Source: Thermoplasmatota archaeon
GTDB lineage: Archaea > Thermoplasmatota > E2 > DHVEG-1
DNA: 64,000 nt
Assembly: GCA_046496795.1 (NCBI GenBank)
Contig: JAWOGM010000054.1
Span: 558-64,557, forward strand
Reading direction: 5' to 3'
The notes beneath the pieces were generated by a model. The model was not told the DNA's origin and made no database searches. It saw nothing but the letters and a program-made list of their open reading frames with translations. Of the stretch, positions 1-64,000 are shown piece after piece. Position numbers and translations under genes: made by a program. How positions within the stretch are numbered: position 1 is the first letter of the stretch; each line of letters begins with the position of its first letter.

Positions 1-1
1 T

Positions 2-2605
2 ACAAATAACGATGAGAAGACGTTTCCAAATCCCGGGGATTGGCAGGGAATCTATATAGAAGAAGATGGCTCAGTATTTGAGAACTGCAGTTTTTATTAT
101 TGTGGTCCCAATCAAGCAATCGAGATATGGGATTCATCCGTAAAGATACATAAATCACTATTTGCACATAATCACGGTGCCGCTTTAAATGCAAGAAAGG
201 CTACACAAAGAACCATAATTTCTAATACTACTTTTTATGAAAACGAGAAACCACTTTCCATCAATACCGCATTTGACATTGACGATTCTAATCGTTTTCA
301 TAATCCTCAAAATCCTTCACAGAATAACACCTATAACGGTATTTTTTTAGAATACACTTCAAGCTTTAAAAATAATGTGACCTGGTTAGAAACTGAGGTG
401 CCTTTTGTCATTGATCATAATGATCTTTGGATTGAGGAGGATGCATCTTTAACTCTTGGTGATACTGTTATCCTCAAGTTTATTCCTGGAAGTAAAATCA
501 CTCATTATCATAATATCATAAATCATGATGGAGCAGGAGTTATATTCACCTCCTACCTTGATGACATATATGGTGGTGACACCAACAATGATGGTTCAGC
601 TACCATTCCAACACAAGGAGAATGGAGATTCTACAATCTTGAAGAGCAGGCTGTTTGGTCTAATGTATATTATGCTGGTGATAAAAAACCTGAGGCATCT
701 GGACCAGATGAGTATCTGATGCCGGTAATTGCTTTCTGGTCTGACCCGCCTCTTATTTCACAAGGTGAATCTGCTACGCTTCATTGGAACGTGTTTTTTT
801 CTAATGATATCCTGTTAAATAACGAGAAGGTATCATCAGAAGGTCAAATGACCGTCTCCCCTTCCACGAGTGTTATTTATGATCTAACTGCAAGCAGTGG
901 TGATATCACTGTTAACAGTAATGCAATTGTTCTTGTTCAAGAAAACGATACCTATATTCAATTACCATATCATCCGGGGATTGTTCAACCTCAACCAGTT
1001 AGTGGACATATAATATCAGGTCTTTCAGCACAACAAATGGCAAGTGCAGAAGATCCTTTGTATGTAAGAATTACTCTTGATTCCCTTTATTGTAAAGCTG
1101 AATCAGTGTGGGATCATTTCACAGATTCTGATGAGAATTATATGCTGGTTACAGGGTTCGCCAGTCACCTTACTCCTAACGCATGGTCAACAGGCACTCC
1201 TCATTTGTTTGATGATATTGATAGTGGTGAAAACCGTCGGTTCAGGGCTTCACAGCGATTGGTTTATGAGGGAGAAATAATACCTGATGAAGTTATTGGA
1301 TTTAATGTTGTTCTTTTTGAGCAGGACGGATGGGATGATGCCATTCATCAGGATATGTCAGACTGGTTAACATCGGAGATTAGTATTGGTGTTGGAGCAG
1401 CAGTGGGCGCAGGGATTGGAACAGCGGTAATACCTCTTATCGGAACAGCAGTGGGAGCGGCAGTGGGAGCTTTTCTGCAGTGGACATTTGGGTATTTAAT
1501 AAATGTTATCGCTGGGGGAGGTGATGATTTTGTCGCTGAAGAAACGGTCATACTCAGCTATGACTATTTGTATCAGTGCGCTCAAGAAGACGTGCATAAA
1601 GCAATGATACTTAACCTCGATGGAGGTGATGAAGGAAGATTTGAATTACGCTGGCATATAGAATTTGATAGAGATGCAAGCAGTGCTTTTGCCCACAGGT
1701 TTACCAATTGGGATGAACTCGTCGCGGGAGACTTGATTGGAGATTCAAAAGATGAAATAGTGATTGTTATTGATGAGGATGCATCTGGAAATAATGGCAG
1801 GTTCTATATTCTTGATGAACGTGGGACCCCTCTCAGTGTTTTTGATGGTTTCTACACTCATAATGACCGTGTAGCAATTGGGGATATTTGTTTGGATTCA
1901 TCAAATGAAATTATTGTAAGCTCTACTAAGGATGGTGGAAGATTTTATGTCTATAACAGTGATGGTGAAGAACTTATTTATCTACCATCTGAAAAATATC
2001 GATTTACTAAATATGATGGCTTTGCTGTAGGAATGGTGCTCATTGGCGAAACTAAGGAACAAATAATAGTTGCAAATGATGGAGAGAACAAGATTTATCT
2101 GTTCAATAACCTCGGAAGAGATTTAGGATCGTTTGAACTTGATTGGAATTTTGATGGATGCCGGTATACCGTGAACCATCCAGATTCAAATAGACATGAT
2201 GTATTCCTGGTGGGTGATGTTATGGGCGATTCCCGTGAAGAAATAGTGATGATTGATTGCCATAATGAAGAAAGCGTTGTTTATGTGTATAATTCATATG
2301 GGCATTATGGGCATAAGTTACAAAAAACTTTTAACGTATATCTGAGTAGATATGATGGAGCCATCCTTGCAGATGTATCAGGAGATAGCAAAAAGGAACT
2401 TGTTATCGGTACTGATGGCGGTGATGGATCCAAAGCATATGCTTTACGTATTTATGACATTGAACGTGGTGAACAGATAAGTACTCGCCACTGGCCATGG
2501 TTTACTAAATACGATGGTTTTGCATCTGGAAAGGTTTTTGGACCGGGAAAAGATTGTTTTATAGTAGCTACCGATCAGGATAACATAGTATATATTGGAA
2601 AATAA
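2..2605 (+). CDS. Large secreted/surface protein, 5'-truncated at the window edge. The N-part has right-handed beta-helix-like repeats and the rest carries FG-GAP/VCBS-like repeats plus a Gly-zipper segment.
   Basis: Frame 2 is open from nt 2 with no stop; the tracked ORF 377..2605 is only the GTG-start sub-ORF. Repeated motifs '(G)D(L/I/V)xGDSxxEIV(I/M)' look like FG-GAP/VCBS repeats. 'GVGAAVGAGIGTAVIPLIGTAVGAAVGAF' is a glycine-zipper segment. N-terminal NxS/T-rich repeats are beta-helix-like. Confidence 0.5.
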   Translation, partial: TNNDEKTFPNPGDWQGIYIEEDGSVFENCSFYYCGPNQAIEIWDSSVKIHKSLFAHNHGAALNARKATQRTIISNTTFYENEKPLSINTAFDIDDSNRFHNPQNPSQNNTYNGIFLEYTSSFKNNVTWLETEVPFVIDHNDLWIEEDASLTLGDTVILKFIPGSKITHYHNIINHDGAGVIFTSYLDDIYGGDTNNDGSATIPTQGEWRFYNLEEQAVWSNVYYAGDKKPEASGPDEYLMPVIAFWSDPPLISQGESATLHWNVFFSNDILLNNEKVSSEGQMTVSPSTSVIYDLTASSGDITVNSNAIVLVQENDTYIQLPYHPGIVQPQPVSGHIISGLSAQQMASAEDPLYVRITLDSLYCKAESVWDHFTDSDENYMLVTGFASHLTPNAWSTGTPHLFDDIDSGENRRFRASQRLVYEGEIIPDEVIGFNVVLFEQDGWDDAIHQDMSDWLTSEISIGVGAAVGAGIGTAVIPLIGTAVGAAVGAFLQWTFGYLINVIAGGGDDFVAEETVILSYDYLYQCAQEDVHKAMILNLDGGDEGRFELRWHIEFDRDASSAFAHRFTNWDELVAGDLIGDSKDEIVIVIDEDASGNNGRFYILDERGTPLSVFDGFYTHNDRVAIGDICLDSSNEIIVSSTKDGGRFYVYNSDGEELIYLPSEKYRFTKYDGFAVGMVLIGETKEQIIVANDGENKIYLFNNLGRDLGSFELDWNFDGCRYTVNHPDSNRHDVFLVGDVMGDSREEIVMIDCHNEESVVYVYNSYGHYGHKLQKTFNVYLSRYDGAILADVSGDSKKELVIGTDGGDGSKAYALRIYDIERGEQISTRHWPWFTKYDGFASGKVFGPGKDCFIVATDQDNIVYIGK

Positions 2606-2815
2606 TTTTATACATGCCATTCGCATGCAGAGAAGTAATCAGAATAGAGAGAGAATTCAAAAAAAACTTTAAATGGAACTCCAACTCAAAGAAAAAATAT
2701 AAAGAGATGCCCCTCAGATTTCCTAAACAATCTCTTTTCATATTTTTAACATAATAGAAAATAGGATACTTACCATAAGCTAATCTAATAAATAATAAAA
2801 TTATTTGGTACCACA

Positions 2816-4177
2816 ATGTCTAAATTTAAAACCTCTCTTTTTATATTTAGAAGAGACCTTCGTTTACACGATAATACAGCGCTACTGCATGCTTTAAAAC
2901 AATCAGAAAAAGTAATACCTCTTTTTATTATTGATGATCTACAGCAAAACCATCCTTACTTTAGTAGTAATGCTTTTGAATTCATGATTAACTCACTAAA
3001 AGAGTTAAAAAAACAAATTCAAAAAAAAGGATCAGGTCTCCTGATAATAAAAGGAGAAGTACTTGGCGTTCTTAACAATTTAAAAAAGGATACCAGTTAT
3101 GAATCAATACATGTAAATCAAGATTATACGCCCTTTAGTAAAAAAAGAGATGCATCAATAGCCCAGTTTTGTCAGCAGAAAAAAATATCATTTTATACTC
3201 ATCATGATTGCCTATTAAACACTCCCGGTGAAATACTAAATAATCAGCAAAAAATGTTTAAAATTTTTAAATCTTTTAAGCAACAAGCAATGAAAAAACA
3301 GGTTGAAAAACCAAAAGAAAATAGCTTTGATAACTATGCTGATCCTAAAATAAATCAACTATCCCTAGATTCATTAATCAAAGAAAAGAATCCTCATTTA
3401 TTCTTAAAAGGTGGGAGTTCTGAGGCAGTATCACTTTTAAAACTATTCAAAAACAAAGATAACTACACCGCCCGTAAAGATTTCATGTATAGTAATGCCA
3501 CATCAAAATTATCCGCCCATTTAAAATTTGGAACAATATCAATCAGAGAGGTATATCAGTATATAAAAAACAATTTTTCAATTGACCATGAGTTTATTTC
3601 TCAATTGTATTGGAGAGATTTTTTTCACCATATAGCAGATAGTTATCCTGATGTTTTTGGAAATGCAGGTAATAAAAAATTAAATAAAATAAAATGGTGG
3701 GGATCAAAACAAGAATTTAAAGCATGGAAAAAAGGAGAAACTGGTTATCCGCTAGTAGATGCAGGCATGAGACAATTACAAAAAACCGGATGGATGCATG
3801 GACGAGTAAGAATGATAACAGCATGTTTTCTTGTAAAAAACCTAGGTATTGACTGGCGTTTGGGAGAACAATATTTTGCCCAGAATCTCATTGACTATGA
3901 TCCTTGTGTCAACAATGGCAATTGGCAATGGGTTGCATCAACTGGGCATGTTGCGCAGCCTTATTTTAGAATATTTAATCCCTTCTTACAACAACAAAAA
4001 TATGATCCAGAATGCTTGTATATAAAAGAGTGGGTTGATGAATTAAAACAATATGATAAAAAAAGAATACATACCATTTTATCAAATCCTATATCTGGAT
4101 ATAATAAACCGATAATTGATTATAAAAAATCTATTAAAAAATCCAATAAAGCGTATAAAAACGCATTTCATGCTTAA
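2816..4177 (+). CDS. phr: Deoxyribodipyrimidine photolyase / cryptochrome family protein
   Basis: N-terminal 'FIFRRDLRLHDNTAL' photolyase alpha/beta domain. C-terminal FAD-binding motifs 'WRDFF' and 'TGYPLVDAGMRQLxxTGWMHGRVRM'. Length 453 aa. Confidence 0.8.
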   Translation: MSKFKTSLFIFRRDLRLHDNTALLHALKQSEKVIPLFIIDDLQQNHPYFSSNAFEFMINSLKELKKQIQKKGSGLLIIKGEVLGVLNNLKKDTSYESIHVNQDYTPFSKKRDASIAQFCQQKKISFYTHHDCLLNTPGEILNNQQKMFKIFKSFKQQAMKKQVEKPKENSFDNYADPKINQLSLDSLIKEKNPHLFLKGGSSEAVSLLKLFKNKDNYTARKDFMYSNATSKLSAHLKFGTISIREVYQYIKNNFSIDHEFISQLYWRDFFHHIADSYPDVFGNAGNKKLNKIKWWGSKQEFKAWKKGETGYPLVDAGMRQLQKTGWMHGRVRMITACFLVKNLGIDWRLGEQYFAQNLIDYDPCVNNGNWQWVASTGHVAQPYFRIFNPFLQQQKYDPECLYIKEWVDELKQYDKKRIHTILSNPISGYNKPIIDYKKSIKKSNKAYKNAFHA

Positions 4178-4264
4178 AGAAAAAGATAGTATTGCTAGAT
4201 TATTGATTTTTATTCATCCTTTTTAATGTACATACAAAAAGAAGTAGATTTTATATGAAAAAAA

Positions 4265-4336
4265 TGCGGATACCGGGATTCGAACCCGAGCAAATGGCTT
4301 GGGAAGCCACTATCATAACCACTAGATCATATCCGC
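4265..4336 (-). tRNA. tRNA-Gly (anticodon CCC)
   Basis: Manual cloverleaf: acceptor GCGGAUA/UAUCCGC, D stem AUC/GAU, anticodon stem GUGGC/GCCAU with loop UUCCCAA, T arm UCGGG-UUCGAAU-CCCGG, discriminator A. Confidence 0.85.
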
Positions 4337-4529
4337 TTTGTTGACATAAATAATATTCATAATCATTATTTTCTTTTAATTTCTATGAAATAGTTAAAAC
4401 ACATTTTACTTTTTCTATCTTTCATTGATCTTTTATTACAACAAATATAGTTATAAATCAATTGTACTAACAATTTAGGCAGGAAAAAACTTTTCTAGTT
4501 GTAATTGGATATACTCTTAGACAAGAGAG

Positions 4530-4883
4530 ATGGGATGCCTGATGAACAAAGAAATTTCAATAAAGATAGATTATAAATTATTTGAGAAGTTAAATAATAA
4601 TGAACTTAGTAGTAAAGATATTGTAAGCAAAGCACTACATCAATTTTTTGAAAATGAAAAGCAAGATAAGGAAATTGTGACAACCTTAACGCAAAATGTA
4701 AAAGAATTAGAGAAACAAAAAGAATTATTAGAAATAGATTATGCCTGCCTCAGAGGTGAAAATAAAATAATGCAGACGAGAATAGACGATCTGGCTCGAT
4801 TATACCCCTCTGCTGTTACATTACTTGGAAAAACATCTGAATTTCAATCAAGTAAAAGAAAGATGAAGTTTTTCAAAAAATAA
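4530..4883 (+). CDS. Small coiled-coil protein with a possible N-terminal ribbon-helix-helix
   Basis: 'KEISIKIDYKLFEKL...SKDIVSKALHQFF' has a beta-strand/helix RHH-like pattern, followed by heptad-like E/K-rich sequence. No recognisable family. Confidence 0.3.
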   Translation: MGCLMNKEISIKIDYKLFEKLNNNELSSKDIVSKALHQFFENEKQDKEIVTTLTQNVKELEKQKELLEIDYACLRGENKIMQTRIDDLARLYPSAVTLLGKTSEFQSSKRKMKFFKK

Positions 4884-4987
4884 TAATATTTTGCTTTAAA
4901 TAAAAAATATTTATGTTTTGAGTTAATTTATTAAAGAAAAAAAGAATAATTGAATTAGACCTTTTGATTTAATTCAACTTTTCCTTA

Positions 4988-6022
4988 TTATTTGTTTTTC
5001 TGTGCTTTTTGTTGAGCGTTCTGCTGTTTTAATTGTTGGGATTTATTTTCTTCTTGTGTTCTGGCAGCTATTAGGCAGCCTCTGGATACTGAAAGGAGAG
5101 GATCCTTGACATGCTTTATTTTGGATAGTTCTACCTTTAGTTTTGCTTCTCTTAATTTTTTCTCAAATAATTCAAAGAATCCATCTGGCTGCGCGCTTCC
5201 TCCTGCAATTGCAACGGGAAATGCTACTTTTGGCGGAGTTATTTCTGAAAGCTTTCGATCTAAATTTTTAATTACATATGTCATTAACGCATCGTAATAA
5301 ACAGTTAGTGCACCTTCAATACTGCCCATCTTAACTTCTTTGTTTAATTTAGAAATTTTTTCTTTTGAGTGGGTAATATGTTCTTTGGGCAAGCCAGTTG
5401 CTTTAGCAACTTGTTGGTCAATCCAATCTCCACCTCTGGATATACTAAACGACATTAGAGGTGTGGCCAGATATGCAAGTGTAACATTAGTTAGACCCGC
5501 ACCTACGCTAATTCCTATTCCTGTAAAATCGTAATCTGCTAGCTCTGAGTAAATCACAGCCAAACCCTCGTCAATTACATGCGTTTCATATTTCAATCCC
5601 TTGAGTAATGCTTCCATGGTTTTTTTATGATATAAAACATTCATGTCTGCATCGATTGGATCTGCTGGTGTTGAAATGTATAATACCTCGTTTTGAATAA
5701 TTGGCTGTCCTAAAACTCTTTCAATTATTAATTTCATAATAGGTATTGCTTCTTTCTCTTTAGGACTTATTATACCCTGCGTCATTGGTCTTCGTGCATC
5801 TTTCTCAAAAATAGTAGCGAATTTAAACGCGTCTTCCCCTATAAGAGAGATGCCTTTCTCATTTTCTATATAGAGTACTTTTGAGGTATCTAACATATTC
5901 TTTGTAAGATCGGTGGAGTCAAGCTCCATAAAAGCGTTTCTCTGCTGCGTAAAAACTATATCGTCTCGATCTTTTCGAGCGCATATAATATTCATGGTCC
6001 CAATATCAAGACCTTTTGCCAT
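4988..6022 (-). CDS. Actin-like ATPase (MreB/ParM/Ta0583 superfamily) with a Q/K-rich C-terminal tail
   Basis: The N-terminal phosphate-1 motif 'GLDIGTMNIICA' and later 'GIGISVGAGLTNVTLA' (phosphate-2-like) fit the actin/Hsp70 fold. Length 344 aa. Confidence 0.5.
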   Translation of the reverse strand: MAKGLDIGTMNIICARKDRDDIVFTQQRNAFMELDSTDLTKNMLDTSKVLYIENEKGISLIGEDAFKFATIFEKDARRPMTQGIISPKEKEAIPIMKLIIERVLGQPIIQNEVLYISTPADPIDADMNVLYHKKTMEALLKGLKYETHVIDEGLAVIYSELADYDFTGIGISVGAGLTNVTLAYLATPLMSFSISRGGDWIDQQVAKATGLPKEHITHSKEKISKLNKEVKMGSIEGALTVYYDALMTYVIKNLDRKLSEITPPKVAFPVAIAGGSAQPDGFFELFEKKLREAKLKVELSKIKHVKDPLLSVSRGCLIAARTQEENKSQQLKQQNAQQKAQKNK

Positions 6023-6106
6023 TTCTACATCACCATCCTTTTAAATTTTTACAAAGCTAAGAGCGATAATTACTTTAAAAAGATTTCGGGAAAACATCTT
6101 CTATTT

Positions 6107-6976
6107 TTAGTGATTTTTTTGCTTAAATCTTTTAAAAAACCCTTTCTTTTGATTTTCTTTTGAAATAGTTTTGGCTAATTGCAATGAAGCTTTCTCAATA
6201 CCAAATGAACCAAATTTCTCAGTTGCAGCTGGCCCTAGTGCATGTGATAAGCTTAAAACTTCATGCATATCATCCTTGACCCGAATTTCAACTCCAGCAG
6301 ATTTAGGGACCGTTTTTCCAACTATTATATCCTTTGGAAGTTCTTCTAATTCAAATTGCAATTCGTTTACAGCAGATTCAATACTTTTTTGAGTTGCTTC
6401 TTCTATATCCCGCTGGATTTCCTCGTCTGTGTATAAATGAGATTTTTCTTTCAATGTTGTTTGGTAAACAGACTTATTTCCAATTATCCACACTATAACG
6501 CTAGCAAATGCATTTCCCAGCAATAACAGAAAACCAAGAACGTAAAGTCCATAAATATAACTAACAAGTGGATAATAAAAATTATTAAGATAATTTGTGT
6601 AAAATAAATAAATAGCTAATGAGGAAAAGAAAATACTAGCAATAATAATTGCATAATCCTTTTTAGTTTGTCTAATCATCAGATTTATTCCTACTAATAG
6701 AAGGATAATTCCGATAGATATCGAAAGGATAGTATGGAATATTTGCATTGCTTCAGATCCATAATGTAATTGATAAAACATAACAAGAGAAGAACCTAAA
6801 ATAATGAGTACTATGCCGGCTGCAAACACTGCTGATCCTAAATAATAGATTGATGCCCCTCGACTGGATAATTTATCAGAATCATTAAACTCAGCATTTA
6901 CAGAATCGTTTTGCATCACACCATCCATTAAGTAAATGCGAATTCTTATATAAAAGGATTTGTAGTTGTGATACAT
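6107..6976 (-). CDS. Membrane protein with a multi-TM N-terminus and a charged/coiled C-terminal cytoplasmic domain
   Basis: Several hydrophobic helices span residues ~40-170, followed by an E/K-rich region. It sits immediately upstream of, and co-directional with, the actin-like gene. Confidence 0.4.
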   Translation of the reverse strand: MYHNYKSFYIRIRIYLMDGVMQNDSVNAEFNDSDKLSSRGASIYYLGSAVFAAGIVLIILGSSLVMFYQLHYGSEAMQIFHTILSISIGIILLLVGINLMIRQTKKDYAIIIASIFFSSLAIYLFYTNYLNNFYYPLVSYIYGLYVLGFLLLLGNAFASVIVWIIGNKSVYQTTLKEKSHLYTDEEIQRDIEEATQKSIESAVNELQFELEELPKDIIVGKTVPKSAGVEIRVKDDMHEVLSLSHALGPAATEKFGSFGIEKASLQLAKTISKENQKKGFFKRFKQKNH

Positions 6977-7144
6977 CTTATATACGCTTTTTTATGCCGA
7001 ATTGTGTTTTACGTTTTTTAATTAATTTATCTTTTCATGGAAAACATGTATTGTGTATAGACAATTTTTCTAAAAGTGGTTTGTGCCTCTCTTTTAACTT
7101 TTCCAATCCATTAAGTAGTCTATTTTTTTCAAATTATTAACTAC

Positions 7145-7675
7145 TTATTTGCTTTCTTTATGTTTGTTTTTCCCTTCAAATGATTCTTCAATCTCTTTTC
7201 CTATATCTTCAAATTTTTTGATTTCATCTTCATGCATAATGCCCCACCGAGCCCAGATAGTACCAAGACAACCACCTATGAATAAAATAACTACAAGCAC
7301 TACAGCAATATTTTGCCATACCGTAAAAGGAAGGGCATAAAACCAAAACCATACAATTAAAAAGATAAGCCCAAAAAACGGTAGTAATATCGATACTGCA
7401 ATACGCCATTTAAAACCTTTAATACGAAGCATCTCCCAACCCTCTTGGGGAATCTTTTTTAAACTCCATACAGCCCACATACCCCCAACTATCAAAAATA
7501 AAAGCAAAGTTGACAACAACAGAATAGCTAAATTTTGCTCCCAGACATAATTAGATGCAAAAAAAGCGAGCCAAAGAATAATAAAAATAAGCCAACCAAC
7601 ACCGGTAATAATTGAAACTGTTGGTTTGTATCCTAAATCTTCAGTTTTACATTCATTCATAAATATCTTCTCCAT
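7145..7675 (-). CDS. Small multi-pass membrane protein with a Trp-rich TM region
   Basis: Hydrophobic segments and an acidic C-terminus. Same strand as the two downstream genes. Confidence 0.4.
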   Translation of the reverse strand: MEKIFMNECKTEDLGYKPTVSIITGVGWLIFIILWLAFFASNYVWEQNLAILLLSTLLLFLIVGGMWAVWSLKKIPQEGWEMLRIKGFKWRIAVSILLPFFGLIFLIVWFWFYALPFTVWQNIAVVLVVILFIGGCLGTIWARWGIMHEDEIKKFEDIGKEIEESFEGKNKHKESK

Positions 7676-7953
7676 CTACAATTATACGAGTATAGTTTCA
7701 TTATGTATGCCAAGTTAGGAATAAAAAATTAACTCTTTGTCTAACAAATTTATTTTATAAAAACCAATATCCTCTTAGATTTTTATCTCTAATTGATGTT
7801 ATCAATTAATCTAAATATTTTCTTTTAGGCATCGCTGAAACCCATTAAAAAAAAGAAACAATTATCTTACTAATAATCTAAAATTTCATTACTTATTCAA
7901 CTAGCAACATAATAACTATTTGGACCTAACAACAATATCGACAACATCTGATA

Positions 7954-8781
7954 CTATACATCCAATATTACAGAGACTTTATTTTTTAAATTAGATATAA
8001 TTTCATCTGATCTTTTTGGCGTTAAAGAAAGCCGTCTCATCGGTTTTAATAATTCAGCAATCCTTTGTGTCGATACCTCCCAAGAATGTACTTGCTTTGA
8101 AACCTGCAACGCTTTCCCATATTGTGCTGGATCATACATCATAATATGCCCTGGCTCAATAGCCAAAACGACATCAAAATGATGCAACCCATTCCAGGGC
8201 AAAAGGGCTTGATCGGCATAACTTTCGATTACAATAAAATCAAATTTTTTCTCTATTGCTTGATACGTATTTACCAAGGCTTTGTGATAATATTTCTGCG
8301 TTAGTTTATTTAAGGATTCTATATCAGAAATAGGCTGCGTAATATATGATTTTTCTACGATTTTTTTGAAATATCTTTTGTTGAGTTGTTGTCTATTGTG
8401 TTGATTTATCACCACAAGTTGTTCATTGTGCGATCCGCTCTGTAGGTTAATTCGATCCAAAATAAAATTAGGGAGATGAGTAATAGGATCAATGATCGAC
8501 GGTTCATTCCAGATGCGATGAATTGGATTTAATGATTCCTCACCAATGTTTATATCAGACTCTTTTTTTAAGAATTGCACATCTTTACTATAGATACGTC
8601 CTTGTTTTAGTGCTTCACTAATCATATCAAAATCATACCAGATATTATTTCCAGAAAAGGGTTTGAATCCAGAAACATTGAATTCTTCCTCTTTAAGATA
8701 TGAAATAACTGCCCTGGCAAGGGAAGTTTTTCCTGAATTTTTATTTTTTAATCCAATGATAAGTATATTTTGTGCCATCAT
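7954..8781 (-). CDS. P-loop NTPase of unknown function (DTB-synthetase/CobQ-like Walker A)
   Basis: Walker A 'GLKNKNSGKTSLA' near the N-terminus. No further family-specific motif recognised. Confidence 0.35.
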   Translation of the reverse strand: MMAQNILIIGLKNKNSGKTSLARAVISYLKEEEFNVSGFKPFSGNNIWYDFDMISEALKQGRIYSKDVQFLKKESDINIGEESLNPIHRIWNEPSIIDPITHLPNFILDRINLQSGSHNEQLVVINQHNRQQLNKRYFKKIVEKSYITQPISDIESLNKLTQKYYHKALVNTYQAIEKKFDFIVIESYADQALLPWNGLHHFDVVLAIEPGHIMMYDPAQYGKALQVSKQVHSWEVSTQRIAELLKPMRRLSLTPKRSDEIISNLKNKVSVILDV

Positions 8782-8873
8782 GATATTAATTGCAGTATAT
8801 AATGTAAAAATGTTTTGAAAAAATTATAAGATAACATAATTATATTAATCTTAGTTCAATTATTAAGAAGACT

Positions 8874-10355
8874 GTGAGTAATATGATTACAATAACAGGT
8901 AAAAACATTATTGCAGGAATAAAATCCTCCAAAGGAAACAATAGTTATCACAGCATAAATCCCAAAACATTTGAAAGATCAAAAATAACTTTTACTGATG
9001 CTAATCAACACGAAATCGACAAAGCATTGGAAGAAGCAAAACTTAGTTTTATGAACCTACAATATAAGACAATACCCCTATTTTTGAAAGAGGTCTCCCA
9101 TCAAATTATGCAGTTAGGAGATCAACTCTTAGAGATAGCAAATTGGGAAACAGCCTTAGGACTCAAAAGATTGGAAAATGAACGAATAAGAACGTGTACC
9201 CAAATAGAAAAATTTGCAGAATATATTGAACAAGGAAATCATTGGGATATTTCTATTGATCAACAATCAAATATTAAAAGTATGAACGTACCAATTGGAC
9301 CTATCCTGGTATTCCCTGCTAGTAATTTTCCATTCGCATTTGGAGTATGTGGCGGAGATACGGTTTCAGCCTGGGCAGCGGGGTGCCCAGCCATTGTCAA
9401 GGCACATCCATCCCATCCACAAACCTCTGAATTATTTGCTCATGGCGTTAATAAAGCAATAGAAAAACAACAGATGCCAAAAGGTTTTTTCTCATTGCTA
9501 CACGGGAAAAATCCCAATGTATCAAAAAAGCTGGTCCTTCACCCTAGATTAGAAGCAATCGGGTTTACTGGATCATTTTCCGTTGGAAATTCTCTCTTTC
9601 AATTAGCAACATCCCGTACCAAACCTATACCAGTGTATGCTGAAATGGGTAGCATCAATCCAATGTTTATTGTTAGCTACCAAAATGATACTCCAGAAGA
9701 AATTGCAAATTCGATAACTATTGGATCAGGGCAATTTTGTACAAAACCAGGTGTTATTTTTGTTACTGAAGAAACAATAGACATTATCGGAAAAATCATT
9801 GAAAAAATCAAAAAAATAAAACAAGGAATTTTATTAAATGAAAATATAAAAAAAAGGCTAGCTACATCTGTTTATGAAACAAGACAGATAAAAAATGTCG
9901 AAGTTTTAGTGGGTGGAAATGAGATACCAAATCAGTGTTCATTTGACAATACTCTTTTAATAACAGATGCTAAAACATATTTGAAACACAATATTTTGCA
10001 TCATGAACATTTCGGACCAGTCGCACTATTTGTGAAATGTAAACATATAGAAGAATTTATAGAAATAGCCAAAACCCTTGAGGGGCAACTCACCGCATCG
10101 ATATATACGCAAGATACTGAAATGAATACTGTAAAGCCCTTATTTAAAGAACTTATACATAGAGTTGGAAGAATAATTATCAACGGAGTTCCAACCGGTG
10201 TGAAAGTATGTACAGCCATGACTCATGGAGGGCCATATCCAGCAACAACTGCCCCTCATACAACCTCGGTGGGAATGAAAGCAATTAGGAGATTTCTCCG
10301 CCCCATTTCGTTTCAGAATGTTCCAAGCAAATTATTGCCTGAACCATTGCAATAA
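8874..10355 (+). CDS. NAD(P)+-dependent aldehyde dehydrogenase (KGSADH/2,5-dioxovalerate dehydrogenase-like subfamily)
   Basis: The catalytic Cys region 'GSGQFCTKPGVIF' matches the GQFCTxPG subfamily. The Glu region 'YAEMGSINP' is also present. Length 493 aa. Confidence 0.8.
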   Translation: MSNMITITGKNIIAGIKSSKGNNSYHSINPKTFERSKITFTDANQHEIDKALEEAKLSFMNLQYKTIPLFLKEVSHQIMQLGDQLLEIANWETALGLKRLENERIRTCTQIEKFAEYIEQGNHWDISIDQQSNIKSMNVPIGPILVFPASNFPFAFGVCGGDTVSAWAAGCPAIVKAHPSHPQTSELFAHGVNKAIEKQQMPKGFFSLLHGKNPNVSKKLVLHPRLEAIGFTGSFSVGNSLFQLATSRTKPIPVYAEMGSINPMFIVSYQNDTPEEIANSITIGSGQFCTKPGVIFVTEETIDIIGKIIEKIKKIKQGILLNENIKKRLATSVYETRQIKNVEVLVGGNEIPNQCSFDNTLLITDAKTYLKHNILHHEHFGPVALFVKCKHIEEFIEIAKTLEGQLTASIYTQDTEMNTVKPLFKELIHRVGRIIINGVPTGVKVCTAMTHGGPYPATTAPHTTSVGMKAIRRFLRPISFQNVPSKLLPEPLQ

Positions 10356-10371
10356 AAAAAAAGATTGAAAA

Positions 10372-11796
10372 CTAAATAATATGAAAGAGCGATACTGATC
10401 TTACACCTAAAAATTTATTTATTCTTAAAGCGAGATTCTGTTTGGGCATTGTCACGGTAAGCTCTGCCCACTCACTTACAGCACCTAGGTTGTCTTTTGC
10501 TTTTGCACGTATCAAAAATGTCCCCTGCTCCCCCCAACTATGGGGAAGAACCATATTTTCTCCTGAATTAAACGGCCCCATCCATTCACTTGTTGTTGTA
10601 TCACCCCAATCCACAAGATAATAAATATCATCCCCTTCAGGATCAGTTGTCGTAAACGTATATTGATAATGCTTGCCTGCAGTCCCGTTTGTTTGGCCAG
10701 TAATCTGCGGAGGTAACGGAGGCATATTATCAAAAATCACCAGTGTTTTCACCCTGTATCCCTCAAGATTATTATAACCACAAGTAACAATTATTCCATC
10801 TGAACCAAATTCACCTTCAGTTACTGTATCGTCCTCAAAAAAAGGAGCTGTAATAGTTATCTCATAAAACCCATCATTATTAGTAGTGGTATCCCAACTA
10901 TCTGCAGTTCTAGGTAGGCAAATGGTAATATCGCCACCTGAAATTACATTATTGTATTCATCGGTAGCATACCCCGATATATGCACATCTTGACCAATAA
11001 ATGCTTTAGAAGGGACAATCTGTTGTGTTAGATGAATTGGTTGAATCGCATGAGAATAGGATTCCAGATATAAATCCATTTCAAAACCATTACTTTTCTG
11101 TCCTTGATCAACAACTGATTTAACAATGTTACCAACTTCAGGGGAATACCAAAAGGTATTTGAACCATATGTCACCGGGAAACACTCAAAATCACCTGCA
11201 GGAACACTAACAGTTTCTTTTTCTAAACATGAAATAATCACATTAAATTGTTCTGTACTAGAGTAATCCTCCTGGATAAAACCCTCTATTTCAAATGAAC
11301 CTGAAGTAATAATAGTTGAGCTTACCTGCCACTGCTCAGACACATGTAATGGAAAATCATACAGTTCAACAGGTGGAAATAACAGATTTAAATTAGCCAA
11401 GGTATATGACGGATTAATAAGCGGGATTTGTATAGTACCCGTAGAAATTATCTCTGTTTTTATCTCTGCAAGATCAGACATACGAATATAGCTAACACCC
11501 TGGATTACTCCATTGAGATTAGCAGAATACACATCCCAAGTAATAACACCGGAGATATCCCCGCTTATCCCCAATTCATAGACAACATAGCTTTCATCAC
11601 CATGAACAAGAGTAGTAATATCCACTACCTGTCGTTTAAAATTGTTAATAGCCCCAATAAACGAAAAATCATCTCCAATAAAGGAGACCGGATCTGCAGT
11701 ATATATCCATTCATCACCCAAATACCATGTTGGGATATCGCAACTGTTTTCTATCATCACAGAAGAATACAGTGCCCCGGTAGGGAAACAATACAT
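10372..11796 (-). CDS. Secreted protein with a C-terminal PKD domain
   Basis: PKD signature 'YQYTFTTTDPEGDDIYYLVDWGDTT...WGEQGTFLIRAKAKDNLGAVSEW'. A signal-peptide-like sequence (KKRQNVFAILLIFLLFS) lies in frame upstream of the tracked ATG, so the true start is probably further 5' and non-ATG. Confidence 0.55.
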   Translation of the reverse strand: MYCFPTGALYSSVMIENSCDIPTWYLGDEWIYTADPVSFIGDDFSFIGAINNFKRQVVDITTLVHGDESYVVYELGISGDISGVITWDVYSANLNGVIQGVSYIRMSDLAEIKTEIISTGTIQIPLINPSYTLANLNLLFPPVELYDFPLHVSEQWQVSSTIITSGSFEIEGFIQEDYSSTEQFNVIISCLEKETVSVPAGDFECFPVTYGSNTFWYSPEVGNIVKSVVDQGQKSNGFEMDLYLESYSHAIQPIHLTQQIVPSKAFIGQDVHISGYATDEYNNVISGGDITICLPRTADSWDTTTNNDGFYEITITAPFFEDDTVTEGEFGSDGIIVTCGYNNLEGYRVKTLVIFDNMPPLPPQITGQTNGTAGKHYQYTFTTTDPEGDDIYYLVDWGDTTTSEWMGPFNSGENMVLPHSWGEQGTFLIRAKAKDNLGAVSEWAELTVTMPKQNLALRINKFLGVRSVSLFHII

Positions 11797-11999
11797 GCTG
11801 AAGAGTAAAAAAATTAGTAGGATCGCAAATACATTTTGTCGTTTCTTTATGATAATTCCTCCCGTTTTAACGATAATAATATGATGATCTATATATAAAT
11901 CTTTGTTGTTTTTCTAAAGATTCTTTTCAAGAGATATATCAGACAGTAATCTATCAGTTAAAAAATAGAAAAGAGAGCTTATATCATTAGAGAACAGGG

Positions 12000-13448
12000 T
12001 TATATCTGTTGTAATATTTGTAGAATAAACTTGTAGAATTCATTCACAGTACTGATATGAACCTGTTCCTCAGGAGAATGTGGATATTTAATAGTTGGTC
12101 CAATAGAGACCATATCCATGCCGGGAAATTTCTCACCGATAATACCACATTCAAGACCTGCGTGAATTGCTTCGACAACAGGCTCTTTATGATACTTCTC
12201 TTTATAGATTTTTTTTGAAAGATTTAAAATTTTGGAATCCAAATTAGGCTTCCAACCAGGATATGGCTCCTCCTCAGAAACCTCTGCTCCTGCAAGTGTC
12301 GCAGCAGCTTTAATTCGATCACGAAAGTCCTGTAAAGCAGACATAATTGAACTGCGAGAACTCAGACCAATATGAACAACATCGTCTTTTACTACTACTG
12401 TCGCAAGATTTGTTGATGTTTCAACAAGTCCTTTGATATCATAACTCATTTTATCAACACCGTGGGGAAGAGCATGAAGCAAATTCAACACCGTATTCTG
12501 GGATTTCTTATCAAAAACAGAAGAAATCGCTTCGCCCTGCTTAATTTCGACGGACAAATTTGGATCAATAGGTTTAATTTCATCAAGAATGTCTTTTCCT
12601 TGGGTTTTAATATGTGATGTGAAATCACTAACTTGTTTTTTATTAATTAACACCGTTGCATATGCCTCTCGAGGTATGGCGTTATGTTTATCTCCGCCTT
12701 TTATGTTAGCAAGATGGAACTCAAAGCTTTTTGATGCCTTCCAAAGCAGACGAGATAAAACCTTTATTGCATTTCCTCTCTGCTCATGAGCATCAACACC
12801 GGAATGACCGCCACGTAACCCAGAGATATTAACTACAAGACTAGCTAGATCATCTGAAATCCTCTGTCTTTTTATAGGTAACTTAATTTTTGAATCACCA
12901 CCACCAGCACAGCCAACGGTCAGCACGCCCCAATCCTCACTATCAAGATTTAACAAAATTTTACCTTTGAGCATATCTGACTTCAACGCAAAAGCACCAG
13001 TCAATCCTGTTTCCTCATCAATGGTAAAAAGACATTCCAACGGACCATGTTTTAAGGCGGTATCTTCCAAAATTGCAAGAGATGCTGCTACACCAATACC
13101 ATTATCAGCACCTAATGTTGTCCCATCAGCCGCAAGAACATCACCATCACGTTTCAACTGTATAGCATCCTTTGAAAAATCAAAATTGACATCACTGTTT
13201 TTTTCACACACCATATCCAGATGACCCTGTAAAATAACAATAGGTTTTTTTTCCATCCCGGATGTTCCAGGTTTTGATATGACAATATTACCAATATCAT
13301 CAGTCTTATACCTTAGTTTATGAGTTTTAGCGAAATCTTCAACATATTTTCGTATTTTTTCTTCATGTTTTGAACAACGAGGGATTTTTCTTATTTCATC
13401 AAAATGTTTCCAAACAGCCTTAGGTTCAAGATTTGTAATAACTGACAT
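12000..13448 (-). CDS. pepD: Aminoacyl-histidine dipeptidase (Xaa-His dipeptidase), M20 family
   Basis: N-terminal 'LEPKAVWKHFDEIRKIPRCSKHEEKIRKYV' and 'GHLDMV', 'TLGADNGIGVA', 'DEETG' motifs typical of PepD. Length 482 aa. Confidence 0.8.
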   Translation of the reverse strand: MSVITNLEPKAVWKHFDEIRKIPRCSKHEEKIRKYVEDFAKTHKLRYKTDDIGNIVISKPGTSGMEKKPIVILQGHLDMVCEKNSDVNFDFSKDAIQLKRDGDVLAADGTTLGADNGIGVAASLAILEDTALKHGPLECLFTIDEETGLTGAFALKSDMLKGKILLNLDSEDWGVLTVGCAGGGDSKIKLPIKRQRISDDLASLVVNISGLRGGHSGVDAHEQRGNAIKVLSRLLWKASKSFEFHLANIKGGDKHNAIPREAYATVLINKKQVSDFTSHIKTQGKDILDEIKPIDPNLSVEIKQGEAISSVFDKKSQNTVLNLLHALPHGVDKMSYDIKGLVETSTNLATVVVKDDVVHIGLSSRSSIMSALQDFRDRIKAAATLAGAEVSEEEPYPGWKPNLDSKILNLSKKIYKEKYHKEPVVEAIHAGLECGIIGEKFPGMDMVSIGPTIKYPHSPEEQVHISTVNEFYKFILQILQQI

Positions 13449-13585
13449 ATATCAAATTACCTCCCTAATAGAGAAAATCAGACAAGTAATATTGCCCTTA
13501 CATAAAAGATTTCCCACAAAATCCTTTAAATAATAGCCATACTATTAACCAAAAAAAACAGATTATTTGGAGGCAATGATTTTTT

Positions 13586-14371
13586 ATGGACTGGGGAATG
13601 AAAAACCGGATAAACAAAATAATCAATCCAAAAGATGGTCATACGGTAATGCTTGCTGTGGATCACGGATATTTTATGGGGCCAACCACAGGACTTGAGA
13701 ACATAAAAACTGTGACAGATCCGCTAATAAAATATGCAGATACGCTCATGCTTACCAGAGGTGCGCTTCGAAATTATATCGATCCTAAAACAACTATCCC
13801 AATAGTATTGCGTGTATCTGGTGGTACAAGTATTCTTAATGAAAACAACTTACTTCATGAAGGTATCGCCGTTGATATAGAGGATGCAATCAGGCTTAAT
13901 GCATCAGGAGTTGCGTTTTCTATTCTCGTCGGGCAAAGCTTTGAGCGAGATACAATTCTAGGAATGACGCAGTATATTGATAAATGCGAGCGTTATGGAA
14001 TACCAGTTCTTGCTGTGACTGCAGTGGGAAAAGGACTTGGCAAAGACGCGAAATATCTTTCTCTTGCAAGTAGAATGGCTGCAGAACTTGGTGCGCATAT
14101 TGTTAAAACATACTACTGCGAAAATTTTGAACGAGTAGTAGAAACCTGTCCTGTACCAATCGTTATTGCAGGTGGAAAAAAGATCCCTGAAAAAGAGTCA
14201 CTTCAAATGGCATATAATGCATTACAGTCAGGTGCCATAGGGGTAGATATGGGAAGAAACGTATTTCAGAGTACAAATCCAGTTGGAATGATAAAAGCAG
14301 TACAAGCAATTGTTCACAAGAAATATACCGCAAAAGAAGCGTATGAATTATTCACATCCTATAAGAAATAG
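13586..14371 (+). CDS. Class I fructose-bisphosphate aldolase family protein (DhnA/FbaB/ADH-synthase type)
   Basis: The 'KDGHTVMLAVDHG' TIM-barrel start and 'VKTYY' Schiff-base lysine region are typical of the archaeal DhnA family. Length 261 aa. Confidence 0.65.
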   Translation: MDWGMKNRINKIINPKDGHTVMLAVDHGYFMGPTTGLENIKTVTDPLIKYADTLMLTRGALRNYIDPKTTIPIVLRVSGGTSILNENNLLHEGIAVDIEDAIRLNASGVAFSILVGQSFERDTILGMTQYIDKCERYGIPVLAVTAVGKGLGKDAKYLSLASRMAAELGAHIVKTYYCENFERVVETCPVPIVIAGGKKIPEKESLQMAYNALQSGAIGVDMGRNVFQSTNPVGMIKAVQAIVHKKYTAKEAYELFTSYKK

Positions 14372-14429
14372 ATTTAAATAAAGCATAATGTTAATGGGCG
14401 ATAAAACAAAAATAATGAGGTAAGATAAA

Positions 14430-14987
14430 ATGATACTATTGATAGGTATATTTGTAATAATCCTTGTAGTATTTTTCCTGCTGATATACTGGGGATTTTT
14501 CAACAGAATCATCCGTATGGAAAACAGGATAGATAACAGCTGGGCGCAAATCGATGTACAACTCAAAAGAAGAGCAGATTTGATACCAAATCTCATCGAG
14601 GCAGTAAAAGGATATATGGTCCATGAAAGACAAGTACTTGAGAATGTAACTAAAGCACGCTCAGCATTAATTAACGCAAAAACACCACAAGAAAACATTG
14701 ATGCAGATAATATGCTTACCGGGGCATTAAAAACACTGTTTGCCGTATCAGAAAACTATCCAGACCTCAAAGCAAATCAAAACTTTCTAAACCTTCAAGA
14801 TGAACTAACAAACACAGAAAACAAAGTTGCATATTCTCGCCAGCATTACAACGACTCAGTACTTGCATATAACAATACTATTGAAACATTTCCAGGGCTT
14901 TGGTTTGCAAAAAGAATGGGTAAAAAACCCCGTGATATGCTTCAAATCCCAGAAGCAGATCGTGCTGTACCAAAAGTAAAATTCTAA
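14430..14987 (+). CDS. lemA: LemA family protein
   Basis: N-terminal TM helix, then 'NRIIRMENRIDNSWAQIDVQLKRRADLIPNLIEAVKGY...ENYPDLKANQNFLNLQDEL', which is diagnostic of LemA. Confidence 0.85.
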   Translation: MILLIGIFVIILVVFFLLIYWGFFNRIIRMENRIDNSWAQIDVQLKRRADLIPNLIEAVKGYMVHERQVLENVTKARSALINAKTPQENIDADNMLTGALKTLFAVSENYPDLKANQNFLNLQDELTNTENKVAYSRQHYNDSVLAYNNTIETFPGLWFAKRMGKKPRDMLQIPEADRAVPKVKF

Positions 14988-15013
14988 AACCCATTTTTTT
15001 CTTTTGATTTCCC

Positions 15014-15925
15014 ATGACAAAAAAAATGCTTGTAGAAGATCATATTCGAAGAAATAAAAGAAATACAGTGATAGTGTGTACACTTATGGCCTTATTATTC
15101 ATCGTAGTAGTCTTTGCAATAGGATACATATTTTACCCTGCTAATCCAATGATAGCACTTATTTTTGCATTACCGATAGCACTTGTTTATGTTGGGGTGA
15201 CATATTCTTTTTCCGTTCAAGCAGTGCTTTCTGCTGCAAAAGCACGACCTGCAAACCCGAGACATCGTGAAGAAAAACTACTCATGCATCGTGTGGAAGA
15301 AATGAGTATTGCATCTGGTCTTCCCATTCCAAAAGTATATGTCCAAGACTCAGAATATATTAACGCCTTTGCAACAGGAAAAAACCTTGAAAACTCTGTT
15401 GTCTGCGTTACAACAGGTGCTCTTAAAAAACTTAATCAGGAGGAACTTACCGGAGTGATTGCTCATGAAATGAGCCATATCAAAAACTATGATATCCGCC
15501 TTGCTACTGTTACGATAGGTGTTGTTGGTGCAATCGCTCTTTTATCACAAATCCTTTTTTATTCGCTTTTTTGGGGAGGTGCAGGACAAGGACGTGGGAG
15601 AAACCAGGGTAATGCGATTTTAATGTTGATTGCAATCCTTTTTGTAATCCTAGCTCCAATCTTTGCAAGACTTACCTATCTAGCAATATCAAGAAAACGA
15701 GAGTATTTAGCTGATTCAAGCGGTGCTCATATGTCTCGTAATCCTGAAGGGCTTGCAAAAGCACTTGAAAAAATAAGACAAGATTCACCTAGAACACGAC
15801 CAGAAGGTTCAAAGACCGTTGCTCCTCTTTATATTGCAAACCCTTTCAAAGGCACATCAAGAAATTCTGTTTGGTCAACACATCCTCCAATTGAAGAAAG
15901 GATAAAACGGCTTAGATCAATGTAG
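15014..15925 (+). CDS. htpX: HtpX-like M48 zinc metalloprotease (membrane)
   Basis: HExxH motif 'AHEMSHIKNYD', four hydrophobic segments, and a C-terminal 'WSTHPPIEERIKRL' typical of HtpX. Confidence 0.8.
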   Translation: MTKKMLVEDHIRRNKRNTVIVCTLMALLFIVVVFAIGYIFYPANPMIALIFALPIALVYVGVTYSFSVQAVLSAAKARPANPRHREEKLLMHRVEEMSIASGLPIPKVYVQDSEYINAFATGKNLENSVVCVTTGALKKLNQEELTGVIAHEMSHIKNYDIRLATVTIGVVGAIALLSQILFYSLFWGGAGQGRGRNQGNAILMLIAILFVILAPIFARLTYLAISRKREYLADSSGAHMSRNPEGLAKALEKIRQDSPRTRPEGSKTVAPLYIANPFKGTSRNSVWSTHPPIEERIKRLRSM

Positions 15926-15968
15926 CCTGATATTCTTTATTTATGACTCTTTTATATAGATACTTAAG

Positions 15969-16451
15969 TTAACGTTCTGATAGAATTATTTTTTGTTTCT
16001 TTTTGATATCTAATTTTTTTGGAACATCAAGTTGTGCTTTAACATACCAATCGATTCTTGAACTCAAACCTGAAAGAATGCGAACAGCTGTAGCTGCTTG
16101 GCCCAGTTTACCATCTAATGTTGGATTTGTTTGTAAAACATCATCTGGTATTTTAATTTCAAAAGAGTATTGTTCATCCTGATATTCTTTCTCACCTGAG
16201 ATAGGAATTTTAAAATCAAAAACTTTAAACGTACTGGTATGCCTGCTATGTCGATTTCTACCTGACATCATGGGTCCAACAGCAACACTACTTTGTCTGT
16301 CGACTCTGACTCCATAAAAAGAAACTTCAAGTTTTCTTGCAGAAGTTGGTTTTTTTAAATTTAACTTGACTTTTCCTGTTATTTTCTCTCCTGGGTTATA
16401 GTTATATTTATCTAGCATAAAAGTTATTTTTTCTGGCCCGAATAATCCCAT
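15969..16451 (-). CDS. Spo0M-like (arrestin-N-like beta-sandwich) protein
   Basis: The N-terminus 'MGLFGPEKITFMLDKYNYNPGEKITGKVKLNL' resembles the SpoOM family start (GxxxxKVDTxLDKxxYxPGExVxGxV). Confidence 0.4.
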   Translation of the reverse strand: MGLFGPEKITFMLDKYNYNPGEKITGKVKLNLKKPTSARKLEVSFYGVRVDRQSSVAVGPMMSGRNRHSRHTSTFKVFDFKIPISGEKEYQDEQYSFEIKIPDDVLQTNPTLDGKLGQAATAVRILSGLSSRIDWYVKAQLDVPKKLDIKKKQKIILSER

Positions 16452-16565
16452 TTTTTTCTCTCTCCTGAATACTATTTAATCACGATATTATTTGATTAAT
16501 AATAAAAACTTGTCTATTGTCTTTGGTAAAAGCTATTAAATAGTTCTCAATAACAGTGAGATAGC

Positions 16566-17600
16566 ATGAGAAAAATGAAAGTTGCTATGTATTATAATAA
16601 CCATGATGTTCGAATAGAGAAACAAGACATCCCCGCAATATCAGATAATGAGCTATTGGTAAAAGTAATCGCAAGCGGTGTATGCGGCTCAGATGTCATG
16701 GAATGGTATCGGTTAAAAAAAGCACCTCTTGTATTAGGACATGAGATAGCGGGGATTGTTGAAAAAACAGGTAAAAATGTTACAAAATTCAAAAAAGGAG
16801 ATAGAGTTTTTGTTACGCATCACGTACCCTGCAATACCTGCGATTTTTGTAAGAAAGATCAACAAACCCTATGTCATACGCTTCATTCAACAAAATTTTA
16901 CCCAGGTGGTTTTGCTCAATATATACGCGTACCAGAAATCAATATTAGGTTTGGAACATTTAAACTGCCAGACAATGTCTCCTTTGATGAAGGAACATTT
17001 ATTGAACCTTTAGCATGTGCAGTAAGAGGTTTTAGAGTTGGAGAATATAGAAAAGGGCAATCAGTTCTTGTTCTAGGATCTGGTATGGCCGGTCTTCTCA
17101 ATATTAAACTTGCAAAAGCATATGGTGCTAAAAAAATATTTGCAACAGATATAGACAAATATAGACTTGATCTTGCTAAGAAAATAGGTGCAGATGTTGT
17201 AATACATGCAAAAGAGGATATAGTGGAACAAATAAAGAAAAACAACAATGAATGTCTTGTTGATTTTGTAATACTATGTGCAGGAGTTTCATCAGCTGTG
17301 AAACAAGCAATAGACTCAGTTGATTATGGAGGGACAATTCTATGGTTTGCAATGACGCCACCTGGAATCGAGATCCCCATTCCTTTTTTTGATCTCTGGA
17401 ATAAACAGGTAAAAACAATTTCAACCTATGCAGGAGCAGGAAAAGATATTACAGAAGCGATAAAACTAATTGAAACACAAAAAATAACCACACAAGACTT
17501 GATAAGCCATAAATTACCAATGAATCAAACACCTAAAGCATTCAAACTTGTCGCAGAGGCAAAACAATCAATGAAGGTTATTGTTGAGCCTCATCAATAA
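16566..17600 (+). CDS. Zinc-dependent alcohol/threonine/sorbitol dehydrogenase (MDR superfamily)
   Basis: Catalytic Zn motif 'GVCGSDVMEW...GHEIAG'. Structural Zn Cys cluster 'CNTCDFCKKDQQTLC'. Rossmann fold 'VLGSGMAGL'. Confidence 0.8.
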   Translation: MRKMKVAMYYNNHDVRIEKQDIPAISDNELLVKVIASGVCGSDVMEWYRLKKAPLVLGHEIAGIVEKTGKNVTKFKKGDRVFVTHHVPCNTCDFCKKDQQTLCHTLHSTKFYPGGFAQYIRVPEINIRFGTFKLPDNVSFDEGTFIEPLACAVRGFRVGEYRKGQSVLVLGSGMAGLLNIKLAKAYGAKKIFATDIDKYRLDLAKKIGADVVIHAKEDIVEQIKKNNNECLVDFVILCAGVSSAVKQAIDSVDYGGTILWFAMTPPGIEIPIPFFDLWNKQVKTISTYAGAGKDITEAIKLIETQKITTQDLISHKLPMNQTPKAFKLVAEAKQSMKVIVEPHQ

Positions 17601-17742
17601 CATAAAATCACATCGTTTTTGTAGTTTAAGAAGTATTCACGTAAAACAGTATTTCTTACCGTTAATGATAATTTTTAGGTTTAAAAAAGATGGAAAAGAG
17701 GTATAAGTTTTTTATGGATAATTTGTTACACGTATTGTCCTT

Positions 17743-18630
17743 ATGAAAAAAACAAAAGCAATCTGGCAGCTCATGCGTCTTGAACATGGTATAATGATTT
17801 TTTTAGGAATATTAATAGGTTCGGTTATTGCATTAGGGGGCAAAGGCATTCCTTCATGGGATAAATTTATTCTCACGTTTTTTACTGCTTTGTTTTTAGA
17901 GGCAAGCACGTTTGCATTAAATGATTATTTCGATTATGAAATAGATAAAAAAAATCAGCGATATGACCGGCCTCTTGTGCGAGGGGACATTCAACCAAAA
18001 ACAGCCCTTTATTTATTTATAATTTTTTATCCTCTAGGGATTATTTGTGCATATTTTGTTAATATTGTTTGTTTTTTAATAGCGTTATTTACTGCTGTTT
18101 TTGCTGTTTTATATGATTCTCATATGAAACGTGTAAAATTTCTTGGTAATTTTTATGTTGCATATACCATGGCTATTCCTTTTGTTTTTGGAGGAGCTGC
18201 AGTACTTGAAGAAAACATATTAGCTTTAGATATTCACCCTGCAATTTTTATTATCGCCCTTATCGCTTTTTTTGCAGGATCGGGCAGAGAAATAATGAAA
18301 GATGTCCAGGATTACGAAGGAGATAAAGAAAAAGGAGTTCGATCGTTTCCAAAATATATTGGGAAAAGAAAATCAAATATGCTTGCAGCATTTTTTTATA
18401 TTATCGCTATAGCGTTAAGTTTTCTTCCCTTTTTTATGCAGCAGTATACAATCTATTATATGAATTTTGCATATTTAGTACCAATTTTATTGTGTGATAA
18501 TATGTTGCTTACAACTGCGCTTCAATTAATTTTCAAAGATGACCCAGATATGAAGTTGTATCGTAAAATTACACTGCTTGCTATTTTTATTGGACTTGTT
18601 GGTTTTCTATTAGGAGCGTTTCTAAGGTGA
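17743..18630 (+). CDS. UbiA-family prenyltransferase (candidate digeranylgeranylglyceryl phosphate synthase)
   Basis: 'LNDYFDYEIDKKNQRYDRPL' carries the NDxxDxxxD Asp-rich motif. A second Asp-rich region 'KDVQDYEGDKEKG' is also present. About 8 TM helices. Confidence 0.7.
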   Translation: MKKTKAIWQLMRLEHGIMIFLGILIGSVIALGGKGIPSWDKFILTFFTALFLEASTFALNDYFDYEIDKKNQRYDRPLVRGDIQPKTALYLFIIFYPLGIICAYFVNIVCFLIALFTAVFAVLYDSHMKRVKFLGNFYVAYTMAIPFVFGGAAVLEENILALDIHPAIFIIALIAFFAGSGREIMKDVQDYEGDKEKGVRSFPKYIGKRKSNMLAAFFYIIAIALSFLPFFMQQYTIYYMNFAYLVPILLCDNMLLTTALQLIFKDDPDMKLYRKITLLAIFIGLVGFLLGAFLR

Positions 18631-18634
18631 TCTA

Positions 18635-19327
18635 ATGCAATATATTACCGATATCATAGGGGTTTTAGTGGTGTATATCTATGTCGCTGTTCTCTTAATC
18701 GTCACGGAAAAAATAATTGGAAAAAAATATCCTCTTATGAGTAGAAAAATACTTCATATTATGGTTGGAAATATTGCTTTTTTATTGCCTATCTTTCAAA
18801 CAAAGGAGATTATGGTATTTATCGCAGCTGGGCCATTCATTCTTTTTACCTATTTAATGTGTCCATATTCACCTATTCGTTCAATGAGAGGTAAGACATC
18901 TGAGGCAGGTCATGGTTTAGGGCTTGTATATTACGCAATTACCTGGATGATTCTATCCTATATCTTTTTTGATGATAAAGTAATAATTGCTATTGGGATA
19001 CTATCAATGTCTTATGGAGATGGATTTGCCTCTGTTATTGGATTGAAATATGGGAAAAACATCTATACAGTTTTTAATGATAAAAAAAGTTTTGAAGGCT
19101 CTATTGCTATGTTTATTTTTACCTTTGTTTTAATTATTATTGCTTTACTTTATTATAGCATACCGCTCTCTTCTACAATAATAGTTATTTTACTTGTCAT
19201 TTCTTTATTGGTCGCAATAATCGAAGGATGTACACCAAAAGGACTTGATAATTTATCAGTCCCCTTTGCAGCAGTATTTATCTACTGGTTGTTTTTGGAA
19301 TATAATATATTGGGGGCAATACTATGA
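18635..19327 (+). CDS. CTP-dependent polyprenol/dolichol kinase-like membrane protein (CTP_transf_1 superfamily)
   Basis: C-terminal 'YGDGFASVIGLKYG...KSFEGSIAMF' matches the dolichol kinase/CdsA-family catalytic region. It is multi-pass and its stop overlaps the next start. Confidence 0.5.
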   Translation: MQYITDIIGVLVVYIYVAVLLIVTEKIIGKKYPLMSRKILHIMVGNIAFLLPIFQTKEIMVFIAAGPFILFTYLMCPYSPIRSMRGKTSEAGHGLGLVYYAITWMILSYIFFDDKVIIAIGILSMSYGDGFASVIGLKYGKNIYTVFNDKKSFEGSIAMFIFTFVLIIIALLYYSIPLSSTIIVILLVISLLVAIIEGCTPKGLDNLSVPFAAVFIYWLFLEYNILGAIL

Positions 19328-19899
19328 GATTAATTGTTGTTGATGGGTTAGATGGTGTTGGAAAAGATACCCATGCATTGCTTATAAGAAAAAGATATGA
19401 AGACAAAGGAGAACGTGTTGTTCTTCGATCCCATCCTGAATCTGATAATTATTTTGGAAGAAAAGCAAAAAAGGCTCTCTTAGGCGCCGGGAAAATTAAT
19501 CGTCTTATTGCCTCAATTTTTTATGCACTTGATGTTCTTCGTTCATTACGGCTTTACTACCGCCCCGATCAATATGATACAATTATTATTGTTCGTTATC
19601 TTATGGGAACAGCATATCTTCCAAGATCACTTGGACAATTCACATATTCCATTTTTAAGAAATTTGTTCCCACCTCGGATTATATGTTTTTCTTAGATGC
19701 TGAGCCGGAGGAATTGCTTCAGCGTATTTCTCTAAGATCAGAAAAAGAAATGTTTGAAACTCATGAAGCGCTTGTACGAGTGAGAAAAAAAGCTATTGAT
19801 TTAGCTAAGGGGTGGAATATTATTGATACAATGCAACCGATTGAAGATACCTTTTCGCGTATTGAGAAAGTATTAGATGTATTAGATTTAAAAACCTAG
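19324..19899 (+). CDS. Thymidylate-kinase-like P-loop kinase
   Basis: Walker A 'VVDGLDGVGKDTH'. 'VRYLMGTAY' resembles the DRYxxSxxAYQ box and 'LDAEPEELLQRI' the lid/LDxxPE box of the dTMP kinase family. Start overlaps the upstream stop (ATGA-type). Confidence 0.5.
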   Translation: MRLIVVDGLDGVGKDTHALLIRKRYEDKGERVVLRSHPESDNYFGRKAKKALLGAGKINRLIASIFYALDVLRSLRLYYRPDQYDTIIIVRYLMGTAYLPRSLGQFTYSIFKKFVPTSDYMFFLDAEPEELLQRISLRSEKEMFETHEALVRVRKKAIDLAKGWNIIDTMQPIEDTFSRIEKVLDVLDLKT

Positions 19900-20056
19900 A
19901 TGACGTCTGTCATCAAATAAATAATAATTTTTATTATTATTTTTTCTATTTTAATAATAAAATATTTATACCATTAAATCAATATAATTATACTGGATGG
20001 GGAACTAACTTTTCTCTCTCCTCACCATCTCCTCCACATTTCCCCATCCAACATTT

Positions 20057-20464
20057 TCAACAAACCAATTTTTTGACCAATTCAGCAAAACAAGGAACTG
20101 TATTTACCGTGCTAACATCTGAAGGTTTTACCCATAAAAAATCAGTATGTTCCCAATTAAGAGTAATTTTATCTCTATCGTTTATCTGAAACAAAAAAGG
20201 GTGAACTATCCACTCATACAATTTACCTTCATAATTATCTTCAAAAGAAAAAACATCTCCTCTTTTAACAAAAAAGAAATCTTGTTTATGCAATCCAACC
20301 TCTTCTTTAATTTCTTTTATTGCAGTCTGCAAAGCATCTTCATTATCCTCAATGTAACCAGTAACACCAATCCATAAACCACCATACGTAGCTACATCTA
20401 AACTACGTTTCAATACAAGTATTTTCCCTCTATTTTCCAATATGCAAGAAACAATATTTGCCAT
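20057..20464 (-). CDS. NUDIX hydrolase
   Basis: Nudix box 'GGLWIGVTGYIEDNEDALQTAIKEIKEEVGL' (Gx5Ex7REUxEExGU). Confidence 0.7.
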   Translation of the reverse strand: MANIVSCILENRGKILVLKRSLDVATYGGLWIGVTGYIEDNEDALQTAIKEIKEEVGLHKQDFFFVKRGDVFSFEDNYEGKLYEWIVHPFLFQINDRDKITLNWEHTDFLWVKPSDVSTVNTVPCFAELVKKLVC

Positions 20465-20465
20465 A

Positions 20466-21317
20466 TCAAAACTTCCGAGAGATATAATCTAAAACAGACT
20501 CAAAAATAGCCCTTCCATCTCCATTTCCATCAGCACAATTATGTAACGTCCAATCTGGATGTTGATATCTATAAAACGTTCTCTCTGGATGAGGCATCAT
20601 ACCAAAAACAGTACCTGAATGATTGCAAATCCCTGCAATATTAAATAAAGATCCGTTGGGGTTCCAGGGATACCCTGCATAATTACCATCAGGATCAACA
20701 TAACGAAAGACGATTTGATCGTTCTTTTGAAGAGACTTAAGAAACGTTTTTTCCTTTTCCTTTGGAAATAATAGTTTTCCTTCAGCATGGGCACTTGGAA
20801 TTAATCGAATATCATTTTTTGGAATCTTCGAGGTGAAAACACAGGTTTGTTTATTTTCATGTTTTAATAATGTTGGTCTGCATTCAAAACGATCTGAATC
20901 ATTAATATATAAACATGCCTGAGGAACAGAACTGAGCGTTGCATCAAAACCGGGTAACAATCCAAGTTCAGTTAACACTTGAAAACCATTACAAATACCA
21001 AGAATAGGAAACTCTTGAGAAACAAATTCAGATAAATCATTTTGTAATTTACTTTTAATACGAGCTGCAAAAATTGCCCCCGCACGAATATAATCTCCTG
21101 CTGAAAAACCACCAGGAATCATTAGACATTGATAATCAAAAATATTTCTTTTCTCATGTTTATTACAATCCATACCAAGAAGCTGTTTTAAATGAACAAA
21201 CTCAGGCTTCGCCCCCAAGCGTTTAAAAGAATCGTATGATTCCTGTTCACAGTTAGTACCTTCAATTTGCATAACACCAATCGCGATATCTTGTATCTTC
21301 ACCAATTCACCTAACAA
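20466..21317 (-). CDS. purQ: Phosphoribosylformylglycinamidine synthase subunit PurQ (class I glutamine amidotransferase)
   Basis: 'PGGFSAGDY' (PurQ GGFSYGD box), the nucleophile elbow 'GICNGFQVL', and 'MMPHPERT' (the PurQ MPHPER His/Glu box). Confidence 0.75.
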   Translation of the reverse strand: MLGELVKIQDIAIGVMQIEGTNCEQESYDSFKRLGAKPEFVHLKQLLGMDCNKHEKRNIFDYQCLMIPGGFSAGDYIRAGAIFAARIKSKLQNDLSEFVSQEFPILGICNGFQVLTELGLLPGFDATLSSVPQACLYINDSDRFECRPTLLKHENKQTCVFTSKIPKNDIRLIPSAHAEGKLLFPKEKEKTFLKSLQKNDQIVFRYVDPDGNYAGYPWNPNGSLFNIAGICNHSGTVFGMMPHPERTFYRYQHPDWTLHNCADGNGDGRAIFESVLDYISRKF

Positions 21318-21455
21318 ATATCAGTAATTACTTGTATACTATTTCAATCTTTTTTGTTTGAATAAGAGAAACTTCAAAAAGCAAATACAGATAACAATGG
21401 TACCTGCAATGTAGATAATAGAAACATTATTGATGAGAGAGGTACTTCTGCAAAA

Positions 21456-22328
21456 GTGAATTATATGAAGACAAATCTTGAATGTATTCCCTGTTTAATC
21501 AAGCAATCCTTAGAAGCATCTCGAATGGCAACACACAATGAGAACATACAAAAACAAGTTCTCAAAGAAGTAATGAAACATTTACTCACTATCGAGTTTA
21601 ATAATTCTCCCCCTGAGTTATCTCGCGAGATTCATACTATAATCAAAACACTGACAAAAACAAACGACCCATATAAAACAGTAAAAATTAAATCAAATAA
21701 GCAAGCTAAATCCCTCTACCCTCAATTAAAAAAAATGATAGAAAACTCAGAAGATCATTTACTAGCGGCAATAAAACTAGCTATTGTAGGAAATGTGATA
21801 GATTTTGGAACTCTAAACCGTTTTGATCTTAAAGACATGATTGATTCAGCATTACACAAAAAATTTGATGAGTCCAGTTATCCACAATTTCAAAAAAGAT
21901 TATCAGAATCAAAAACAATATTATATATAGCTGACAACAGCGGAGAAATATTTTTTGACAAATTATTACTAGAAGAACTTGTAAAAAGAAAGAAAAAAGT
22001 GACCTATGTTGTAAAAGCAAATCCCATTATCAATGACGTATTAACAGAAGATGCGCTATATGCAGGAATAGATGAATTGGCAACCATTATTGAAGGAGAT
22101 GCTGGGCAAAAAAAATCTGCTCCAGGAATGGTTCTTCATTATATTTCTGATGAATTTAACCACAAATTAAAAACATCAGATATGATCATTTCAAAAGGAC
22201 AAGGTAATTATGAAGCATTAAATAATTATGACCGGGAAATATTCTTTTTGCTTATGATAAAATGTCCTCTGGTCGCAAAAGATATCGGAATTGATATGGG
22301 TCAACTTGTATTAAAGGTGAAACAATGA
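21456..22328 (+). CDS. DUF89/ARMT1-like damage-control phosphatase family protein
   Basis: N-terminal 'LECIPCLIKQSL' and metal-binding 'YIADNSGEIFFDK' (DNxGE motif) are typical of DUF89. Confidence 0.6.
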   Translation: MNYMKTNLECIPCLIKQSLEASRMATHNENIQKQVLKEVMKHLLTIEFNNSPPELSREIHTIIKTLTKTNDPYKTVKIKSNKQAKSLYPQLKKMIENSEDHLLAAIKLAIVGNVIDFGTLNRFDLKDMIDSALHKKFDESSYPQFQKRLSESKTILYIADNSGEIFFDKLLLEELVKRKKKVTYVVKANPIINDVLTEDALYAGIDELATIIEGDAGQKKSAPGMVLHYISDEFNHKLKTSDMIISKGQGNYEALNNYDREIFFLLMIKCPLVAKDIGIDMGQLVLKVKQ

Positions 22329-23170
22329 TTATCTCAGTTGCAAGTGGTAAAGGAGGGACAGGTAAAACTACTGTTGCAACGAATTTAGCGTTGAGTCTGG
22401 GAGAGGTACAGTTTTTCGACTGTGACATTGAGCAGCCAAACTCAAATATATTCCTAAAAGCTACCATGAAAGAAAGAAAAGAAGTCAGTGTTCAGATTCC
22501 TATAATAGACAAAGAAAAATGTACTGTTTGTGGCAGTTGTTTAAAATTTTGTGCTTTTAATGCCATTTCAAAACAGTCATCACAAATCCAGGTTTTCCCT
22601 GATCGTTGTCATTCCTGCCAAGGCTGTAAAATTGTCTGCCCCGTAGATGCAATAAGTTGGTCATCAAGACCAATTGGAAAAATAGAACACGGTTTTACAA
22701 AAACTATTGATTTTTATCAAGGTATACTAAACATCGGCGAGGCAATGACAACACCTGTTCTTAGAGAGTTGAAAAAAAATATTGATCCGGAAAAAACTGT
22801 CATCTTAGATGCACCGCCGGGTACAGCTAGTCCAGTAATTGAAACTGTTTATGATTCAGATTATTGTATTCTAGTTACAGAACCGACCCCCTTTGGCCTC
22901 CATGACCTTCAGGCTTCATTTTATCTTTTAAGGAAGCTCTATATTCCTTTTGGGGTAATCATCAATAGAGAAGGGATTGGCGATAAAAAAATTGAGTTTT
23001 TCTGCCAACAACAAAAAATTCCTGTTATTATGAAAATTCCAAATAATAAAGAAATTGCTCATCTATATTCTCAGGGAATACCATTTATAGAAAATATGCC
23101 TAATTGGCGTGAAAAATTTATTGATCTATATAATTTTATAACAGAGAAGGTGAAACCATTAAGCAAATAG
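22325..23170 (+). CDS. MinD/ParA-superfamily P-loop ATPase with an inserted 2x[4Fe-4S] ferredoxin domain (COG1149-like), copy 1
   Basis: Deviant Walker A 'SGKGGTGKTT', then 'CTVCGSCLKFCAFNAI' and 'CHSCQGCKIVCPVDAI'. Start overlaps the DUF89 stop (ATGA). Confidence 0.75.
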   Translation: MIISVASGKGGTGKTTVATNLALSLGEVQFFDCDIEQPNSNIFLKATMKERKEVSVQIPIIDKEKCTVCGSCLKFCAFNAISKQSSQIQVFPDRCHSCQGCKIVCPVDAISWSSRPIGKIEHGFTKTIDFYQGILNIGEAMTTPVLRELKKNIDPEKTVILDAPPGTASPVIETVYDSDYCILVTEPTPFGLHDLQASFYLLRKLYIPFGVIINREGIGDKKIEFFCQQQKIPVIMKIPNNKEIAHLYSQGIPFIENMPNWREKFIDLYNFITEKVKPLSK

Positions 23171-24024
23171 CTATTATCAGTGGGAAAGCAGGCACAGGGA
23201 AAACATCAATTGCTGCGTCATTTGCAACTCTCTCATCAAAGTCTGTTCTTGCAGATTGCGATGTTGACTCTACCGATCTTCACTTAATCATTAAACCACA
23301 TATAAAGAGAACAACAGGATTTCACGCAAAGAAATTAGCATCAATAGATAAAATTTTATGCACCTCATGTAAAACATGCTATGATTTCTGTAGATTTCAT
23401 GCAATAGATGAAGAAATACATGTCATCAAAGAATTATGTGAAGGATGCGGCGTCTGCCATTATGTTTGTCCAAATGATGCTATAAAAATGATACAAAGAG
23501 ATTCTGGTCTAGTCTATATCTCTGATACTCGCTGTGGCCCCATGTCTCACGCATCACTCAAGACTGCTGAGGAGGCTTCAGGTAAACTAATAACAGTTGT
23601 GAGAAATAACGCAAGAACTATCGCTGAAAGACACAAAAAGGAATTAATAATCATAGATGGGCCGCCTGGAGTCGGATACCCGGTTTTCTCAACAATTATA
23701 GGAGTAGATCTGGTTGTCATTGTCACTGAGCCAACGCTTTCTGCTCTTCAGGACCTCAAACGCATAATAAAAGCATCCCAACATTTCAATATTCCCGCGG
23801 TTGTTTGCATAAACAAATATGATATCAATTTACAAAATACAGAAGAGATCACAAAATATTGCGCAAAAAATTCTATCGAGGTTGTTGGAAAAATCCCTTA
23901 TGACACCATTATAAATGATGCGATGATTCAAGAAAAAAGCGTTGTTGAATTTTCAGATGAATTAACAAGCAGAACCATTAAAGACATGTGGACTAAAATA
24001 CAAGAAAAACTAACAACACAATAA
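23167..24024 (+). CDS. MinD/ParA-superfamily ATPase with ferredoxin insert, copy 2. The N-terminal 107 codons, including Walker A, have no ATG/GTG/TTG start, so this is a possible pseudogene or an ATA-initiated gene.
   Basis: The frame is open from 23155 and encodes 'IAIISGKAGTGKTSIAA...CTSCKTCYDFCRF...CEGCGVCHYVCPNDAI'. The first canonical start is M at 23488, well past the P-loop. 'ATAG' at 23167-23170 overlaps the gene 1 stop codon. Confidence 0.5.
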   Translation: MAIISGKAGTGKTSIAASFATLSSKSVLADCDVDSTDLHLIIKPHIKRTTGFHAKKLASIDKILCTSCKTCYDFCRFHAIDEEIHVIKELCEGCGVCHYVCPNDAIKMIQRDSGLVYISDTRCGPMSHASLKTAEEASGKLITVVRNNARTIAERHKKELIIIDGPPGVGYPVFSTIIGVDLVVIVTEPTLSALQDLKRIIKASQHFNIPAVVCINKYDINLQNTEEITKYCAKNSIEVVGKIPYDTIINDAMIQEKSVVEFSDELTSRTIKDMWTKIQEKLTTQ

Positions 24025-24065
24025 TAAAAGAAAAAAATAGAGCAATAAAGAAAAAAATTGTAAAC

Positions 24066-24419
24066 GTGATCGGTATGAAACACATACATTATAGTAATGT
24101 TGGGCTGGAAACTCTAAAAGAAACGGGAATAAAAGACGTGAAAATAAGATGGTTGATTTCAGAAAAAGATGGTGCAAATAATTTTGCAATGCGTTTATTT
24201 GAGATTCAGCCAAATGGATATACGCCTTTACATCAACATGATTGGGAACATGAAGTTTTCATTGTAGAGGGAAACGGTGTTGCCAATGATAACACAAAAG
24301 AAATTCCCTTCCGACAGGGAGATGTATTTTTTATTCCATCGCTTCAATGGCATCAATTTAAAAACACAGGAAATACGACGCTGAAAGTGCTTTGTTTAAT
24401 CCCTTATAAAAAGGTGTAA
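24066..24419 (+). CDS. Cupin domain protein
   Basis: Two-motif cupin signature 'LHQHDWEHEVFIVEGNG' ... 'GDVFFIPSLQWHQFKN'. Confidence 0.7.
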   Translation: MIGMKHIHYSNVGLETLKETGIKDVKIRWLISEKDGANNFAMRLFEIQPNGYTPLHQHDWEHEVFIVEGNGVANDNTKEIPFRQGDVFFIPSLQWHQFKNTGNTTLKVLCLIPYKKV

Positions 24420-24442
24420 AAGAAACAAAGGCGAGATCAACT

Positions 24443-25048
24443 ATGCAGCAAAAAGAAAAACAAATAAACGATCTTTCCCTAAAGATATATCATTGTAAAA
24501 AATGTCAATTATGGGAAACAAAAAAAAATTATGTTGTTGGAAATGGTTCATGTAACGCAGATATTTTATTTATTGGTGAAGCCCCAGGATATCATGAGGA
24601 TCAACAGGGCATTCCTTTTGTTGGTCGAGCAGGTAAAGTTTTTGATGAACTCTTACAATCAATTGGATTAAAACGTGATCATGTCTATGTATGTAACATC
24701 CTAAAATGCCGCCCCCCAGGTAATAGAAATCCATATGAATCAGAGATTACAGCATGCACTCCATTTCTAGATAGCCAAATTGATATCATTAAACCATCAA
24801 TAATAGGAACTTTAGGGAATTTTGCCTCTTCATATATTCTAAAAAAATTTGGATTTCCGTTAGAAAAAATAGGCGCTAATCATGGAAAAGTCTACCATAT
24901 GAAAAATTTGATGTTTGAATCCAGAATAATACCCCTCTATCATCCAGCCTCAGTAGTTTACAATACTTCAATGATGTCTCTATTACTCAATGATTTTCAA
25001 ATAATTGCAAAATATGCAAACAAAATAAAAATTAAAAATACTGGTTAG
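24443..25048 (+). CDS. udg: Family 4 uracil-DNA glycosylase (4Fe-4S UDG)
   Basis: 'CKKCQLWETKKNYVVGNGSCNADILFIGEAPGYHEDQQGIPFVGRAGKVFDELL' and 'CNILKCRPPGNRNP' are diagnostic of family 4 UDG. Confidence 0.85.
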   Translation: MQQKEKQINDLSLKIYHCKKCQLWETKKNYVVGNGSCNADILFIGEAPGYHEDQQGIPFVGRAGKVFDELLQSIGLKRDHVYVCNILKCRPPGNRNPYESEITACTPFLDSQIDIIKPSIIGTLGNFASSYILKKFGFPLEKIGANHGKVYHMKNLMFESRIIPLYHPASVVYNTSMMSLLLNDFQIIAKYANKIKIKNTG

Positions 25049-25078
25049 ATTTATAACAGGTACATTATTACAGAAAAA

Positions 25079-25315
25079 GTGATGTGTTTAGCTATACCAG
25101 GAAAAATTATAAAAATAGACAAAGACAAACAACATGGCATTGTAGATTATGGGGAGGGCACCACAAGAAAAGTCAATATTAGCCTTGTTGATGTAAGAAT
25201 TGGCGATTATGTTTTAGTCCATGCAGGATTTGCCATTCAAGTTCTTGATGAACAAGAAGCAAAGGAAACATTATCCCTCTTTCGAGAAATGCTTTCTTCT
25301 GTGGAGGATTTATAG
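25079..25315 (+). CDS. hypC: Hydrogenase maturation factor HypC/HupF
   Basis: N-terminal 'MCLAIPGKI' with the essential Cys2, ~78 aa, immediately followed by hypD. Confidence 0.8.
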   Translation: MMCLAIPGKIIKIDKDKQHGIVDYGEGTTRKVNISLVDVRIGDYVLVHAGFAIQVLDEQEAKETLSLFREMLSSVEDL

Positions 25316-26394
25316 TGTTTTTACTTCGCGATAAAGAAATTGCAAAAAAAATAATAACATCTATAAAAAAATCAAACGTTCACTATAAATTCATGCATGT
25401 TTGTGGGACACATCAAGATACTTTAGTTAAACATGGTCTTGACTCATTACTAAAAAGCTGTGGTATTGAGATAAGACAAGGACCAGGATGTCCTGTCTGT
25501 GTTACAACCCCAAAAGAAATAGAGGAAATGCTTCATTTAGCCAAAAAAAACTATATTATTACGACATTTGGTGATATGATACGTGTACCTGGCGAGCATG
25601 AATCCTTACAGAATATGAAAGAACAAGGATATGATGTTAGAACAGTTTATAGTGTAGAAGATGCAATAGATATTGCAATAAAAAATAAAGAAAATGATGT
25701 TATTTTTATGGCTGTCGGTTTTGAAACAACAACACCTATGAATGCTGATGTCGTATTACGTGAACCCCCATCAAATTTTTCCATGTTATGCTGCCATAGA
25801 GTCATTCCCCCAGCACTTCAAGCCATTCTTGAAATGGGAGATGTAAAACTTGATGGGTTTATCCAGCCAGGCCATGTTTCCGCAATTATTGGATCAAAAC
25901 CCTATGAATTTATTTCAGAAAGATATCATATACCTCAAGTAATAGCAGGATTTGAGCCCCTTGACTTGCTCATGGCTATCTGGATGCTTACCCGTCAGCT
26001 TAAACAGGGAGAGATTAAGGTTGAAAATGAATATGTGCGCGTTGTTAATCATTTAGGAAATGTTAAAGCACAAACATTAATAAAAAATGTTTTTGAATTA
26101 TGCGATATAAAGTGGCGTGGTTTTCCCATCATCCCTCACTCAGGTTTAAAGATAAAAAGAAAATTTGAAGAGTTTGATGCTAGAAAAAAATACGAAGATG
26201 ATCTCATCGTTGTTCATGAAAAAGAGTTTACCGAACCAAAAGGATGCAGATGTGGCGATGTATTACGAGGCATAATCACCTCAGAAAAATGTCCCCTTTT
26301 TGGAAAGAAATGTTACCCAAATAATCCAGTTGGGCCATGTATGGTAAGTATTGAAGGGAGTTGTAATATCCACTATCGCTATAGTAACCAGTAA
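25315..26394 (+). CDS. hypD: Hydrogenase maturation factor HypD
   Basis: The motifs 'CGTHQD' (CGxH), 'GPGCPVCV', 'FETTTP' and a C-terminal Cys cluster 'CRCGDVLRG...CPLFGKKC' are diagnostic of HypD. Confidence 0.85.
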   Translation: MFLLRDKEIAKKIITSIKKSNVHYKFMHVCGTHQDTLVKHGLDSLLKSCGIEIRQGPGCPVCVTTPKEIEEMLHLAKKNYIITTFGDMIRVPGEHESLQNMKEQGYDVRTVYSVEDAIDIAIKNKENDVIFMAVGFETTTPMNADVVLREPPSNFSMLCCHRVIPPALQAILEMGDVKLDGFIQPGHVSAIIGSKPYEFISERYHIPQVIAGFEPLDLLMAIWMLTRQLKQGEIKVENEYVRVVNHLGNVKAQTLIKNVFELCDIKWRGFPIIPHSGLKIKRKFEEFDARKKYEDDLIVVHEKEFTEPKGCRCGDVLRGIITSEKCPLFGKKCYPNNPVGPCMVSIEGSCNIHYRYSNQ

Positions 26395-26398
26395 GAAA

Positions 26399-27277
26399 TT
26401 ATTTTATTTTATTTCTTAAAGTAAATAGTGCTAAGGTAATGCTTAAAGAGATACAAAAAGCAAAAACAGTTCCCACTACTATACCATATAATGGATAGAG
26501 GAAATAAATTGAAATCGCATAACTCATCACACTCATGCTTCCAATAATCATAGATTTTGCAATACCAGCGGTAAAAATTGGACCATGTTCTTTTAAAGCA
26601 ATAATCATTGTTGACGCAAAAATCGCAGGGAAAATAGAAAAAATGCCGCTTAATACCGCTGAAGTATTTGAAAGAAGGACAGAGATTGCAATAATTAGTC
26701 CAGCGAGGACCCCACGAAATAGTATCTTAGTTGGAGTATAATGTATCGTTACTTTTCCTACTGATGGAACCTTTTTTCCAAATTCCAAATATAAAAAAAT
26801 ACAGATAAGTGAAAACGCATAGATACTGACTGAGATAACAATGTTTGTAACACTGAAAATATACAGAAGAGAAGAAAAAAAAGTCCATATAATCATAGAT
26901 CCTGTGAAAGCAAGAAAGAGCGAACGGTAGGCAAGCAGAACAAACATTAGTAAAAATAAAAGATTAATTCCCATCTGAAAGGGAACTACAGCTACAGATT
27001 CTACAGCAAAATCAATACCTTGATTAAGAGCAATAAAAATAAAGGCAATTATTATAGTAGAAGGAAGTGTTCCAAAAATTCCTCCAACTTTTGTTCCATA
27101 TCGTTCTGCAATAATGGTGATAACAATTACTATCAATGCAGAGAGAAGAAAGGGTAATATACTTTGATATAATAATAAAAGCATACCCGGAAATATACAT
27201 CCATTATAAAATAATTGTATACTAAAAATACCAAAATACCTACTTTTTAAAGTTGATAGATAACATTTATATACCAT
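26399..27277 (-). CDS. Polytopic membrane protein, unknown function
   Basis: Roughly 8 hydrophobic helices with no recognisable catalytic motif. Confidence 0.4.
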   Translation of the reverse strand: MVYKCYLSTLKSRYFGIFSIQLFYNGCIFPGMLLLLYQSILPFLLSALIVIVITIIAERYGTKVGGIFGTLPSTIIIAFIFIALNQGIDFAVESVAVVPFQMGINLLFLLMFVLLAYRSLFLAFTGSMIIWTFFSSLLYIFSVTNIVISVSIYAFSLICIFLYLEFGKKVPSVGKVTIHYTPTKILFRGVLAGLIIAISVLLSNTSAVLSGIFSIFPAIFASTMIIALKEHGPIFTAGIAKSMIIGSMSVMSYAISIYFLYPLYGIVVGTVFAFCISLSITLALFTLRNKIK

Positions 27278-27315
27278 AGGACAAATATTATCATGAGAAA
27301 TTAGGGGATACTAAT

Positions 27316-29202
27316 ATGAAGAAACTTGTACCATTAATTATAGGTATTTTAGTCCTCAGTGGACTTGGAGCTGCCGTCGCACAAGAAAACACCCAAACAT
27401 TTGTTCTTTCTGATTCCATACATTTTTCAGAGCCAGCAATAATTCAAAATCGACACACAGTGGAAATTAATCTGGAAGAGGCAAATTCAGTTTTAATGGG
27501 TGAAGATAGTTATGATTTACCAATTATTTCAAAAGTGTATACCTTTCCTTTAGGAACATCCATAGATGAGGTCACAGTTTCCTTTTCTGATCCATATTTA
27601 TATACGCTTACATCAGACTTAAATCCTGCACCTATAGCACAATATATCTCAACACAATATCAATCAGAAAAAATATCCTATGAAACAGAGAATATAGACA
27701 TGTATCCACAATATCAATACACCTACAACACTGGAGCAGGACGCTTTAAAGGAGATCATGTTATAATTTTATCTGTTCAACTCAGCCCCATGCTTTATTT
27801 CCCTAATGAAAACATACTTTCCATTTCTGAAGAAGCCTCTATTGAGGTAACCTATACCCTTCCAAAAACACCAATTATCACTGGGGATGCATATGATATG
27901 CTAATTCTTGCACCTGACCATTTCAGTGCAGAATTACAACCTCTTATTGATTATAAAAATAGTAGAGGCATTGACACAGTATTAGTAACACTTAGTCAGA
28001 TTCCTACTCAGGGATCAGACGTACAAGAACAAATCAAATATTTTATAAAAAATGCCTATGAAGACTGGGGTTTTACCTATGTTTTATTGGTCGGAAGTGG
28101 AGTTGAAGGCCAAGAAGTATTTCCCGTACGCCATGTATGGATCCCCTCTGGAAGTTATGAAGCATATTTCCCAAGTGATTTGTATTATGCAGATTTTTAT
28201 AGATCAGATATGAGTTTTGCCAGTTGGGATCATAACAATAACGGAAAATATGGTGAAATTCCTCAAGATATTCCTGCTATGAACATCTATCCTGATGTGT
28301 ATCTGGGCAGACTCGCATGTAGTGATGAATTTGAAGTACGCAGTACCGTAAATAAAATAATCAATTATATGAAACATAACCAGGTCATGGAAAAAATTGT
28401 TCAAATCGCCGGTGATACATTCCCAGGAGATCCTCAAAACATTAACGAAGGAGAATATTCAAATATTGCCGTTATGAATCAACTTCCAGGTTATACCACA
28501 GAACGACTCTGGGCATCAACTAATACACTCACAAAAGTAAATATCATTAACGCAATAAATAAAGGTGTTGATTTCGTTGATTTCTCAGGACATGGAAGTT
28601 ATATGAGTTGGGCAACACATCCCCCAAATGATCCGTCCCGATGGCTTCCTGACGATGGGAAATACTCTGGATTTCTCAACATTAATGTGCCATTTCTGTT
28701 TAATAATAAAAAACTGCCTGTTGTATTTTTATTTGCATGTTCATGTCATAAATTTTCATCCTCTGAAAACTCTCTTGGGTGGGCATTTGTAGAAAATAGT
28801 TATGGTGGTGCAATAGCATCATATGGCGCATCAGGTATTGCATATGGAATGCTTGGTACAGCTATTAATGATCGTGTATTTGGATGGATGCAACTCAATA
28901 CCTTTAAAGGTCTTTACAATGACAAGGTATTAGGAGATGTATGGGGAGACTGCATTGTTGGATATTATAATGCTTTTAACTTTGATATCCAAGAGTCAGA
29001 TTATAAAACACTCTTGCAGTACAATCTATTCGGAGATCCTTCACTCGCTATTGAAACAGGTCCTGATCCGAAAAGCGCAGATGGATATCAGTTCCCTCTG
29101 CTTACTTTAATTCATCAAATCATTCAAAGAACATTAATGCGGTTTCCCTTTCTAGATCGATTGTTTACCCCTGCAATTCTCTCCAGATTACTAACACAAT
29201 AA
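27316..29202 (+). CDS. Secreted protein with a gingipain-like (peptidase C25, clan CD) domain and a conserved C-terminal tail
   Basis: Signal peptide 'MKKLVPLIIGILVLSGLGAAVA'. 'YVLLVGSG...VPVRHVW...SDLYYADF', a His region 'FSGHGSYMSW' and a Cys region 'FLFACSCHKF' parallel the gingipain His/Cys dyad. The tail '...RFPFLDRLFTPAILSRLLTQ' is shared with two other proteins. Confidence 0.5.
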   Translation: MKKLVPLIIGILVLSGLGAAVAQENTQTFVLSDSIHFSEPAIIQNRHTVEINLEEANSVLMGEDSYDLPIISKVYTFPLGTSIDEVTVSFSDPYLYTLTSDLNPAPIAQYISTQYQSEKISYETENIDMYPQYQYTYNTGAGRFKGDHVIILSVQLSPMLYFPNENILSISEEASIEVTYTLPKTPIITGDAYDMLILAPDHFSAELQPLIDYKNSRGIDTVLVTLSQIPTQGSDVQEQIKYFIKNAYEDWGFTYVLLVGSGVEGQEVFPVRHVWIPSGSYEAYFPSDLYYADFYRSDMSFASWDHNNNGKYGEIPQDIPAMNIYPDVYLGRLACSDEFEVRSTVNKIINYMKHNQVMEKIVQIAGDTFPGDPQNINEGEYSNIAVMNQLPGYTTERLWASTNTLTKVNIINAINKGVDFVDFSGHGSYMSWATHPPNDPSRWLPDDGKYSGFLNINVPFLFNNKKLPVVFLFACSCHKFSSSENSLGWAFVENSYGGAIASYGASGIAYGMLGTAINDRVFGWMQLNTFKGLYNDKVLGDVWGDCIVGYYNAFNFDIQESDYKTLLQYNLFGDPSLAIETGPDPKSADGYQFPLLTLIHQIIQRTLMRFPFLDRLFTPAILSRLLTQ

Positions 29203-29337
29203 TATCATAACCAGCCCCCTCTTTTTTTTCTTTTTTTTAAATTGGCTTGTTTAATAATAGTTTGACCTGTGCTAACAATTAACTTTATATAGTGTGAATT
29301 CTTTACTCATGCCAATAAGTGACCAGGAGGTGAAAAA

Positions 29338-29649
29338 TTGGAAGAGGAAAAAAATATAATTACAAGTGTTGCTACAAAAGAAATCGATTTATTAAGCAGA
29401 CATATTGATGTTTTAACAACCGTACGAGATCATGGACCTATTGGAATTATACGGTTATCACAAGTCACCGGACAACCACAACATATGATACGATACTCAT
29501 TACGAACATTAGAAAAAGGAGGAGCAATAAAACCATCTCCAAATGGAGCAGTAGTCACCGATAAAATACATGAAGCATTGGGAACCCTTGAATCAAGCAT
29601 AGACGAAATTAGTACAACAATGACAGAAATAAAAAAGAAATTAAAATAG
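29338..29649 (+). CDS. Winged-helix DNA-binding protein (putative transcriptional regulator)
   Basis: A TTG start lies 8 nt after a perfect AGGAGG. 'IIRLSQVTGQPQHMIRYSLRTLEKGGAIK' looks like a wHTH recognition helix followed by a wing. Confidence 0.45.
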   Translation: MEEEKNIITSVATKEIDLLSRHIDVLTTVRDHGPIGIIRLSQVTGQPQHMIRYSLRTLEKGGAIKPSPNGAVVTDKIHEALGTLESSIDEISTTMTEIKKKLK

Positions 29650-29679
29650 AACCAACAATCTTCCAACTTTTTCCATTTT

Positions 29680-31080
29680 TTGTTTTTAGTTATCTTTTTA
29701 TGTCGAAATTCTATGACAGACATAAGAGGATTTTATATGAGCAAAACTGAATCAGCATATGCCTATAAAAAAAAATCAGCCTGGGAAAACTTTACAAAAG
29801 ATCAAATAAAAAAAGCATTTGATTTCTCTGAAGAATATAAAACTTTTTTAAAGGATTGTAAAACAGAACGTGAGGCCATACAAAAAATCAAAAAATATGC
29901 AACTGCAGCAAAAAAAAACATTATTATCAACCAAGAAAAAGAAGCTGCAATCATTATCCCCGGGAAAAAACCAATATCAGAAGGGCTACGCATTGTAATA
30001 TCTCATATCGATAGCCCTCGACTTGATCTTAAACAAATACCTCTTTTTGAGGATTCAGATAGCAATATTGGTTTATTTGAAACCCATTATTACGGCGGTA
30101 TAAAAAAATTCCAATGGGTTGTTATACCACTAGCACTTCATGGCGTTGTAATAAGAAAAGATGGTGAAAAAATAACATTTAGTATCGGGGAGAATGCATC
30201 AGATCCTGTTTTTTCTGTCCCAGATTTACTCCCACATTTATCTCATGAAATACAAGACAATAAAAAACTTGATGATGCAATAAAAGCAGAAAGCCTTGAT
30301 ATAATAGTTGGCAGCATACCTTTAAAAGGAGAATATAAAGAAAAAATAAAGACAGCAATCCTTGAAAAATTGCACAAAGATTATGGAATTATTGAGGAGG
30401 ATTTTGTTTCTGCAGAACTTGAGGCAGTTCCTGCGTTTCAACCAAGAGATATAGGTTTTGATCGTTCATTAATCGGAGCGTACGGTCAAGATGACAAAGC
30501 ATCAGCATATCCTGCTTTACAAGCAATCCTAAATGTACAAAACCCAACATATACAGCAATATCATTATTTGTCGATAAAGAAGAAATCGGAAGTGAAGGA
30601 AGTGCAACTGCTCAAGTTACTACTTTTCTTCGATCAGTTATCAAAGAACTAGATCCAACAGCTGATGTTGATAAGGTAATGTTGGAATCAAAAGTCATCT
30701 CAGCAGATGTCAATGCTGCTGTCACTCCAAATTATACTGAAGCATTTGAATTAAAAAATGCATCTGTGTTAGGAAAAGGAGTGGTTATGTCAAAATATAC
30801 CGGTCATGGTGGAAAATATTCTGCTAATGATGCATCTGCTGAATATGTCGCAGAGATACGAACTATGTTAAACAACGAAAAAGTACCATGGCAGACAGGG
30901 GAGCTTGGAAAAGTAGGTAAAGGCGGCGGAGGAACCGTTGCAAAATACTTTTCAAGGCTAGGAATGCAAGTTCTTGATTTAGGACCTGCTGTGCTGTCCA
31001 TGCACTCACCCTATGAAGTCACCAGCAAAGCAGATATCTATGCTACCTATCTTGCATATCATGGATTTTTAAAGCACTAA
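29680..31080 (+). CDS. M18 family aminopeptidase (aspartyl aminopeptidase-like)
   Basis: Metal ligand motifs 'ISHIDSPRL', 'GQDDKAS', 'DKEEIGSEGS' and C-terminal 'SMHSPYEV'. The likely true start is the internal 'MSKTESAY' near 29737. Confidence 0.8.
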   Translation: MFLVIFLCRNSMTDIRGFYMSKTESAYAYKKKSAWENFTKDQIKKAFDFSEEYKTFLKDCKTEREAIQKIKKYATAAKKNIIINQEKEAAIIIPGKKPISEGLRIVISHIDSPRLDLKQIPLFEDSDSNIGLFETHYYGGIKKFQWVVIPLALHGVVIRKDGEKITFSIGENASDPVFSVPDLLPHLSHEIQDNKKLDDAIKAESLDIIVGSIPLKGEYKEKIKTAILEKLHKDYGIIEEDFVSAELEAVPAFQPRDIGFDRSLIGAYGQDDKASAYPALQAILNVQNPTYTAISLFVDKEEIGSEGSATAQVTTFLRSVIKELDPTADVDKVMLESKVISADVNAAVTPNYTEAFELKNASVLGKGVVMSKYTGHGGKYSANDASAEYVAEIRTMLNNEKVPWQTGELGKVGKGGGGTVAKYFSRLGMQVLDLGPAVLSMHSPYEVTSKADIYATYLAYHGFLKH

Positions 31081-32702
31081 AAAAACCGATCTTTCATATA
31101 ACTCATAGCGCTTTTAAAACCATTCTGACAATACTGATGATCGCACGTTTTTTCAATCTTACCACTCAGAGGAAGACCTGCGAGATGCATCATAGGAATT
31201 GTTGCCTTTTTACCATGCTTCCATCGGGCATAAAACCAATGGGAAAAGAAAAAAACGGGGCTATAAATCCAGCGTAAATCAGGAGTCCAAAAATCAATAT
31301 TATTTTTCCAGCAACGAGCAAGAACCTCCCATTGCAACTCGCTAAGATTAGAAAGATTTGTTCTACTGCAGTTTCCTAAAAGTGCGTCTTTTAAAGGAAT
31401 GAATAAAACAGGAGTGTAAAACATTCTAGCGTTATGTGCTTTTAAATCATCAATAAGATTTAATGTAGCAAGAACATCCTCTTCAGTTTCTTGGGGTTGA
31501 CCAGTCATAATCGTACACAGCGGCCACCAATCATGATCATTCATCAATCCCAGGCCTTGAATCACAAGCTCAGGCCAGTTATCAACACTAAAAGGAAGGG
31601 CTTTTCCTTTCATGTATTTTTTCATAAGCCTAACGCTTCCTGATTCAATACCTACTTCAACAGAGATAAACGGTTGTTTATGTTTCTTACTTTTTTGAGG
31701 ATTCCAGCGTGTTTTTTCAATAAGAATTGGCGTTAACTCTTCTAAGATTTTTTCATCATAGATAATTGGTGCAAATGAAGCATGCGACAATAAAATATAT
31801 TCAACACCAGGATACGATGCAATTGTTTTATACAGTTTCACAATTTCTTCTCTATTAGGGATAAAACCCGGATGAGATTTATAAAGAAAGATATCTTCAG
31901 TTACCGTAAATATCGAATTTTGTCCTTCTTTGATGTTTACCTCGACTTCTTTCATAATATGATCAAGAGGAAAAGAATATTTTTGTTTCATGGTTGGGCT
32001 GCAGAAATGACATCCTCGTCCACAACCGCGCATGGTTTCAACCATTCCATAGCAGGCAGCATGTTTGATACAAGGAGTTGTTTCATTGTTTTGTTTTTTT
32101 GATTCAATGATAGTTGGAAGAGGCGTATTATTAAGGGCTTTGGTAAATACTTCAATGATTTCTTGTTGACCATCTCCATAAAACAACGAATCTATACCTA
32201 GTTGTTGCTGCATCTGAGCATCGTTTATCTGCCAAGAACCTTGTCCACCCACAATTATTTTTGGTTTATACTGTTGAATTGAGGGATGATTGAGCATTTT
32301 TTTAAATTCTGCCGCGTTTAATGCTTCGCCACCAAATCCAATTAATGAATTATAGGTTGTTGAAACATAAGCAAGACCCATAGGATCCATCGTAGAGATA
32401 CCCACAGCTTTTGTGTTTTTTCCGATAAATTTATCAAGATTATCATAATGAGAAACAACAACAGTATCTTCACCAAAAGCATCAGTCAGTATTGATTCTA
32501 TTTTTCGTAGTCCATAGATAGTGTTTTTTGCTGTGCCGTCCTTGTTAGATTTTAAGTTGTTGAGATGTTCTTTTAACACATAGCCTGAAAGTTTTTGTGG
32601 AAAGGTACAAATAAATGCTGAAAAAGGATTATTATCGTATTCATTGGCCTCTGCTCTGGAGGCAGTAAGAACAATAGGATACCCACCTTCTTTTGTATTC
32701 AT
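31077..32702 (-). CDS. B12-binding domain radical SAM protein
   Basis: N-terminal Rossmann-like B12-binding region, then 'MRGCGRGCHFCSP' (CxxxCxxC). Length 541 aa. Confidence 0.8.
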   Translation of the reverse strand: MNTKEGGYPIVLTASRAEANEYDNNPFSAFICTFPQKLSGYVLKEHLNNLKSNKDGTAKNTIYGLRKIESILTDAFGEDTVVVSHYDNLDKFIGKNTKAVGISTMDPMGLAYVSTTYNSLIGFGGEALNAAEFKKMLNHPSIQQYKPKIIVGGQGSWQINDAQMQQQLGIDSLFYGDGQQEIIEVFTKALNNTPLPTIIESKKQNNETTPCIKHAACYGMVETMRGCGRGCHFCSPTMKQKYSFPLDHIMKEVEVNIKEGQNSIFTVTEDIFLYKSHPGFIPNREEIVKLYKTIASYPGVEYILLSHASFAPIIYDEKILEELTPILIEKTRWNPQKSKKHKQPFISVEVGIESGSVRLMKKYMKGKALPFSVDNWPELVIQGLGLMNDHDWWPLCTIMTGQPQETEEDVLATLNLIDDLKAHNARMFYTPVLFIPLKDALLGNCSRTNLSNLSELQWEVLARCWKNNIDFWTPDLRWIYSPVFFFSHWFYARWKHGKKATIPMMHLAGLPLSGKIEKTCDHQYCQNGFKSAMSYMKDRFF

Positions 32703-32717
32703 CGTTTAATCTCTCCT

Positions 32718-33038
32718 TTAATATGATTGAATTATTTTTTTAAACACAGGGTCTTTTATTGTTTTTTGTATTTCTATAAGAAACTCTTTCCAGGATATGG
32801 TATTCCAGGACCATTGTATCATTTCTTTTTTATGTAGTGATAGTATTTTTAGAAAACTTTGCCAGGAATACCCCATTTCCTTTAAGGGTGTTGACCATCC
32901 TGCTTCTTTCCAAAGATAACTAGGTAGTCGATTGCCAAACCATAGGATGATGCCATCTATATCCCAACTTTTATCTGTTTTTTGTTGGTTTGTTTGTTTT
33001 TTAAGCAGTAATGGTTCTGGTGGTATGCTTAGATTCAT
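32718..33038 (-). CDS. Trp-rich small protein of unknown function, immediately upstream of the B12-rSAM gene
   Basis: 106 aa with 8 Trp ('ILWFGNRLPSYLWKEAGWS...QWSWNTISWKEF'). A 15-nt gap separates it from the rSAM start on the same strand. Confidence 0.35.
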   Translation of the reverse strand: MNLSIPPEPLLLKKQTNQQKTDKSWDIDGIILWFGNRLPSYLWKEAGWSTPLKEMGYSWQSFLKILSLHKKEMIQWSWNTISWKEFLIEIQKTIKDPVFKKIIQSY

Positions 33039-33249
33039 TATTTAACCCCTTAGTACTATGTAGTTGGTATATGGTATTGAAAACTAGTTTTTATGTTTTT
33101 ATAAAAAAAATGAAGCACAATACTAATTACTTGTTTTACTCTACCACGGAATCAATAAGAGAGTTGTATGTTAGATTAATAACTAATATGTAACAGTGAA
33201 TTTTTTGTGCAATAGCAAGTATATGTACAAAGCCATTATTGTAGAAAAC

Positions 33250-33299
33250 TATATAAAAAGAATTTTCTATATACGTATTAATACGTGTTAAAACGTATT
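33250..33299 (+). promoter_or_regulatory. Archaeal promoter: TATA box (ctatataaaaag) followed by a perfect 14-bp palindrome ACGTATTAATACGT (33273-33286) and a third ACGTAT half-site (33294-33299)
   Basis: Read directly from the sequence. The TATA lies ~50 nt upstream of the ATG at 33313. The palindrome sits where a repressor would block TFB/RNAP or the TSS. Confidence 0.4.
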
Positions 33300-33312
33300 T
33301 GGATGTGAATAT

Positions 33313-33552
33313 ATGAAAAAAGGAATAACCATAGGATTTTCAATGCTGATACTTGCTATAATCCTCTGGATAGCATATGGATTATACATCGGCTTTGAAG
33401 AAATATTACAAGCCCTTGATATCATCACAGGACTCTTAACAGGATTGGTAGTGGTAGGAATTATTATATTATTTCTGTCAATCATTTTCGAACAACGTGA
33501 TGATACAAAAAAAATGAAACAAAAAATAAACAAGGAGGATTTAGAACCATGA
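33313..33552 (+). CDS. Small two-TM membrane protein
   Basis: Two hydrophobic helices and a charged C-terminus. Its stop overlaps the YbjQ start (ATGA). Confidence 0.4.
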   Translation: MKKGITIGFSMLILAIILWIAYGLYIGFEEILQALDIITGLLTGLVVVGIIILFLSIIFEQRDDTKKMKQKINKEDLEP

Positions 33553-33863
33553 TACTAACAACAACCGACTTTATAACAGGGAAAGAAATCAAAGAAATAT
33601 TAGGCCTTGTCAGAGGAAACACCATACAGGCAAAAAGCATTGGCAAAGATTTCAAAGCAGGACTACGCCACATTGCCGGTGGAGAAATAAAAGAATATAC
33701 AAGTATGCTTGCAGAATCACGAGAAATCGCCTTAAAAAGAATGGAAGAAAAAGCACAGAAAATCAATGCAGATGCCGTCATCAACATACGATTTATGACC
33801 TCATCAATTATGGGTGGAGCAGCAGAAATACTTGCCTATGGAACAGCAGTAAAACTAAAGTGA
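33549..33863 (+). CDS. YbjQ/UPF0145 (DUF74) family protein, copy A
   Basis: Whole-length resemblance to the UPF0145 family: 'ITGKEIKEILGLVRGNTIQAKSIGKDF...ADAVINIRF...GAAEILAYGTAVKL'. Confidence 0.8.
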   Translation: MILTTTDFITGKEIKEILGLVRGNTIQAKSIGKDFKAGLRHIAGGEIKEYTSMLAESREIALKRMEEKAQKINADAVINIRFMTSSIMGGAAEILAYGTAVKLK

Positions 33864-33967
33864 ACCAATGAACATTAAAAACTATTCCTTCATCATTTTT
33901 TTGGGGATTGCTTCCCCTTATTTTTGGAGTGGCATCTCTATTGAATATTGAATAAAGGTGAGTTAAC

Positions 33968-35053
33968 ATGAAAATCGAAAAAAAATTACGCTGCCCAAAT
34001 TGTAAAAAAGTATCCAAATTCTTAGGTAATCCTGGAGAGATACTAGAAATTACGTGCCCACATTGCAGCACAAAAGGAAAAATAGCGCTTGAAGACCCTC
34101 TGCTATCAACAAAAAATACTATAATTTCCGTAAAAAACATCTCAAAAAAATACAAAGATGTCCTAGCCGTACATAATGTTTCTTTTACTATAAACAAAGG
34201 AGAGATCTTTGGCTATATTGGACCAAATGGAGCGGGAAAGACCACGACTATAAAAATGATGATAGGGCTATTACATCAAACAAGCGGAGAGATATCTATC
34301 AATGGATTACAGATGCCAAAACAAAAAGAACAAGCACATCGGTTTATTGGCTATATGCCACAGTATGCAGGATTTCAACAGTGGCGAACAGTAAACCAGG
34401 CTCTCTTGACATTTGGGAAGTTATCAGGTGTGGAAAATAATGTGCTTCAACAACGCATTGATGAAGCGTTACATCTACTAGGTCTTATGAAATATAAAAA
34501 CAAAAAAATCTCAAAATTATCTGGAGGGACAATTCAAAAAGTTGGAATTGCTCAAGCATTACTTCACAATCCAAGTCTTTTAATTCTAGACGAACCCTTA
34601 AGTGGTCTTGATCCAGATAGTAGGTATCAAGTGAAAAAGATACTAAAACAATTAAGTAATAATGGAACAACAGTCTTTTTTTCCTCCCATATTTTGTCAG
34701 ATTTACAAGACATAGCATCAAAAATCTGTATTATTGATTGGGGGAAAATGATAAAAATCGGATCGTTAAACGATTTAAAAGTAGAATTTTCAAAGGAGAA
34801 TCAAATAGAAATTATATTTTCAAAAAAAACTGATGAATACAAGAACATACAAAAAATCACTGCAGTCAAAGAAATCATAGAAATTTCAAATGAAAGATAT
34901 ATCATACAACTTGACAAAAATGCAGATTCAGATGCCGTTACTAATGAAATAATTACAATGCTTATGGAAAATAACTGTATGATTAGAAGTATAACACCAG
35001 TAAGTCCTTCACTAGATGAAATGTATCAATATTATCTGAGAAAAGGAGGGTAA
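33968..35053 (+). CDS. ABC transporter ATP-binding protein with an N-terminal zinc-ribbon extension
   Basis: 'CPNCKK...CPHCSTKGK' zinc ribbon, then Walker A 'GPNGAGKTT', the 'LSGGTIQKV' signature, Walker B 'LILDEP', and a C-terminal extension. Confidence 0.8.
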   Translation: MKIEKKLRCPNCKKVSKFLGNPGEILEITCPHCSTKGKIALEDPLLSTKNTIISVKNISKKYKDVLAVHNVSFTINKGEIFGYIGPNGAGKTTTIKMMIGLLHQTSGEISINGLQMPKQKEQAHRFIGYMPQYAGFQQWRTVNQALLTFGKLSGVENNVLQQRIDEALHLLGLMKYKNKKISKLSGGTIQKVGIAQALLHNPSLLILDEPLSGLDPDSRYQVKKILKQLSNNGTTVFFSSHILSDLQDIASKICIIDWGKMIKIGSLNDLKVEFSKENQIEIIFSKKTDEYKNIQKITAVKEIIEISNERYIIQLDKNADSDAVTNEIITMLMENNCMIRSITPVSPSLDEMYQYYLRKGG

Positions 35054-35057
35054 ATCA

Positions 35058-35717
35058 ATGAGTTTTTCGTTAATATTAAAAGATGAGTTCAAAGGGTTTT
35101 ACAAATCAAAAGTTATGATATTTTTATGGACTGGACTACCACTATTAGCAGTCATCCTTCATCTATTTATAACTGATGATTCCATCCCAATGTCTACCAT
35201 CACCGCAATAGTTGTATCAAACATTGGTGGATTACTCGCTGCGGTAATGATAACAGTAAACATTATTAATGAAAAAGATACCAGAGTTTTTGACTTATTT
35301 TTAATAAGACCACTGAAACGCTGGCATCTCCTGCTCTCAAAATTTTTAGCGGTTTTTATCTGCGTATCAATAGCAGGTCTTCTCGCAGTAAGCGTTGGCA
35401 TAGGAGTTGATTTTTTTCAATCAGCCCTACCCTTTGAACAAATTCTTCGAAATGTCATTGATCCGTTCATCATGACCTTATCAATCATTGCAATATCTAG
35501 TGCTACAGGCATACTCTTTGGCGTGATAGCTCCATCAATTCTCGTTGGAGTAATACTAGTGATATTTATAGGAAATTACATATCCTCTATACCTTCAATT
35601 ATCCCTCTTGTACTTGAAATAAATAATCCTGTTAATTATGTGTTAGCAGTAGGACTACTCTGTACCATTGTTTTATTAGGTTTAGGAGTCTATTTATTTA
35701 ACAAAAAGGAGTTTTAA
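35058..35717 (+). CDS. ABC-2-type transporter permease (6 TM)
   Basis: Six hydrophobic helices. Immediately downstream of the ATPase; its stop overlaps the next start. Confidence 0.5.
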   Translation: MSFSLILKDEFKGFYKSKVMIFLWTGLPLLAVILHLFITDDSIPMSTITAIVVSNIGGLLAAVMITVNIINEKDTRVFDLFLIRPLKRWHLLLSKFLAVFICVSIAGLLAVSVGIGVDFFQSALPFEQILRNVIDPFIMTLSIIAISSATGILFGVIAPSILVGVILVIFIGNYISSIPSIIPLVLEINNPVNYVLAVGLLCTIVLLGLGVYLFNKKEF

Positions 35718-35932
35718 TGAAAAAAGTAACCATAACATTGAGTAATGAGACGTGGAAATGGTGGAAAAACAACCCATGGATAAATCTCTCACAACTCACC
35801 GAACGAGAACTTAATAGAATACAAGCCTTAGAAGAACGAGTCCATGGAATATGTCCCACTTGTGGAAATGCAAAACTTCGCTTTAATGGAAAAATATATC
35901 GATGCTCAAAATGTGGATATGAATATAAATAA
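35717..35932 (+). CDS. Small zinc-ribbon protein (possible RHH-like N-terminus)
   Basis: 'CPTCGNAKLRFNGKIYRCSKCGYEYK' is a C4 zinc ribbon. The N-terminal 'KVTITLSNETWKWW' is beta-strand-like. Confidence 0.5.
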   Translation: MKKVTITLSNETWKWWKNNPWINLSQLTERELNRIQALEERVHGICPTCGNAKLRFNGKIYRCSKCGYEYK

Positions 35933-36006
35933 AAAATAATCAACAATACCTTAAAAAATAAAAAAATTCAAAAATTAATAAAAGAAAACAGAAAAGAGGC
36001 ATACCT

Positions 36007-36321
36007 ATGATGGTAACAACAACAGAACAAATCCCTGGTAGAGATGTAAAAGAAGTATTAGGAGTCGTCTTTGGAAGTTGCGTACAAATGAAACATATCG
36101 GAAAAGACATACGAGCAGCAGGAAGAACACTCATTGGAGGAGAAGCTAAAGGATATACAGAACTCATGGAAGAATCACGCAGAACAGCAATGCAACGGAT
36201 GATAGATGATGCTAAAAAACTTGGTGCTGACGCTGTCATTGGTATGAGATATGCAACAGCACAAACCATGCATGGTGCCGCAGAGCTCATCGCATTTGGA
36301 ACAGCAGTGAAAACACACTAA
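36007..36321 (+). CDS. YbjQ/UPF0145 (DUF74) family protein, copy B
   Basis: Paralog of 33549..33863: 'IPGRDVKEVLGVVFGSCVQMKHIGKDI...ADAVIGMRY...GAAELIAFGTAVK'. Confidence 0.8.
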   Translation: MMVTTTEQIPGRDVKEVLGVVFGSCVQMKHIGKDIRAAGRTLIGGEAKGYTELMEESRRTAMQRMIDDAKKLGADAVIGMRYATAQTMHGAAELIAFGTAVKTH

Positions 36322-36336
36322 ACAAAAGGTGTAAGC

Positions 36337-37047
36337 ATGCCAGTTGTTGAAGTAAAAAATCTTTTAAAAACATTTGGATCAACACAAGCAGTCAACAAAA
36401 TCTCATTTACCGTTAACAAAGGAGAAATCTTTGGCCTTATTGGACCAAACGGTGCCGGAAAAACAACAGCCTTACGAATCATTTCAACCCTTCTTCAAAT
36501 AACTTCAGGGGACGTAACTATTTTAGGATATGACGCGAAAAAAAAACCAGACCAAATCCGAAAAGTTATTAGCTACCTACCCGAGGATGCAGGAGCATAT
36601 AAAAATTTAACAGGAAGAACATATCTGCGGTTCATCGCCTGTTTTTTTGAAAAAAAACCAGAAGACATAATATCTAGAGGAATAACCATTGCAGATCTTG
36701 GCGACAGAATTGATGATAAAGTAGACACCTACAGTAAAGGAATGAAACGGCGATTATTAGTAGCTAGAGCATTAATGATACAACCAAAACTAGCAATTCT
36801 AGATGAACCGACATCAGGATTGGATGTCATAAACGCCCAAGAAATACGAAAAATAATAAAAAATACCGCAAAAAGCGGGGCTGCTGTTCTTCTTTCCTCT
36901 CACAATATGCTTGAAGTAGAATTCCTCTGCGATAGAATTGCACTTATCGCACAGGGAAGAATCGTTGAAGAAGGAGCGCCAAATAAACTCTTAGACCGTT
37001 ACAATGCAAATAACATTGAAGAAGTGTTTGTGAAGGCGGTTTCATGA
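36337..37047 (+). CDS. ABC transporter ATP-binding protein
   Basis: Walker A 'GPNGAGKTT', signature 'YSKGMKRRL', Walker B 'AILDEPTSGLD', H-loop 'SSHNM'. Confidence 0.85.
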   Translation: MPVVEVKNLLKTFGSTQAVNKISFTVNKGEIFGLIGPNGAGKTTALRIISTLLQITSGDVTILGYDAKKKPDQIRKVISYLPEDAGAYKNLTGRTYLRFIACFFEKKPEDIISRGITIADLGDRIDDKVDTYSKGMKRRLLVARALMIQPKLAILDEPTSGLDVINAQEIRKIIKNTAKSGAAVLLSSHNMLEVEFLCDRIALIAQGRIVEEGAPNKLLDRYNANNIEEVFVKAVS

Positions 37048-38327
37048 GCGCACTTACAAATATTTTTAAAAAAGAATTAAAAGAACTTTTAACACCTGCA
37101 GCAATATTACCCATAGTAGTACTTGCTATATTATTTGGCTCAATTGGTAGTTCAATGGAAGGAATTCAATCGGGACTTGAAGAAAAACCAATAATAGGAG
37201 TCATCAATGAAGATAGTGGTAATTTTTCTAAATTAGCAAATTCAATAATAAATAATCACTCCAGAGTCATTTATAACTCAACTGATAGTGCTGATAAACA
37301 ACAAGCCCTTGAACAAATAACAGCTGAGCAGGGATTGGCCTTACTTATTATTCCGCAAAATTTCTCTAAAAATATTTACAATAATACTCAAGGCCAAATC
37401 GATATCTATTGGATAATGAGAGGAGCAGGAATTTTTGATACCATATCCTCAGAAACAGTGCAAGCAATTATTTCAATAATTAACAGAGAAATATCAAGAT
37501 ATCTCATTGATCAAAATACAACAATTAACGCAAGTATTGTGTTATCGCCCACCGTTAAAACCGATACAACCTACTTTAAAGACAGAGTAATTCATCTCCC
37601 TCCAACAACAATTTCAGGGATGCTCTCATCGCAATCACTTCTTATCCCAATTGTGATTATGATGATCATAATAATGGCAGGAAGCATGGTCATCTCATCA
37701 ATGGCCTTGGAAAAAGAGAATAAAACACTTGAAACACTATTGACCCTACCCATAAAACGAACAAGTATTGTAACTGGAAAAATTGCTGCAAGTGCATTAA
37801 TAGGACTGTTATTTGCAGTGGTTTATATGATTGGGATGAGTCGATACTTTCAAGGAATGCAATTTTCAGATTCAATAAATCTTGCAGATTTTAATTTAGC
37901 GTTAACTTCGTCAGATTTTTTGTTAATAGGAATATCTCTTTTTATCACCCTGATCGCAGCGTTATCTCTTTGTATGCTTCTTGGAACCATGGCTAAAAAT
38001 TACAAAAGCGCACAAACACTAACATTTCCCATCACCATGCTTGCAATGATTCCCATGTTTATTACTATGTTTACTGATTTTGACACCTTACCCCTGGCTT
38101 TAAAAACCGTTATTTATGCAATACCGTTTTCTCATCCCATGATTGCCCCAAAAGCATTAATATTTAATGATTATAGCCTTGTAATTAGCGGAATTATCTA
38201 CGTATCACTATTTGCTCTTGTAACTATTTTTATCGTTGTATGGTTGTTTAAAACAGATAGAATACTTACCGGCAGTACAAAAAAAAATTGGAAAAATATA
38301 TTTACAAAAAGAACAAAAGAAGAGTAA
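37044..38327 (+). CDS. ABC-2 family exporter permease with a large extracytoplasmic loop
   Basis: N-terminal TM helix, a ~150-aa loop, then 5 TM helices. Start overlaps the ATPase stop. Confidence 0.6.
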   Translation: MSALTNIFKKELKELLTPAAILPIVVLAILFGSIGSSMEGIQSGLEEKPIIGVINEDSGNFSKLANSIINNHSRVIYNSTDSADKQQALEQITAEQGLALLIIPQNFSKNIYNNTQGQIDIYWIMRGAGIFDTISSETVQAIISIINREISRYLIDQNTTINASIVLSPTVKTDTTYFKDRVIHLPPTTISGMLSSQSLLIPIVIMMIIIMAGSMVISSMALEKENKTLETLLTLPIKRTSIVTGKIAASALIGLLFAVVYMIGMSRYFQGMQFSDSINLADFNLALTSSDFLLIGISLFITLIAALSLCMLLGTMAKNYKSAQTLTFPITMLAMIPMFITMFTDFDTLPLALKTVIYAIPFSHPMIAPKALIFNDYSLVISGIIYVSLFALVTIFIVVWLFKTDRILTGSTKKNWKNIFTKRTKEE

Positions 38328-38459
38328 TATACCAAAACAATAAAATAAATTATTTGATTATTACATAGAGGAACATATATATAATTTTCTATGGAAAAGT
38401 TTAAATAAAAATTCAACATAATGATATATATAAAAAAAAATTTAGGGAGGAAATAAAAC

Positions 38460-39587
38460 ATGAAAAATATGTTAGTGAAGAGTTTACTCATTGCAATTGT
38501 GCTCTTATTACTTGGAGTGAGTATTCTTCCAACTATCAACGCAACAATAAATGAGGCTAGTGCTATAAACAAACAACCCCAACCACAGCTATTAGATATA
38601 TTTTGGGAAGAAAACTTCGATTCCTACGATCTTGGCAGCTCAATGCATGAGCAAGGTGGCTGGAAAGGCTGGGATAATAACCCTGCATGGACTGCCTATG
38701 TCACTGATGAGCAATCTCGCAGTAACCCACATTCAGTTGATATTGAAGGTGATGCAGATATTGTCCGTGAATTTTCAGGATTAACATCTGGACAGTGGAA
38801 CCTTACAGCATGGGTCTACGTACCATCAGACCTATTTGGATTATCGTATTTTATTTTACTCAGCGACTATACCGATGGAGCAGGTCAAGCAAATGAGTGG
38901 GCAGTTCAAGTACGATTTGATCCAGATCAAGGAATAGTTGAAGCTGAACATGGTGGCCCAAGTCTGCCATTGATAACTGATCAATGGGTTGAACTAAGTG
39001 TTCTTATAGATCTTGATGTCGACTGGTTTGAATTCTACTATAATGGCGACCTATTGGAAGAAAAAGCTTGGACTGCAGGTCCAAACAACGCAGGAACAGG
39101 AAAGCTTAACATCGGCGCAATAGACCTATTTGCAAACTCTGCAACAAGTGTTTTTTACGACGATATAACCTTAGAAGGAGAAGCAACAGAACCTTCTCTC
39201 ACATGCGAAGGAAGCCTGAGCTGGACTGATGTGGAACCTGGTGCTACTGTTACAGGAACCTTTACCATTGCAAATATTGGAGCCCCCGGATCTGATCTTA
39301 ACTGGGAGATACAAAACTTTCCAACCTGGGGAACTTGGACATTCACACCAAACAGTGGAACAGGCTTAAAGCCAGAAGATGGAGAACTCACCATTGAAGT
39401 GGAAGTTGTCGCTCCAATTGATAAAAATGAAAATTTCACAGGATCAGTAAGAGTCGTCAATAGTGATAATACCAATAACTATTGTGATATTGATGTAGCG
39501 CTTGCAACACCAGTAAGTTATTACAGGCCGCTACTGCAACGATTTATCAGCAGACATCCCATATTAGCACAACTCCTTGGATTGTAA
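38460..39587 (+). CDS. Secreted protein with a CARDB-like beta-sandwich and a conserved C-terminal tail '...HPILAQLLGL'
   Basis: Signal peptide 'MKNMLVKSLLIAIVLLLLGVSILP'. The C-terminal ~110 aa are paralogous to 40170..40700 ('WTDVEPGATVTGTFTIANIGAPGSDLNWEI...TGLKPEDGELTIEVEV'). Confidence 0.5.
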   Translation: MKNMLVKSLLIAIVLLLLGVSILPTINATINEASAINKQPQPQLLDIFWEENFDSYDLGSSMHEQGGWKGWDNNPAWTAYVTDEQSRSNPHSVDIEGDADIVREFSGLTSGQWNLTAWVYVPSDLFGLSYFILLSDYTDGAGQANEWAVQVRFDPDQGIVEAEHGGPSLPLITDQWVELSVLIDLDVDWFEFYYNGDLLEEKAWTAGPNNAGTGKLNIGAIDLFANSATSVFYDDITLEGEATEPSLTCEGSLSWTDVEPGATVTGTFTIANIGAPGSDLNWEIQNFPTWGTWTFTPNSGTGLKPEDGELTIEVEVVAPIDKNENFTGSVRVVNSDNTNNYCDIDVALATPVSYYRPLLQRFISRHPILAQLLGL

Positions 39588-39662
39588 ACAAATACAATCT
39601 CTCTCTTTTTTTTAATTTTTTCTGATAATTTAATTGATTAAAGAAAAGTAGATTACCAATTC

Positions 39663-39677
39663 TTACGGACGTGGCGG
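39663..39677 (+). repeat. attL: a 15-bp direct repeat TTACGGACGTGGCGG copying the 3' end of tRNA-Arg. A degenerate 26-bp extension matches at 21 of 26 positions.
   Basis: Identical to 48721-48735. It is GC-rich in an AT-rich background and sits in intergenic DNA. Confidence 0.6.
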
Positions 39678-39806
39678 CGTCTGAACCTATTTCCTCCTGT
39701 TAAAAAGTTCAATAATAACATAAAAATCGCACTTATAGATTTTTCAGCATCCCTCACTAAAATCTTTTTTCTTTCTTTTTTTGTCACATTTTTTTGAGGT
39801 GCTAAC

Positions 39807-40175
39807 ATGAAGCAGAAATCAATATACGATAACATGACTAAATCAGAAAAAATCGTTGCACAATTTTTGAAAGATCTTGGAATCTTTTGGTCATATGAAA
39901 AACCTATATATGTATGGGACAGAAATAAAAGACCGCGAGTTTGGACTCCCGATTTTTTCCTTAACCAGTTTAGTATCTATGTTGAGGTTTGCGGGTCAGA
40001 AGATTTTGATTATGAATATAGAAGAATAACGTACAAAGAGAATGGATATAATGTTATATTTTTACACCTGTATAAAGAGACAAATAGATGGAAAGAACAT
40101 TTTTTCCAGTATATTTCAAAAATATCAAATTATAGAAATGAGTGGTTAAACAGATTACGTATGAAATATTCATAA
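39807..40175 (+). CDS. DUF559 (Vsr-like endonuclease fold) domain protein
   Basis: 'NMTKSEKIVAQFLKDLGIFWSYEKPI...TPDFFLNQFSIYVEVCGSED...ENGYNVIFLHLYKE' parallels the DUF559 pattern (MTxAEkxLW...YIvDF...IEvDG...G..VlRf). Confidence 0.6.
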   Translation: MKQKSIYDNMTKSEKIVAQFLKDLGIFWSYEKPIYVWDRNKRPRVWTPDFFLNQFSIYVEVCGSEDFDYEYRRITYKENGYNVIFLHLYKETNRWKEHFFQYISKISNYRNEWLNRLRMKYS

Positions 40176-40700
40176 TCCGACTAGTTGTCTTAGTATCGGA
40201 AATACATTTGGAAACTGCTCTGAAATTAATAAAAGAAATTTATATATATTTATTTCAGTATTTTTCTGAATCTTTGTTGGAGTTATTAAGCTTAATTCAA
40301 AAATATGAAAATCTTCTGGATTATCACTATTAATAATTTTCACCTCTCCACCAAACTCTGTAAGATGTTCATATGGCGCATCGACCTCAACTACAACTGT
40401 CAATGTTTCATCCTCAGGTTTCAATCCAGTTCCATCATCAGGATCAAACCTCCATTCACCCCATTCAGGCCATGAATCTACTTCCCAATTAAGTTCAGAA
40501 TTCGGATCGCCGATGTTTTTCACAATAAAACTATCCTCGACTGTTGCACCAGGTATTACATCAACCCACCCTATCTCCCCATCGCAATCCAAATCAGGAA
40601 CAGGATCACCTATTATTTTATATGAATTACATAACGGCATAAAAACTAAAAACAACAATAATACTGCAACCATTAACGGAAATATTGATTTTCTAAGCAT
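40170..40700 (-). CDS. Secreted protein with a CARDB-like domain and the C-terminal tail '...FPILRQLVGL'. The true start is the internal Met at 40700, not the tracked 40928.
   Basis: The signal peptide 'MLRKSIFPLMVAVLLLFLVFMPLC' begins at residue 77 of the tracked ORF; the upstream 76 residues are AT-rich read-through. It is a paralog of the C-terminal half of 38460..39587. Confidence 0.5.
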   Translation of the reverse strand: MLRKSIFPLMVAVLLLFLVFMPLCNSYKIIGDPVPDLDCDGEIGWVDVIPGATVEDSFIVKNIGDPNSELNWEVDSWPEWGEWRFDPDDGTGLKPEDETLTVVVEVDAPYEHLTEFGGEVKIINSDNPEDFHIFELSLITPTKIQKNTEINIYKFLLLISEQFPNVFPILRQLVGL

Positions 40701-40881
40701 GTTCTTATTTCCCCTTATACATAAAGAATATAGAAAATGGTATTTATAAATTTCGCAAATTTTGTAAACAATTATTACATGAAAGACAAAATATTGAAAA
40801 AAAATAATAAATATTATAAACATTATGATTATCTCACTACAAGTAACATTGAATATAATTCGTAGGACGAAGGGAGAAAAC

Positions 40882-43800
40882 ATGAATAATTCTTGTTTAA
40901 ATAAATACCTAAAGGCTAGTATTCTCATAGGCAGCTTAATAATATTGATTTTTATGTTGAATTCAGCACAAGCAACAGAAATTGAAATGGATTTTTCATT
41001 TGAAGAACCTGATATAACCGAACTTACAATATCAGATGAAACATATCATGATGTTAAGATTGATGGTTTGAAAACAACAGGTGACACTGGTTTACCTTTG
41101 TTGCCGGTAAAAACAGTTAAAATTCTTCTACCACAAAGAGGAGTTTTGGAGTCGATAGATGTAGTTTTAGATGGTAATACATCAATGGGCCAGAATTATA
41201 ATGTTACACTTGGGAAAGAATCTGTTAATTTGTCTGGTGGGCAAAACGGGTCAAATGAGTCATATTTTAATGAATCAATACCATATCCAACGACTTCTTA
41301 TGATAAAATTGGTGTTTTTCATTTCAGGGGGCATTCCTTTTTGATAATTAATCTTCATCCATGTTATTACATTGGTGAAACCGGGGAGATATATTACTAT
41401 GAAAATATTTCTCTTACAGTAACAACAAATGAAGTGGGTAATGTTAGTAAATTTTTTAGAAATACAACAACTGATGAAGAATTGATAAAGGAGAAGGTAG
41501 ATAATTATGATTGTATATCCAGTTATGATACTAAGGTGGGTTTTTCAAAAAACTCAGATCTCGTTGATCCTCAAGATTCTTATGATTATGTCATTATAAC
41601 AAAAAAGAAGTTTAAAAATGCTATTTGTCCACAGGGTTTCAGATTCTGGTATACGTTTCAGGATTTAGCAGATTATAAAAATAGTACAGGTACACAAACA
41701 ATAGTTGTAGCTCTTGAGGACATTTTAAATGAACCTGAATATCATTGGGATGGTGAATTTGGCGATGGTTTAAATGAAAGTATTTTTAATGACACGCAAT
41801 GTCATATCAGAAATTTTATTAAGGATGCATTTCAAAATTGGGGTATTGAATACGTTCTTATTGGAGGAGATCATAATAATACTTTAACTGATTGTGATAT
41901 CGTTCCAGCAAGATTCTTTAAATATACAGAAATTCATATCTCAAAACCTTCTGACATTTATTATTCATGTCTTGACGGCAATTATAATATGGATTCTGAT
42001 GGAGATTTTGGAGAAAAGGGCGATGGAGGTTTTGGTAATGGAGATAACTGGGAGCCAAAATTAGGTTCTGGATATTGTTATGCAGAGGCAGATTCAAGCC
42101 AATATGGAGGTGGGTTTGATGTTGGCTTATTTTCAAAAGAATTAGATATGTCCAATTTTTCTAATGTGTATTTAAATTTTACATGGAGCTTCCGTTCTAA
42201 TTATAACGCCCATATAGAAGTTAATGTTTATTCCGGGGGAAATGATTCTGAAAACAAAGAAGTAACTCTGTGGGAAAAGAGTACTGGTTCTGAAATTCCT
42301 GATCCTATGGTATTGAATTTTAATCCTAGTATATATACTGATCCATCTGAAGTTTATATTGAATTTAATTATACAGATAGTGGTAGTTCCAGTTCAGATT
42401 CAATGAATATCGATGATATAAAAATAACCGGTTTTGATGGCACTAATTGGACGGTGATTTTAAATGAGAGTTTCGAAGGAGACCCTTTTCCTCCGGATGG
42501 TTGGGATCAAAAAAAATATAGTGGAGAAAAAGAATGGGCAATTGAATATTATCAAATCTATCCTGATTTATTTGCAGAAGTTTATATCGGGCGGGCAAGT
42601 GTTGGTAATAGGTTTGAAGTAAACAATTTTGTAACAAAAACACTATCTTATCAAAAAGCGGATGCTCATGATCCATATATTAATAAAACATTGTTACTTG
42701 GTGCAAGGTTAAATAAAAAAACTTGGGGTGGTGATTATAAGGATGAAATCGTAGATAAATGTGATAACGTCTTCAATTCGACAGGTATTCCAAGTGAAAA
42801 TTATACCATTGATAAATTATATGATCGTGATTTATCTCCTGATTATTGGCCTAAAAAGGAGCTAAGACGTAGACTTAATAATGGAGTTAATATAATAAAT
42901 TATATGGGTCATGGAGATTGGGATGGAATTGGTACAAAAGATTATGATGGTGACTTTTCATGGATAGATAAATTTAATATTGCAGATGTTTGTTTACTTC
43001 ATAATAATAAATATTTCTTTATGTATTCTATGGGTTGTTTAAATGGTAAATTTCATTGTTGGTCATCACTTCCTATATTCAATATTACACAATGTGACAG
43101 TTTTGCTGAGTTCCTTACTGTTAGAACAAAGCATGGTGCATATGCGACTATTATGAATACAGGCTCTGGAACATTTATTCCAAGCTCGACCAACTCTTCA
43201 TCCCAATATTTTGATAGGTTTTTTTTCAATGCAACATTTGGAGGTGCTGAAATAAAAGAATTAGGTAGAGCAAATCAGGAATCAAAAGAAAACACCTTAC
43301 CTCTAATATACGATTTAAATGTTTTTTATGGTTTAACTCTTTTTGGTGATCCTCAGATTTCTCTAAAAATTCCAGTTGAAAATAATCCCCCAAATAAACC
43401 TGATACACCGACAGGATATGAAGATCCTGATCATAAATTATTCTGGACTTATTATACTAGTACAACTGATCCAGAAGGAGATCAGCTTTATTATAAATGG
43501 GAATGGGATGATGTTGAAGGTTTGGTATGGTGGATTCCATTTTTACCTTATGATTCAGGTGATACTGCTAGTATGATACGTCCATGGTTAATTCCAGGGA
43601 CTCATAAAGTTAGAGTTAAAGCTATGGATATTTATGGTGCAGAAAGTAATTGGTCTGATCCTTATTACATGTCTGTATCATTTGATCTTAATATGCAAAT
43701 AAACCCTAATCCTGCTGTTGTTGGTGAGACAATTGATTTCAATGCAGAATCAGAATATGGTGAAACATATACCTGGGATTTTGGAGGAAGCAAAGGAATA

Positions 43801-46800
43801 AAATATGGTGCCCAAGTAACTGAAGATTATGATTCTGTCGGTGAATATGAGGTTATCCTAAATGTAACAGGTAGTGAAAACATTACATCAAATGCAACAG
43901 AATCTGTTGAAATTGTATTGTTACGATCTGAAATTGGTTGTTCATCCAATCATGCAGCACCAGACGAAACTATTTACTTTACAAACCTTTCAAAAGGATA
44001 TTATGAAATCAAGGAATGGGAATGGGAATTTGGTGATGGTAATGGATCAACAGATGAGAATCCAAACCACTCTTTTACATCTTCAGGTGTATATAATGTT
44101 ACCTTAAACGTAACAGATGATGAATATAATACAGATGAATTTACTGTGGTCATATATGTAGATACTGTACCCCCGGAAATATCAAATGTTTCCCATTCAT
44201 CTGAGATTATTGGCTATGGGACAAATATCACAATTTCTGCTCATGTCACAGATGATATAAGCGGCATTCAATTGGTTTGTGTCAATATCACCTGTCCTGA
44301 TGACAATAGTGAAAATTATACCATGAACCTTACAAATGATGATAATTACGAATGCACATTTACAAACACTTGGGATCTTGGCATATATAACTATACTATT
44401 TGGGCGATGGATAATGCAAACAACACCAATTCATCATCAGGGCATAGTTTCTCAGTTTCCAGATCGTTTGGTTATACAGAAATTGGGGCCTCAAATCAAA
44501 CCATATGGGATACAATAACTGGATCAACGTTTATGGTCAATGAAAAATGTGTTGCAGATAACCTAACAGTATATATTAACCCGGGTGATGCTACATATGA
44601 TTCACATTATCAGTGTATGATATATGATTATGATGACTCTGAGCTAGTTGGTATTTCTGATGAATTGAATGTTACCTCTGGAGAAGATTGGGTGGTATTT
44701 CCGTTTTCTGAGCCGAAACCTGTGATGATACTTGGGGTTAATTATACCTTGCAATGTTGGAGTGATAATGAAACATTAGCGATGTATTATGTCAATGGAA
44801 CTGGTTATGGTCAGGGGCAGTATTTTGAAGGAATATATGGATATGTTCCTGAAGATATATTGTTTGAATATGAAGATAGGAGATATTCAATTTATTGTAG
44901 CTATTCAAATGATACAATTCCACCAACTATCTCTGATGTAACTGATGACCCAAATACCTGTGGTTTTGGGCAGACAGTAAATATTACAGCAGAAATCAAC
45001 GGCACGATAAGCGGTGTTGATAATGCAACTGTAAATATCACATATCCAGATGAAACATTACATGTTTTTACAATGGACAATACTGAAAATGATATTTATC
45101 AATGCAGTTTCACAGCTACTTGGTTAGTTGACCAATATAACTATTCAATCTGGGCAATAGATGCCTATGGAAATCAAAATACCAGCACGGGTTATAGTTT
45201 TACTGTTTCTTCAAATGCAACAATTGGTGTTTGCACAATCAAGAATATTTATGGTGCCAATGAGTCTATTAATATAACTGATCCGCCCGTAGGTTCACCA
45301 TTTATTGGTTATGAATTACTAGATAATGACAGCGTTCTTCACATCTGGAACAAGTATGATAGTTATTATTTCAACACAAGCAGTGGGTTGCAGCTTACCA
45401 ATAATTATGATGAGTACTGGTCTCATAATGTGTTAATGCTAGGTTACTACAATAATGACCAATGGAATCTTATGTATCGTACTGATGAGCTCAGTGGATT
45501 TACAAAGAGTATTGATTCAGATAATGATACGTTTGTGAATGCTACACTCTGGAAGGATCTAACCTATGGTGGTTATGCCTTCCGACTGGCAATAAGATAT
45601 CATCTAGGTGTGGATGATAATGAGCTTACAATAATTCCGTACATTAAGAATATCGATGATGAAGATATTCCATATGTGTTGGGTTTTGGCTGGGAATTAC
45701 AGGATATTCAAATTGATATGACAGAGACAGGAGACTATATCCAACTGGGTAATGAAAATTATTATCTTAATCAAAGTCTTGATAACAGCTATACGAATCT
45801 TTCTGATCCTATCTATTGTTTCAATGAGGTGACTAATGAAACTGAGATCTGTGGTTATTCCGATCCAGCATTTTATCTCATGGAGAACATCACAGAGACA
45901 ACTACTGAATCATTGTATCTTCGTTGGGATAAAGATCTTACATATAAACTAGAGGTAAAGTCAAGAGCGGGGCAGTATAATGCGCCCGTAACCTTGTTTG
46001 TCAGAATTGGAACATTAAATAATGGTCAGGAGAAATCTACGGATATGTTTTGGTATGATGCTGATCAATATACTTATTATTTCGACAGCTATGATACAAA
46101 ACTCGATGCATGGGAAACAAATCCTAGTAACATGGTTGATGGAAGTACATCGACATTCGCAAGTACAGACATTAGGGATGATTCTGAATATTGTGATAGT
46201 ACATCATTTGGATATGGCGGTGCACCTTCAGGTACGGTCTCTAAAGTTGAGATAAGGGCATATGGTAAATATGAAGAAATTGGTGGCTCTATCAACATAA
46301 AACCAACTTTCAACGGTGGAAACGGTGATAATCATTACTTTTCCCTCCCCGGTTCAGCAGGTTGGTCATCCTGGTTTGATATTACAGATGATACCAATGC
46401 ACCTGAACCATGGACCTGGAGTGATGTTGAAAGTCTTGATTGCTCTATTATTGTATGTGATATCAGACAAGGGGATACATTTTATTGCCATAAAGTTGAG
46501 ATTCGTGTGACAAATAATGAAGCTCCTGTTGATAATAATCCAGCGCCTGCTGATGATAGTATTAATGTTTCAATATCTCCGACTTTGAGCATTAATGTCT
46601 CAGATGCTGAAGGTGATTCTATGAATATTACTTGGTATAGTAATAGCAGTGGTTCTTGGACGTCATTTGGAACTAATAACAGTGTAGGTAATGGTACATA
46701 TTACCAGTCGTTTAGTAATGCTTCTGTGAACGGTCAATGGTGGTACTGGAAGGTTAATGTTTCCGATGGCTCCAACACTTTAGAAAGCAGTGTCTATAAG

Positions 46801-47136
46801 TTCTATACTGGTGTTCAATCAAAGATCTTTAATACTGGTTCCACAAATATTTCTGGTTATTTGTTGATACAAGTTGAATTTTTTAGCGGAACTCAGTTAA
46901 TATGGGTGTTGGATAATGATACAATCAATGAAACCACTCCAAGGACAATAAATGTTGGTGAGCAACTTGCTTTAGATCTGATATTCAACGGTGAAATCAG
47001 TACTGATGATCTTACGCATGGTGATGGAACGTATCGTGTGTATGCAGCATTCCGTGATCCTGATGGCGACGTACTAATATGTGATGATGAAACTTTGCTT
47101 GCAGCTTGGTATGAGTTTGAGGTAGACACCAGCTAA
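40882..47136 (+). CDS. Giant (~2085 aa mature) secreted surface protein with a gingipain-like (C25) domain, PKD-like domains and an internal tandem Ig-like repeat. It is extremely rich in N-glycosylation sequons.
   Basis: The likely start at 40882 is preceded by AGGGAG. Signal peptide 'MNNSCLNKYLKASILIGSLIILIFMLNSAQA'. 'YVLIGGDHNN...VPARFFKY...SDIYYSCLDG', His 'YMGHGDWDG' and Cys 'YSMGCLNGKF' parallel 27316..29202. PKD-like 'YTWDFGGSKG' and 'EWEWEFGDGNGSTDENPNHSFTSSGVYNVTLNVTD'. Repeats 'PPEISNVSHS...HSFSVS' and 'PPTISDVTDD...YSFTVS'. Confidence 0.6.
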   Translation: MNNSCLNKYLKASILIGSLIILIFMLNSAQATEIEMDFSFEEPDITELTISDETYHDVKIDGLKTTGDTGLPLLPVKTVKILLPQRGVLESIDVVLDGNTSMGQNYNVTLGKESVNLSGGQNGSNESYFNESIPYPTTSYDKIGVFHFRGHSFLIINLHPCYYIGETGEIYYYENISLTVTTNEVGNVSKFFRNTTTDEELIKEKVDNYDCISSYDTKVGFSKNSDLVDPQDSYDYVIITKKKFKNAICPQGFRFWYTFQDLADYKNSTGTQTIVVALEDILNEPEYHWDGEFGDGLNESIFNDTQCHIRNFIKDAFQNWGIEYVLIGGDHNNTLTDCDIVPARFFKYTEIHISKPSDIYYSCLDGNYNMDSDGDFGEKGDGGFGNGDNWEPKLGSGYCYAEADSSQYGGGFDVGLFSKELDMSNFSNVYLNFTWSFRSNYNAHIEVNVYSGGNDSENKEVTLWEKSTGSEIPDPMVLNFNPSIYTDPSEVYIEFNYTDSGSSSSDSMNIDDIKITGFDGTNWTVILNESFEGDPFPPDGWDQKKYSGEKEWAIEYYQIYPDLFAEVYIGRASVGNRFEVNNFVTKTLSYQKADAHDPYINKTLLLGARLNKKTWGGDYKDEIVDKCDNVFNSTGIPSENYTIDKLYDRDLSPDYWPKKELRRRLNNGVNIINYMGHGDWDGIGTKDYDGDFSWIDKFNIADVCLLHNNKYFFMYSMGCLNGKFHCWSSLPIFNITQCDSFAEFLTVRTKHGAYATIMNTGSGTFIPSSTNSSSQYFDRFFFNATFGGAEIKELGRANQESKENTLPLIYDLNVFYGLTLFGDPQISLKIPVENNPPNKPDTPTGYEDPDHKLFWTYYTSTTDPEGDQLYYKWEWDDVEGLVWWIPFLPYDSGDTASMIRPWLIPGTHKVRVKAMDIYGAESNWSDPYYMSVSFDLNMQINPNPAVVGETIDFNAESEYGETYTWDFGGSKGIKYGAQVTEDYDSVGEYEVILNVTGSENITSNATESVEIVLLRSEIGCSSNHAAPDETIYFTNLSKGYYEIKEWEWEFGDGNGSTDENPNHSFTSSGVYNVTLNVTDDEYNTDEFTVVIYVDTVPPEISNVSHSSEIIGYGTNITISAHVTDDISGIQLVCVNITCPDDNSENYTMNLTNDDNYECTFTNTWDLGIYNYTIWAMDNANNTNSSSGHSFSVSRSFGYTEIGASNQTIWDTITGSTFMVNEKCVADNLTVYINPGDATYDSHYQCMIYDYDDSELVGISDELNVTSGEDWVVFPFSEPKPVMILGVNYTLQCWSDNETLAMYYVNGTGYGQGQYFEGIYGYVPEDILFEYEDRRYSIYCSYSNDTIPPTISDVTDDPNTCGFGQTVNITAEINGTISGVDNATVNITYPDETLHVFTMDNTENDIYQCSFTATWLVDQYNYSIWAIDAYGNQNTSTGYSFTVSSNATIGVCTIKNIYGANESINITDPPVGSPFIGYELLDNDSVLHIWNKYDSYYFNTSSGLQLTNNYDEYWSHNVLMLGYYNNDQWNLMYRTDELSGFTKSIDSDNDTFVNATLWKDLTYGGYAFRLAIRYHLGVDDNELTIIPYIKNIDDEDIPYVLGFGWELQDIQIDMTETGDYIQLGNENYYLNQSLDNSYTNLSDPIYCFNEVTNETEICGYSDPAFYLMENITETTTESLYLRWDKDLTYKLEVKSRAGQYNAPVTLFVRIGTLNNGQEKSTDMFWYDADQYTYYFDSYDTKLDAWETNPSNMVDGSTSTFASTDIRDDSEYCDSTSFGYGGAPSGTVSKVEIRAYGKYEEIGGSINIKPTFNGGNGDNHYFSLPGSAGWSSWFDITDDTNAPEPWTWSDVESLDCSIIVCDIRQGDTFYCHKVEIRVTNNEAPVDNNPAPADDSINVSISPTLSINVSDAEGDSMNITWYSNSSGSWTSFGTNNSVGNGTYYQSFSNASVNGQWWYWKVNVSDGSNTLESSVYKFYTGVQSKIFNTGSTNISGYLLIQVEFFSGTQLIWVLDNDTINETTPRTINVGEQLALDLIFNGEISTDDLTHGDGTYRVYAAFRDPDGDVLICDDETLLAAWYEFEVDTS

Positions 47137-47183
47137 AACAACATACTTTCTGTAAAGTAGGTCAGACAATTTGGCCTGATTTT

Positions 47184-47390
47184 TCAATATTTTCCTGATT
47201 CAACTTGTTCTTTAAGTAAAAGAAGAGCCTGTTCTACAATATCAGATACAGATCTGAATCTTTTGTTATCTACAGCTGAACCAGTATTTTCTTGTACCCA
47301 TTTTAAAAGAGTTGGATGTATGGTGACGGAAAGTCTTTCTCGTTTTGGTTCTGTTTTCTTTGGTCTTGCCATAATTACATATGAATACAC
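47184..47390 (-). CDS. Ribbon-helix-helix (CopG/Arc-like) DNA-binding protein
   Basis: 'RERLSVTIHPTLLKWVQENTG' has the RHH beta-strand + helix pattern. The likely start is the internal 'MARPKK' at ~47372. It is divergent from the integrase. Confidence 0.55.
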   Translation of the reverse strand: MYSYVIMARPKKTEPKRERLSVTIHPTLLKWVQENTGSAVDNKRFRSVSDIVEQALLLLKEQVESGKY

Positions 47391-47428
47391 ACCGAAACTT
47401 ATAAATATTACTATGCATATTTCATATT

Positions 47429-47447
47429 ATTACATATAATTACATAT
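47429..47447 (+). promoter_or_regulatory. Tandem direct repeat ATTACATAT-A-ATTACATAT in the RHH/integrase divergent intergenic region
   Basis: Read directly. Its position between divergent regulator and integrase starts suggests an operator. Confidence 0.3.
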
Positions 47448-47469
47448 CTTAATTAACGGTGCATGAAAG

Positions 47470-48762
47470 TTGAAGATCATCCAAGAAAACCTAATTAACC
47501 ATTCAACCAATCCATTTACAACCAATTCACATGAATTGGAAGGAGGCAATAATCAAGAATGGAAACAAAATATAGAAAACATAGGCCAGAAATATGTCAA
47601 ACAACCAAATCCCCAATTGGACGGGGAGGAGATGAATGACCGTGGCTATGTAAGACAAAAATTTGATGTTGAAAAATTTAAAAACCCATATATCTTAGAT
47701 CCATCCGAATACAAAACACAACAGGAATTATTCAATGCAATAAAATACTGGTGGGTATTCAAAAGACGGAAAAATGAAAACACGGTAAAGAAACGAATAC
47801 CAATGGCAAAAAGAATGAGCAAACATCCAGTATTCCCAATTAATTGGAAGGAACTAAACCCTAATCAAATCATAGCATATCTAGAGTACAGAGAATACAA
47901 AGAAGGTGCTGGAAAGAACGCGATACGAAACGAATGGGACACACTCAACATGTTTGCAAAGGCATTTGGTATAAACACAGAAACATGGGGATACACACCG
48001 CCAAGTAAACCACCGGCAAAAGTCAAAATAATACCACTACCAAACACAACACACAGTATCATACATTACAGATACTCAAAAGACAAATACACAAATGCAC
48101 TCTTTCAGTACATACTAATGCACGGCTTTGTTATTGGATGGCGACCAAGTGAAATAGTAATCCAGAAAGTACGCGATGTAAACATCGATGATGGCTACAT
48201 GATCATAACTGAGACAAAGAAACACAATCAACTAAGACAGATATTTCCAGAAAAAGACTTAATGATCAATCCAAGACGAAAATGTTTGAAAAACTGGATT
48301 GACAAATGGAGACCCAAGGTCGAAAACCAATACAGTAAAGACTTTTTGTATCTGCAACCAAACGGTAAACCATACACAGTAGATTACTTACGAAAGAAAC
48401 TCTCACCTCTCGTAAAAGAGGCATGGAGACCTTTCAGCCTATACACAATGAGACACTGGTGTGCAACAGCAAGACTTATCAAAAGCAAGACAGAGACAAA
48501 GAAATGGGACATATGGGAAGTTAAAGATTGGATGGGGCATGACAAAATTGACACAACCGAAGATTACGTGAAATATGCGAAAAAATACCATCGAAACGCA
48601 CCGTATGATTGGATTAAGTCCGTCCTCAAATTTCATGACAATTTGGAAGTGGAAAATGGGCTAAAATCAATAAACGGCAAAAAAACCTACGTTTCGAGTG
48701 GAAACAACAGGAGTGGTGAGTTACGGACGTGGCGGGATTCGAACCCGCGATTACCGACTTAG
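47470..48762 (+). CDS. int: Tyrosine recombinase/integrase (pNOB8-type, not split by integration)
   Basis: C-terminal catalytic boxes 'MRHWCATARL' (HxxR) and 'DTTEDYVKYAKKY' (Tyr region). The last ~13 codons are translated from the tRNA-Arg gene. Confidence 0.75.
   Translation: MKIIQENLINHSTNPFTTNSHELEGGNNQEWKQNIENIGQKYVKQPNPQLDGEEMNDRGYVRQKFDVEKFKNPYILDPSEYKTQQELFNAIKYWWVFKRRKNENTVKKRIPMAKRMSKHPVFPINWKELNPNQIIAYLEYREYKEGAGKNAIRNEWDTLNMFAKAFGINTETWGYTPPSKPPAKVKIIPLPNTTHSIIHYRYSKDKYTNALFQYILMHGFVIGWRPSEIVIQKVRDVNIDDGYMIITETKKHNQLRQIFPEKDLMINPRRKCLKNWIDKWRPKVENQYSKDFLYLQPNGKPYTVDYLRKKLSPLVKEAWRPFSLYTMRHWCATARLIKSKTETKKWDIWEVKDWMGHDKIDTTEDYVKYAKKYHRNAPYDWIKSVLKFHDNLEVENGLKSINGKKTYVSSGNNRSGELRTWRDSNPRLPT
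48721..48735 (+). repeat. attR: the 15-bp direct repeat TTACGGACGTGGCGG, covering the tRNA-Arg 3' acceptor/T-arm end plus 3 nt of flank
   Basis: Identical to 39663-39677. Confidence 0.6.
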
Positions 48763-48798
48763 AAGGCCGGTGCCTTATCCAGGCTAGGCCACACGCCC
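48724..48798 (-). tRNA. tRNA-Arg (anticodon UCU)
   Basis: Manual fold: acceptor GGGCGUG/CACGUCC (one G-U), D stem GCCU/AGGC, anticodon stem CCGGC/GUCGG with loop CUUCUAA, T arm GCGGG-UUCGAAU-CCCGC, discriminator G. Confidence 0.85.
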
Positions 48799-48803
48799 AT
48801 AAA

Positions 48804-48891
48804 CGCTGAGGAGGAGATTTGAACTCCTGATCCCCTTTCGGAGAACCGGCTTTCAAGGCCGGCGCGGTAGGCCAGGCTTTGCTACCTCAGC
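48804..48891 (-). tRNA. tRNA-Ser (anticodon UGA), type II with a long variable arm
   Basis: 88 nt. Acceptor GCUGAGG/CCUCAGC, anticodon stem CCGGC/GCCGG with loop CUUGAAA, a 17-nt variable arm, T arm AGGAG-UUCAAAU-CUCCU. I could not resolve the D-stem pairing by eye. Confidence 0.75.
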
Positions 48892-48945
48892 ATATTATTA
48901 AATAGTATTGTAAAAAGAGTATCATAAATTCTTATAAAAAGAATT

Positions 48946-49260
48946 TTATGATTTTAACACAATTTCGATATGAACACCATCAGGAACCTGAATGCGCATC
49001 AACTGCCGAAGAGCTCTATCACTAGCATCAAGATCAATAAGTCGTTTATGAATTCTCATCTCCCAACGATCCCATGTCTCAGTGCCCTCTCCATCTGGAG
49101 ATTTTCTACAGGGAACTTTTAAATGTTTTGTTGGTAAAGGAACTGGTCCGCGTAAGGCAACACCAGTTCTTTCTGCAATCATTTTAATTTGAGTGCAAAC
49201 GTCTTCTAGTTTTTTTGACTCCGTGCTTGTAAGCGATATTCTTGCTTTCTGCGCTGGCAT
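48946..49260 (-). CDS. rps10: 30S ribosomal protein S10 (uS10)
   Basis: 'ARISLTS...[10 protein letters not shown]...[13 protein letters not shown]...[14 protein letters not shown]' is a full-length uS10. Confidence 0.9.
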
Positions 49261-49313
49261 CCTATAAGGCTCCTATTTTTTCTCATATTTTGTAATAAAA
49301 AAAGAGGAGAAGC

Positions 49314-50597
49314 TTATTTAGCTTCCTCAACTTCTAAACAAACACCAGCAGCCACAGTTTGTCCCATATCTCGAATAGCGAATCTTCCAAGTTGTGGAAT
49401 CTTTTTGGATGATTCAATAACCATCGGTCGCGTTGGAATAATTTTTACAATTGCTGCATCACCTGTTTTAATGAAGTCAGGGTTTTCCTCTTTCACTTGT
49501 CCAGTTCTTGGATCAAGTTTCTTTTGTATTTCTTCGAATCTGCATGCCACCTGTGCTGTATAACAATGGAAGACGGGCGTGTATCCTTTTGTTATTACAG
49601 AAGGATGGTTAAGAACCATAATCTGTGCAATAAATGATTTTGCAACAGTTGGGGGGTTATCAGCTGGTCCTGCGACATCTCCCCGACGAATCTCATTTTT
49701 GTTGATGCCTCTCATATTAACACCGACATTATCTCCAGGCTCTGCTTGGTTAATTTGCTCGTGATGCATTTCAATAGTTTTAACTTCTCCCGTTGCTCCA
49801 CCAGGTTTTGCACTGGGTTTAAAGATAAGTTGTTGACCAGGTTTCATAATCCCTGTTTCAATCTTACCGACAGGAACAGTCCCAACTCCCTTAATAGTAT
49901 AGACATCTTGAAGTGGCCATCGAAGTGGTAAGTCAGTTGGTTTTTTTGATAATTGGAAGTTATCAATAGCTTTGAGAATTGTATCTCCCGTCCACCATTC
50001 AATATTTCCTTTATCTTTGACATTATCGCCTTTAAATGCCGATACAGGTATTATTTGTAGCTGTTCATCTTTGTAACCCACGCTTTTTGCAAGTTTAGTT
50101 ATCTCTGATTTTACCTCTTCAAATCGTGCTTTGTCATATGGTGGTTTTGTATCATCCATTTTATTGACGGCGATAATCATCTGTTTAACGCCAAGTGTTC
50201 GTGCAAGAAACATATGTTCCTTTGTCTGAGCCATAATACCTTCAGGACCTGCAACAACAAGAATTGCAGCATCTGCCTGCGATGTCCCTGTGATCATATT
50301 TTTAACAAAATCTCTGTGTCCAGGAGCGTCGATGATAGTAATATAGTACTTATCTGTATTAAATCGCTTATGAGCAACATCAATAGTAACTCCACGCTCT
50401 CGTTCTTCTTTTAAATTATCAAAAATCCATGCGATAGCAAAACTTTCTTTTCCTTTTGCTTTTGCTTCTTCCTTAAATTTATCGAGCATGTGCTGAGGGA
50501 ACTGCCCGGTCTGAAGCAATACTTGTCCAACTAAGGTTGATTTCCCATGATCGACATGACCGATAACTACCATGTTCATGTGTGGTTTATCTGCCAT
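49314..50597 (-). CDS. tuf: Translation elongation factor 1-alpha (aEF-1A)
   Basis: G1 'GHVDHGKST', G3 'DAPGH', G4 'NKMD', and the domain II/III conserved blocks. Length 427 aa. Confidence 0.95.
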
Positions 50598-50720
50598 AAT
50601 TTTACCTCCATTAACTACATTTCAATTCAGTATTTATCTTTTTCCTATTCTTTAAGGTTTGGTAGCGTATACTCTTCTTATTTATAAGATTTACCTAGAG
50701 AGAAAATATCATGAGTTTTA

Positions 50721-52115
50721 CTACATAGGTGTTTTCTTCTTATCAATTATTCTTTTTAATTTCTTCATAAAAGTAGTGGTAATTTCACCAAGGCTTGAAT
50801 GGTCATCAGCTTCAGCAGTTAATCGGATAATAGGACTGGTATTGGATTGTCGTATCAAAACCCATCCTTTTTCAAGTGTTACACGAATACCATCTAAAAC
50901 ATTTGTATTATTAAACTCGCCAATTAATTCTTTTGTTAATTCATCAATAACTATACTTTTTATATCATCAGGGCAATTGATTTCTTCACGATTTGTGAGA
51001 TACATGGGAAGCTCATCAACAAGAGCACTAAGAGCAGCATCTGTTTTATCTAATACCTCGGCCATTTTAAGAGGGACAACAAGAGCATCATCAAATAAAA
51101 AATACTCCGGTAAAATAATATGTCCTGAGGATTCAATGCCAAGTCGTGCTTTTTGTTTTTTACCTTCAAGTGTTAAAAAAGTATGACCAACTCGAATCTG
51201 ATTAACCTGAAAGCCTAGGGGCTCAAGTTGCTCTTTTACTGCTTTTGAAACTTCAACATTAACAAGTACTACTCCTTTTTTATCAGAAATCCCAAATTTA
51301 CCAAGAATAATACCTGTTTGATCTGCTGATAAAACACGTCCCTTATTATCCACAATAACTGCTCTATCTCCATCACCATCAAATGCAACGCCAAAATCAC
51401 ATTTCTGCTCCCTTACTGTTTTCACCAATTCCCCCAGATTTTTTTCTTTTGGCTCAGACGGTCGCTTAGAAAACAATGGATCAGGTTCACAGAAAACAGG
51501 GACACAATCCAAACCTAGTGATGTAAAAACATCAGGTGCAGAAAGTGTCATACTTGCTCCACCACAATCAAGTGCAACTTTAATTTGAGAAGTATAAGAA
51601 AATTTAGATAAGAAAAAATCTCTATACACTTTTGAGATATCAATTTTTTTAACTTTCCCAACTGTTTGCCAATCAGCAATTTCAAAATCATCATCCAAAG
51701 TGAAATCTCTAATTTGTTCAAGATCATCTACAGAAAAACCAACACCATCACCATAATAAAATTTTATACCATTCCATTCAGCAGGCAGATGACTAGCAGT
51801 AATAAACGCAATTACCTCATGTTTATTTTGCCATCCAGCAAATAATGTTTGTCCAAAAGAAGTAATTCCTGTATACTGCACATCTATTCCAGTTGAAGAA
51901 ACACCAGAAATAAAAGAATAAAACAGTGAGGGGCTGGATTGTCTAATATCAGCGCCAACTGTTAGGTTTTTACCGCGTAATATTCTTTTAGCAAACGTAC
52001 CTGCAGCCTGTCCAATTTTAAAAAATAATTCAGGAGAAATATCCTTCTGATAAATTCCTCTAATATCATACGCTCTAAAAATATGTAATGAGATATCTTT
52101 TTGCATATACTGCAA
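50721..52115 (-). CDS. Phosphoglucomutase/phosphomannomutase family (archaeal GlmM/PMM-type)
   Basis: Active-site Ser loop 'TASHLPAEWNGIKF', metal loop 'FDGDGDR', sugar loop 'GIESSGH'. Confidence 0.8.
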   Translation of the reverse strand: MQYMQKDISLHIFRAYDIRGIYQKDISPELFFKIGQAAGTFAKRILRGKNLTVGADIRQSSPSLFYSFISGVSSTGIDVQYTGITSFGQTLFAGWQNKHEVIAFITASHLPAEWNGIKFYYGDGVGFSVDDLEQIRDFTLDDDFEIADWQTVGKVKKIDISKVYRDFFLSKFSYTSQIKVALDCGGASMTLSAPDVFTSLGLDCVPVFCEPDPLFSKRPSEPKEKNLGELVKTVREQKCDFGVAFDGDGDRAVIVDNKGRVLSADQTGIILGKFGISDKKGVVLVNVEVSKAVKEQLEPLGFQVNQIRVGHTFLTLEGKKQKARLGIESSGHIILPEYFLFDDALVVPLKMAEVLDKTDAALSALVDELPMYLTNREEINCPDDIKSIVIDELTKELIGEFNNTNVLDGIRVTLEKGWVLIRQSNTSPIIRLTAEADDHSSLGEITTTFMKKLKRIIDKKKTPM

Positions 52116-52162
52116 TCACTACTGCGTTATAAAAAATTGATTGAAAAAATAGTAATAGAAAA

Positions 52163-53191
52163 TCATTCTCCAATTACATTACCTATTTGTTTATTTGGGT
52201 ATCCATGAGGGATAGGTTGATTCCAAATAATGTTTTTTTCCAAACTGCTTTTTTGTTTTACCTTTTCATGATCACCAATAACACAATAAGTAAGATGACA
52301 ATCGTCATCAATGAAGCTATTTTCTCCAACTATGCAATGATCCAATACAACATTATCACCAATAGAGGCATTGTTAAAAATAACAGATGAATAAATGGAT
52401 GATTCTTTTCCTAAACGAACATTATCTCCAACAGAGGATTTAACTATTTCTCCATGAAGTGAGCAATGTTTGCCAATGTAATTTGTTAGTTTATTTTTTT
52501 TTAGTAAAAGTTGGTGTACATTAAGATAACTATTTATTCTTCCAACATCAATCCAATATCCCTCAAATTTGAATCCATAAAACCGTTTTGTATCTCTAAT
52601 TATTTGCGGGAAAATTTCTTTTTCCATTGAAATAAGACGCCCTCTTTCAATATAATCCAATATTTTATATTCCAAAAGATAAGCCCCGGCATTAATGAGA
52701 TTAGAAGGAGCATCTTCTGGTTTTGGTTTTTCAACAAAACCAGTCACATTTCCATCTGATTGAACATCAACAACACCAAATTCAGAAACATTATCGACAG
52801 GCCATAAAGAAATAGTTGAAACAGCATTATTTTTTTTATGAAAATCAATCATCTCGCTAAGATTAAGTGAACAAATGATATCTGCATTAATCACAAAAAA
52901 AGAATCAGTGATATGTTTTTCAGCAAATTTTACCGCCCCTGCAGTTCCAAGTGGTTTGGGTTCATCATTTACAATGATTTCTTTATTAAAAGAGGCTGTA
53001 TTAAAAAACTCTTCAATCTGATCTTTTCTATAGTTAACAGCTACAATAATCTTGTCTACTTGTTTTGGGAGCGATTCGACAAGATAGGAGATCATAGGTT
53101 TGTTAAGAATGGGTAATAATGCCTTAGCTCTTGTATAGGTTAAAGGACGAAGTCTTGTTCCAAAACCTCCTGCTAATATAATTGCCTCCAT
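52163..53191 (-). CDS. Sugar-1-phosphate nucleotidyltransferase with a C-terminal left-handed beta-helix (GlmU/ST0452-like bifunctional architecture)
   Basis: N-terminal 'AIILAGGFGTRLRPLTYTRAKALLPI'. C-terminal hexapeptide repeats ('SVIFNNASIGDNVVLDHCIVGENSFIDDDCHL'). Confidence 0.8.
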   Translation of the reverse strand: MEAIILAGGFGTRLRPLTYTRAKALLPILNKPMISYLVESLPKQVDKIIVAVNYRKDQIEEFFNTASFNKEIIVNDEPKPLGTAGAVKFAEKHITDSFFVINADIICSLNLSEMIDFHKKNNAVSTISLWPVDNVSEFGVVDVQSDGNVTGFVEKPKPEDAPSNLINAGAYLLEYKILDYIERGRLISMEKEIFPQIIRDTKRFYGFKFEGYWIDVGRINSYLNVHQLLLKKNKLTNYIGKHCSLHGEIVKSSVGDNVRLGKESSIYSSVIFNNASIGDNVVLDHCIVGENSFIDDDCHLTYCVIGDHEKVKQKSSLEKNIIWNQPIPHGYPNKQIGNVIGE

Positions 53192-53425
53192 GATATCAAC
53201 TCATTATTTTTTACAGTTTATCTTGAATTACATAGACCCATATTAAATTTCACATTTTTCAAACCAAAAATACAAATAAATTTTAAAAACAAAAAAACCA
53301 GGTATAGCCTAATACATTTTTTAGGAAATCAAATTTTTGTAAAATGAAACAAAAACTATAAAACTACCAACTGAAACATTTAAAAACTGTTAGAAATTCT
53401 GAGGTTGCAAAATAAACAAAAAAAA

Positions 53426-53499
53426 GGGCTCGTGGTCTAGTTGGTTATGACGTCGCCTTGACATGGCGGAGGTCGAGTGTTCGAATCTCTCCGAGCCCA
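53426..53499 (+). tRNA. tRNA-Val (anticodon GAC)
   Basis: Acceptor GGGCUCG/CGAGCCC, anticodon stem UCGCC/GGCGG with loop UUGACAU, T loop UUCGAAU (one U-U in the T stem), discriminator A. Confidence 0.85.
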
Positions 53500-53555
53500 T
53501 TACAACAATTCTTATATGAAATTAACAATTATTTAAAAAAATAGAGAATAGTTTT

Positions 53556-54050
53556 TTAATCAAGGAATGTCACTTTATTTTTCCCTAAAATTTTATAAAT
53601 AAAATCCTCTGCACTTGCTTCAATTAATTTCTGAAAAAAACCTTTGGAAGGCGGATGCATAATCAAATGAACAACATTCATAGAATTAAATTCATTTAAA
53701 ATCTGCTGAGAAATATTCTCCCCTACTCGTACATGAACATCATAAGGAATACCTAATTTATTTATAGTCTTTATAAGTAATACACCCACTTCATCAACAT
53801 CTTCTTTTTTAAATTGCTTAATATATTGTTGAAACTTCTGCAGATCACCAAACCCAATATTGGCATCCAAGAGTTCACAGACACGTACTGTTTTAATTAA
53901 TTTTAGAATAATAACACTATCAGGCTTAATATCGTTAATAATGGAAACAATTTGTTGAAGAGATTCATTGGTATATCTTTTTTTATAGCAGGCGATTAAA
54001 AGCACACGTTTTTCTTTAATTTCATCAATTTCTCTATTTATTTGATTCAT
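53556..54050 (-). CDS. Hypothetical protein, possibly a USP-like regulatory domain
   Basis: Weak resemblance only ('NVVHLIMHPPSKG'). Co-directional with the downstream permease. Confidence 0.3.
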   Translation of the reverse strand: MNQINREIDEIKEKRVLLIACYKKRYTNESLQQIVSIINDIKPDSVIILKLIKTVRVCELLDANIGFGDLQKFQQYIKQFKKEDVDEVGVLLIKTINKLGIPYDVHVRVGENISQQILNEFNSMNVVHLIMHPPSKGFFQKLIEASAEDFIYKILGKNKVTFLD

Positions 54051-54063
54051 ACTATTTCCCCTT

Positions 54064-55524
54064 TTACCAATATCCTAAAAACCTCCACCATACAAGACCA
54101 ACAGTTAAAAATACAATAATTCCTAAGACATTTAATATAAATCCGGGTTTGATAAAATCTTTTACTTCTAAATTTCCTGTTGCATACACCAGCATAGCAC
54201 TTGGAGTACCGATAGGAAGTAGAAATGCAAAACCACTCGCCATTGCAACGGTATATGTCGGAACTATTGGAGAAAAACCTAATTCACCCATAGATGATAA
54301 CGCTATAGGCAGAATAATTGCTGTCACCGCTGCATTACTCATGACATTTGAAAGAAAGACAGCAATTATTGCAAAAATGGCAAGAACAACAAGAGGATTA
54401 TCTCCCACCGAAGAAAGTAAAAATTTGGTAATAACATCTAACGTCCCTGCATGGGGGAGCACAAAAGATAACGTGATTGCACCAACATATAAAAATAAAG
54501 TGCCCCAAGGCATCTTTGATTCAACATCACTCCACTCTATCGTTTTTGTAGATGCTATAGCTACAGCTAATGCTACAGCAATAACACCCATACCAATTAT
54601 CTGCCCAAGTGTTGCCCAAGCAACAAAACCTGCTAAAAGAAAAAACAACGCTTTTTTTTCACCAATACTAAAATTTCCCATCGCCTCTATTTCATTAGAG
54701 ATTTTTTTACGAATATGGCCCATATCAATATTTTCTAGGTGAAACACTTTAGCCAATACCAAATAAGTAAAAACAATCATAACCAGCGCTACAGGCATGG
54801 TAGAAATGATCCAGCGAACAAAAGAAACAGTATCACCAGTATAATAGCCATAAATCTCAACAGCTAAAATATTTCTTGCACCCCCCAGAAACGTAGTAAT
54901 ACTACCAACAGATGTACCATAAGAAAGAGCAAGAAGATTTGCTTTACCGAAATTCGACCTCAGAATATTTTTTTGTTTAGATGCAGCAAAAATAATAAAA
55001 AGAACAGGGATAAACAATGCAGTTATACCATGTTCAGGCATAAGCATTGAAAGAAAAAAACCTATCAAGGTTACACCTAGTAAAAAACGACGTGGGCTAC
55101 TACCAAAATGATTCAGAAAATAAAGAGCGATACGTTTGTGTAAATCATGTTTCTCAACAGTGATTGCAAGAATAAGAGCACCCATTAAAAAAAACAATGT
55201 ACCCGATGAAAAACCCCTAAACGCTTCACTTTGAGGAAGGATTCCTAGCACAACAGAGCCCGTAATTATTAAAAAAGTGGAGAAAGTAAAAGAAATGGGA
55301 GCAAATATCCACATATAAATAGCTAAAAAAAGGATTGCAGCACCATAATAAAGCGGAGGCTCTTCAGCATAAAGATATGACAGAACAACCATCAATAAAA
55401 AAAGCAATAAACCAAAAACTAACTGAAATGATTTATTTCGAAATATCATATCAAGGTTAACATGATCTCTCATTTTCAAACTGAATGAATAAAAGAATAT
55501 AAAAGACTTTATTAATAAAACCAC
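54064..55524 (-). CDS. ArsB/NhaD-superfamily (CitMHS-like) anion permease
   Basis: About 12 TM helices with the internal two-fold repeat and Gly/Pro-rich re-entrant segments typical of this ion transporter superfamily. Confidence 0.6.
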   Translation of the reverse strand: MVLLIKSFIFFYSFSLKMRDHVNLDMIFRNKSFQLVFGLLLFLLMVVLSYLYAEEPPLYYGAAILFLAIYMWIFAPISFTFSTFLIITGSVVLGILPQSEAFRGFSSGTLFFLMGALILAITVEKHDLHKRIALYFLNHFGSSPRRFLLGVTLIGFFLSMLMPEHGITALFIPVLFIIFAASKQKNILRSNFGKANLLALSYGTSVGSITTFLGGARNILAVEIYGYYTGDTVSFVRWIISTMPVALVMIVFTYLVLAKVFHLENIDMGHIRKKISNEIEAMGNFSIGEKKALFFLLAGFVAWATLGQIIGMGVIAVALAVAIASTKTIEWSDVESKMPWGTLFLYVGAITLSFVLPHAGTLDVITKFLLSSVGDNPLVVLAIFAIIAVFLSNVMSNAAVTAIILPIALSSMGELGFSPIVPTYTVAMASGFAFLLPIGTPSAMLVYATGNLEVKDFIKPGFILNVLGIIVFLTVGLVWWRFLGYW

Positions 55525-55729
55525 CGTGTTAACAACAAGATACTCAATTATTATAAAACATTTTCCTCTAAGTAAATATCATAAAACCAAAAGAAATATT
55601 GACGGAATCATCTATATCTCTTATCAATATGTCAATATGATTAATAAAAAGATCAGACTTTTAACTGATCATACAAAACAATTCATAAACCCTGATAACT
55701 ATTACAAATTATATATGTAAAGGATTACT

Positions 55730-56473
55730 ATGAAACAAGCACCTGCTTTTTCCATAATCATTCCCGTTCTGCATGAGAGAGAGAATATCAATACATTAAT
55801 TAACAATCTTCTCCAGGCCCCTACAAAAGAACCCATAGAGATTATAGTTGTCGATGCATCTCCCACAAAAGATACAATTAACCAGATAGCGAATTCCTCT
55901 GTTATAAAACTCACCGCGCAAAAAGGACGTGCACAACAAATGAACAAAGGAGCAAAACATGCCTCAGGTGAAATTCTTGTTTTCCTGCACGCAGACACAG
56001 AACCACCAAAAAACTGTTTAACAGAAATAAAAAAAATTATGGAAAATAAACAATTTATCGGCGGAGCATTCAGTCTTAAGATACAAACAAAACATAAAAT
56101 AATACAAATAGTAGCTGTAATTTCGACCTTACGATCTCAAATCACCCGGGCACCATATGGAGACCAAGTAATATTTATAAAAAAATCATTTTTCGAGAAA
56201 ATAGGAGGATATAGAAATATTCCAATAATGGAAGATGTAGATATTATGCGCCGTATAAAAAAACAAAAAGGGAAAATAAGAATTCTTCCACATCATGTCA
56301 TCACATCAGACAGACGATGGAAAGAAGAAGGACTACTCTATACCAACATAAGAAACACAATAATCATCTTCCTTTATTGGTGTGGAATGCCTGCAGAAAA
56401 ACTAGCTAAATTTTATCCCACACATACAACAAAAAGTAAAAAAGAACCCAAAAAAAGTAAGAGTCCACAATAG
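55730..56473 (+). CDS. Family 2 glycosyltransferase (GT-A), resembling the rSAM-associated 'transferase 2' (TIGR04283-like, from memory)
   Basis: 'FSIIIPVLHERENI', 'IVVDASPT' and 'FLHADTEPP' (DxD region) are GT2 hallmarks. Confidence 0.65.
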   Translation: MKQAPAFSIIIPVLHERENINTLINNLLQAPTKEPIEIIVVDASPTKDTINQIANSSVIKLTAQKGRAQQMNKGAKHASGEILVFLHADTEPPKNCLTEIKKIMENKQFIGGAFSLKIQTKHKIIQIVAVISTLRSQITRAPYGDQVIFIKKSFFEKIGGYRNIPIMEDVDIMRRIKKQKGKIRILPHHVITSDRRWKEEGLLYTNIRNTIIIFLYWCGMPAEKLAKFYPTHTTKSKKEPKKSKSPQ

Positions 56474-56565
56474 ATAAAAAGCACAATAGGATTCATCAAA
56501 TATAAAAAAAAGGTGATTCTATACAAACACAGAAAAACGAATTTGAACAACATATCATATCTGCT

Positions 56566-57480
56566 GTGCAAAAAAAATTACATTGCCAAACTCTTTCAAC
56601 CATTCAAATAAACCTTGGGTTCATCTGCAATCAAACATGTAAACACTGCCATGTTAGCGCATCGGCAGAAAGAACCGAACAAATGAGTTTAAAAACCATG
56701 GAAACAGTACTCTTTGTACTCTCAAAACTCCCCCATATTTTTGTAGACATCACAGGAGGTGCGCCAGAACTTCATCCGTATCTTGTAAAATTTCTAAAAA
56801 CATTAGAAAAACAAGGCCACCAGTTACAACTGAGAACAAATCTTACGATTCTAGATGAACCAAAATATCTCAACTACCCACAACTCTACAAAGCATTAAA
56901 AATCCAACTTGTCGCATCACTTCCCTGTTATCTAGAAGAAAACGTTTGCGCTCAACGCGGTGACGGCGTTTTTGAAAAAAGTATAAATGCATTACAAAAA
57001 CTCAATAACATAGGATATGGAACTACCAAAGACCTACCTCTCACCCTCGTTTTCAACCCTCAAGGTCCTATCCTTCCACCACCTCAAAAAGCACTGGAAG
57101 AAGAGTATCGAAAACATCTTGCTGAACAATACAACATTCATTTCACAAAACTTATTGCATTAACCAATATGCCCTTAGGGCGATTTCTTGAATCAATCAA
57201 AGAAAATAAACACCATTATATGAATCTTTTAAAAAAATCGTTTAATCCTCATACAATTCCCTCACTTATGTGTCGTCATCAAATCAATATCGGCTGGGAT
57301 GGAACACTATATGATTGTGATTTCAATCTAGCCGCAGGAATACCTGTCTCATCAACGGTACCACAACATATAGAAAAATTCAACAAAAAACAGTTAGAGA
57401 AACGAACTATAATGACTGGGGCACATTGTTTTGGTTGTACGGCAGGAGCAGGATCATCCTGCAGTGGATCATTAATATAA
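56566..57480 (+). CDS. Radical SAM protein with a C-terminal Cys-rich (DUF3641-like) domain; resembles the ArsS / TIGR04167 family
   Basis: 'GFICNQTCKHCHV' (CxxxCxxC) and C-terminal 'GAHCFGCTAGAGSSCSG'. The ORF ends with TAA and has no in-frame TGA. Confidence 0.7.
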   Translation: MQKKLHCQTLSTIQINLGFICNQTCKHCHVSASAERTEQMSLKTMETVLFVLSKLPHIFVDITGGAPELHPYLVKFLKTLEKQGHQLQLRTNLTILDEPKYLNYPQLYKALKIQLVASLPCYLEENVCAQRGDGVFEKSINALQKLNNIGYGTTKDLPLTLVFNPQGPILPPPQKALEEEYRKHLAEQYNIHFTKLIALTNMPLGRFLESIKENKHHYMNLLKKSFNPHTIPSLMCRHQINIGWDGTLYDCDFNLAAGIPVSSTVPQHIEKFNKKQLEKRTIMTGAHCFGCTAGAGSSCSGSLI

Positions 57481-57493
57481 AAGATAAAAAAAA

Positions 57494-58201
57494 TTGAAAT
57501 ATAGCATGAACCAAACAATTAAAAAAACAATACCATCGATAAATTGGTGGAAACCAGTTATTTTAATCATATGTATTGTTACCTTATTTATTGTCTTTAA
57601 TCTATCGGGATCTACCGAAAACCTGATAAATGTACAAGCATGGATAAAAAATCTAGGCGCATGGGGTCCTGTGGCATTCTTTTTCATTTATATAGGAGCC
57701 ATTATTGCAACAATACCAGGGACAATTTTTGGAATACTTGCTGGTGCATTATTTGGATCGATTGCAGGAGTGATTATAATTAGCATTTCATCAACCATTG
57801 GAGCAAGTATCACTTTTCTTATTGCAAGATATTTTGCAAGAGAACCAATTTCTCAATGGCTCTCAAAAAATCCAAAAATGAAACGATTTGACCAGCTCAC
57901 CCAAACCCATGGTATGATTATGGTCGCTTTTACAAGATTAATTCCCCTATTCCCGTTTACTTTGCTCAACTACGGGTTTGGGTTAACAAAAGTACCGTTT
58001 AAAACCTATGTTTTTTGGTCCTGGCTTTGTATGCTACCTGCTACAATACTCATCGTTGTCGGTTCTGATGCTATTATGCAAGCAATTATCTCCAGACAAA
58101 TCTCAGTTGAACTGTTTGTGGTATTAATTACTTCATTTATTATTCTCATTCTTACCGGATGGTACGCGAAAAGAGAATACAACAAAAAAACAGGGAAATA
58201 A
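57494..58201 (+). CDS. TVP38/TMEM64 (DedA/SNARE-associated) family membrane protein
   Basis: 'GAWGPVAFFFIYIGAIIATIPGTIFGILAGALFG' and 'RLIPLFPFTLLNYGFGLT' are family hallmarks. Confidence 0.75.
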   Translation: MKYSMNQTIKKTIPSINWWKPVILIICIVTLFIVFNLSGSTENLINVQAWIKNLGAWGPVAFFFIYIGAIIATIPGTIFGILAGALFGSIAGVIIISISSTIGASITFLIARYFAREPISQWLSKNPKMKRFDQLTQTHGMIMVAFTRLIPLFPFTLLNYGFGLTKVPFKTYVFWSWLCMLPATILIVVGSDAIMQAIISRQISVELFVVLITSFIILILTGWYAKREYNKKTGK

Positions 58202-58204
58202 ACA

Positions 58205-59353
58205 ATGAATAAAATAACAACCCAAAACCAAAAACCTACAGATACAGAAACACTTCATGCAAACCTTATCCCCAAGTATATTGACACATGTATCTGTTGT
58301 AATAAATGTATGGATGCTTGTCCTGTTACAAAACCATCATTTACAATCCAAGAACTAAACAATGCATCAAAAAAAATAACACCAGTTCCATCAACTATTA
58401 GAAAGTTTGCATTTAACTGTGTACAATGTGGAAAATGCGTTCCAGTTTGCCCTATGCAAATCCGCAGAGATTATATGATCCGTTACATAAAACACAAACT
58501 ACGCCACATAAAACCAAAAACATACAAACGATACCTTTTAGTAAAAGGAGTAAAAAAAACAGGGATTAAACGAATCGTACAAAATCTATTTATTTATTTT
58601 CGAAAAATTACAACGAAAGATCTTTCTGCATATATGGAGAATACGCCTTTAATACAAAACAAGCTTCTTTTTTACCCAGGTTGTTATATCTATTCAACAA
58701 CAACCATTCGCCAAACTCTACGGCTACTAAAACATGTCAGCTCTTCAATAAGCATTATTGGAGGTGTCACCAACTGCTGTGGAGGACCTCATCTCATTCA
58801 AGGCGAATATGATCAAGCAGATAGTTGTAAAAAAATATTGTATGAAAAAATAAAAACCGTCAAACCAGATATAATACTGACAGCTTGTGCAGAATGCCAT
58901 GAAGTTTTAGAAACAATAAAAAAGCAATATAATGAAAACTATAACGTCTTACATGTCATAGAATACCTATTACAACATATTGAAAAGTTTCCGGACAAAA
59001 AAATTAGAGGAGACATGATGATACATCCTTCTTGTCGATACAAAAAAGATTCTCCTCAAATGACTGCAGCAAACCTCACAGTCAAACGATTTGCAAATCT
59101 TAGAGAGACAAAAGAAAATTTAGAATCATGCTGTTTTCAATGGAACCACCAATTTGATCAACATAACACAAACCGGCAGCAAACATATCTTTCCTCAGTT
59201 AAAAAAAACGCCTCAACACTAGCCTGTGTCTGCCTCACTTGCTACGAAGAACTTAGTAAACAAAAAACAGACGTAGAAATAATGGATATTATACAACTAT
59301 TTGATGAAGCGCTCAATAATACAAACAAAGAGAGGAAAACATGTGAACAATGA
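58205..59353 (+). CDS. Fe-S protein with 2x[4Fe-4S] ferredoxin motifs and C-terminal CCG (HdrD/GlcF-like Cys-rich) domains
   Basis: 'CICCNKCMDACPV', 'CVQCGKCVPVCPM', then 'PGCY...NCCGGPH' and 'TACAECH...PSCRY'. Confidence 0.6.
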   Translation: MNKITTQNQKPTDTETLHANLIPKYIDTCICCNKCMDACPVTKPSFTIQELNNASKKITPVPSTIRKFAFNCVQCGKCVPVCPMQIRRDYMIRYIKHKLRHIKPKTYKRYLLVKGVKKTGIKRIVQNLFIYFRKITTKDLSAYMENTPLIQNKLLFYPGCYIYSTTTIRQTLRLLKHVSSSISIIGGVTNCCGGPHLIQGEYDQADSCKKILYEKIKTVKPDIILTACAECHEVLETIKKQYNENYNVLHVIEYLLQHIEKFPDKKIRGDMMIHPSCRYKKDSPQMTAANLTVKRFANLRETKENLESCCFQWNHQFDQHNTNRQQTYLSSVKKNASTLACVCLTCYEELSKQKTDVEIMDIIQLFDEALNNTNKERKTCEQ

Positions 59354-60053
59354 AAAAACTAGCTGTATACTTCTCTTCATAAAATACCCGAAAAAAGGAC
59401 ACGTGAAAAATAGACTTGCTAAAGATATTACACAAGAAAACGCTGTCAATCTTTATAAAAAATTTGTAATTGACATCATATCAACAGTTCAACAAATCAA
59501 AACAACGCTAATTTTATGCCATCATCCATCAACTATGTTACCACAATTCCAAAAATGGCTGGGACAACACCAAAACTATATACCCCAAAAAGGAAATAAT
59601 CTTGGAGAACGAATGACGTATTGCTTTAAATATGTATTTAACAAAGGATTTCAACGTGCAATCCTTATAGGTAGTGATAGTCCTGATATCCCTAAGAAAA
59701 TTCTCACCAACGCATTAAACCAATTACAAAAAAATGACATTGTAATAGGTCCCGCAACAGATGGAGGATATTATCTCATCGGATTTAACCAAACAACATT
59801 TCTTCCTCAAATCTTCGAAAGCATAACATGGAGTAATTCAACAGTATATAAACAAACAAAAGAAAAAATTGAAAAAACAAACTATCAACTTAACATACTA
59901 CCGTTTTGGAGTGATGTCGACACCATAGATGATTTAAAAGAATTTGTACAACGTAACAAAAAAACAGATTTTAAATCCTCTCATAGTATAACATACCTTC
60001 AGAAAAACAGAAAAATCCTTGAGGGAGATAATGCCACAACAACAAAAAGATAA
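59301..60053 (+). CDS. DUF2064-family protein (GT-A-like; the rSAM-associated 'transferase 1', TIGR04282-like from memory)
   Basis: 'CILLFIKYPKKGHVKNRL' N-terminal box and 'IGSDSPD' (DxD-like). A more plausible start is GTG at 59343, which gives an 11-nt overlap with the upstream stop. Confidence 0.6.
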   Translation: MMKRSIIQTKRGKHVNNEKTSCILLFIKYPKKGHVKNRLAKDITQENAVNLYKKFVIDIISTVQQIKTTLILCHHPSTMLPQFQKWLGQHQNYIPQKGNNLGERMTYCFKYVFNKGFQRAILIGSDSPDIPKKILTNALNQLQKNDIVIGPATDGGYYLIGFNQTTFLPQIFESITWSNSTVYKQTKEKIEKTNYQLNILPFWSDVDTIDDLKEFVQRNKKTDFKSSHSITYLQKNRKILEGDNATTTKR

Positions 60054-60456
60054 ACGAGAACATTTGTTTAATAATAAAAAAAATCTTTTAGTCTACTCAT
60101 TATTTATAGCGCTAGGTAGTGTCTCTTTATTTATTTCATTAAATATGCTTTATATTGTCTTCCAGGCATATCTCTGGAACTATTCTATAAAATATATTCT
60201 TAACTCTCTAACAACATCATTTGTGCTCTTATTAGCATGCATTTTCTTTATTATAAGTTGCTTTCAAATAATAAAAAACAAAACAAACCCATACAATATT
60301 GGAACCATTGGATGTATTCTTCTAATAGTATACCCCCTATATATACTATTTATTGACACATACACACTTTCTTTTTCATATTATGTCGTTTTAATGATAG
60401 GTCCTGCTCTCATTGCTTTATTTGTAACACTAACTATAGAAAGTGGGAAAAAATAA
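60019..60456 (+). CDS. Small 4-TM membrane protein
   Basis: Four hydrophobic helices. It overlaps the end of the DUF2064 gene. Confidence 0.35.
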   Translation: MREIMPQQQKDKREHLFNNKKNLLVYSLFIALGSVSLFISLNMLYIVFQAYLWNYSIKYILNSLTTSFVLLLACIFFIISCFQIIKNKTNPYNIGTIGCILLIVYPLYILFIDTYTLSFSYYVVLMIGPALIALFVTLTIESGKK

Positions 60457-61332
60457 CTATAACTCAAATTTTTTAATAATAAAAAAAGCAACGATAAGAA
60501 ATACAGCGTAACCAGATCCAAACGTCATATGCGGATTAACTTCAATTTCTACATCAATTGCGTTGCTAGTAAATAAATTTGAATTAATATCTGTTTTGTA
60601 ATCTGCAGTCGGGCTATGCAAACCAACTGTATTTTCAATAAACTGGTTATCCTCAAGAGAGTTATCATATGAATCACGAATATTCACACCAGAAAAAGAA
60701 TTATTTCTGAAAACATTTCCAATTATCAAATTCTTATCTGAAAATTCATACAATCCAAACCCATTAAAAGAATGATTCTTTACTATATTAAAAGAAAGGA
60801 TATTATTTGACGCTCTGCTAAAATATACACCACATTGAAAATTGTTCCAAATATGATTATCCGAAATTAGATTACCCGATGTTAATTCAAGACGAATGCC
60901 ATAATAATTCTGATAAATATTGTTTCCAATTATCGTGTTATCATTTGAATTAACTGTAATTCCTGCTAAGGGAAAAGTCATTCCACTGTTTATTATAGTA
61001 AAACCAGAAACCATACAATTATCTGATTGAAGAAGTACAACATTCTTATGACCACCACCATTAATAATTGTTGTTTCTTTATCCTCCCCCATAAGAAGAA
61101 CAGATATATTCACTATTATATTTTCATAATAAGTGCCTGCGTAAACATAAATAACATCCCCTTTGAAGGCATTGTTTAATGCATCCTGAATAGAGCTATA
61201 ATTACCATCACCACTGCCGCCTACAAACAGCGTTGTATTTGCAGATGCAAAACCAAGTATAGACATGCTGCAAACACAAAACATAATAAATACCATTAGA
61301 ATAATAATCCTATAATAAATCGTTTTTTTCAT
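60457..61332 (-). CDS. Secreted right-handed parallel beta-helix (PbH1/NosD-like) repeat protein with a C-terminal TM anchor
   Basis: Signal peptide, then repeated 'N(x)I(x)NN..G(I/V)' coils ('IIGNNIYQNYYGIRL','ISDNHIWNNFQCGVYF','LSFNIVKNHSFNGFGL'). C-terminal 'YAVFLIVAFFIIKKFEL'. Confidence 0.55.
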   Translation of the reverse strand: MKKTIYYRIIILMVFIMFCVCSMSILGFASANTTLFVGGSGDGNYSSIQDALNNAFKGDVIYVYAGTYYENIIVNISVLLMGEDKETTIINGGGHKNVVLLQSDNCMVSGFTIINSGMTFPLAGITVNSNDNTIIGNNIYQNYYGIRLELTSGNLISDNHIWNNFQCGVYFSRASNNILSFNIVKNHSFNGFGLYEFSDKNLIIGNVFRNNSFSGVNIRDSYDNSLEDNQFIENTVGLHSPTADYKTDINSNLFTSNAIDVEIEVNPHMTFGSGYAVFLIVAFFIIKKFEL

Positions 61333-61441
61333 CTCAAAACAATAGTGATATCATTTAATTTATCTAATAAGTTTTTTGCAAAACAGAAGATATTTATTAC
61401 AAAATTGTAATTAAGAAAAAAAGCAATATGGTGATATAATT

Positions 61442-61777
61442 ATGAAAACAACAATTATTCTACATAGTGAATCGCTTGGTAAAGGTGATGAAAAACTTGG
61501 AAAAATATTAATGGCATCGTTTCTCAGAAAGCTTTGGGGTTTACAGAAAAAACCGGACGTTATGATCTTTTATAACTCAGCAGTAAATCTACTTACCGAT
61601 ACTTCCTCGGTTTTAGATGCATTAGATGCTTTGTCAAAAGATGGAGTTGATCTTATTGGATGTAAAACATGTATTGGATTTTATAACATTGAACAAAAAC
61701 TTTCAATAGGGCGTATGGTTGATATGCAAGAAATCGTTTCATTACTAATGAAATCAGATCGTGTTATAACTCCTTAG
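61442..61777 (+). CDS. DsrE/DsrF-like (YedF/TusD-fold) small protein
   Basis: 'TTIILHSESLGKGDEKLGKILM...DLIGCKTCIGFYN' has the topology and conserved Cys typical of the DsrE-like family. Confidence 0.5.
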   Translation: MKTTIILHSESLGKGDEKLGKILMASFLRKLWGLQKKPDVMIFYNSAVNLLTDTSSVLDALDALSKDGVDLIGCKTCIGFYNIEQKLSIGRMVDMQEIVSLLMKSDRVITP

Positions 61778-63657
61778 AAAAACTTCCAAAGCCTTATTTC
61801 ATTGCTCATACTCTCTGTAGAGTCATAATAGGCAACTATCTTTATAGTCTGTCTAAAAAACGAAGGAACATCCCAAGACCATATATAAGGAGCTTCTGTT
61901 TCTATGTGCTGTAATTTATTATTCTGATAAAACTCGACTTTTTCAACTGTTTGCACATTACCTCTGATTTGTGCTTCCACATCGATATTTCCAATTATCA
62001 GGGTAAATGGAAACCAACCAATCGTATCACCACGAACATACCCATGATTCTCTAAAGGATTGGAAATTACAATTCCGGGACTTGCATACTGCTCACCAGA
62101 GGTCTGAAAATCTATACCGTCTCCCTCTAGACCCAAGTAGCGTTGCGAGGAAAAGATATCCACACTTGCATCCCAATGCTCATGAACACCAAGACTTTCA
62201 GAGAGAAAAACACCATTATTCTCAGGATCATACACGTTTAATTGTGGCTCAGCTGCCTGATGGAGATAATTTTGAGAACCCTCGCTAGGATTTGTTCCTT
62301 CAGCATATAAAAAATCATACATCACTGAGTCAAGAGCAACAGGATCCTGCGAAATAAATAAACTATTTGTCCAATCATCATTAAACGGATACATCAAAAA
62401 CCGTGCAATAGTTTTATGATCAATCTTTGTGCCATAGAGCGCATCACCAATATACAAAAGTGTTTTTCCTCCGAGATGTTCATGCGCCAGGAGATCAACC
62501 TGAGGCGCAGGATTACCCATAATCAAGCCTGACTCATGATAGGGATGTAGATCAGCAACTCTTTCCATAAAAGAGCCGAAATGATTCTTCCCTGAAAATG
62601 TTACACCCATGCTTATAGGATGACGCTTTAATAAGGGAATGTTAATGAAATATTTTGCCTCCACAACACATGTTGGAAGAGTACGAATTAAACCATCGGC
62701 AAAATGTATCTTCTCATTACTTGCAGTTGCTTTTTCTCTTCGCGAGGCACCACCTGTTGAATCAACAAAGTTAACATCAGGGAATTCATCAACAAGTGGA
62801 AACGAAGGATATGTTTCATATCGAATGCGGTTATAAAACCAATTTGGTATAGGCCGAGATGCATCAAAAAGTGTGATATCTTCTTGCGATACTCCAACGA
62901 CATAAACAAGTTGACGTAATAATGCTTTAACTAAATGTGGACTTGCATCTCTATCATTAGTTCTTCTTATATATGGATTGCCAAAAAGAACGTAGGCATT
63001 ATTCATATTCAATTTAATAACTATCTTTTCCCCAGGTTCATATCCAGCCTCACCAAACCCCTTTTCGACATTAAAATAGGTAAAGATTACATCCCACGCC
63101 TCAGCATCATCTGTGACGCCAGCATATTGCCTAATACCATCAGAAAGCATCTGATCAATAACTGTTTGGTTGTTGTTATGTGATTGCCACCAGAATCCTT
63201 GTAAATTTCTCTGAGTAGCATGAGGATTCCAAGCCCATACAACCCGCCCAGGTGATGCACCAGTTGGTATTCCTATCGGTTGAATTGAGATAGGATCCCA
63301 AGAGCTAAGACTGGTTTGATTTGATTGGAAAGGAAATGTAGCAAAAACTACGCCAGAAATCGTAAATAAAATAATAAAAACTGTAAATAAAGCAGGTACA
63401 GTTTTAGCCCATTTTGTTTTCACGTTTCTTATCCAGACAAAAAGACCAGAAAAAAGAACCCCCCAAAACGCAATATAGCCTATTGCAACAGATATAGCAA
63501 CCTGCTGACAGGGATATCGAGCGCGTGTAGGATTAGGAATAACTCGTACAAGAAACCAAATAATTGCAATCAATCCAGCAAGGTGAAACCATAAGCCTCT
63601 CCAGTTCTTCATTCTCTGCCATAGCGATATCTTTTCATCGCAATGATGTATCTTCAT
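61774..63657 (-). CDS. Large membrane-anchored extracytoplasmic protein of unknown function (possibly a DUF362-like core)
   Basis: Three N-terminal TM helices, then a ~530-aa soluble domain. The DUF362 assignment is a weak guess resting only on the 'KIVIKLNMN' motif. Confidence 0.35.
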   Translation of the reverse strand: MKIHHCDEKISLWQRMKNWRGLWFHLAGLIAIIWFLVRVIPNPTRARYPCQQVAISVAIGYIAFWGVLFSGLFVWIRNVKTKWAKTVPALFTVFIILFTISGVVFATFPFQSNQTSLSSWDPISIQPIGIPTGASPGRVVWAWNPHATQRNLQGFWWQSHNNNQTVIDQMLSDGIRQYAGVTDDAEAWDVIFTYFNVEKGFGEAGYEPGEKIVIKLNMNNAYVLFGNPYIRRTNDRDASPHLVKALLRQLVYVVGVSQEDITLFDASRPIPNWFYNRIRYETYPSFPLVDEFPDVNFVDSTGGASRREKATASNEKIHFADGLIRTLPTCVVEAKYFINIPLLKRHPISMGVTFSGKNHFGSFMERVADLHPYHESGLIMGNPAPQVDLLAHEHLGGKTLLYIGDALYGTKIDHKTIARFLMYPFNDDWTNSLFISQDPVALDSVMYDFLYAEGTNPSEGSQNYLHQAAEPQLNVYDPENNGVFLSESLGVHEHWDASVDIFSSQRYLGLEGDGIDFQTSGEQYASPGIVISNPLENHGYVRGDTIGWFPFTLIIGNIDVEAQIRGNVQTVEKVEFYQNNKLQHIETEAPYIWSWDVPSFFRQTIKIVAYYDSTESMSNEIRLWKFF

Positions 63658-64000
63658 TATTATCCCCTATATAGACAACAAGTTTTTAGCTATAAAAAGA
63701 TTACTGCCTTTTATTATCACCGGATTATTTACAAAATTTAAAAAAACATATCAACAAAACCTTTTTTATATGAAAAACTTTGTTATTCCAATCGTGTTAA
63801 CAAACCTAAATGCCATATCAAGAGTGATATCAGTTGTCGTCAATAATTGAAAAATTTTTTTCACTCGCAATCCTTTTTGATAACCTGGACCAAACATCGC
63901 TTTGATTTTTTTTTCATAATTAATTAATTTTTCGTTATATGAAAAATAGCGCTGTATTGCAATGCCACATTCTCTTGCACCAACCATAGCAGAATCAATA

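What the first reader, a model, noticed from the sequence alone, without database searches (positions are those of the whole stretch)
40882..47136. Giant 2103-aa sequon-rich surface protein with a gingipain-like (C25) core and internal tandem Ig-like repeats, carried as integrase cargo
His ('YMGHGDWDG') and Cys ('YSMGCLNGKF') blocks, together with 'YVLIGGDHNN...VPARFFKY...SDIYYSC', parallel the smaller protein at 27316..29202 ('FSGHGSYMSW','FLFACSCHKF') and the clan CD gingipain dyad order. This suggests a protease or pseudo-protease scaffold. Two ~95-aa segments, starting near nt 44167 and nt 44918, are clear internal duplicates. NxS/T sequons occur every few residues, so the protein is probably a heavily N-glycosylated S-layer or adhesin-like protein. 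A mobile element whose main cargo is a surface protein suggests phase or antigenic variation of the cell surface, or host-range modification.
Basis: partly seen in the sequence, partly recalled or inferred. Interest (0 to 1): 0.55.

Follow-up and report, generated by a model that had tools for sequence, protein, structure and literature searches.

The report
Mobile giant gingipain-like archaeal peptidase
A 2,084-residue secreted, gingipain-type (C25) cysteine peptidase of a sediment archaeon (Thermoplasmatota) lies inside a 9-kb element inserted at a tRNA-Arg gene, so the enzyme is of a known kind but its gene is demonstrably mobile.

Summary
ORF 40882..47136 encodes a 2,084-aa secreted protein (2,103 aa only from the upstream ATG at 40825). 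It has a gingipain-type prodomain and a Peptidase_C25 catalytic domain (Pfam E 8e-46). His677 and Cys719 align with RgpB His211 and Cys244.

A ~175-aa MAM-like domain is inserted between the two catalytic subdomains. PKD and Ig-like domains follow, including two 44%-identical ~100-aa copies 250 aa apart, which are not tandem. The protein ends in a conserved ~105-aa domain that has no Pfam model. N-x-S/T sequons are 2.7-fold enriched (z = 10).

GenBank already names the protein 'C25 family cysteine peptidase'. Extracellular C25 peptidases of the related MBG-D/Thermoprofundales archaea are published and transcribed.

The new part is mobility. A 15-nt direct repeat, the 3' end of tRNA-Arg, brackets 39663..48735. 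Relatives with 96% and 92% identical EF-1α have the same flanking genes and tRNAs but no insert. Six of nine homologous loci carry an integrase or a remnant.

The protein is most likely a zymogen-type extracellular endopeptidase on a glycosylated β-sandwich stalk, carried by a cryptic integrative element. The S-layer and phase-variation ideas found no support. This is a new member of a known kind, of moderate interest.

The parts
39663..39677 (.). attL: 15-nt direct repeat TTACGGACGTGGCGG, a copy of the 3'-terminal nucleotides of tRNA-Arg. A degenerate tRNA-like stretch continues into the element to 39687 (21/25 identical).
   Evidence: exactly 2 matches in the window and 0 in 100 shuffles; the sequence left of this point matches the flank beyond tRNA-Arg at the empty site in L029.
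39807..40175 (+). orf122: small PD-(D/E)XK-like (Holliday-junction-resolvase/endonuclease-like) protein. It is an element gene and multi-copy in relatives.
   Evidence: PHROGs: phrog_9019 at 1.4e-5 and phrog_15137 at 6e-5. Homologs: 58% identity in L003 (two copies) and 81% in L031.
40170..40700 (-). sec176: 176-aa protein with an N-terminal signal or transmembrane segment and the C-terminal tail '...VFPILRQLVGL'. It is 39% identical to the C-terminal 142 aa of homologs of the chromosomal 375-aa neighbour.
   Evidence: No Pfam or NCBIfam hit.
40882..47136 (+). Giant C25 peptidase gene, 2,084 aa plus stop. An alternative upstream ATG at 40825 would give 2,103 aa.
40882..40974 (+). Signal peptide (aa 1-31, '...MLNSAQA|TE'). 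The only hydrophobic segment in the protein.
   Evidence: Hydropathy scan. Model helix at aa 4-26. The cleavage site is inferred from the A-x-A rule.
40954..41433 (+). Gingipain-type N-terminal prodomain (Propeptide_C25, aa 25-184).
   Evidence: Pfam PF08126: E 2e-9, 37.3 bits against a cut-off of 22. Foldseek: RgpB prodomain 4ief_C at E 6.6e-10 and Kgp prodomain 5mun_A at 1.4e-7.
41569..42036 (+). C25 catalytic domain, N-terminal subdomain (about aa 230-385; contains YVLIGGDHNN, VPARFFKY and SDIYYSC).
42037..42564 (+). MAM-like β-jelly-roll domain of ~175 aa (aa 386-561), inserted between the two C25 subdomains. Present only in about 11 of the closest homologs.
   Evidence: Homologs join query positions 381-386 directly to 560-563. 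Foldseek hits the MAM domains of meprin β (4gwm) and LAST-MAM (8a28). No Pfam hit.
42565..43371 (+). C25 catalytic domain, caspase-like C-terminal subdomain (aa 562-830).
   Evidence: Pfam best stretch is aa 553-828 on profile positions 118-374. Profile against the PDB: RgpB at 2.4e-18.
42910..42912 (+). Codon of His677, the predicted catalytic histidine.
   Evidence: The family-invariant G-H aligns with RgpB His211. Conserved in at least 90% of 52 sequences.
43036..43038 (+). Codon of Cys719, the predicted catalytic nucleophile.
   Evidence: The family-invariant Cys aligns with RgpB Cys244.
43372..44166 (+). Three PKD-type β-sandwich domains (aa 831-1095).
   Evidence: Pfam PKD_4 at 7e-16 and PKD at 7e-13. 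The first domain is 36% identical to the solved PKD domain of an MBG-D M14-like peptidase, 4xed.
44167..44466 (+). Ig-like repeat copy A (aa 1096-1195).
   Evidence: Big_13 hit is weak. pLDDT is 72-91, mostly 82-91, and the segment is all-β.
44467..44916 (+). Unassigned 150-aa β domain that separates the two copies (aa 1196-1345).
   Evidence: No Pfam hit. Low-confidence model.
44917..45216 (+). Ig-like repeat copy B (aa 1346-1445), 44% identical to copy A.
   Evidence: E 2e-28.
45217..46806 (+). Further all-β modules (aa 1446-1975) shared with paralogous giant proteins.
   Evidence: only generic Ig/FN3-array matches.
46807..47133 (+). Conserved C-terminal domain (CTD, aa 1976-2084). No transmembrane segment and no Pfam model.
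   Evidence: 389 representative clusters at E <= 1e-3. In 126 of the best 150 the match ends within 8 residues of the C-terminus. No Pfam hit.
47184..47372 (-). 62-aa small basic protein, probably a ribbon-helix-helix-type DNA binder. Conserved at the same position in the L021 element.
   Evidence: ORF; 37% identity, E 4e-7, to the L021 ORF. The fold assignment is an inference; there is no Pfam hit.
47470..48762 (+). Tyrosine recombinase / integrase. Its last ~14 codons run through attR into tRNA-Arg.
   Evidence: Pfam PF00589 at 7.6e-11. phrog_1 integrase at 3e-15. XerA/XerC-like hits far below their cut-offs..
48721..48735 (.). attR: second copy of the 15-nt repeat. It forms the 3' end of the intact tRNA-Arg.
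48723..48799 (-). tRNA-Arg(TCT), the integration target. tRNA-Ser(TGA) follows at 48803..48892.
27316..29202 (+). It has a signal peptide and no sequons, and lies outside the element.
   Evidence: Pfam C25 at 1.7e-53. PorU models score far below their cut-offs..

Best explanation
The gene encodes a secreted, multidomain, gingipain-type (MEROPS C25, clan CD) cysteine endopeptidase of a Thermoplasmatota archaeon. Its closest relatives are MBG-D/Thermoprofundales genomes.

Proposed mechanism:
1. The protein is exported by its Sec signal peptide. (Inferred.)
2. It is probably made as a latent zymogen, with the N-terminal Propeptide_C25 domain blocking the active site as in RgpB and Kgp. (Homology shown; latency inferred.)
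3. After removal of the prodomain, the His677/Cys719 dyad cleaves external proteins. (The dyad is shown by alignment; activity and specificity are not shown.)
4. The MAM-like insert, the PKD domains and the ~1,200-aa β-sandwich C-terminal half act as a substrate- or surface-binding stalk. The stalk is probably heavily N-glycosylated. (Inferred from folds and sequon statistics.)
5. The same stalk and C-terminal domain are used by paralogous giant proteins with M28, M9B or lectin heads. The protein is therefore one head type in a lineage-specific family of giant extracellular hydrolases, most plausibly used to harvest peptides.

The gene occupies 69% of a 9.06-kb cryptic integrative element (about 39665..48722). 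The element inserted into the 3' end of tRNA-Arg(TCT) through its own tyrosine recombinase. The insertion is shown; current ability to excise is not.
For: C25 identity:
- Pfam Peptidase_C25 scores 157 bits against a cut-off of 23, and Propeptide_C25 37 bits against 22.
- A 22-sequence family profile hits RgpB 1cvr at 2.4e-18, Kgp 4rbm at 8e-15 and PorU 6za2 at 9e-8. The invariant GH and C fall on RgpB His211 and Cys244.
- The AlphaFold model of aa 1-935 has pLDDT 87 and pTM 0.83. Its best PDB matches are RgpB, Kgp and their prodomains, an MBG-D PKD domain (36% identity) and MAM domains.
- His and Cys are at least 90% conserved in 52 homologs.

Secretion: there is a single N-terminal hydrophobic segment.

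Glycosylation: sequon z = 10.4, and paralogs have 3.4-4.4 sequons per 100 aa.

Shared scaffold:
- The C-terminal half is present in up to 7 loci of one genome.
- The CTD occurs in 389 clusters and is C-terminal in 84% of the best 150.
- Three of five CTD proteins tested carry Peptidase_M28.
- Only 3 of 95 long CTD proteins carry C25.

Literature: C25 peptidases of Thermoprofundales are predicted to be extracellular and are highly transcribed. SG8-52-3 and M11B2D, which hold my loci L009, L015 and L019, are Thermoprofundales genomes in that paper (PMC6461988).

Mobility:
- The 15-nt direct repeat has 2 matches and 0 in 100 shuffles.
- The integrase abuts tRNA-Arg.
- L029-L031 (EF-1α 96% identical) and L032 (92%) have the order PGM, EF-1α, S10, tRNA-Ser, tRNA-Arg, 375-aa gene, ABC genes, with no insert.
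- L021 has the same order (giant gene, small reverse-strand ORF, integrase, tRNA) at tRNA-Ala. L009 has a 54%-identical integrase at tRNA-Glu.
- Six of nine homologous C25-giant loci have an integrase or a remnant within 10 kb.
Against: - No activity, expression or glycosylation data exist for this protein.
- The residue aligned with RgpB Glu152 is Trp, and the position of the S1-pocket Asp163 could not be assigned reliably. A full triad and the specificity are therefore unknown.
- The family's 'GE' motif after the strand is 'GA' here.
- The C-terminal half is modelled poorly (pLDDT 61.6), so 'stalk' is a fold-level description only.
- How the protein stays on the cell, if it does, is unknown. 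It has no anchor.
- A stable-isotope-probing study found that MBG-D did not incorporate labelled protein despite its many extracellular peptidase genes (PMC9123169). This weakens the nutritional reading.
- The element has no recognisable replication or transfer genes, and no excised form was seen. It may be a fixed relic.
- Its GC content equals that of the host.
Confidence: 0.7

Rival explanations
1. The C25 domain works as a processing protease or transpeptidase (a PorU-like 'sortase') that matures other surface proteins or the protein itself. Its targets would be the many giant proteins that share the conserved C-terminal domain. It would not be a nutritional protease.
For: - C25 includes PorU, which removes C-terminal domains from cargo. 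The family profile also hits PorU 6za2 at 9e-8.
- A conserved, unannotated C-terminal domain ends at least 126 of the 150 best matching clusters.
- A second, small C25 protein is encoded 12 kb away. A 32%-identical homolog of it lies 7 kb from a giant CTD gene in L023.
Against: - Sequence and fold matches to the gingipains RgpB and Kgp are much stronger than to PorU (2e-18 against 9e-8; ranks 1-3 against rank 20).
- The NCBIfam PorU models do not hit the giant protein at all. They score 57 against a cut-off of 420 for the small one.
- The CTD is internal, and repeated 3-5 times, in 24 of the 150 best hits. That is not how a sorting signal behaves.
- Archaea have no outer membrane and no T9SS.
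Confidence: 0.1
2. The protein is chiefly a glycosylated adhesin or S-layer-like surface coat, and the protease domain is vestigial or plays a binding role.
For: - About 60% of the protein is β-sandwich array of the kind found in adhesin extender regions (SiiE, the ice-binding adhesin).
- It has a MAM-like adhesion-type insert and extreme sequon density.
- The Glu of the family 'GE' motif is replaced.
Against: - The catalytic His and Cys and their flanking motifs are intact here and in all close homologs inspected.
- A gingipain-type inhibitory prodomain is retained, which makes sense only for an active enzyme.
- Paralogs on the same scaffold carry other peptidase heads (M28, M9B), which points to an enzymatic family.
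- There is no S-layer domain, transmembrane segment or PGF-CTERM anchor.
Confidence: 0.1
3. The giant protein serves the mobile element rather than host nutrition. It would alter the cell surface for cell-cell contact and element transfer, for exclusion of competing elements or viruses, or for surface variation between strains.
For: - The gene is 69% of the element.
- Homologs are linked repeatedly to two unrelated integrase families.
- Strains differ by presence or absence of the element.
Against: - There is no invertible segment or inverted repeat.
- There are no relatives in viral contigs.
- There are no conjugation or virion genes in the element.
- Most CTD-family paralogs have hydrolase heads.
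- Three of nine homologous loci have no integrase nearby.
Confidence: 0.08
4. The gene and the integrase are neighbours by coincidence, and the gene is ordinary chromosomal DNA.
For: The GC content of the segment equals that of the host. The element has no replication module.
Against: - The direct repeat of the tRNA 3' end sits exactly at both ends of the segment.
- Two independent relatives have uninterrupted sites with conserved flanks.
- L021 has the same gene order at a different tRNA.
Confidence: 0.02

Closest known systems
Gingipains RgpB and Kgp of Porphyromonas gingivalis (MEROPS C25; PDB 1CVR, 4RBM, 4IEF, 5MUN)
   Same: - N-terminal inhibitory prodomain.
- Two-subdomain α/β catalytic domain with a His...Cys dyad in the same order and motif context.
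- An Ig/PKD-like domain directly after the catalytic domain.
- Secreted.

   Different: - Archaeal host with no outer membrane and no T9SS. There is no Por_Secre_tail/T9SS C-terminal domain; the protein has a different, unannotated CTD instead.
- A MAM-like domain is inserted between the catalytic subdomains.
- About 1,200 further residues of β-sandwich modules replace the haemagglutinin/adhesin domains.
- Only 12-16% identity in the structural alignment.
- Glu152 and Asp163 equivalents are not identified.
- Dense N-glycosylation sequons.
Predicted extracellular C25 peptidases of MBG-D/Thermoprofundales and other sediment archaea (Zhou et al. 2019, PMC6461988; earlier single-cell work cited there)
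   Same: - Same lineage: SG8-52-3 and M11B2D hold 45-56% identical relatives.
- Same family call (C25, extracellular).
- PKD-rich architecture.
- Transcripts detected in situ for family members.
   Different: Those reports list family assignments and expression values only. They do not describe the domain architecture, the MAM insert, the shared C-terminal scaffold or any link to integrases (0 occurrences of 'integrase' in that paper). This exact protein is not in those genomes.
PorU, the C25-family sortase of the type IX secretion system (PDB 6ZA2)
   Same: C25 fold and dyad. The genome contains many proteins that share a C-terminal domain.
   Different: - Much weaker match than to the gingipains.
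- The NCBIfam PorU models are not met.
- There is no T9SS context.
Cryptic integrated elements of archaea: tRNA-targeting, tyrosine-recombinase elements without viral or conjugative hallmarks (defined for Thaumarchaeota, PMC6563490)
   Same: - The integrase is the only hallmark gene.
- The size is within the reported range of 2.6-98 kb.
- It is inserted at a tRNA gene with direct repeats.
- It has no capsid or conjugation genes.

   Different: - A different phylum.
- An unusually simple element in which a single giant extracellular peptidase gene makes up about 70% of the length.
- The integrase reading frame runs through attR into the tRNA.

Membership tests
Peptidase family C25 (MEROPS clan CD; Pfam PF01364) | Significant match to the family profile, above the curated threshold. 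| tested here: met
   157.4 bits against a cut-off of 23, E 8.3e-46, in two stretches split by an insert.
Peptidase family C25 (MEROPS clan CD; Pfam PF01364) | Catalytic His followed by Cys, each after a hydrophobic strand, aligned with RgpB His211 and Cys244. | tested here: met
   Profile-to-1cvr alignment. The residues are His677 and Cys719. They are invariant in A2 and at least 90% conserved in A3.
Peptidase family C25 (MEROPS clan CD; Pfam PF01364) | Caspase-like α/β fold similar to solved gingipains. | tested here: met
   A predicted model (pLDDT 87) gives 1cvr at E 1.7e-14 (TM-score on target 0.64) and 6i9a at 2.6e-14. This is a prediction, not a solved structure.
Peptidase family C25 (MEROPS clan CD; Pfam PF01364) | N-terminal gingipain-type prodomain (PF08126). 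| tested here: met
   37.3 bits against a cut-off of 22. Foldseek hits 4ief_C at 6.6e-10.
Peptidase family C25 (MEROPS clan CD; Pfam PF01364) | Third catalytic residue (RgpB Glu152 / Kgp Asp388) and the S1 specificity Asp. | tested here: inconclusive
   The sequence alignment puts Trp opposite Glu152 and cannot place Asp163.
Peptidase family C25 (MEROPS clan CD; Pfam PF01364) | Cysteine-dependent peptidase activity. | not testable with these tools
   Needs an enzyme assay.
T9SS cargo / gingipain secretion type | C-terminal Por_Secre_tail domain (PF18962 / TIGR04183). | tested here: not met
   No such hit in Pfam or NCBIfam for the whole protein or for the isolated CTD.
PorU-type T9SS sortase (NCBIfam NF033707) | Match above the equivalog cut-off. 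| tested here: not met
   The giant protein has no hit. The small paralog scores 57 bits against a cut-off of 420.
Archaeal S-layer / archaeosortase-anchored surface protein | S-layer domain, or a C-terminal PGF-CTERM-type motif with a transmembrane helix. | tested here: not met
   No such Pfam or NCBIfam hit. The only hydrophobic segment is the N-terminal signal. The C-terminus is '...AAWYEFEVDTS'.
tRNA-targeting integrative element (tyrosine recombinase; cryptic integrated element) | Tyrosine-recombinase gene at one end. | tested here: met
   PF00589: 42.5 bits against 27.1. phrog_1 at 3e-15.
tRNA-targeting integrative element (tyrosine recombinase; cryptic integrated element) | Direct repeats (att) that duplicate part of the target tRNA gene at both ends. 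| tested here: met
   15-nt exact repeat at 39663 and 48721, with 0 of 100 shuffles matching. The repeat covers the last 13 nt of tRNA-Arg.
tRNA-targeting integrative element (tyrosine recombinase; cryptic integrated element) | Uninterrupted target site in related genomes. | tested here: met
   L029-L031 and L032 have S10, tRNA-Ser and tRNA-Arg followed directly by the 375-aa gene homolog.
tRNA-targeting integrative element (tyrosine recombinase; cryptic integrated element) | Excision or a circular intermediate; ongoing mobility. | not testable with these tools
   Needs read-level data or PCR across the attP and attB junctions.
Phase-variable (invertible) surface gene | Inverted repeats flanking a promoter or gene segment next to a recombinase. 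| tested here: not met
   0 inverted-repeat pairs of at least 16 nt in 39500..48900.

The most novel reading that the evidence does not exclude
The conserved ~105-aa C-terminal domain ends hundreds of giant Thermoplasmatota surface proteins and has no Pfam model. It could be an archaeal sorting or attachment signal. The small, sequon-free, PorU-like C25 protein at 27316..29202, or the C25 head itself, would then remove it or use it for anchoring. That would be a functional analogue of the bacterial CTD/PorU (T9SS) system in an organism with no outer membrane. The integrase-borne cassettes would deliver new enzyme heads into that pathway.
Probability: 0.07. Interest if true: 0.8.

Novelty: new member of a known kind. 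Interest (0 to 1): 0.4.

Why it matters
Extracellular C25 'gingipain-like' peptidases are a main argument that benthic archaea such as MBG-D degrade detrital protein. None has been characterised, and isotope-probing results have questioned that role.

This locus offers three things:
- A well-defined, high-confidence construct (prodomain, catalytic domain and PKD domain, aa 32-935) for a first biochemical test.
- Evidence that such peptidases are modular heads on a lineage-wide giant scaffold.
- Evidence, from a clean empty-site comparison, that the genes move between genomes on small tRNA-targeting integrative elements.

If this is general, peptidase repertoires in sediment-archaeon MAGs would be strain-variable accessory traits rather than lineage properties. 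That would affect how metabolic roles are inferred from MAGs.

Tried and rejected
- Single-sequence phmmer of aa 1-906 against the PDB found nothing. A family profile was needed.
- BLAST self-comparison returned only the identity hit. I replaced it with a diagonal scan.
- The exact protein is not on record in the contig index, so the source contig could not be fetched.
- No second att copy was found in L001 or L009. Those element limits remain open.
- IMG/VR holds no close relatives of the integrase or of the giant protein. I found no support for a provirus.
- The C-terminal 989-aa model is poor (pLDDT 61.6) and gave only generic Ig/FN3-array matches. No specific function can be assigned to modules aa 1196-1975.
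- Pfam at E <= 1 gave nothing for the MAM-like insert, the mid domain, modules D and E, the CTD, orf122, sec176 or the 62-aa ORF.
- Neighbours of the small C25 paralog are unrelated to sorting: a DUF3147 membrane protein, HypD and an M18 aminopeptidase.
- Composition does not mark the element: GC is 0.342 against 0.343. Its higher tetranucleotide distance may only reflect the odd amino-acid composition of the giant gene.
- I considered and rejected an invertible or phase-variable switch, an S-layer protein and a T9SS-type CTD.

Full report
OBSERVATION

The window is archaeal. It encodes an eEF1A-type EF-1α at 49314..50597 and has 30-40% GC. An ORF runs from 40825 to 47136 on the + strand and is 2,103 aa from the first ATG. 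That start opens with a typical signal peptide (MNNSCLNKYLK-ASILIGSLIILIFML-NSAQA|TE) and is identical to GenBank MFO7677834.1, 'MAG: C25 family cysteine peptidase [Thermoplasmatota archaeon]'.

The two ~100-aa segments are real duplicates:
- They share 43/98 identical residues, E 2e-28.
- The diagonal score is 127, against at most 47 in shuffled sequences.
- They lie 250 aa apart with an unrelated 150-aa domain between them, so they are not tandem.

Sequons number 78, against 28.9 +/- 4.7 in shuffles (z = 10.4). That is 3.7 per 100 aa, while no other ORF in the window exceeds 1.9. Close paralogs elsewhere have 3.4-4.4 per 100 aa. Lokiarchaeal and other distant C25 homologs have about 1.

WHAT THE PROTEIN IS

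Pfam gives these hits:
- Propeptide_C25, aa 25-184, E 2e-9.
- Peptidase_C25, E 8.3e-46, in two stretches.
- Two PKD domains.
- A weak Big_13 hit.

Comparison with 110 homologs shows that query residues 386-561 are an insertion. In most homologs, positions ~381-386 and ~560-563 are contiguous, and only about 11 close relatives have the insert. The insertion point is Pfam profile position ~118, which is the junction of the two gingipain catalytic subdomains.

A 22-sequence profile of the C-terminal subdomain hits RgpB (1cvr, 2.4e-18), Kgp (4rbm, 8e-15) and PorU (6za2, 9e-8). The alignment places the family-invariant Gly-His on RgpB His211 and the invariant Cys on Cys244. The predicted dyad is therefore His677/Cys719, and both residues are at least 90% conserved in a 52-sequence alignment. 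The small protein at 27316..29202 was in the same alignment and shares the invariant GH and C. It is a full C25 domain by Pfam (1.7e-53), and GenBank also names it a C25 peptidase.

An AlphaFold2 model of aa 1-935 is confident (pLDDT 87, pTM 0.83). Its PDB matches are:
- RgpB (E 1.7e-14) and Kgp.
- The RgpB and Kgp prodomains (4ief_C, 5mun).
- The PKD domain of an M14-like peptidase from the MBG-D single-cell genome AB-540-F20 (4xed, 36% identity).
- For the insert, the MAM domains of meprin β and LAST-MAM.

One point is unresolved. The residue aligned with RgpB Glu152 is Trp, and the S1 Asp163 equivalent cannot be assigned from sequence.

THE C-TERMINAL HALF

The model of aa 1096-2084 is all-β but of mixed quality (pLDDT 61.6). 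Only the two Ig-like copies are modelled confidently. It matches only generic Ig/FN3 arrays, such as α2-macroglobulins and adhesin extenders.

This half is a shared scaffold:
- In species-representative genomes it recurs at 45-60% identity in up to seven loci of one Thermoplasmatales MAG.
- The last 110 residues alone find 389 clusters among 1.8 billion representative proteins.
- In 126 of the best 150 hits, the match ends within 8 residues of the C-terminus of a 1,000-2,400-aa protein. In 24 hits it is internal or repeated.
- Only 3 of 95 long members carry a C25 domain.
- Of five members scanned, three carry Peptidase_M28, one Laminin_G_3, and one has no recognised head.
- L019, from MAG M11B2D scaffold_512, is the contig of a gene listed as an expressed extracellular M9B peptidase in Zhou et al..

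The window protein is therefore the C25-headed member of a family of giant, sequon-rich, secreted proteins with interchangeable heads. It has no transmembrane or known anchor motif at its C-terminus.

LINEAGE AND PRIOR KNOWLEDGE

The nearest genomic relatives are:
- Thermoplasmatales archaeon SG8-52-3, with a full-length homolog at 45% identity.
- Thermoplasmata archaeon M11B2D.
- Several other Thermoplasmatales/Thermoplasmatota MAGs.

SG8-52-3, M11B2D and AB-540-F20 are treated as Thermoprofundales (MBG-D) in PMC6461988. That paper reports putative gingipain (C25) genes and lists C25 peptidases, mostly predicted extracellular, among the highly transcribed genes. PMC9123169 cautions that MBG-D did not take up 13C-protein despite such genes.

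The family assignment and the proposed ecological role are therefore already known. I found no paper describing biochemistry of any archaeal C25 enzyme, but that search does not show none exists.

THE MOBILE ELEMENT

A tyrosine recombinase gene lies at 47470..48762 (PF00589 7.6e-11; phrog_1 3e-15). It ends inside tRNA-Arg(TCT), which lies at 48723..48799 on the - strand.

The 15-mer TTACGGACGTGGCGG covers the last 13 nt of the tRNA. It occurs exactly twice in the window, at 39663 and 48721, and no shuffle produced a match. At the left copy a degenerate tRNA-like stretch continues, with 21/25 positions identical.

The decisive test was an empty site. Metagenome contigs L029-L031 have EF-1α 96% identical to the window's, and L032 has 92%. 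All carry the same gene order: PGM/PMM, EF-1α, S10, tRNA-Ser(TGA), tRNA-Arg(TCT). The homolog of the window's 375-aa gene follows immediately (76% and 64% identical), then the same ABC-transporter genes. There is no 9-kb insert. In the three-way alignment, the window's left flank matches the sequence beyond the tRNA 3' end in L029, and the window's right junction matches the tRNA itself.

The segment ~39665..48722 (9.06 kb) is therefore an insertion. It contains five genes:
- orf122, weakly PD-(D/E)XK / Holliday-junction-resolvase-like.
- A 176-aa secreted protein on the - strand.
- The giant gene, which is 69% of the element.
- A 62-aa basic ORF on the - strand (47184..47372), probably a ribbon-helix-helix DNA binder.
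- The integrase.

No capsid, packaging, replication or conjugation genes were detected. No relatives exist in IMG/VR. The element fits the 'cryptic integrated element' class defined for Thaumarchaeota (PMC6563490). Its GC content equals the host's, which is consistent with exchange within the lineage.

RECURRENCE

- L021 (Thermoplasmata Hel238.bin54) has the same order: 3' end of a giant CTD gene, a small reverse-strand ORF (37% identical to the 62-aa ORF, E 4e-7), an integrase (42% identical), then a tRNA. The tRNA there is tRNA-Ala.
- L009 (SG8-52-3) has a 54%-identical integrase that overlaps tRNA-Glu, 10 kb from the full-length C25 homolog.
- A second integrase family shows no significant BLASTP similarity to the first. 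It lies just upstream of the C25 homologs in L001/L002 (next to tRNA-Thr), in L035 and, as a fragment, in L036. It is also present in L009.
- L003 has an integrase remnant and two orf122 copies.
- L004, L034 and L037 have no integrase in the sequence available.

In total, six of nine distinct loci with a full-length C25 giant gene show an integrase or a remnant within 10 kb. L001 and L035 carry a second giant gene beside the C25 one, with a PKD/LamG head and an M28 head respectively. In L001 the two giant genes share 68-79% nucleotide identity over their 3' parts, which indicates recent duplication or gene conversion of the scaffold.

MECHANISM AND RIVALS

The best-supported reading is a Sec-exported zymogen whose prodomain is removed to free a His677/Cys719 endopeptidase. 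The enzyme sits on a glycosylated, MAM/PKD/Ig-rich stalk and works outside the cell. Its gene travels on a small integrase element.
- Shown: the family, the dyad, the prodomain and the fold (the fold is predicted), the scaffold paralogy, and the insertion.
- Inferred: secretion, latency, activity, glycosylation, the nutritional role and present-day mobility.

The rivals are:
- A PorU-like processing or sorting role. It is weakened by the much better match to gingipains and by internal, repeated copies of the CTD.
- A non-catalytic adhesin or S-layer-like coat. It is weakened by the conserved dyad, the retained prodomain and the peptidase heads of the paralogs.
- A function serving the element. 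There are no invertible repeats and no transfer genes.
- Coincidental adjacency to the integrase. The empty site contradicts it.

VERDICT

The S-layer, pseudo-protease and phase-variation suggestions found no support.

The protein is a new member of a known, already annotated kind. These points appear not to have been described:
- The MAM insertion.
- The shared giant scaffold with an unannotated C-terminal domain.
- The clean demonstration that such a peptidase gene is the main cargo of a tRNA-targeting integrative element, with the same association recurring in related genomes.

Interest is moderate.

Noticed in passing
window 39500-39587 (375-aa gene), 40170-40240 (sec176, - strand), 29080-29202 (small C25): Three unrelated-looking secreted proteins end in a similar short tail: '...RHPILAQLLGL', '...VFPILRQLVGL' and '...RFPFLDRLFTPAILSRLLTQ'. 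None has a transmembrane helix. This may be a shared C-terminal amphipathic anchor or sorting motif of this lineage. The giant protein lacks it.
   Followed up: no
window 40170-40700 (-) and 38460-39587 (+): The element-borne 176-aa protein is 39% identical to the C-terminal 142 residues of the L029-L031 homologs of the chromosomal 375-aa gene next to the insertion site. It is 56% identical over 91 aa to the L032 homolog.
   Followed up: partly
window 27316-29202: The small secreted C25 paralog has no N-x-S/T sequon in 628 aa although it is 6.2% Asn. The giant paralog has 78. This opposite bias in two secreted proteins of one family is unexplained.
   Followed up: no
window 46807-47133; proteins P0121-P0266: The ~105-aa C-terminal domain defines a large family without a Pfam model: 389 clusters at 50% identity. 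In a minority of hits it is internal and repeated 3-5 times, in proteins of 4,000-6,300 aa.
   Followed up: partly
window 48721-48762: The integrase reading frame runs through attR into tRNA-Arg, so its last ~14 codons are tRNA sequence. In a reconstructed excised circle the frame would continue into the attL side and give 461 aa instead of 430 aa.
   Followed up: partly
window 39807-40175; L031 237-602; L003 4869-5213 and 7261-7434: orf122, a weak PD-(D/E)XK nuclease-like gene, is multi-copy in relatives. An 81%-identical copy lies elsewhere in the empty-site strain, and two copies lie near the C25 gene in L003. Its 90%-identity protein cluster has 10 members.
   Followed up: partly
L001 14229-16258 and 21598-23594: Two neighbouring giant genes, one with a C25 head and one with a PKD/LamG head, share 68-79% nucleotide identity over their 3' regions. 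An IS110 transposase lies just downstream. This suggests recent duplication or gene conversion of the scaffold.
   Followed up: no
L035 15175-21384 (-): A 2,069-aa Peptidase_M28-headed giant gene sits 2 kb from the C25 giant gene and an integrase. This may be a multi-cargo island.
   Followed up: no
window 29680-31080: An M18 aspartyl aminopeptidase gene lies directly downstream of the small C25 gene. A DUF3147 membrane protein is divergently upstream.
   Followed up: no
window 60457-61332 (-) and 10372-11796 (-): The window holds further probable surface proteins. One is a NosD/β-helix protein with 12.7% Asn and 5 sequons. The other is a 474-aa ORF with weak, sub-threshold PKD hits.
   Followed up: no

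Follow-up and report, generated by a model that had tools for sequence, protein, structure and literature searches.

The 64,000-nt stretch of DNA analysed here, hereafter the window, carries at positions 55730–61777 a conserved block of eight genes, three more than had been noticed at first. A known ArsS-centred cluster is met here in an archaeon, a member of the Thermoplasmatota of sediment type. What sets it apart is that an Fe-S reductase, accompanied by a conserved membrane protein, takes the place that a flavin reductase has in bacteria. In our opinion the block probably serves an organoarsenical pathway of the ArsS type, to which a membrane-bound accessory module of the disulfide-reductase type is added; the substrate of this module would be a thiol- or arsenic-containing bond, as argued below.

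The five ORFs listed by the first-pass annotation all exist on the + strand at the same coordinates, and the HMM searches it called for placed the three core proteins above the curated NCBIfam cut-offs. The first gene (55730–56473, +) codes for a GT-A family 2 glycosyltransferase (GT2) scoring 247.4 bits with TIGR04283 (cut-off 182) and 69 bits with Pfam PF00535; among solved structures the closest in sequence is 5mlz, the Dol-P-Man synthase of P. furiosus, which it matches over the catalytic domain only (E 1.6e-7). NCBI names TIGR04283 "arsenosugar biosynthesis glycosyltransferase". The radical SAM protein (56566–57480, +, as annotated) reached 398.6 bits with TIGR04167, the ArsS equivalog model (cut-off 300), and consists of PF04055 and a C-terminal Cys-rich DUF3641 domain (PF12345, 171 bits); GenBank already has the same protein sequence, under the name ArsS, from a Thermoplasmatota MAG. 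The third core protein (59301–60053, +), a DUF2064/CofC-like transferase of GT-A fold, scored 198.3 bits with TIGR04282 (cut-off 134) and 112 bits with PF09837, and has a PDB relative in 3cgx (E 1e-54). Its gene likely starts at GTG 59343 rather than at 59301, judging from the resulting 236-aa protein, which matches the relatives.

The arsS reading frame runs on upstream of the annotated GTG start (56566) to position 56521, with in-frame codons encoding the N-x-F-E invariant in the relatives. The ATA codon at 56521, aligning with the Met of these relatives and preceded by AGGTGAT at nt 56511–56517, is the probable true start, which would extend the gene to 56521–57480. The CX3CX2C motif and six more invariant Cys are present, and the C-terminus reads CFGCTAGAGSSCSGSLI. 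As the Sec form of the TIGR04167 family is listed as GxxU (PMC13188914), the GSS-C motif found here is its Cys counterpart. The Cys at the Sec position had been regarded as a peculiarity of this protein; it is indeed present but not distinguishing, since all of the 83 ArsS homologues inspected have it. When the 83 positions invariant among 13 ArsM-adjoining ArsS proteins were considered, 78 were identical in the window ArsS and the other five showed conservative changes; the catalytic core is unchanged with respect to ArsM-linked homologues.

The cluster had nevertheless been proposed to be distinct from arsenosugar synthesis, with the remark that no ArsM is nearby. Indeed, no ArsM-like ORF was found in the 64-kb window by BLASTP (E<=1e-4), an HMM trained on 13 ArsM-like neighbours gave no match in it at E<=10, and no other arsenic gene lies within it. 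Nothing can be read into the missing ArsM, however: of 79 diverse ArsS loci, 23 have an ArsM-like gene within 8 kb of ArsS and the other 56 do not. A separation from arsenosugar synthesis is thus not indicated, both for the conservation of the ArsS positions just described and because a VTT protein related to that of the window recurs in bacterial ArsS loci, some of them with ArsM.

Between arsS and the DUF2064 gene, with tight or overlapping junctions, lie the genes for a TVP38/TMEM64-type VTT/DedA integral membrane protein (57494–58201, +; PF09335, 101 bits) and for an HdrD-like Fe-S protein (58205–59353, +), in which Pfam PF02754 CCG and 4Fe-4S dicluster/Fer4 domains were detected. Two four-Cys ferredoxin motifs (C29/32/35/39 and C72/75/78/82) and two complete five-Cys CCG motifs (C160/191/192/228/231 and C277/309/310/343/346) are conserved in the latter, the AF2 model of which (pLDDT 82.6) finds its best PDB folds in EtfD 9ojn (E 1e-9, TM 0.62), LutA and HdrB (8rvy_B, 7bkb_B). 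The protein falls below the cut-off of every named NCBIfam model (TfrB, 61.7 vs 385; NF045663, 44.7 vs 530) and belongs to a small subfamily, with 31 representatives at E<=1e-30 among 1.84 billion.

The order GT2-rSAM-VTT-CCG-DUF2064 is repeated in related Thermoplasmatota contigs (L001, L002/L003, L085 and L088). It persists, amid different flanking genes, even where the CCG proteins are only 43% identical, a conservation far beyond chance. In other archaea (L019, Thermoplasmatota; L020, Thorarchaeota) the ArsS-DUF2064-GT2 trio occurs without VTT and CCG genes. These two genes are therefore real, conserved insertions into a three-gene core, as had been noticed, but they are not foreign to ArsS biology. 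The window VTT is 47–55% identical to the ArsS-adjoining VTT of bacterial loci L006, L010, L012 and L084, and the VTT of bacterial ArsS loci usually adjoins, or is fused with, an FAD disulfide oxidoreductase matching NF004991 (849 bits). Across the 79 diverse ArsS loci, VTT is found in 14, the FAD oxidoreductase in 16 and both together in 11, and ArsM is also present in five loci having VTT and/or the oxidoreductase (L012, L014, L022, L040, L068). Fusions of VTT with a reductase arose independently as archaeal VTT-Fer4-CCG proteins (P0137, P0363), as a Fer4-CCG-VTT protein encoded directly after ArsS/DUF2064, with GT2 upstream, in the bacterial locus L009, and as a VTT-Pyr_redox protein in L049; L091 has another Fer4-CCG-VTT fusion, with DUF2064 and GT2 coming after it.

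That VTT and CCG are unrelated passengers, such as a generic membrane-homeostasis pair functionally unconnected to ArsS, appears highly improbable. It is true that Fer4-CCG-VTT fusions form a large bacterial family also found in other contexts, such as L092, where YdjY and a MerB-like gene accompany the fusion, and L093, where it stands alone, so that the module is not ArsS-specific, and that fusions of COG0398 DedA proteins with oxidoreductases are common regardless of ArsS (PMC10127716). The conserved slot between ArsS and DUF2064 with its tight or overlapping junctions, the recurrence of VTT/reductase pairs beside ArsS in many bacterial phyla and the fusions adjoining DUF2064 and GT2 in L009 and L091 argue against it.

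Downstream of the DUF2064 gene, and overlapping its 3' end, the block continues with a gene (60019–60456, +) for a four-helix membrane protein of about 142–145 aa, with no significant Pfam or NCBIfam family; homologues occupy the same position in L085, L086, L088 and L090 and lie nearby in L002, and none was found in 80 other ArsS loci. It is followed on the opposite strand by a gene (60457–61332, −) for a NosD-like protein of the parallel β-helix type, probably a surface protein, whose N- and C-terminal segments are hydrophobic and which shows β-helix repeats and scores 101.5 bits with TIGR04247, under the cut-off of 300; its position and strand are kept in L085, L086, L088 and L090, and it is found upstream in L002. 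The last gene (61442–61777, +) codes for a 111-aa DsrE-fold protein (PF02635, 24 bits) resembling the C-terminal half of YedF-type TIGR03527, with 110.1 bits against a cut-off of 110 over model positions 85–194 of 194 only. Its CxxC (C74 and C77) is invariant in six orthologues; the gene occurs in L002, L085, L086, L088 and L090, while the other ArsS loci lack it. The eight-gene order is conserved in these same five contigs, all of which, like L001, have GT2 as first gene, and the flanks differ; DUF2064 is missing in L090, and L086 has lost ArsS by deletion down to a GHCFGCT remnant but keeps the other seven genes intact.

The persistence of seven genes after ArsS loss is one of the observations consistent with the original proposal, namely a membrane-associated, redox-coupled modification of a lipid or glycan without arsenic, in which the ArsS-like enzyme would have another substrate. 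To these can be added the absence of ArsM from the window, the NosD-like and small membrane proteins of the block, the lipid scramblases or undecaprenyl-phosphate flippases among VTT/DedA relatives (PMC10127716), the likeness of GT2 to a dolichol-phosphate mannose synthase, and the phosphomannomutase-type and sugar-1-phosphate nucleotidyltransferase genes 3–5 kb upstream. The latter, however, are not conserved beside the block in relatives, whereas VTT, reductase, GT2 and DUF2064 co-occur with ArsM in bacteria; taken with the equivalog score and the conserved positions of ArsS, this makes the proposal rather unlikely.

Selenium was considered as well: VTT and reductase would import and reduce selenium species, the DsrE-like CxxC would carry them and the radical SAM enzyme would form a C-Se bond. 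The family TIGR04167 was initially identified as one of selenoproteins bearing the GxxU motif (PMC13188914, PMC9312934), DsrE-like UxxC selenoproteins are listed in a review (PMC13188914), and a DedA protein has been linked to selenite resistance in work cited by PMC10127716. Moreover, the DsrE-like protein barely reaches the YedF "selenium metabolism" cut-off, and NF045663 ("diclust_near_Sec") is matched by the L009 fusion and, below cut-off, by the window CCG protein. On the contrary, the YedF match is limited to half of the model, the 83 homologues have Cys and not Sec, no selD or other selenium gene was found in the scanned parts of the window, the only known biochemistry of the ArsS family is on arsenic and ArsM-like genes stand near 23 of 79 ArsS loci, which leaves this scenario quite improbable.

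The ArsS-type organoarsenical pathway is thus the reading we favour. The established reaction of the family transfers the 5'-deoxyadenosyl group of SAM to a trivalent dimethylarsenic species (PMC13598754), and the window enzyme would do the same. The CofC-like TIGR04282 and GT2 TIGR04283 proteins might then process the resulting arseno-nucleoside or sugar further, plausibly by activating it with a nucleotide and then transferring it to an acceptor. The VTT/DedA and HdrD-like proteins would make up a single unit bound to the membrane, its Fe-S domains facing the cytoplasm. The pair is the iron-sulfur counterpart of the bacterial VTT plus FAD pyridine-nucleotide-disulfide oxidoreductase, its reductase partner having been replaced non-orthologously. 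Since both CCG motifs are of the five-Cys type, as in catalytic HdrB and not in the electron wire EtfD, a difference already described (PMC13083937), we infer reduction of a disulfide-type bond; candidates are S-S, As-S or, via thiols, As(V)=O, with electrons fed through the two ferredoxin clusters. The module would most likely provide ArsS with arsenic in the trivalent, thiol-bound form it needs, or keep it in that form, and the DsrE-like CxxC protein may serve as a thiol relay. What the data show is the family membership, the synteny, the gene fusions and the exchange of the reductase partner; substrates and order of the steps are deduced from them. The membrane-associated, redox-coupled character suggested at first thus holds good for an accessory module within the ArsS neighbourhood, and not for a separate pathway. 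Against the favoured reading stand the lack of ArsM and other arsenic genes in the window, the redox-neutral ArsS reaction (PMC13598754), which by itself calls for no reductase, the Fer4-CCG-VTT fusions found away from ArsS, and the contigs without ArsS (L086) or DUF2064 (L090).

Among known systems, the heterodisulfide reductase catalytic subunits HdrD/HdrB and mycobacterial EtfD are built like the HdrD-like protein, with two CCG domains after a ferredoxin dicluster domain, and HdrB also has the five Cys in both CCG motifs (PMC13083937). Unlike HdrD and EtfD, the HdrD-like protein is not paired with a cytochrome b such as HdrE or the membrane domain of EtfD, VTT being its partner in the membrane, and it scores far under the cut-offs of the TfrB, GlpC, LdhH and NF045663 models. 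As the host is not a methanogen, CoM-S-S-CoB would not be expected as its substrate. COG0398 DedA/TVP38 proteins paired or fused with pyridine-nucleotide-disulfide oxidoreductases (PF09335 + PF07992 + PF02852; PMC10127716) are of the same VTT subfamily and likewise join a membrane VTT to a cytoplasmic disulfide-reductase-type enzyme, which in the window is an Fe-S protein (2x[4Fe-4S] + 2xCCG) and not a flavoenzyme; a link of such pairs to ArsS is absent from PMC10127716, and no paper making it was found. The bacterial Fer4-CCG-VTT fusions, named "YdjX (TVP38/TMEM64 family)/Fe-S oxidoreductase" by JGI and hosted by Syntrophorhabdus, Thermodesulfovibrionales and Dissulfurispiraceae, unite the three domain types of the window pair in one polypeptide and adjoin DUF2064 and GT2 in two loci, one of them with ArsS as well; they differ in the reversed domain order (CCG N-terminal), in a CCG part only about 20% identical and in their occurrence also without ArsS.

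The neighbourhood known as "rSAM/selenodomain-associated transferase 1/2" (TIGR04167, TIGR04282 and TIGR04283), to which the first-pass annotation had compared the cluster, is matched by the three core families above cut-off in one cluster, a trio that recurs in L019, in L020 and in numerous loci of bacteria. Many bacteria add a TIGR04169 AhpD-like protein (14/79 loci) and DUF547 (8/79), both absent here, where VTT, HdrD-like, small membrane, NosD-like and DsrE-like proteins are found instead. The Synechocystis sp. PCC 6803 ArsS, working with ArsM, catalyses the first committed arsenosugar step, from DMAs(III) to 5'-deoxy-5'-dimethylarsinoyl-adenosine, and arsM and arsS are presumably unlinked in that genome. 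The window protein resembles it through membership of the same equivalog and, by family, in the radical SAM motif and the DUF3641 domain with Cys at GSS-C; it differs in its archaeal host, in the lack of ArsM across the window and in its genetic setting, a block of eight genes that include a membrane redox module.

Five co-directional ORFs, tightly packed or overlapping, lie within window positions 55730–60053, as had been noted in the first-pass annotation. They encode a GT2 transferase (55730–56473; NCBIfam TIGR04283, 247.4 bits against a cut-off of 182), the radical SAM protein ArsS (56566–57480; TIGR04167, 398.6 against 300), a TVP38/DedA membrane protein, here termed VTT (57494–58201; Pfam PF09335), an HdrD-like Fe-S protein, here termed the CCG protein (58205–59353; PF02754 CCG domain plus 4Fe-4S dicluster domains), and a CofC-like DUF2064 transferase (59301–60053; TIGR04282, 198.3 against 134). 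The three family assignments initially proposed were thus borne out, all scores exceeding the curated NCBIfam cut-offs, and the five genes were also found to be syntenic in other genomes. The conserved block is larger than the five genes first noted, comprising eight genes (55730–61777): DUF2064 is followed by a conserved membrane protein of 142–145 aa belonging to no family (60019–60456), a NosD-like β-helix protein encoded on the strand opposite to the rest (60457–61332) and a DsrE-fold protein of 111 aa (61442–61777). The same order of GT2, ArsS, VTT, CCG, DUF2064 and the three further genes is common to the related Thermoplasmatota contigs L001, L002/L003, L085, L086, L088 and L090, in which identity of the CCG protein goes down to 43%. 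The flanks vary by contig, with a DASS transporter upstream in the window and M20 peptidase, DeoC, LemA and M48 peptidase genes in the relatives; it follows that the eight genes move together.

Two of these contigs carry an incomplete block. In L086 (5279–5484) ArsS is deleted between GT2 and VTT, the other seven genes being intact and a remnant of the ArsS C-terminal motif, PVGHCFGCT, still readable at about 5400–5435. In L090 (11029–11142) DUF2064 is missing between the CCG gene and that of the small membrane protein, and ArsS is present. These losses suggest either erosion or a modular make-up of the block in one sub-lineage. The DUF2064 protein of the window (PF09837, 112 bits; PDB relative 3cgx, E 1e-54) shares about 50 nt with the CCG gene when its ORF is read from TTG 59301 or ATG 59304; starting instead from the in-frame GTG at 59343 would reduce the overlap to 11 nt and yield 236 aa, which matches the orthologues in length. 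A promoter and terminator scan returned counts at the level of shuffled sequence and, being based on bacterial consensus, was uninformative, and an Rfam scan retrieved only four tRNAs, with neither a riboswitch nor any other RNA in the vicinity of the block.

Several other features of the window are recorded here. The DASS-family anion symporter (54064–55524, minus strand; TIGR00785, 218.8 bits against a cut-off of 198.6) is transcribed divergently from GT2 and, since it is not beside the block in the relatives, is probably unrelated. Genes for a phosphoglucomutase/phosphomannomutase and a sugar-1-phosphate nucleotidyltransferase (50721–53191, minus strand) stand 3–5 kb upstream of the block in the window and are not conserved there in the relatives. 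On the other side, the gene of a 627-aa protein that combines membrane segments at its N-terminus with a DUF362 and a bacterial Ig-like domain (61774–63657, minus strand) converges on the DsrE-like gene, their ends overlapping by 4 nt. Farther away, a 2103-aa ORF (40825–47136) combining PKD domains with a gingipain-like peptidase C25 domain and the propeptide of the latter probably encodes a large secreted or surface protease, and a phage-integrase-family gene (47470–48762) abutting tRNA-Arg(TCT) and tRNA-Ser(TGA) (48723–48892, minus strand) could mark the edge of an integrated element.

The radical SAM protein is identical to a GenBank protein of a Thermoplasmatota MAG named arsenosugar biosynthesis radical SAM protein ArsS, and it covers positions 2–303 of the 303 of the TIGR04167 equivalog model, matching both PF04055 and, at the C-terminus, PF12345/DUF3641 (171 bits). 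The radical SAM motif CNQTCKHC and the C-terminal CFGCTAGAGSSC are present, with all these cysteines invariant in the alignment. When compared with the 83 alignment positions that are unchanged among 13 ArsS proteins encoded beside an ArsM-like gene (ArsM being the arsenic methyltransferase), the window ArsS is identical at 78, the other five being conservative changes, and nothing in its sequence suggests a changed chemistry. A solved structure of an ArsS relative was sought, and only generic radical SAM matches were obtained (E about 1e-4). The presence of Cys instead of Sec had been regarded as a distinguishing feature of this cluster. GxxU has been listed as the Sec variant of TIGR04167 (PMC13188914), and the window motif is GSSC; Cys was encoded at this position in 83/83 homologous loci, in which in-frame TGA was looked for, so that Cys is the common state and nothing special. 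The ArsS frame is open from 56506, and codons upstream of the annotated GTG start (56566) encode the conserved N-terminus IQTQKNEFEQHI, to be compared with MPQKKNEFEHHI of the relatives (window 56503–56568). No in-frame ATG, GTG or TTG precedes that GTG; ATA 56521, preceded by AGGTGAT (56511–56517), aligns with the Met of the relatives, and is either a non-canonical start, or a sequencing error, or a mutation truncating 15 residues including the invariant N-x-F-E.

ArsS loci were collected by scanning one genome per species with the ArsS alignment, and the 80 loci were annotated by BLASTP and de novo clustering of neighbours, the clusters being named by NCBIfam and Pfam. No ArsM-like ORF was found in the 64-kb window, either by BLASTP or with an HMM built from 13 ArsM-like neighbours. 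The first-pass remark that no ArsM is nearby is hence true of the window; it says little, given that an ArsM-like methyltransferase occurs within 8 kb in only 23/79 diverse ArsS loci. Other neighbours were DUF2064 (27/79), GT2 (21/79; in the window the TIGR04283 gene lies directly upstream of ArsS), an AhpD-like TIGR04169 protein (14/79) and DUF547 (8/79). VTT was found in 14/79 loci, an FAD pyridine-nucleotide-disulfide oxidoreductase (NF004991, 849 bits; redox motif CLNVGC) in 16/79, and the two together in 11/79; ArsM is also present in five loci with VTT and/or the FAD oxidoreductase. An HMM search for the DsrE-like and small membrane proteins gave no match in the other 80 ArsS loci. The cluster is of a known kind and already annotated as such, and what is new is a conserved accessory redox/membrane module together with three lineage-specific genes.

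The window VTT scores 101.2 bits against PF09335 (gathering score 33.9), and the bacterial VTT proteins of loci L006, L010, L012 and L084 share 47–55% identity with it; with its presence in 14 of the 79 loci, VTT thus accompanies ArsS repeatedly and in different phyla. It might alternatively flip a lipid, for example arsenosugar lipids. The window VTT did not match the UptA flippase model, for which a bacterial orthologue scored 27 bits against a cut-off of 250. Fusions of VTT with a reductase are of three kinds and in both domain orders. VTT and the FAD oxidoreductase form one polypeptide in locus L049, VTT-Fer4-CCG fusions occur within the archaeal subfamily of the CCG protein (P0137 and P0363, 56% and 41% identity, respectively), and in L009, from the deltaproteobacterium UBA5205, a divergent Fer4/CCG protein is fused N-terminally to VTT, right after ArsS/DUF2064 and with GT2 upstream. 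These fusions, with the conserved adjacency, are strong evidence that VTT and reductase function as one unit. They also contradict the idea that VTT and the CCG protein are chance neighbours of ArsS, which we regard as most improbable. The VTT C-terminus preceding the Fe-S domains is strongly basic; these domains must be cytoplasmic. In L004 (9188–10716) gene calling divides the FAD oxidoreductase that lies between ArsS and VTT into genes of 184 and 302 aa; this split was considered as a possible selenoprotein and discarded, the junction looking like a frameshift or assembly error and not an in-frame TGA.

The Fer4/CCG protein of the window type was found only in Thermoplasmatota contigs and, by BLASTP, in no bacterial ArsS locus, while a Cys-motif scan of the bacterial ArsS loci revealed one CCG-type protein, that of L009. 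The fusions and the conserved adjacency indicate that the Fe-S protein stands in for the FAD flavoenzyme as partner of VTT. The bacterial Fer4-CCG-VTT fusion belongs to a large family in anaerobes (Syntrophorhabdus, Thermodesulfovibrionales, Dissulfurispiraceae). In contig L091 it is followed by DUF2064, GT2 and the contig end, and the uncalled 1.1-kb gap upstream of it contained neither a match to ArsS nor an open frame. In L092 (Dissulfurispiraceae, 8001–11970) it is preceded by DsrC and followed by three genes, an unknown one of 221 aa, one of the YdjY family and a MerB-like one (organomercurial lyase family), and in L093 it stands alone. Such contexts show the module to be generic and recruited to ArsS clusters, not specific to ArsS, and that of L092 hints at a possible wider link of the module with organometal(loid) handling. 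Fusions of COG0398 DedA proteins with pyridine-nucleotide-disulfide oxidoreductases are already described, with no link to ArsS (PMC10127716), and our literature search found no paper tying TVP38/DedA to ArsS or arsenosugars.

The reaction catalysed by ArsS, adenosylation of DMAs(III) to give 5'-deoxy-5'-dimethylarsinoyl-adenosine, is redox-neutral (PMC13598754). As ArsS needs no external reductant, a role of the module in supply, such as reduction of DMAs(V), fits better than one in the radical SAM cycle. A ferredoxin-fed VTT/CCG unit would reduce a disulfide-type bond at the membrane, which would keep or deliver arsenic in trivalent, thiol-bound form, possibly via the DsrE-like CxxC protein, whose CxxC is invariant; the TIGR04282 and TIGR04283 transferases would process the arseno-ribose beyond the ArsS step, probably through nucleotide activation and subsequent glycosyl transfer. 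A more novel reading, and quite an unlikely one, is that the VTT/DedA and disulfide-reductase pair is an unrecognised ArsS accessory module for uptake of DMAs(V) from the environment and its reduction to the trivalent form by a dedicated reductase. This would be the FAD enzyme in most bacteria, with the HdrD-like Fe-S enzyme filling the role in Syntrophorhabdus-type bacteria and the present Thermoplasmatota. We know of no gene established as coding for a dedicated DMAs(V) reductase, and a literature search for the gene of a methylarsenate or dimethylarsenate reductase returned no paper that names one.

A lipid or glycan pathway involving no arsenic, akin to the one distinct from arsenosugar synthesis that the first-pass annotation suggested, is prompted by the surface and membrane genes of the block and by the ArsS-less variant of L086; it is nevertheless rather unlikely, as the ArsS core is unchanged and the same parts co-occur with ArsM in bacteria. 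A selenium pathway is suggested by the Sec history of the TIGR04167 family, by the weak resemblance of the CCG protein to the model NF045663 diclust_near_Sec (44.7 against 530) and by the YedF-like nature of the DsrE-like protein, which reaches 110.1 against a cut-off of 110 in the YedF-type selenium metabolism model TIGR03527, with a match covering only positions 85–194 of 194, that is the C-terminal half without the TusA-like N-terminal half. Support for selenium is all indirect, and we consider it a very unlikely explanation.

To our knowledge, arsenosugar synthesis is established only as far as its first committed step (ArsM, then ArsS). The block offers a compact, conserved candidate gene set in an uncultured archaeal lineage. 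Its accessory module joins a VTT/DedA protein to a disulfide-reductase-type enzyme that is either a flavin or an iron-sulfur protein, the two versions being non-homologous. The module provides a testable lead both for COG0398 DedA proteins, which are frequently fused to such reductases, and for a small, uncharacterised HdrD-like branch outside methanogenesis. If the DMAs(V)-reductase reading were true, organisms without ArsM could, in anoxic sediments, scavenge dimethylarsenic and turn it into arsenosugars or arsenolipids; if the block simply serves arsenosugar synthesis, as the NCBI names imply, it would be an ordinary new member with an interesting add-on.

The CCG protein is identical to a GenBank (Fe-S)-binding protein of a Thermoplasmatota MAG, with a close relative from Thermoplasmatales archaeon SM1-50, and falls far below the cut-offs of all named CCG-protein models (also TfrB, 61.7 against 385; GlpC, 31.7 against 278; LdhH, 36.8 against 800). 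Its subfamily is small, with 151 clusters in a word-indexed search and 31 representatives at E ≤ 1e-30 among 1.84 billion. Two four-Cys ferredoxin motifs are followed by two complete five-Cys CCG motifs (C..CC..CxxC), all 18 Cys being conserved across 24 homologues, and the AlphaFold model (pLDDT 82.6) best matched mycobacterial EtfD (9ojn, E 1e-9), then LutA and HdrB. In the description of the EtfD structure (PMC13083937), the catalytic clusters of HdrB draw on the full set of five Cys in each motif; EtfD lacks one of these Cys in one motif and has acquired a His at the other cluster, so that its clusters are non-catalytic electron carriers. Unlike EtfD, the window protein keeps both CC pairs, from which we infer a putative catalytic, Hdr-like disulfide-reducing site and not a mere electron wire. 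The combination of two 4Fe-4S ferredoxin and two CCG motifs is also that of the HdrD-type heterodisulfide reductase; no HdrE-like gene was found in the block, and the methanogen cofactor context of HdrD is likewise absent here. Whereas HdrD has the cytochrome b HdrE as its partner, the membrane protein adjacent to the window CCG protein is of the VTT/DedA type.
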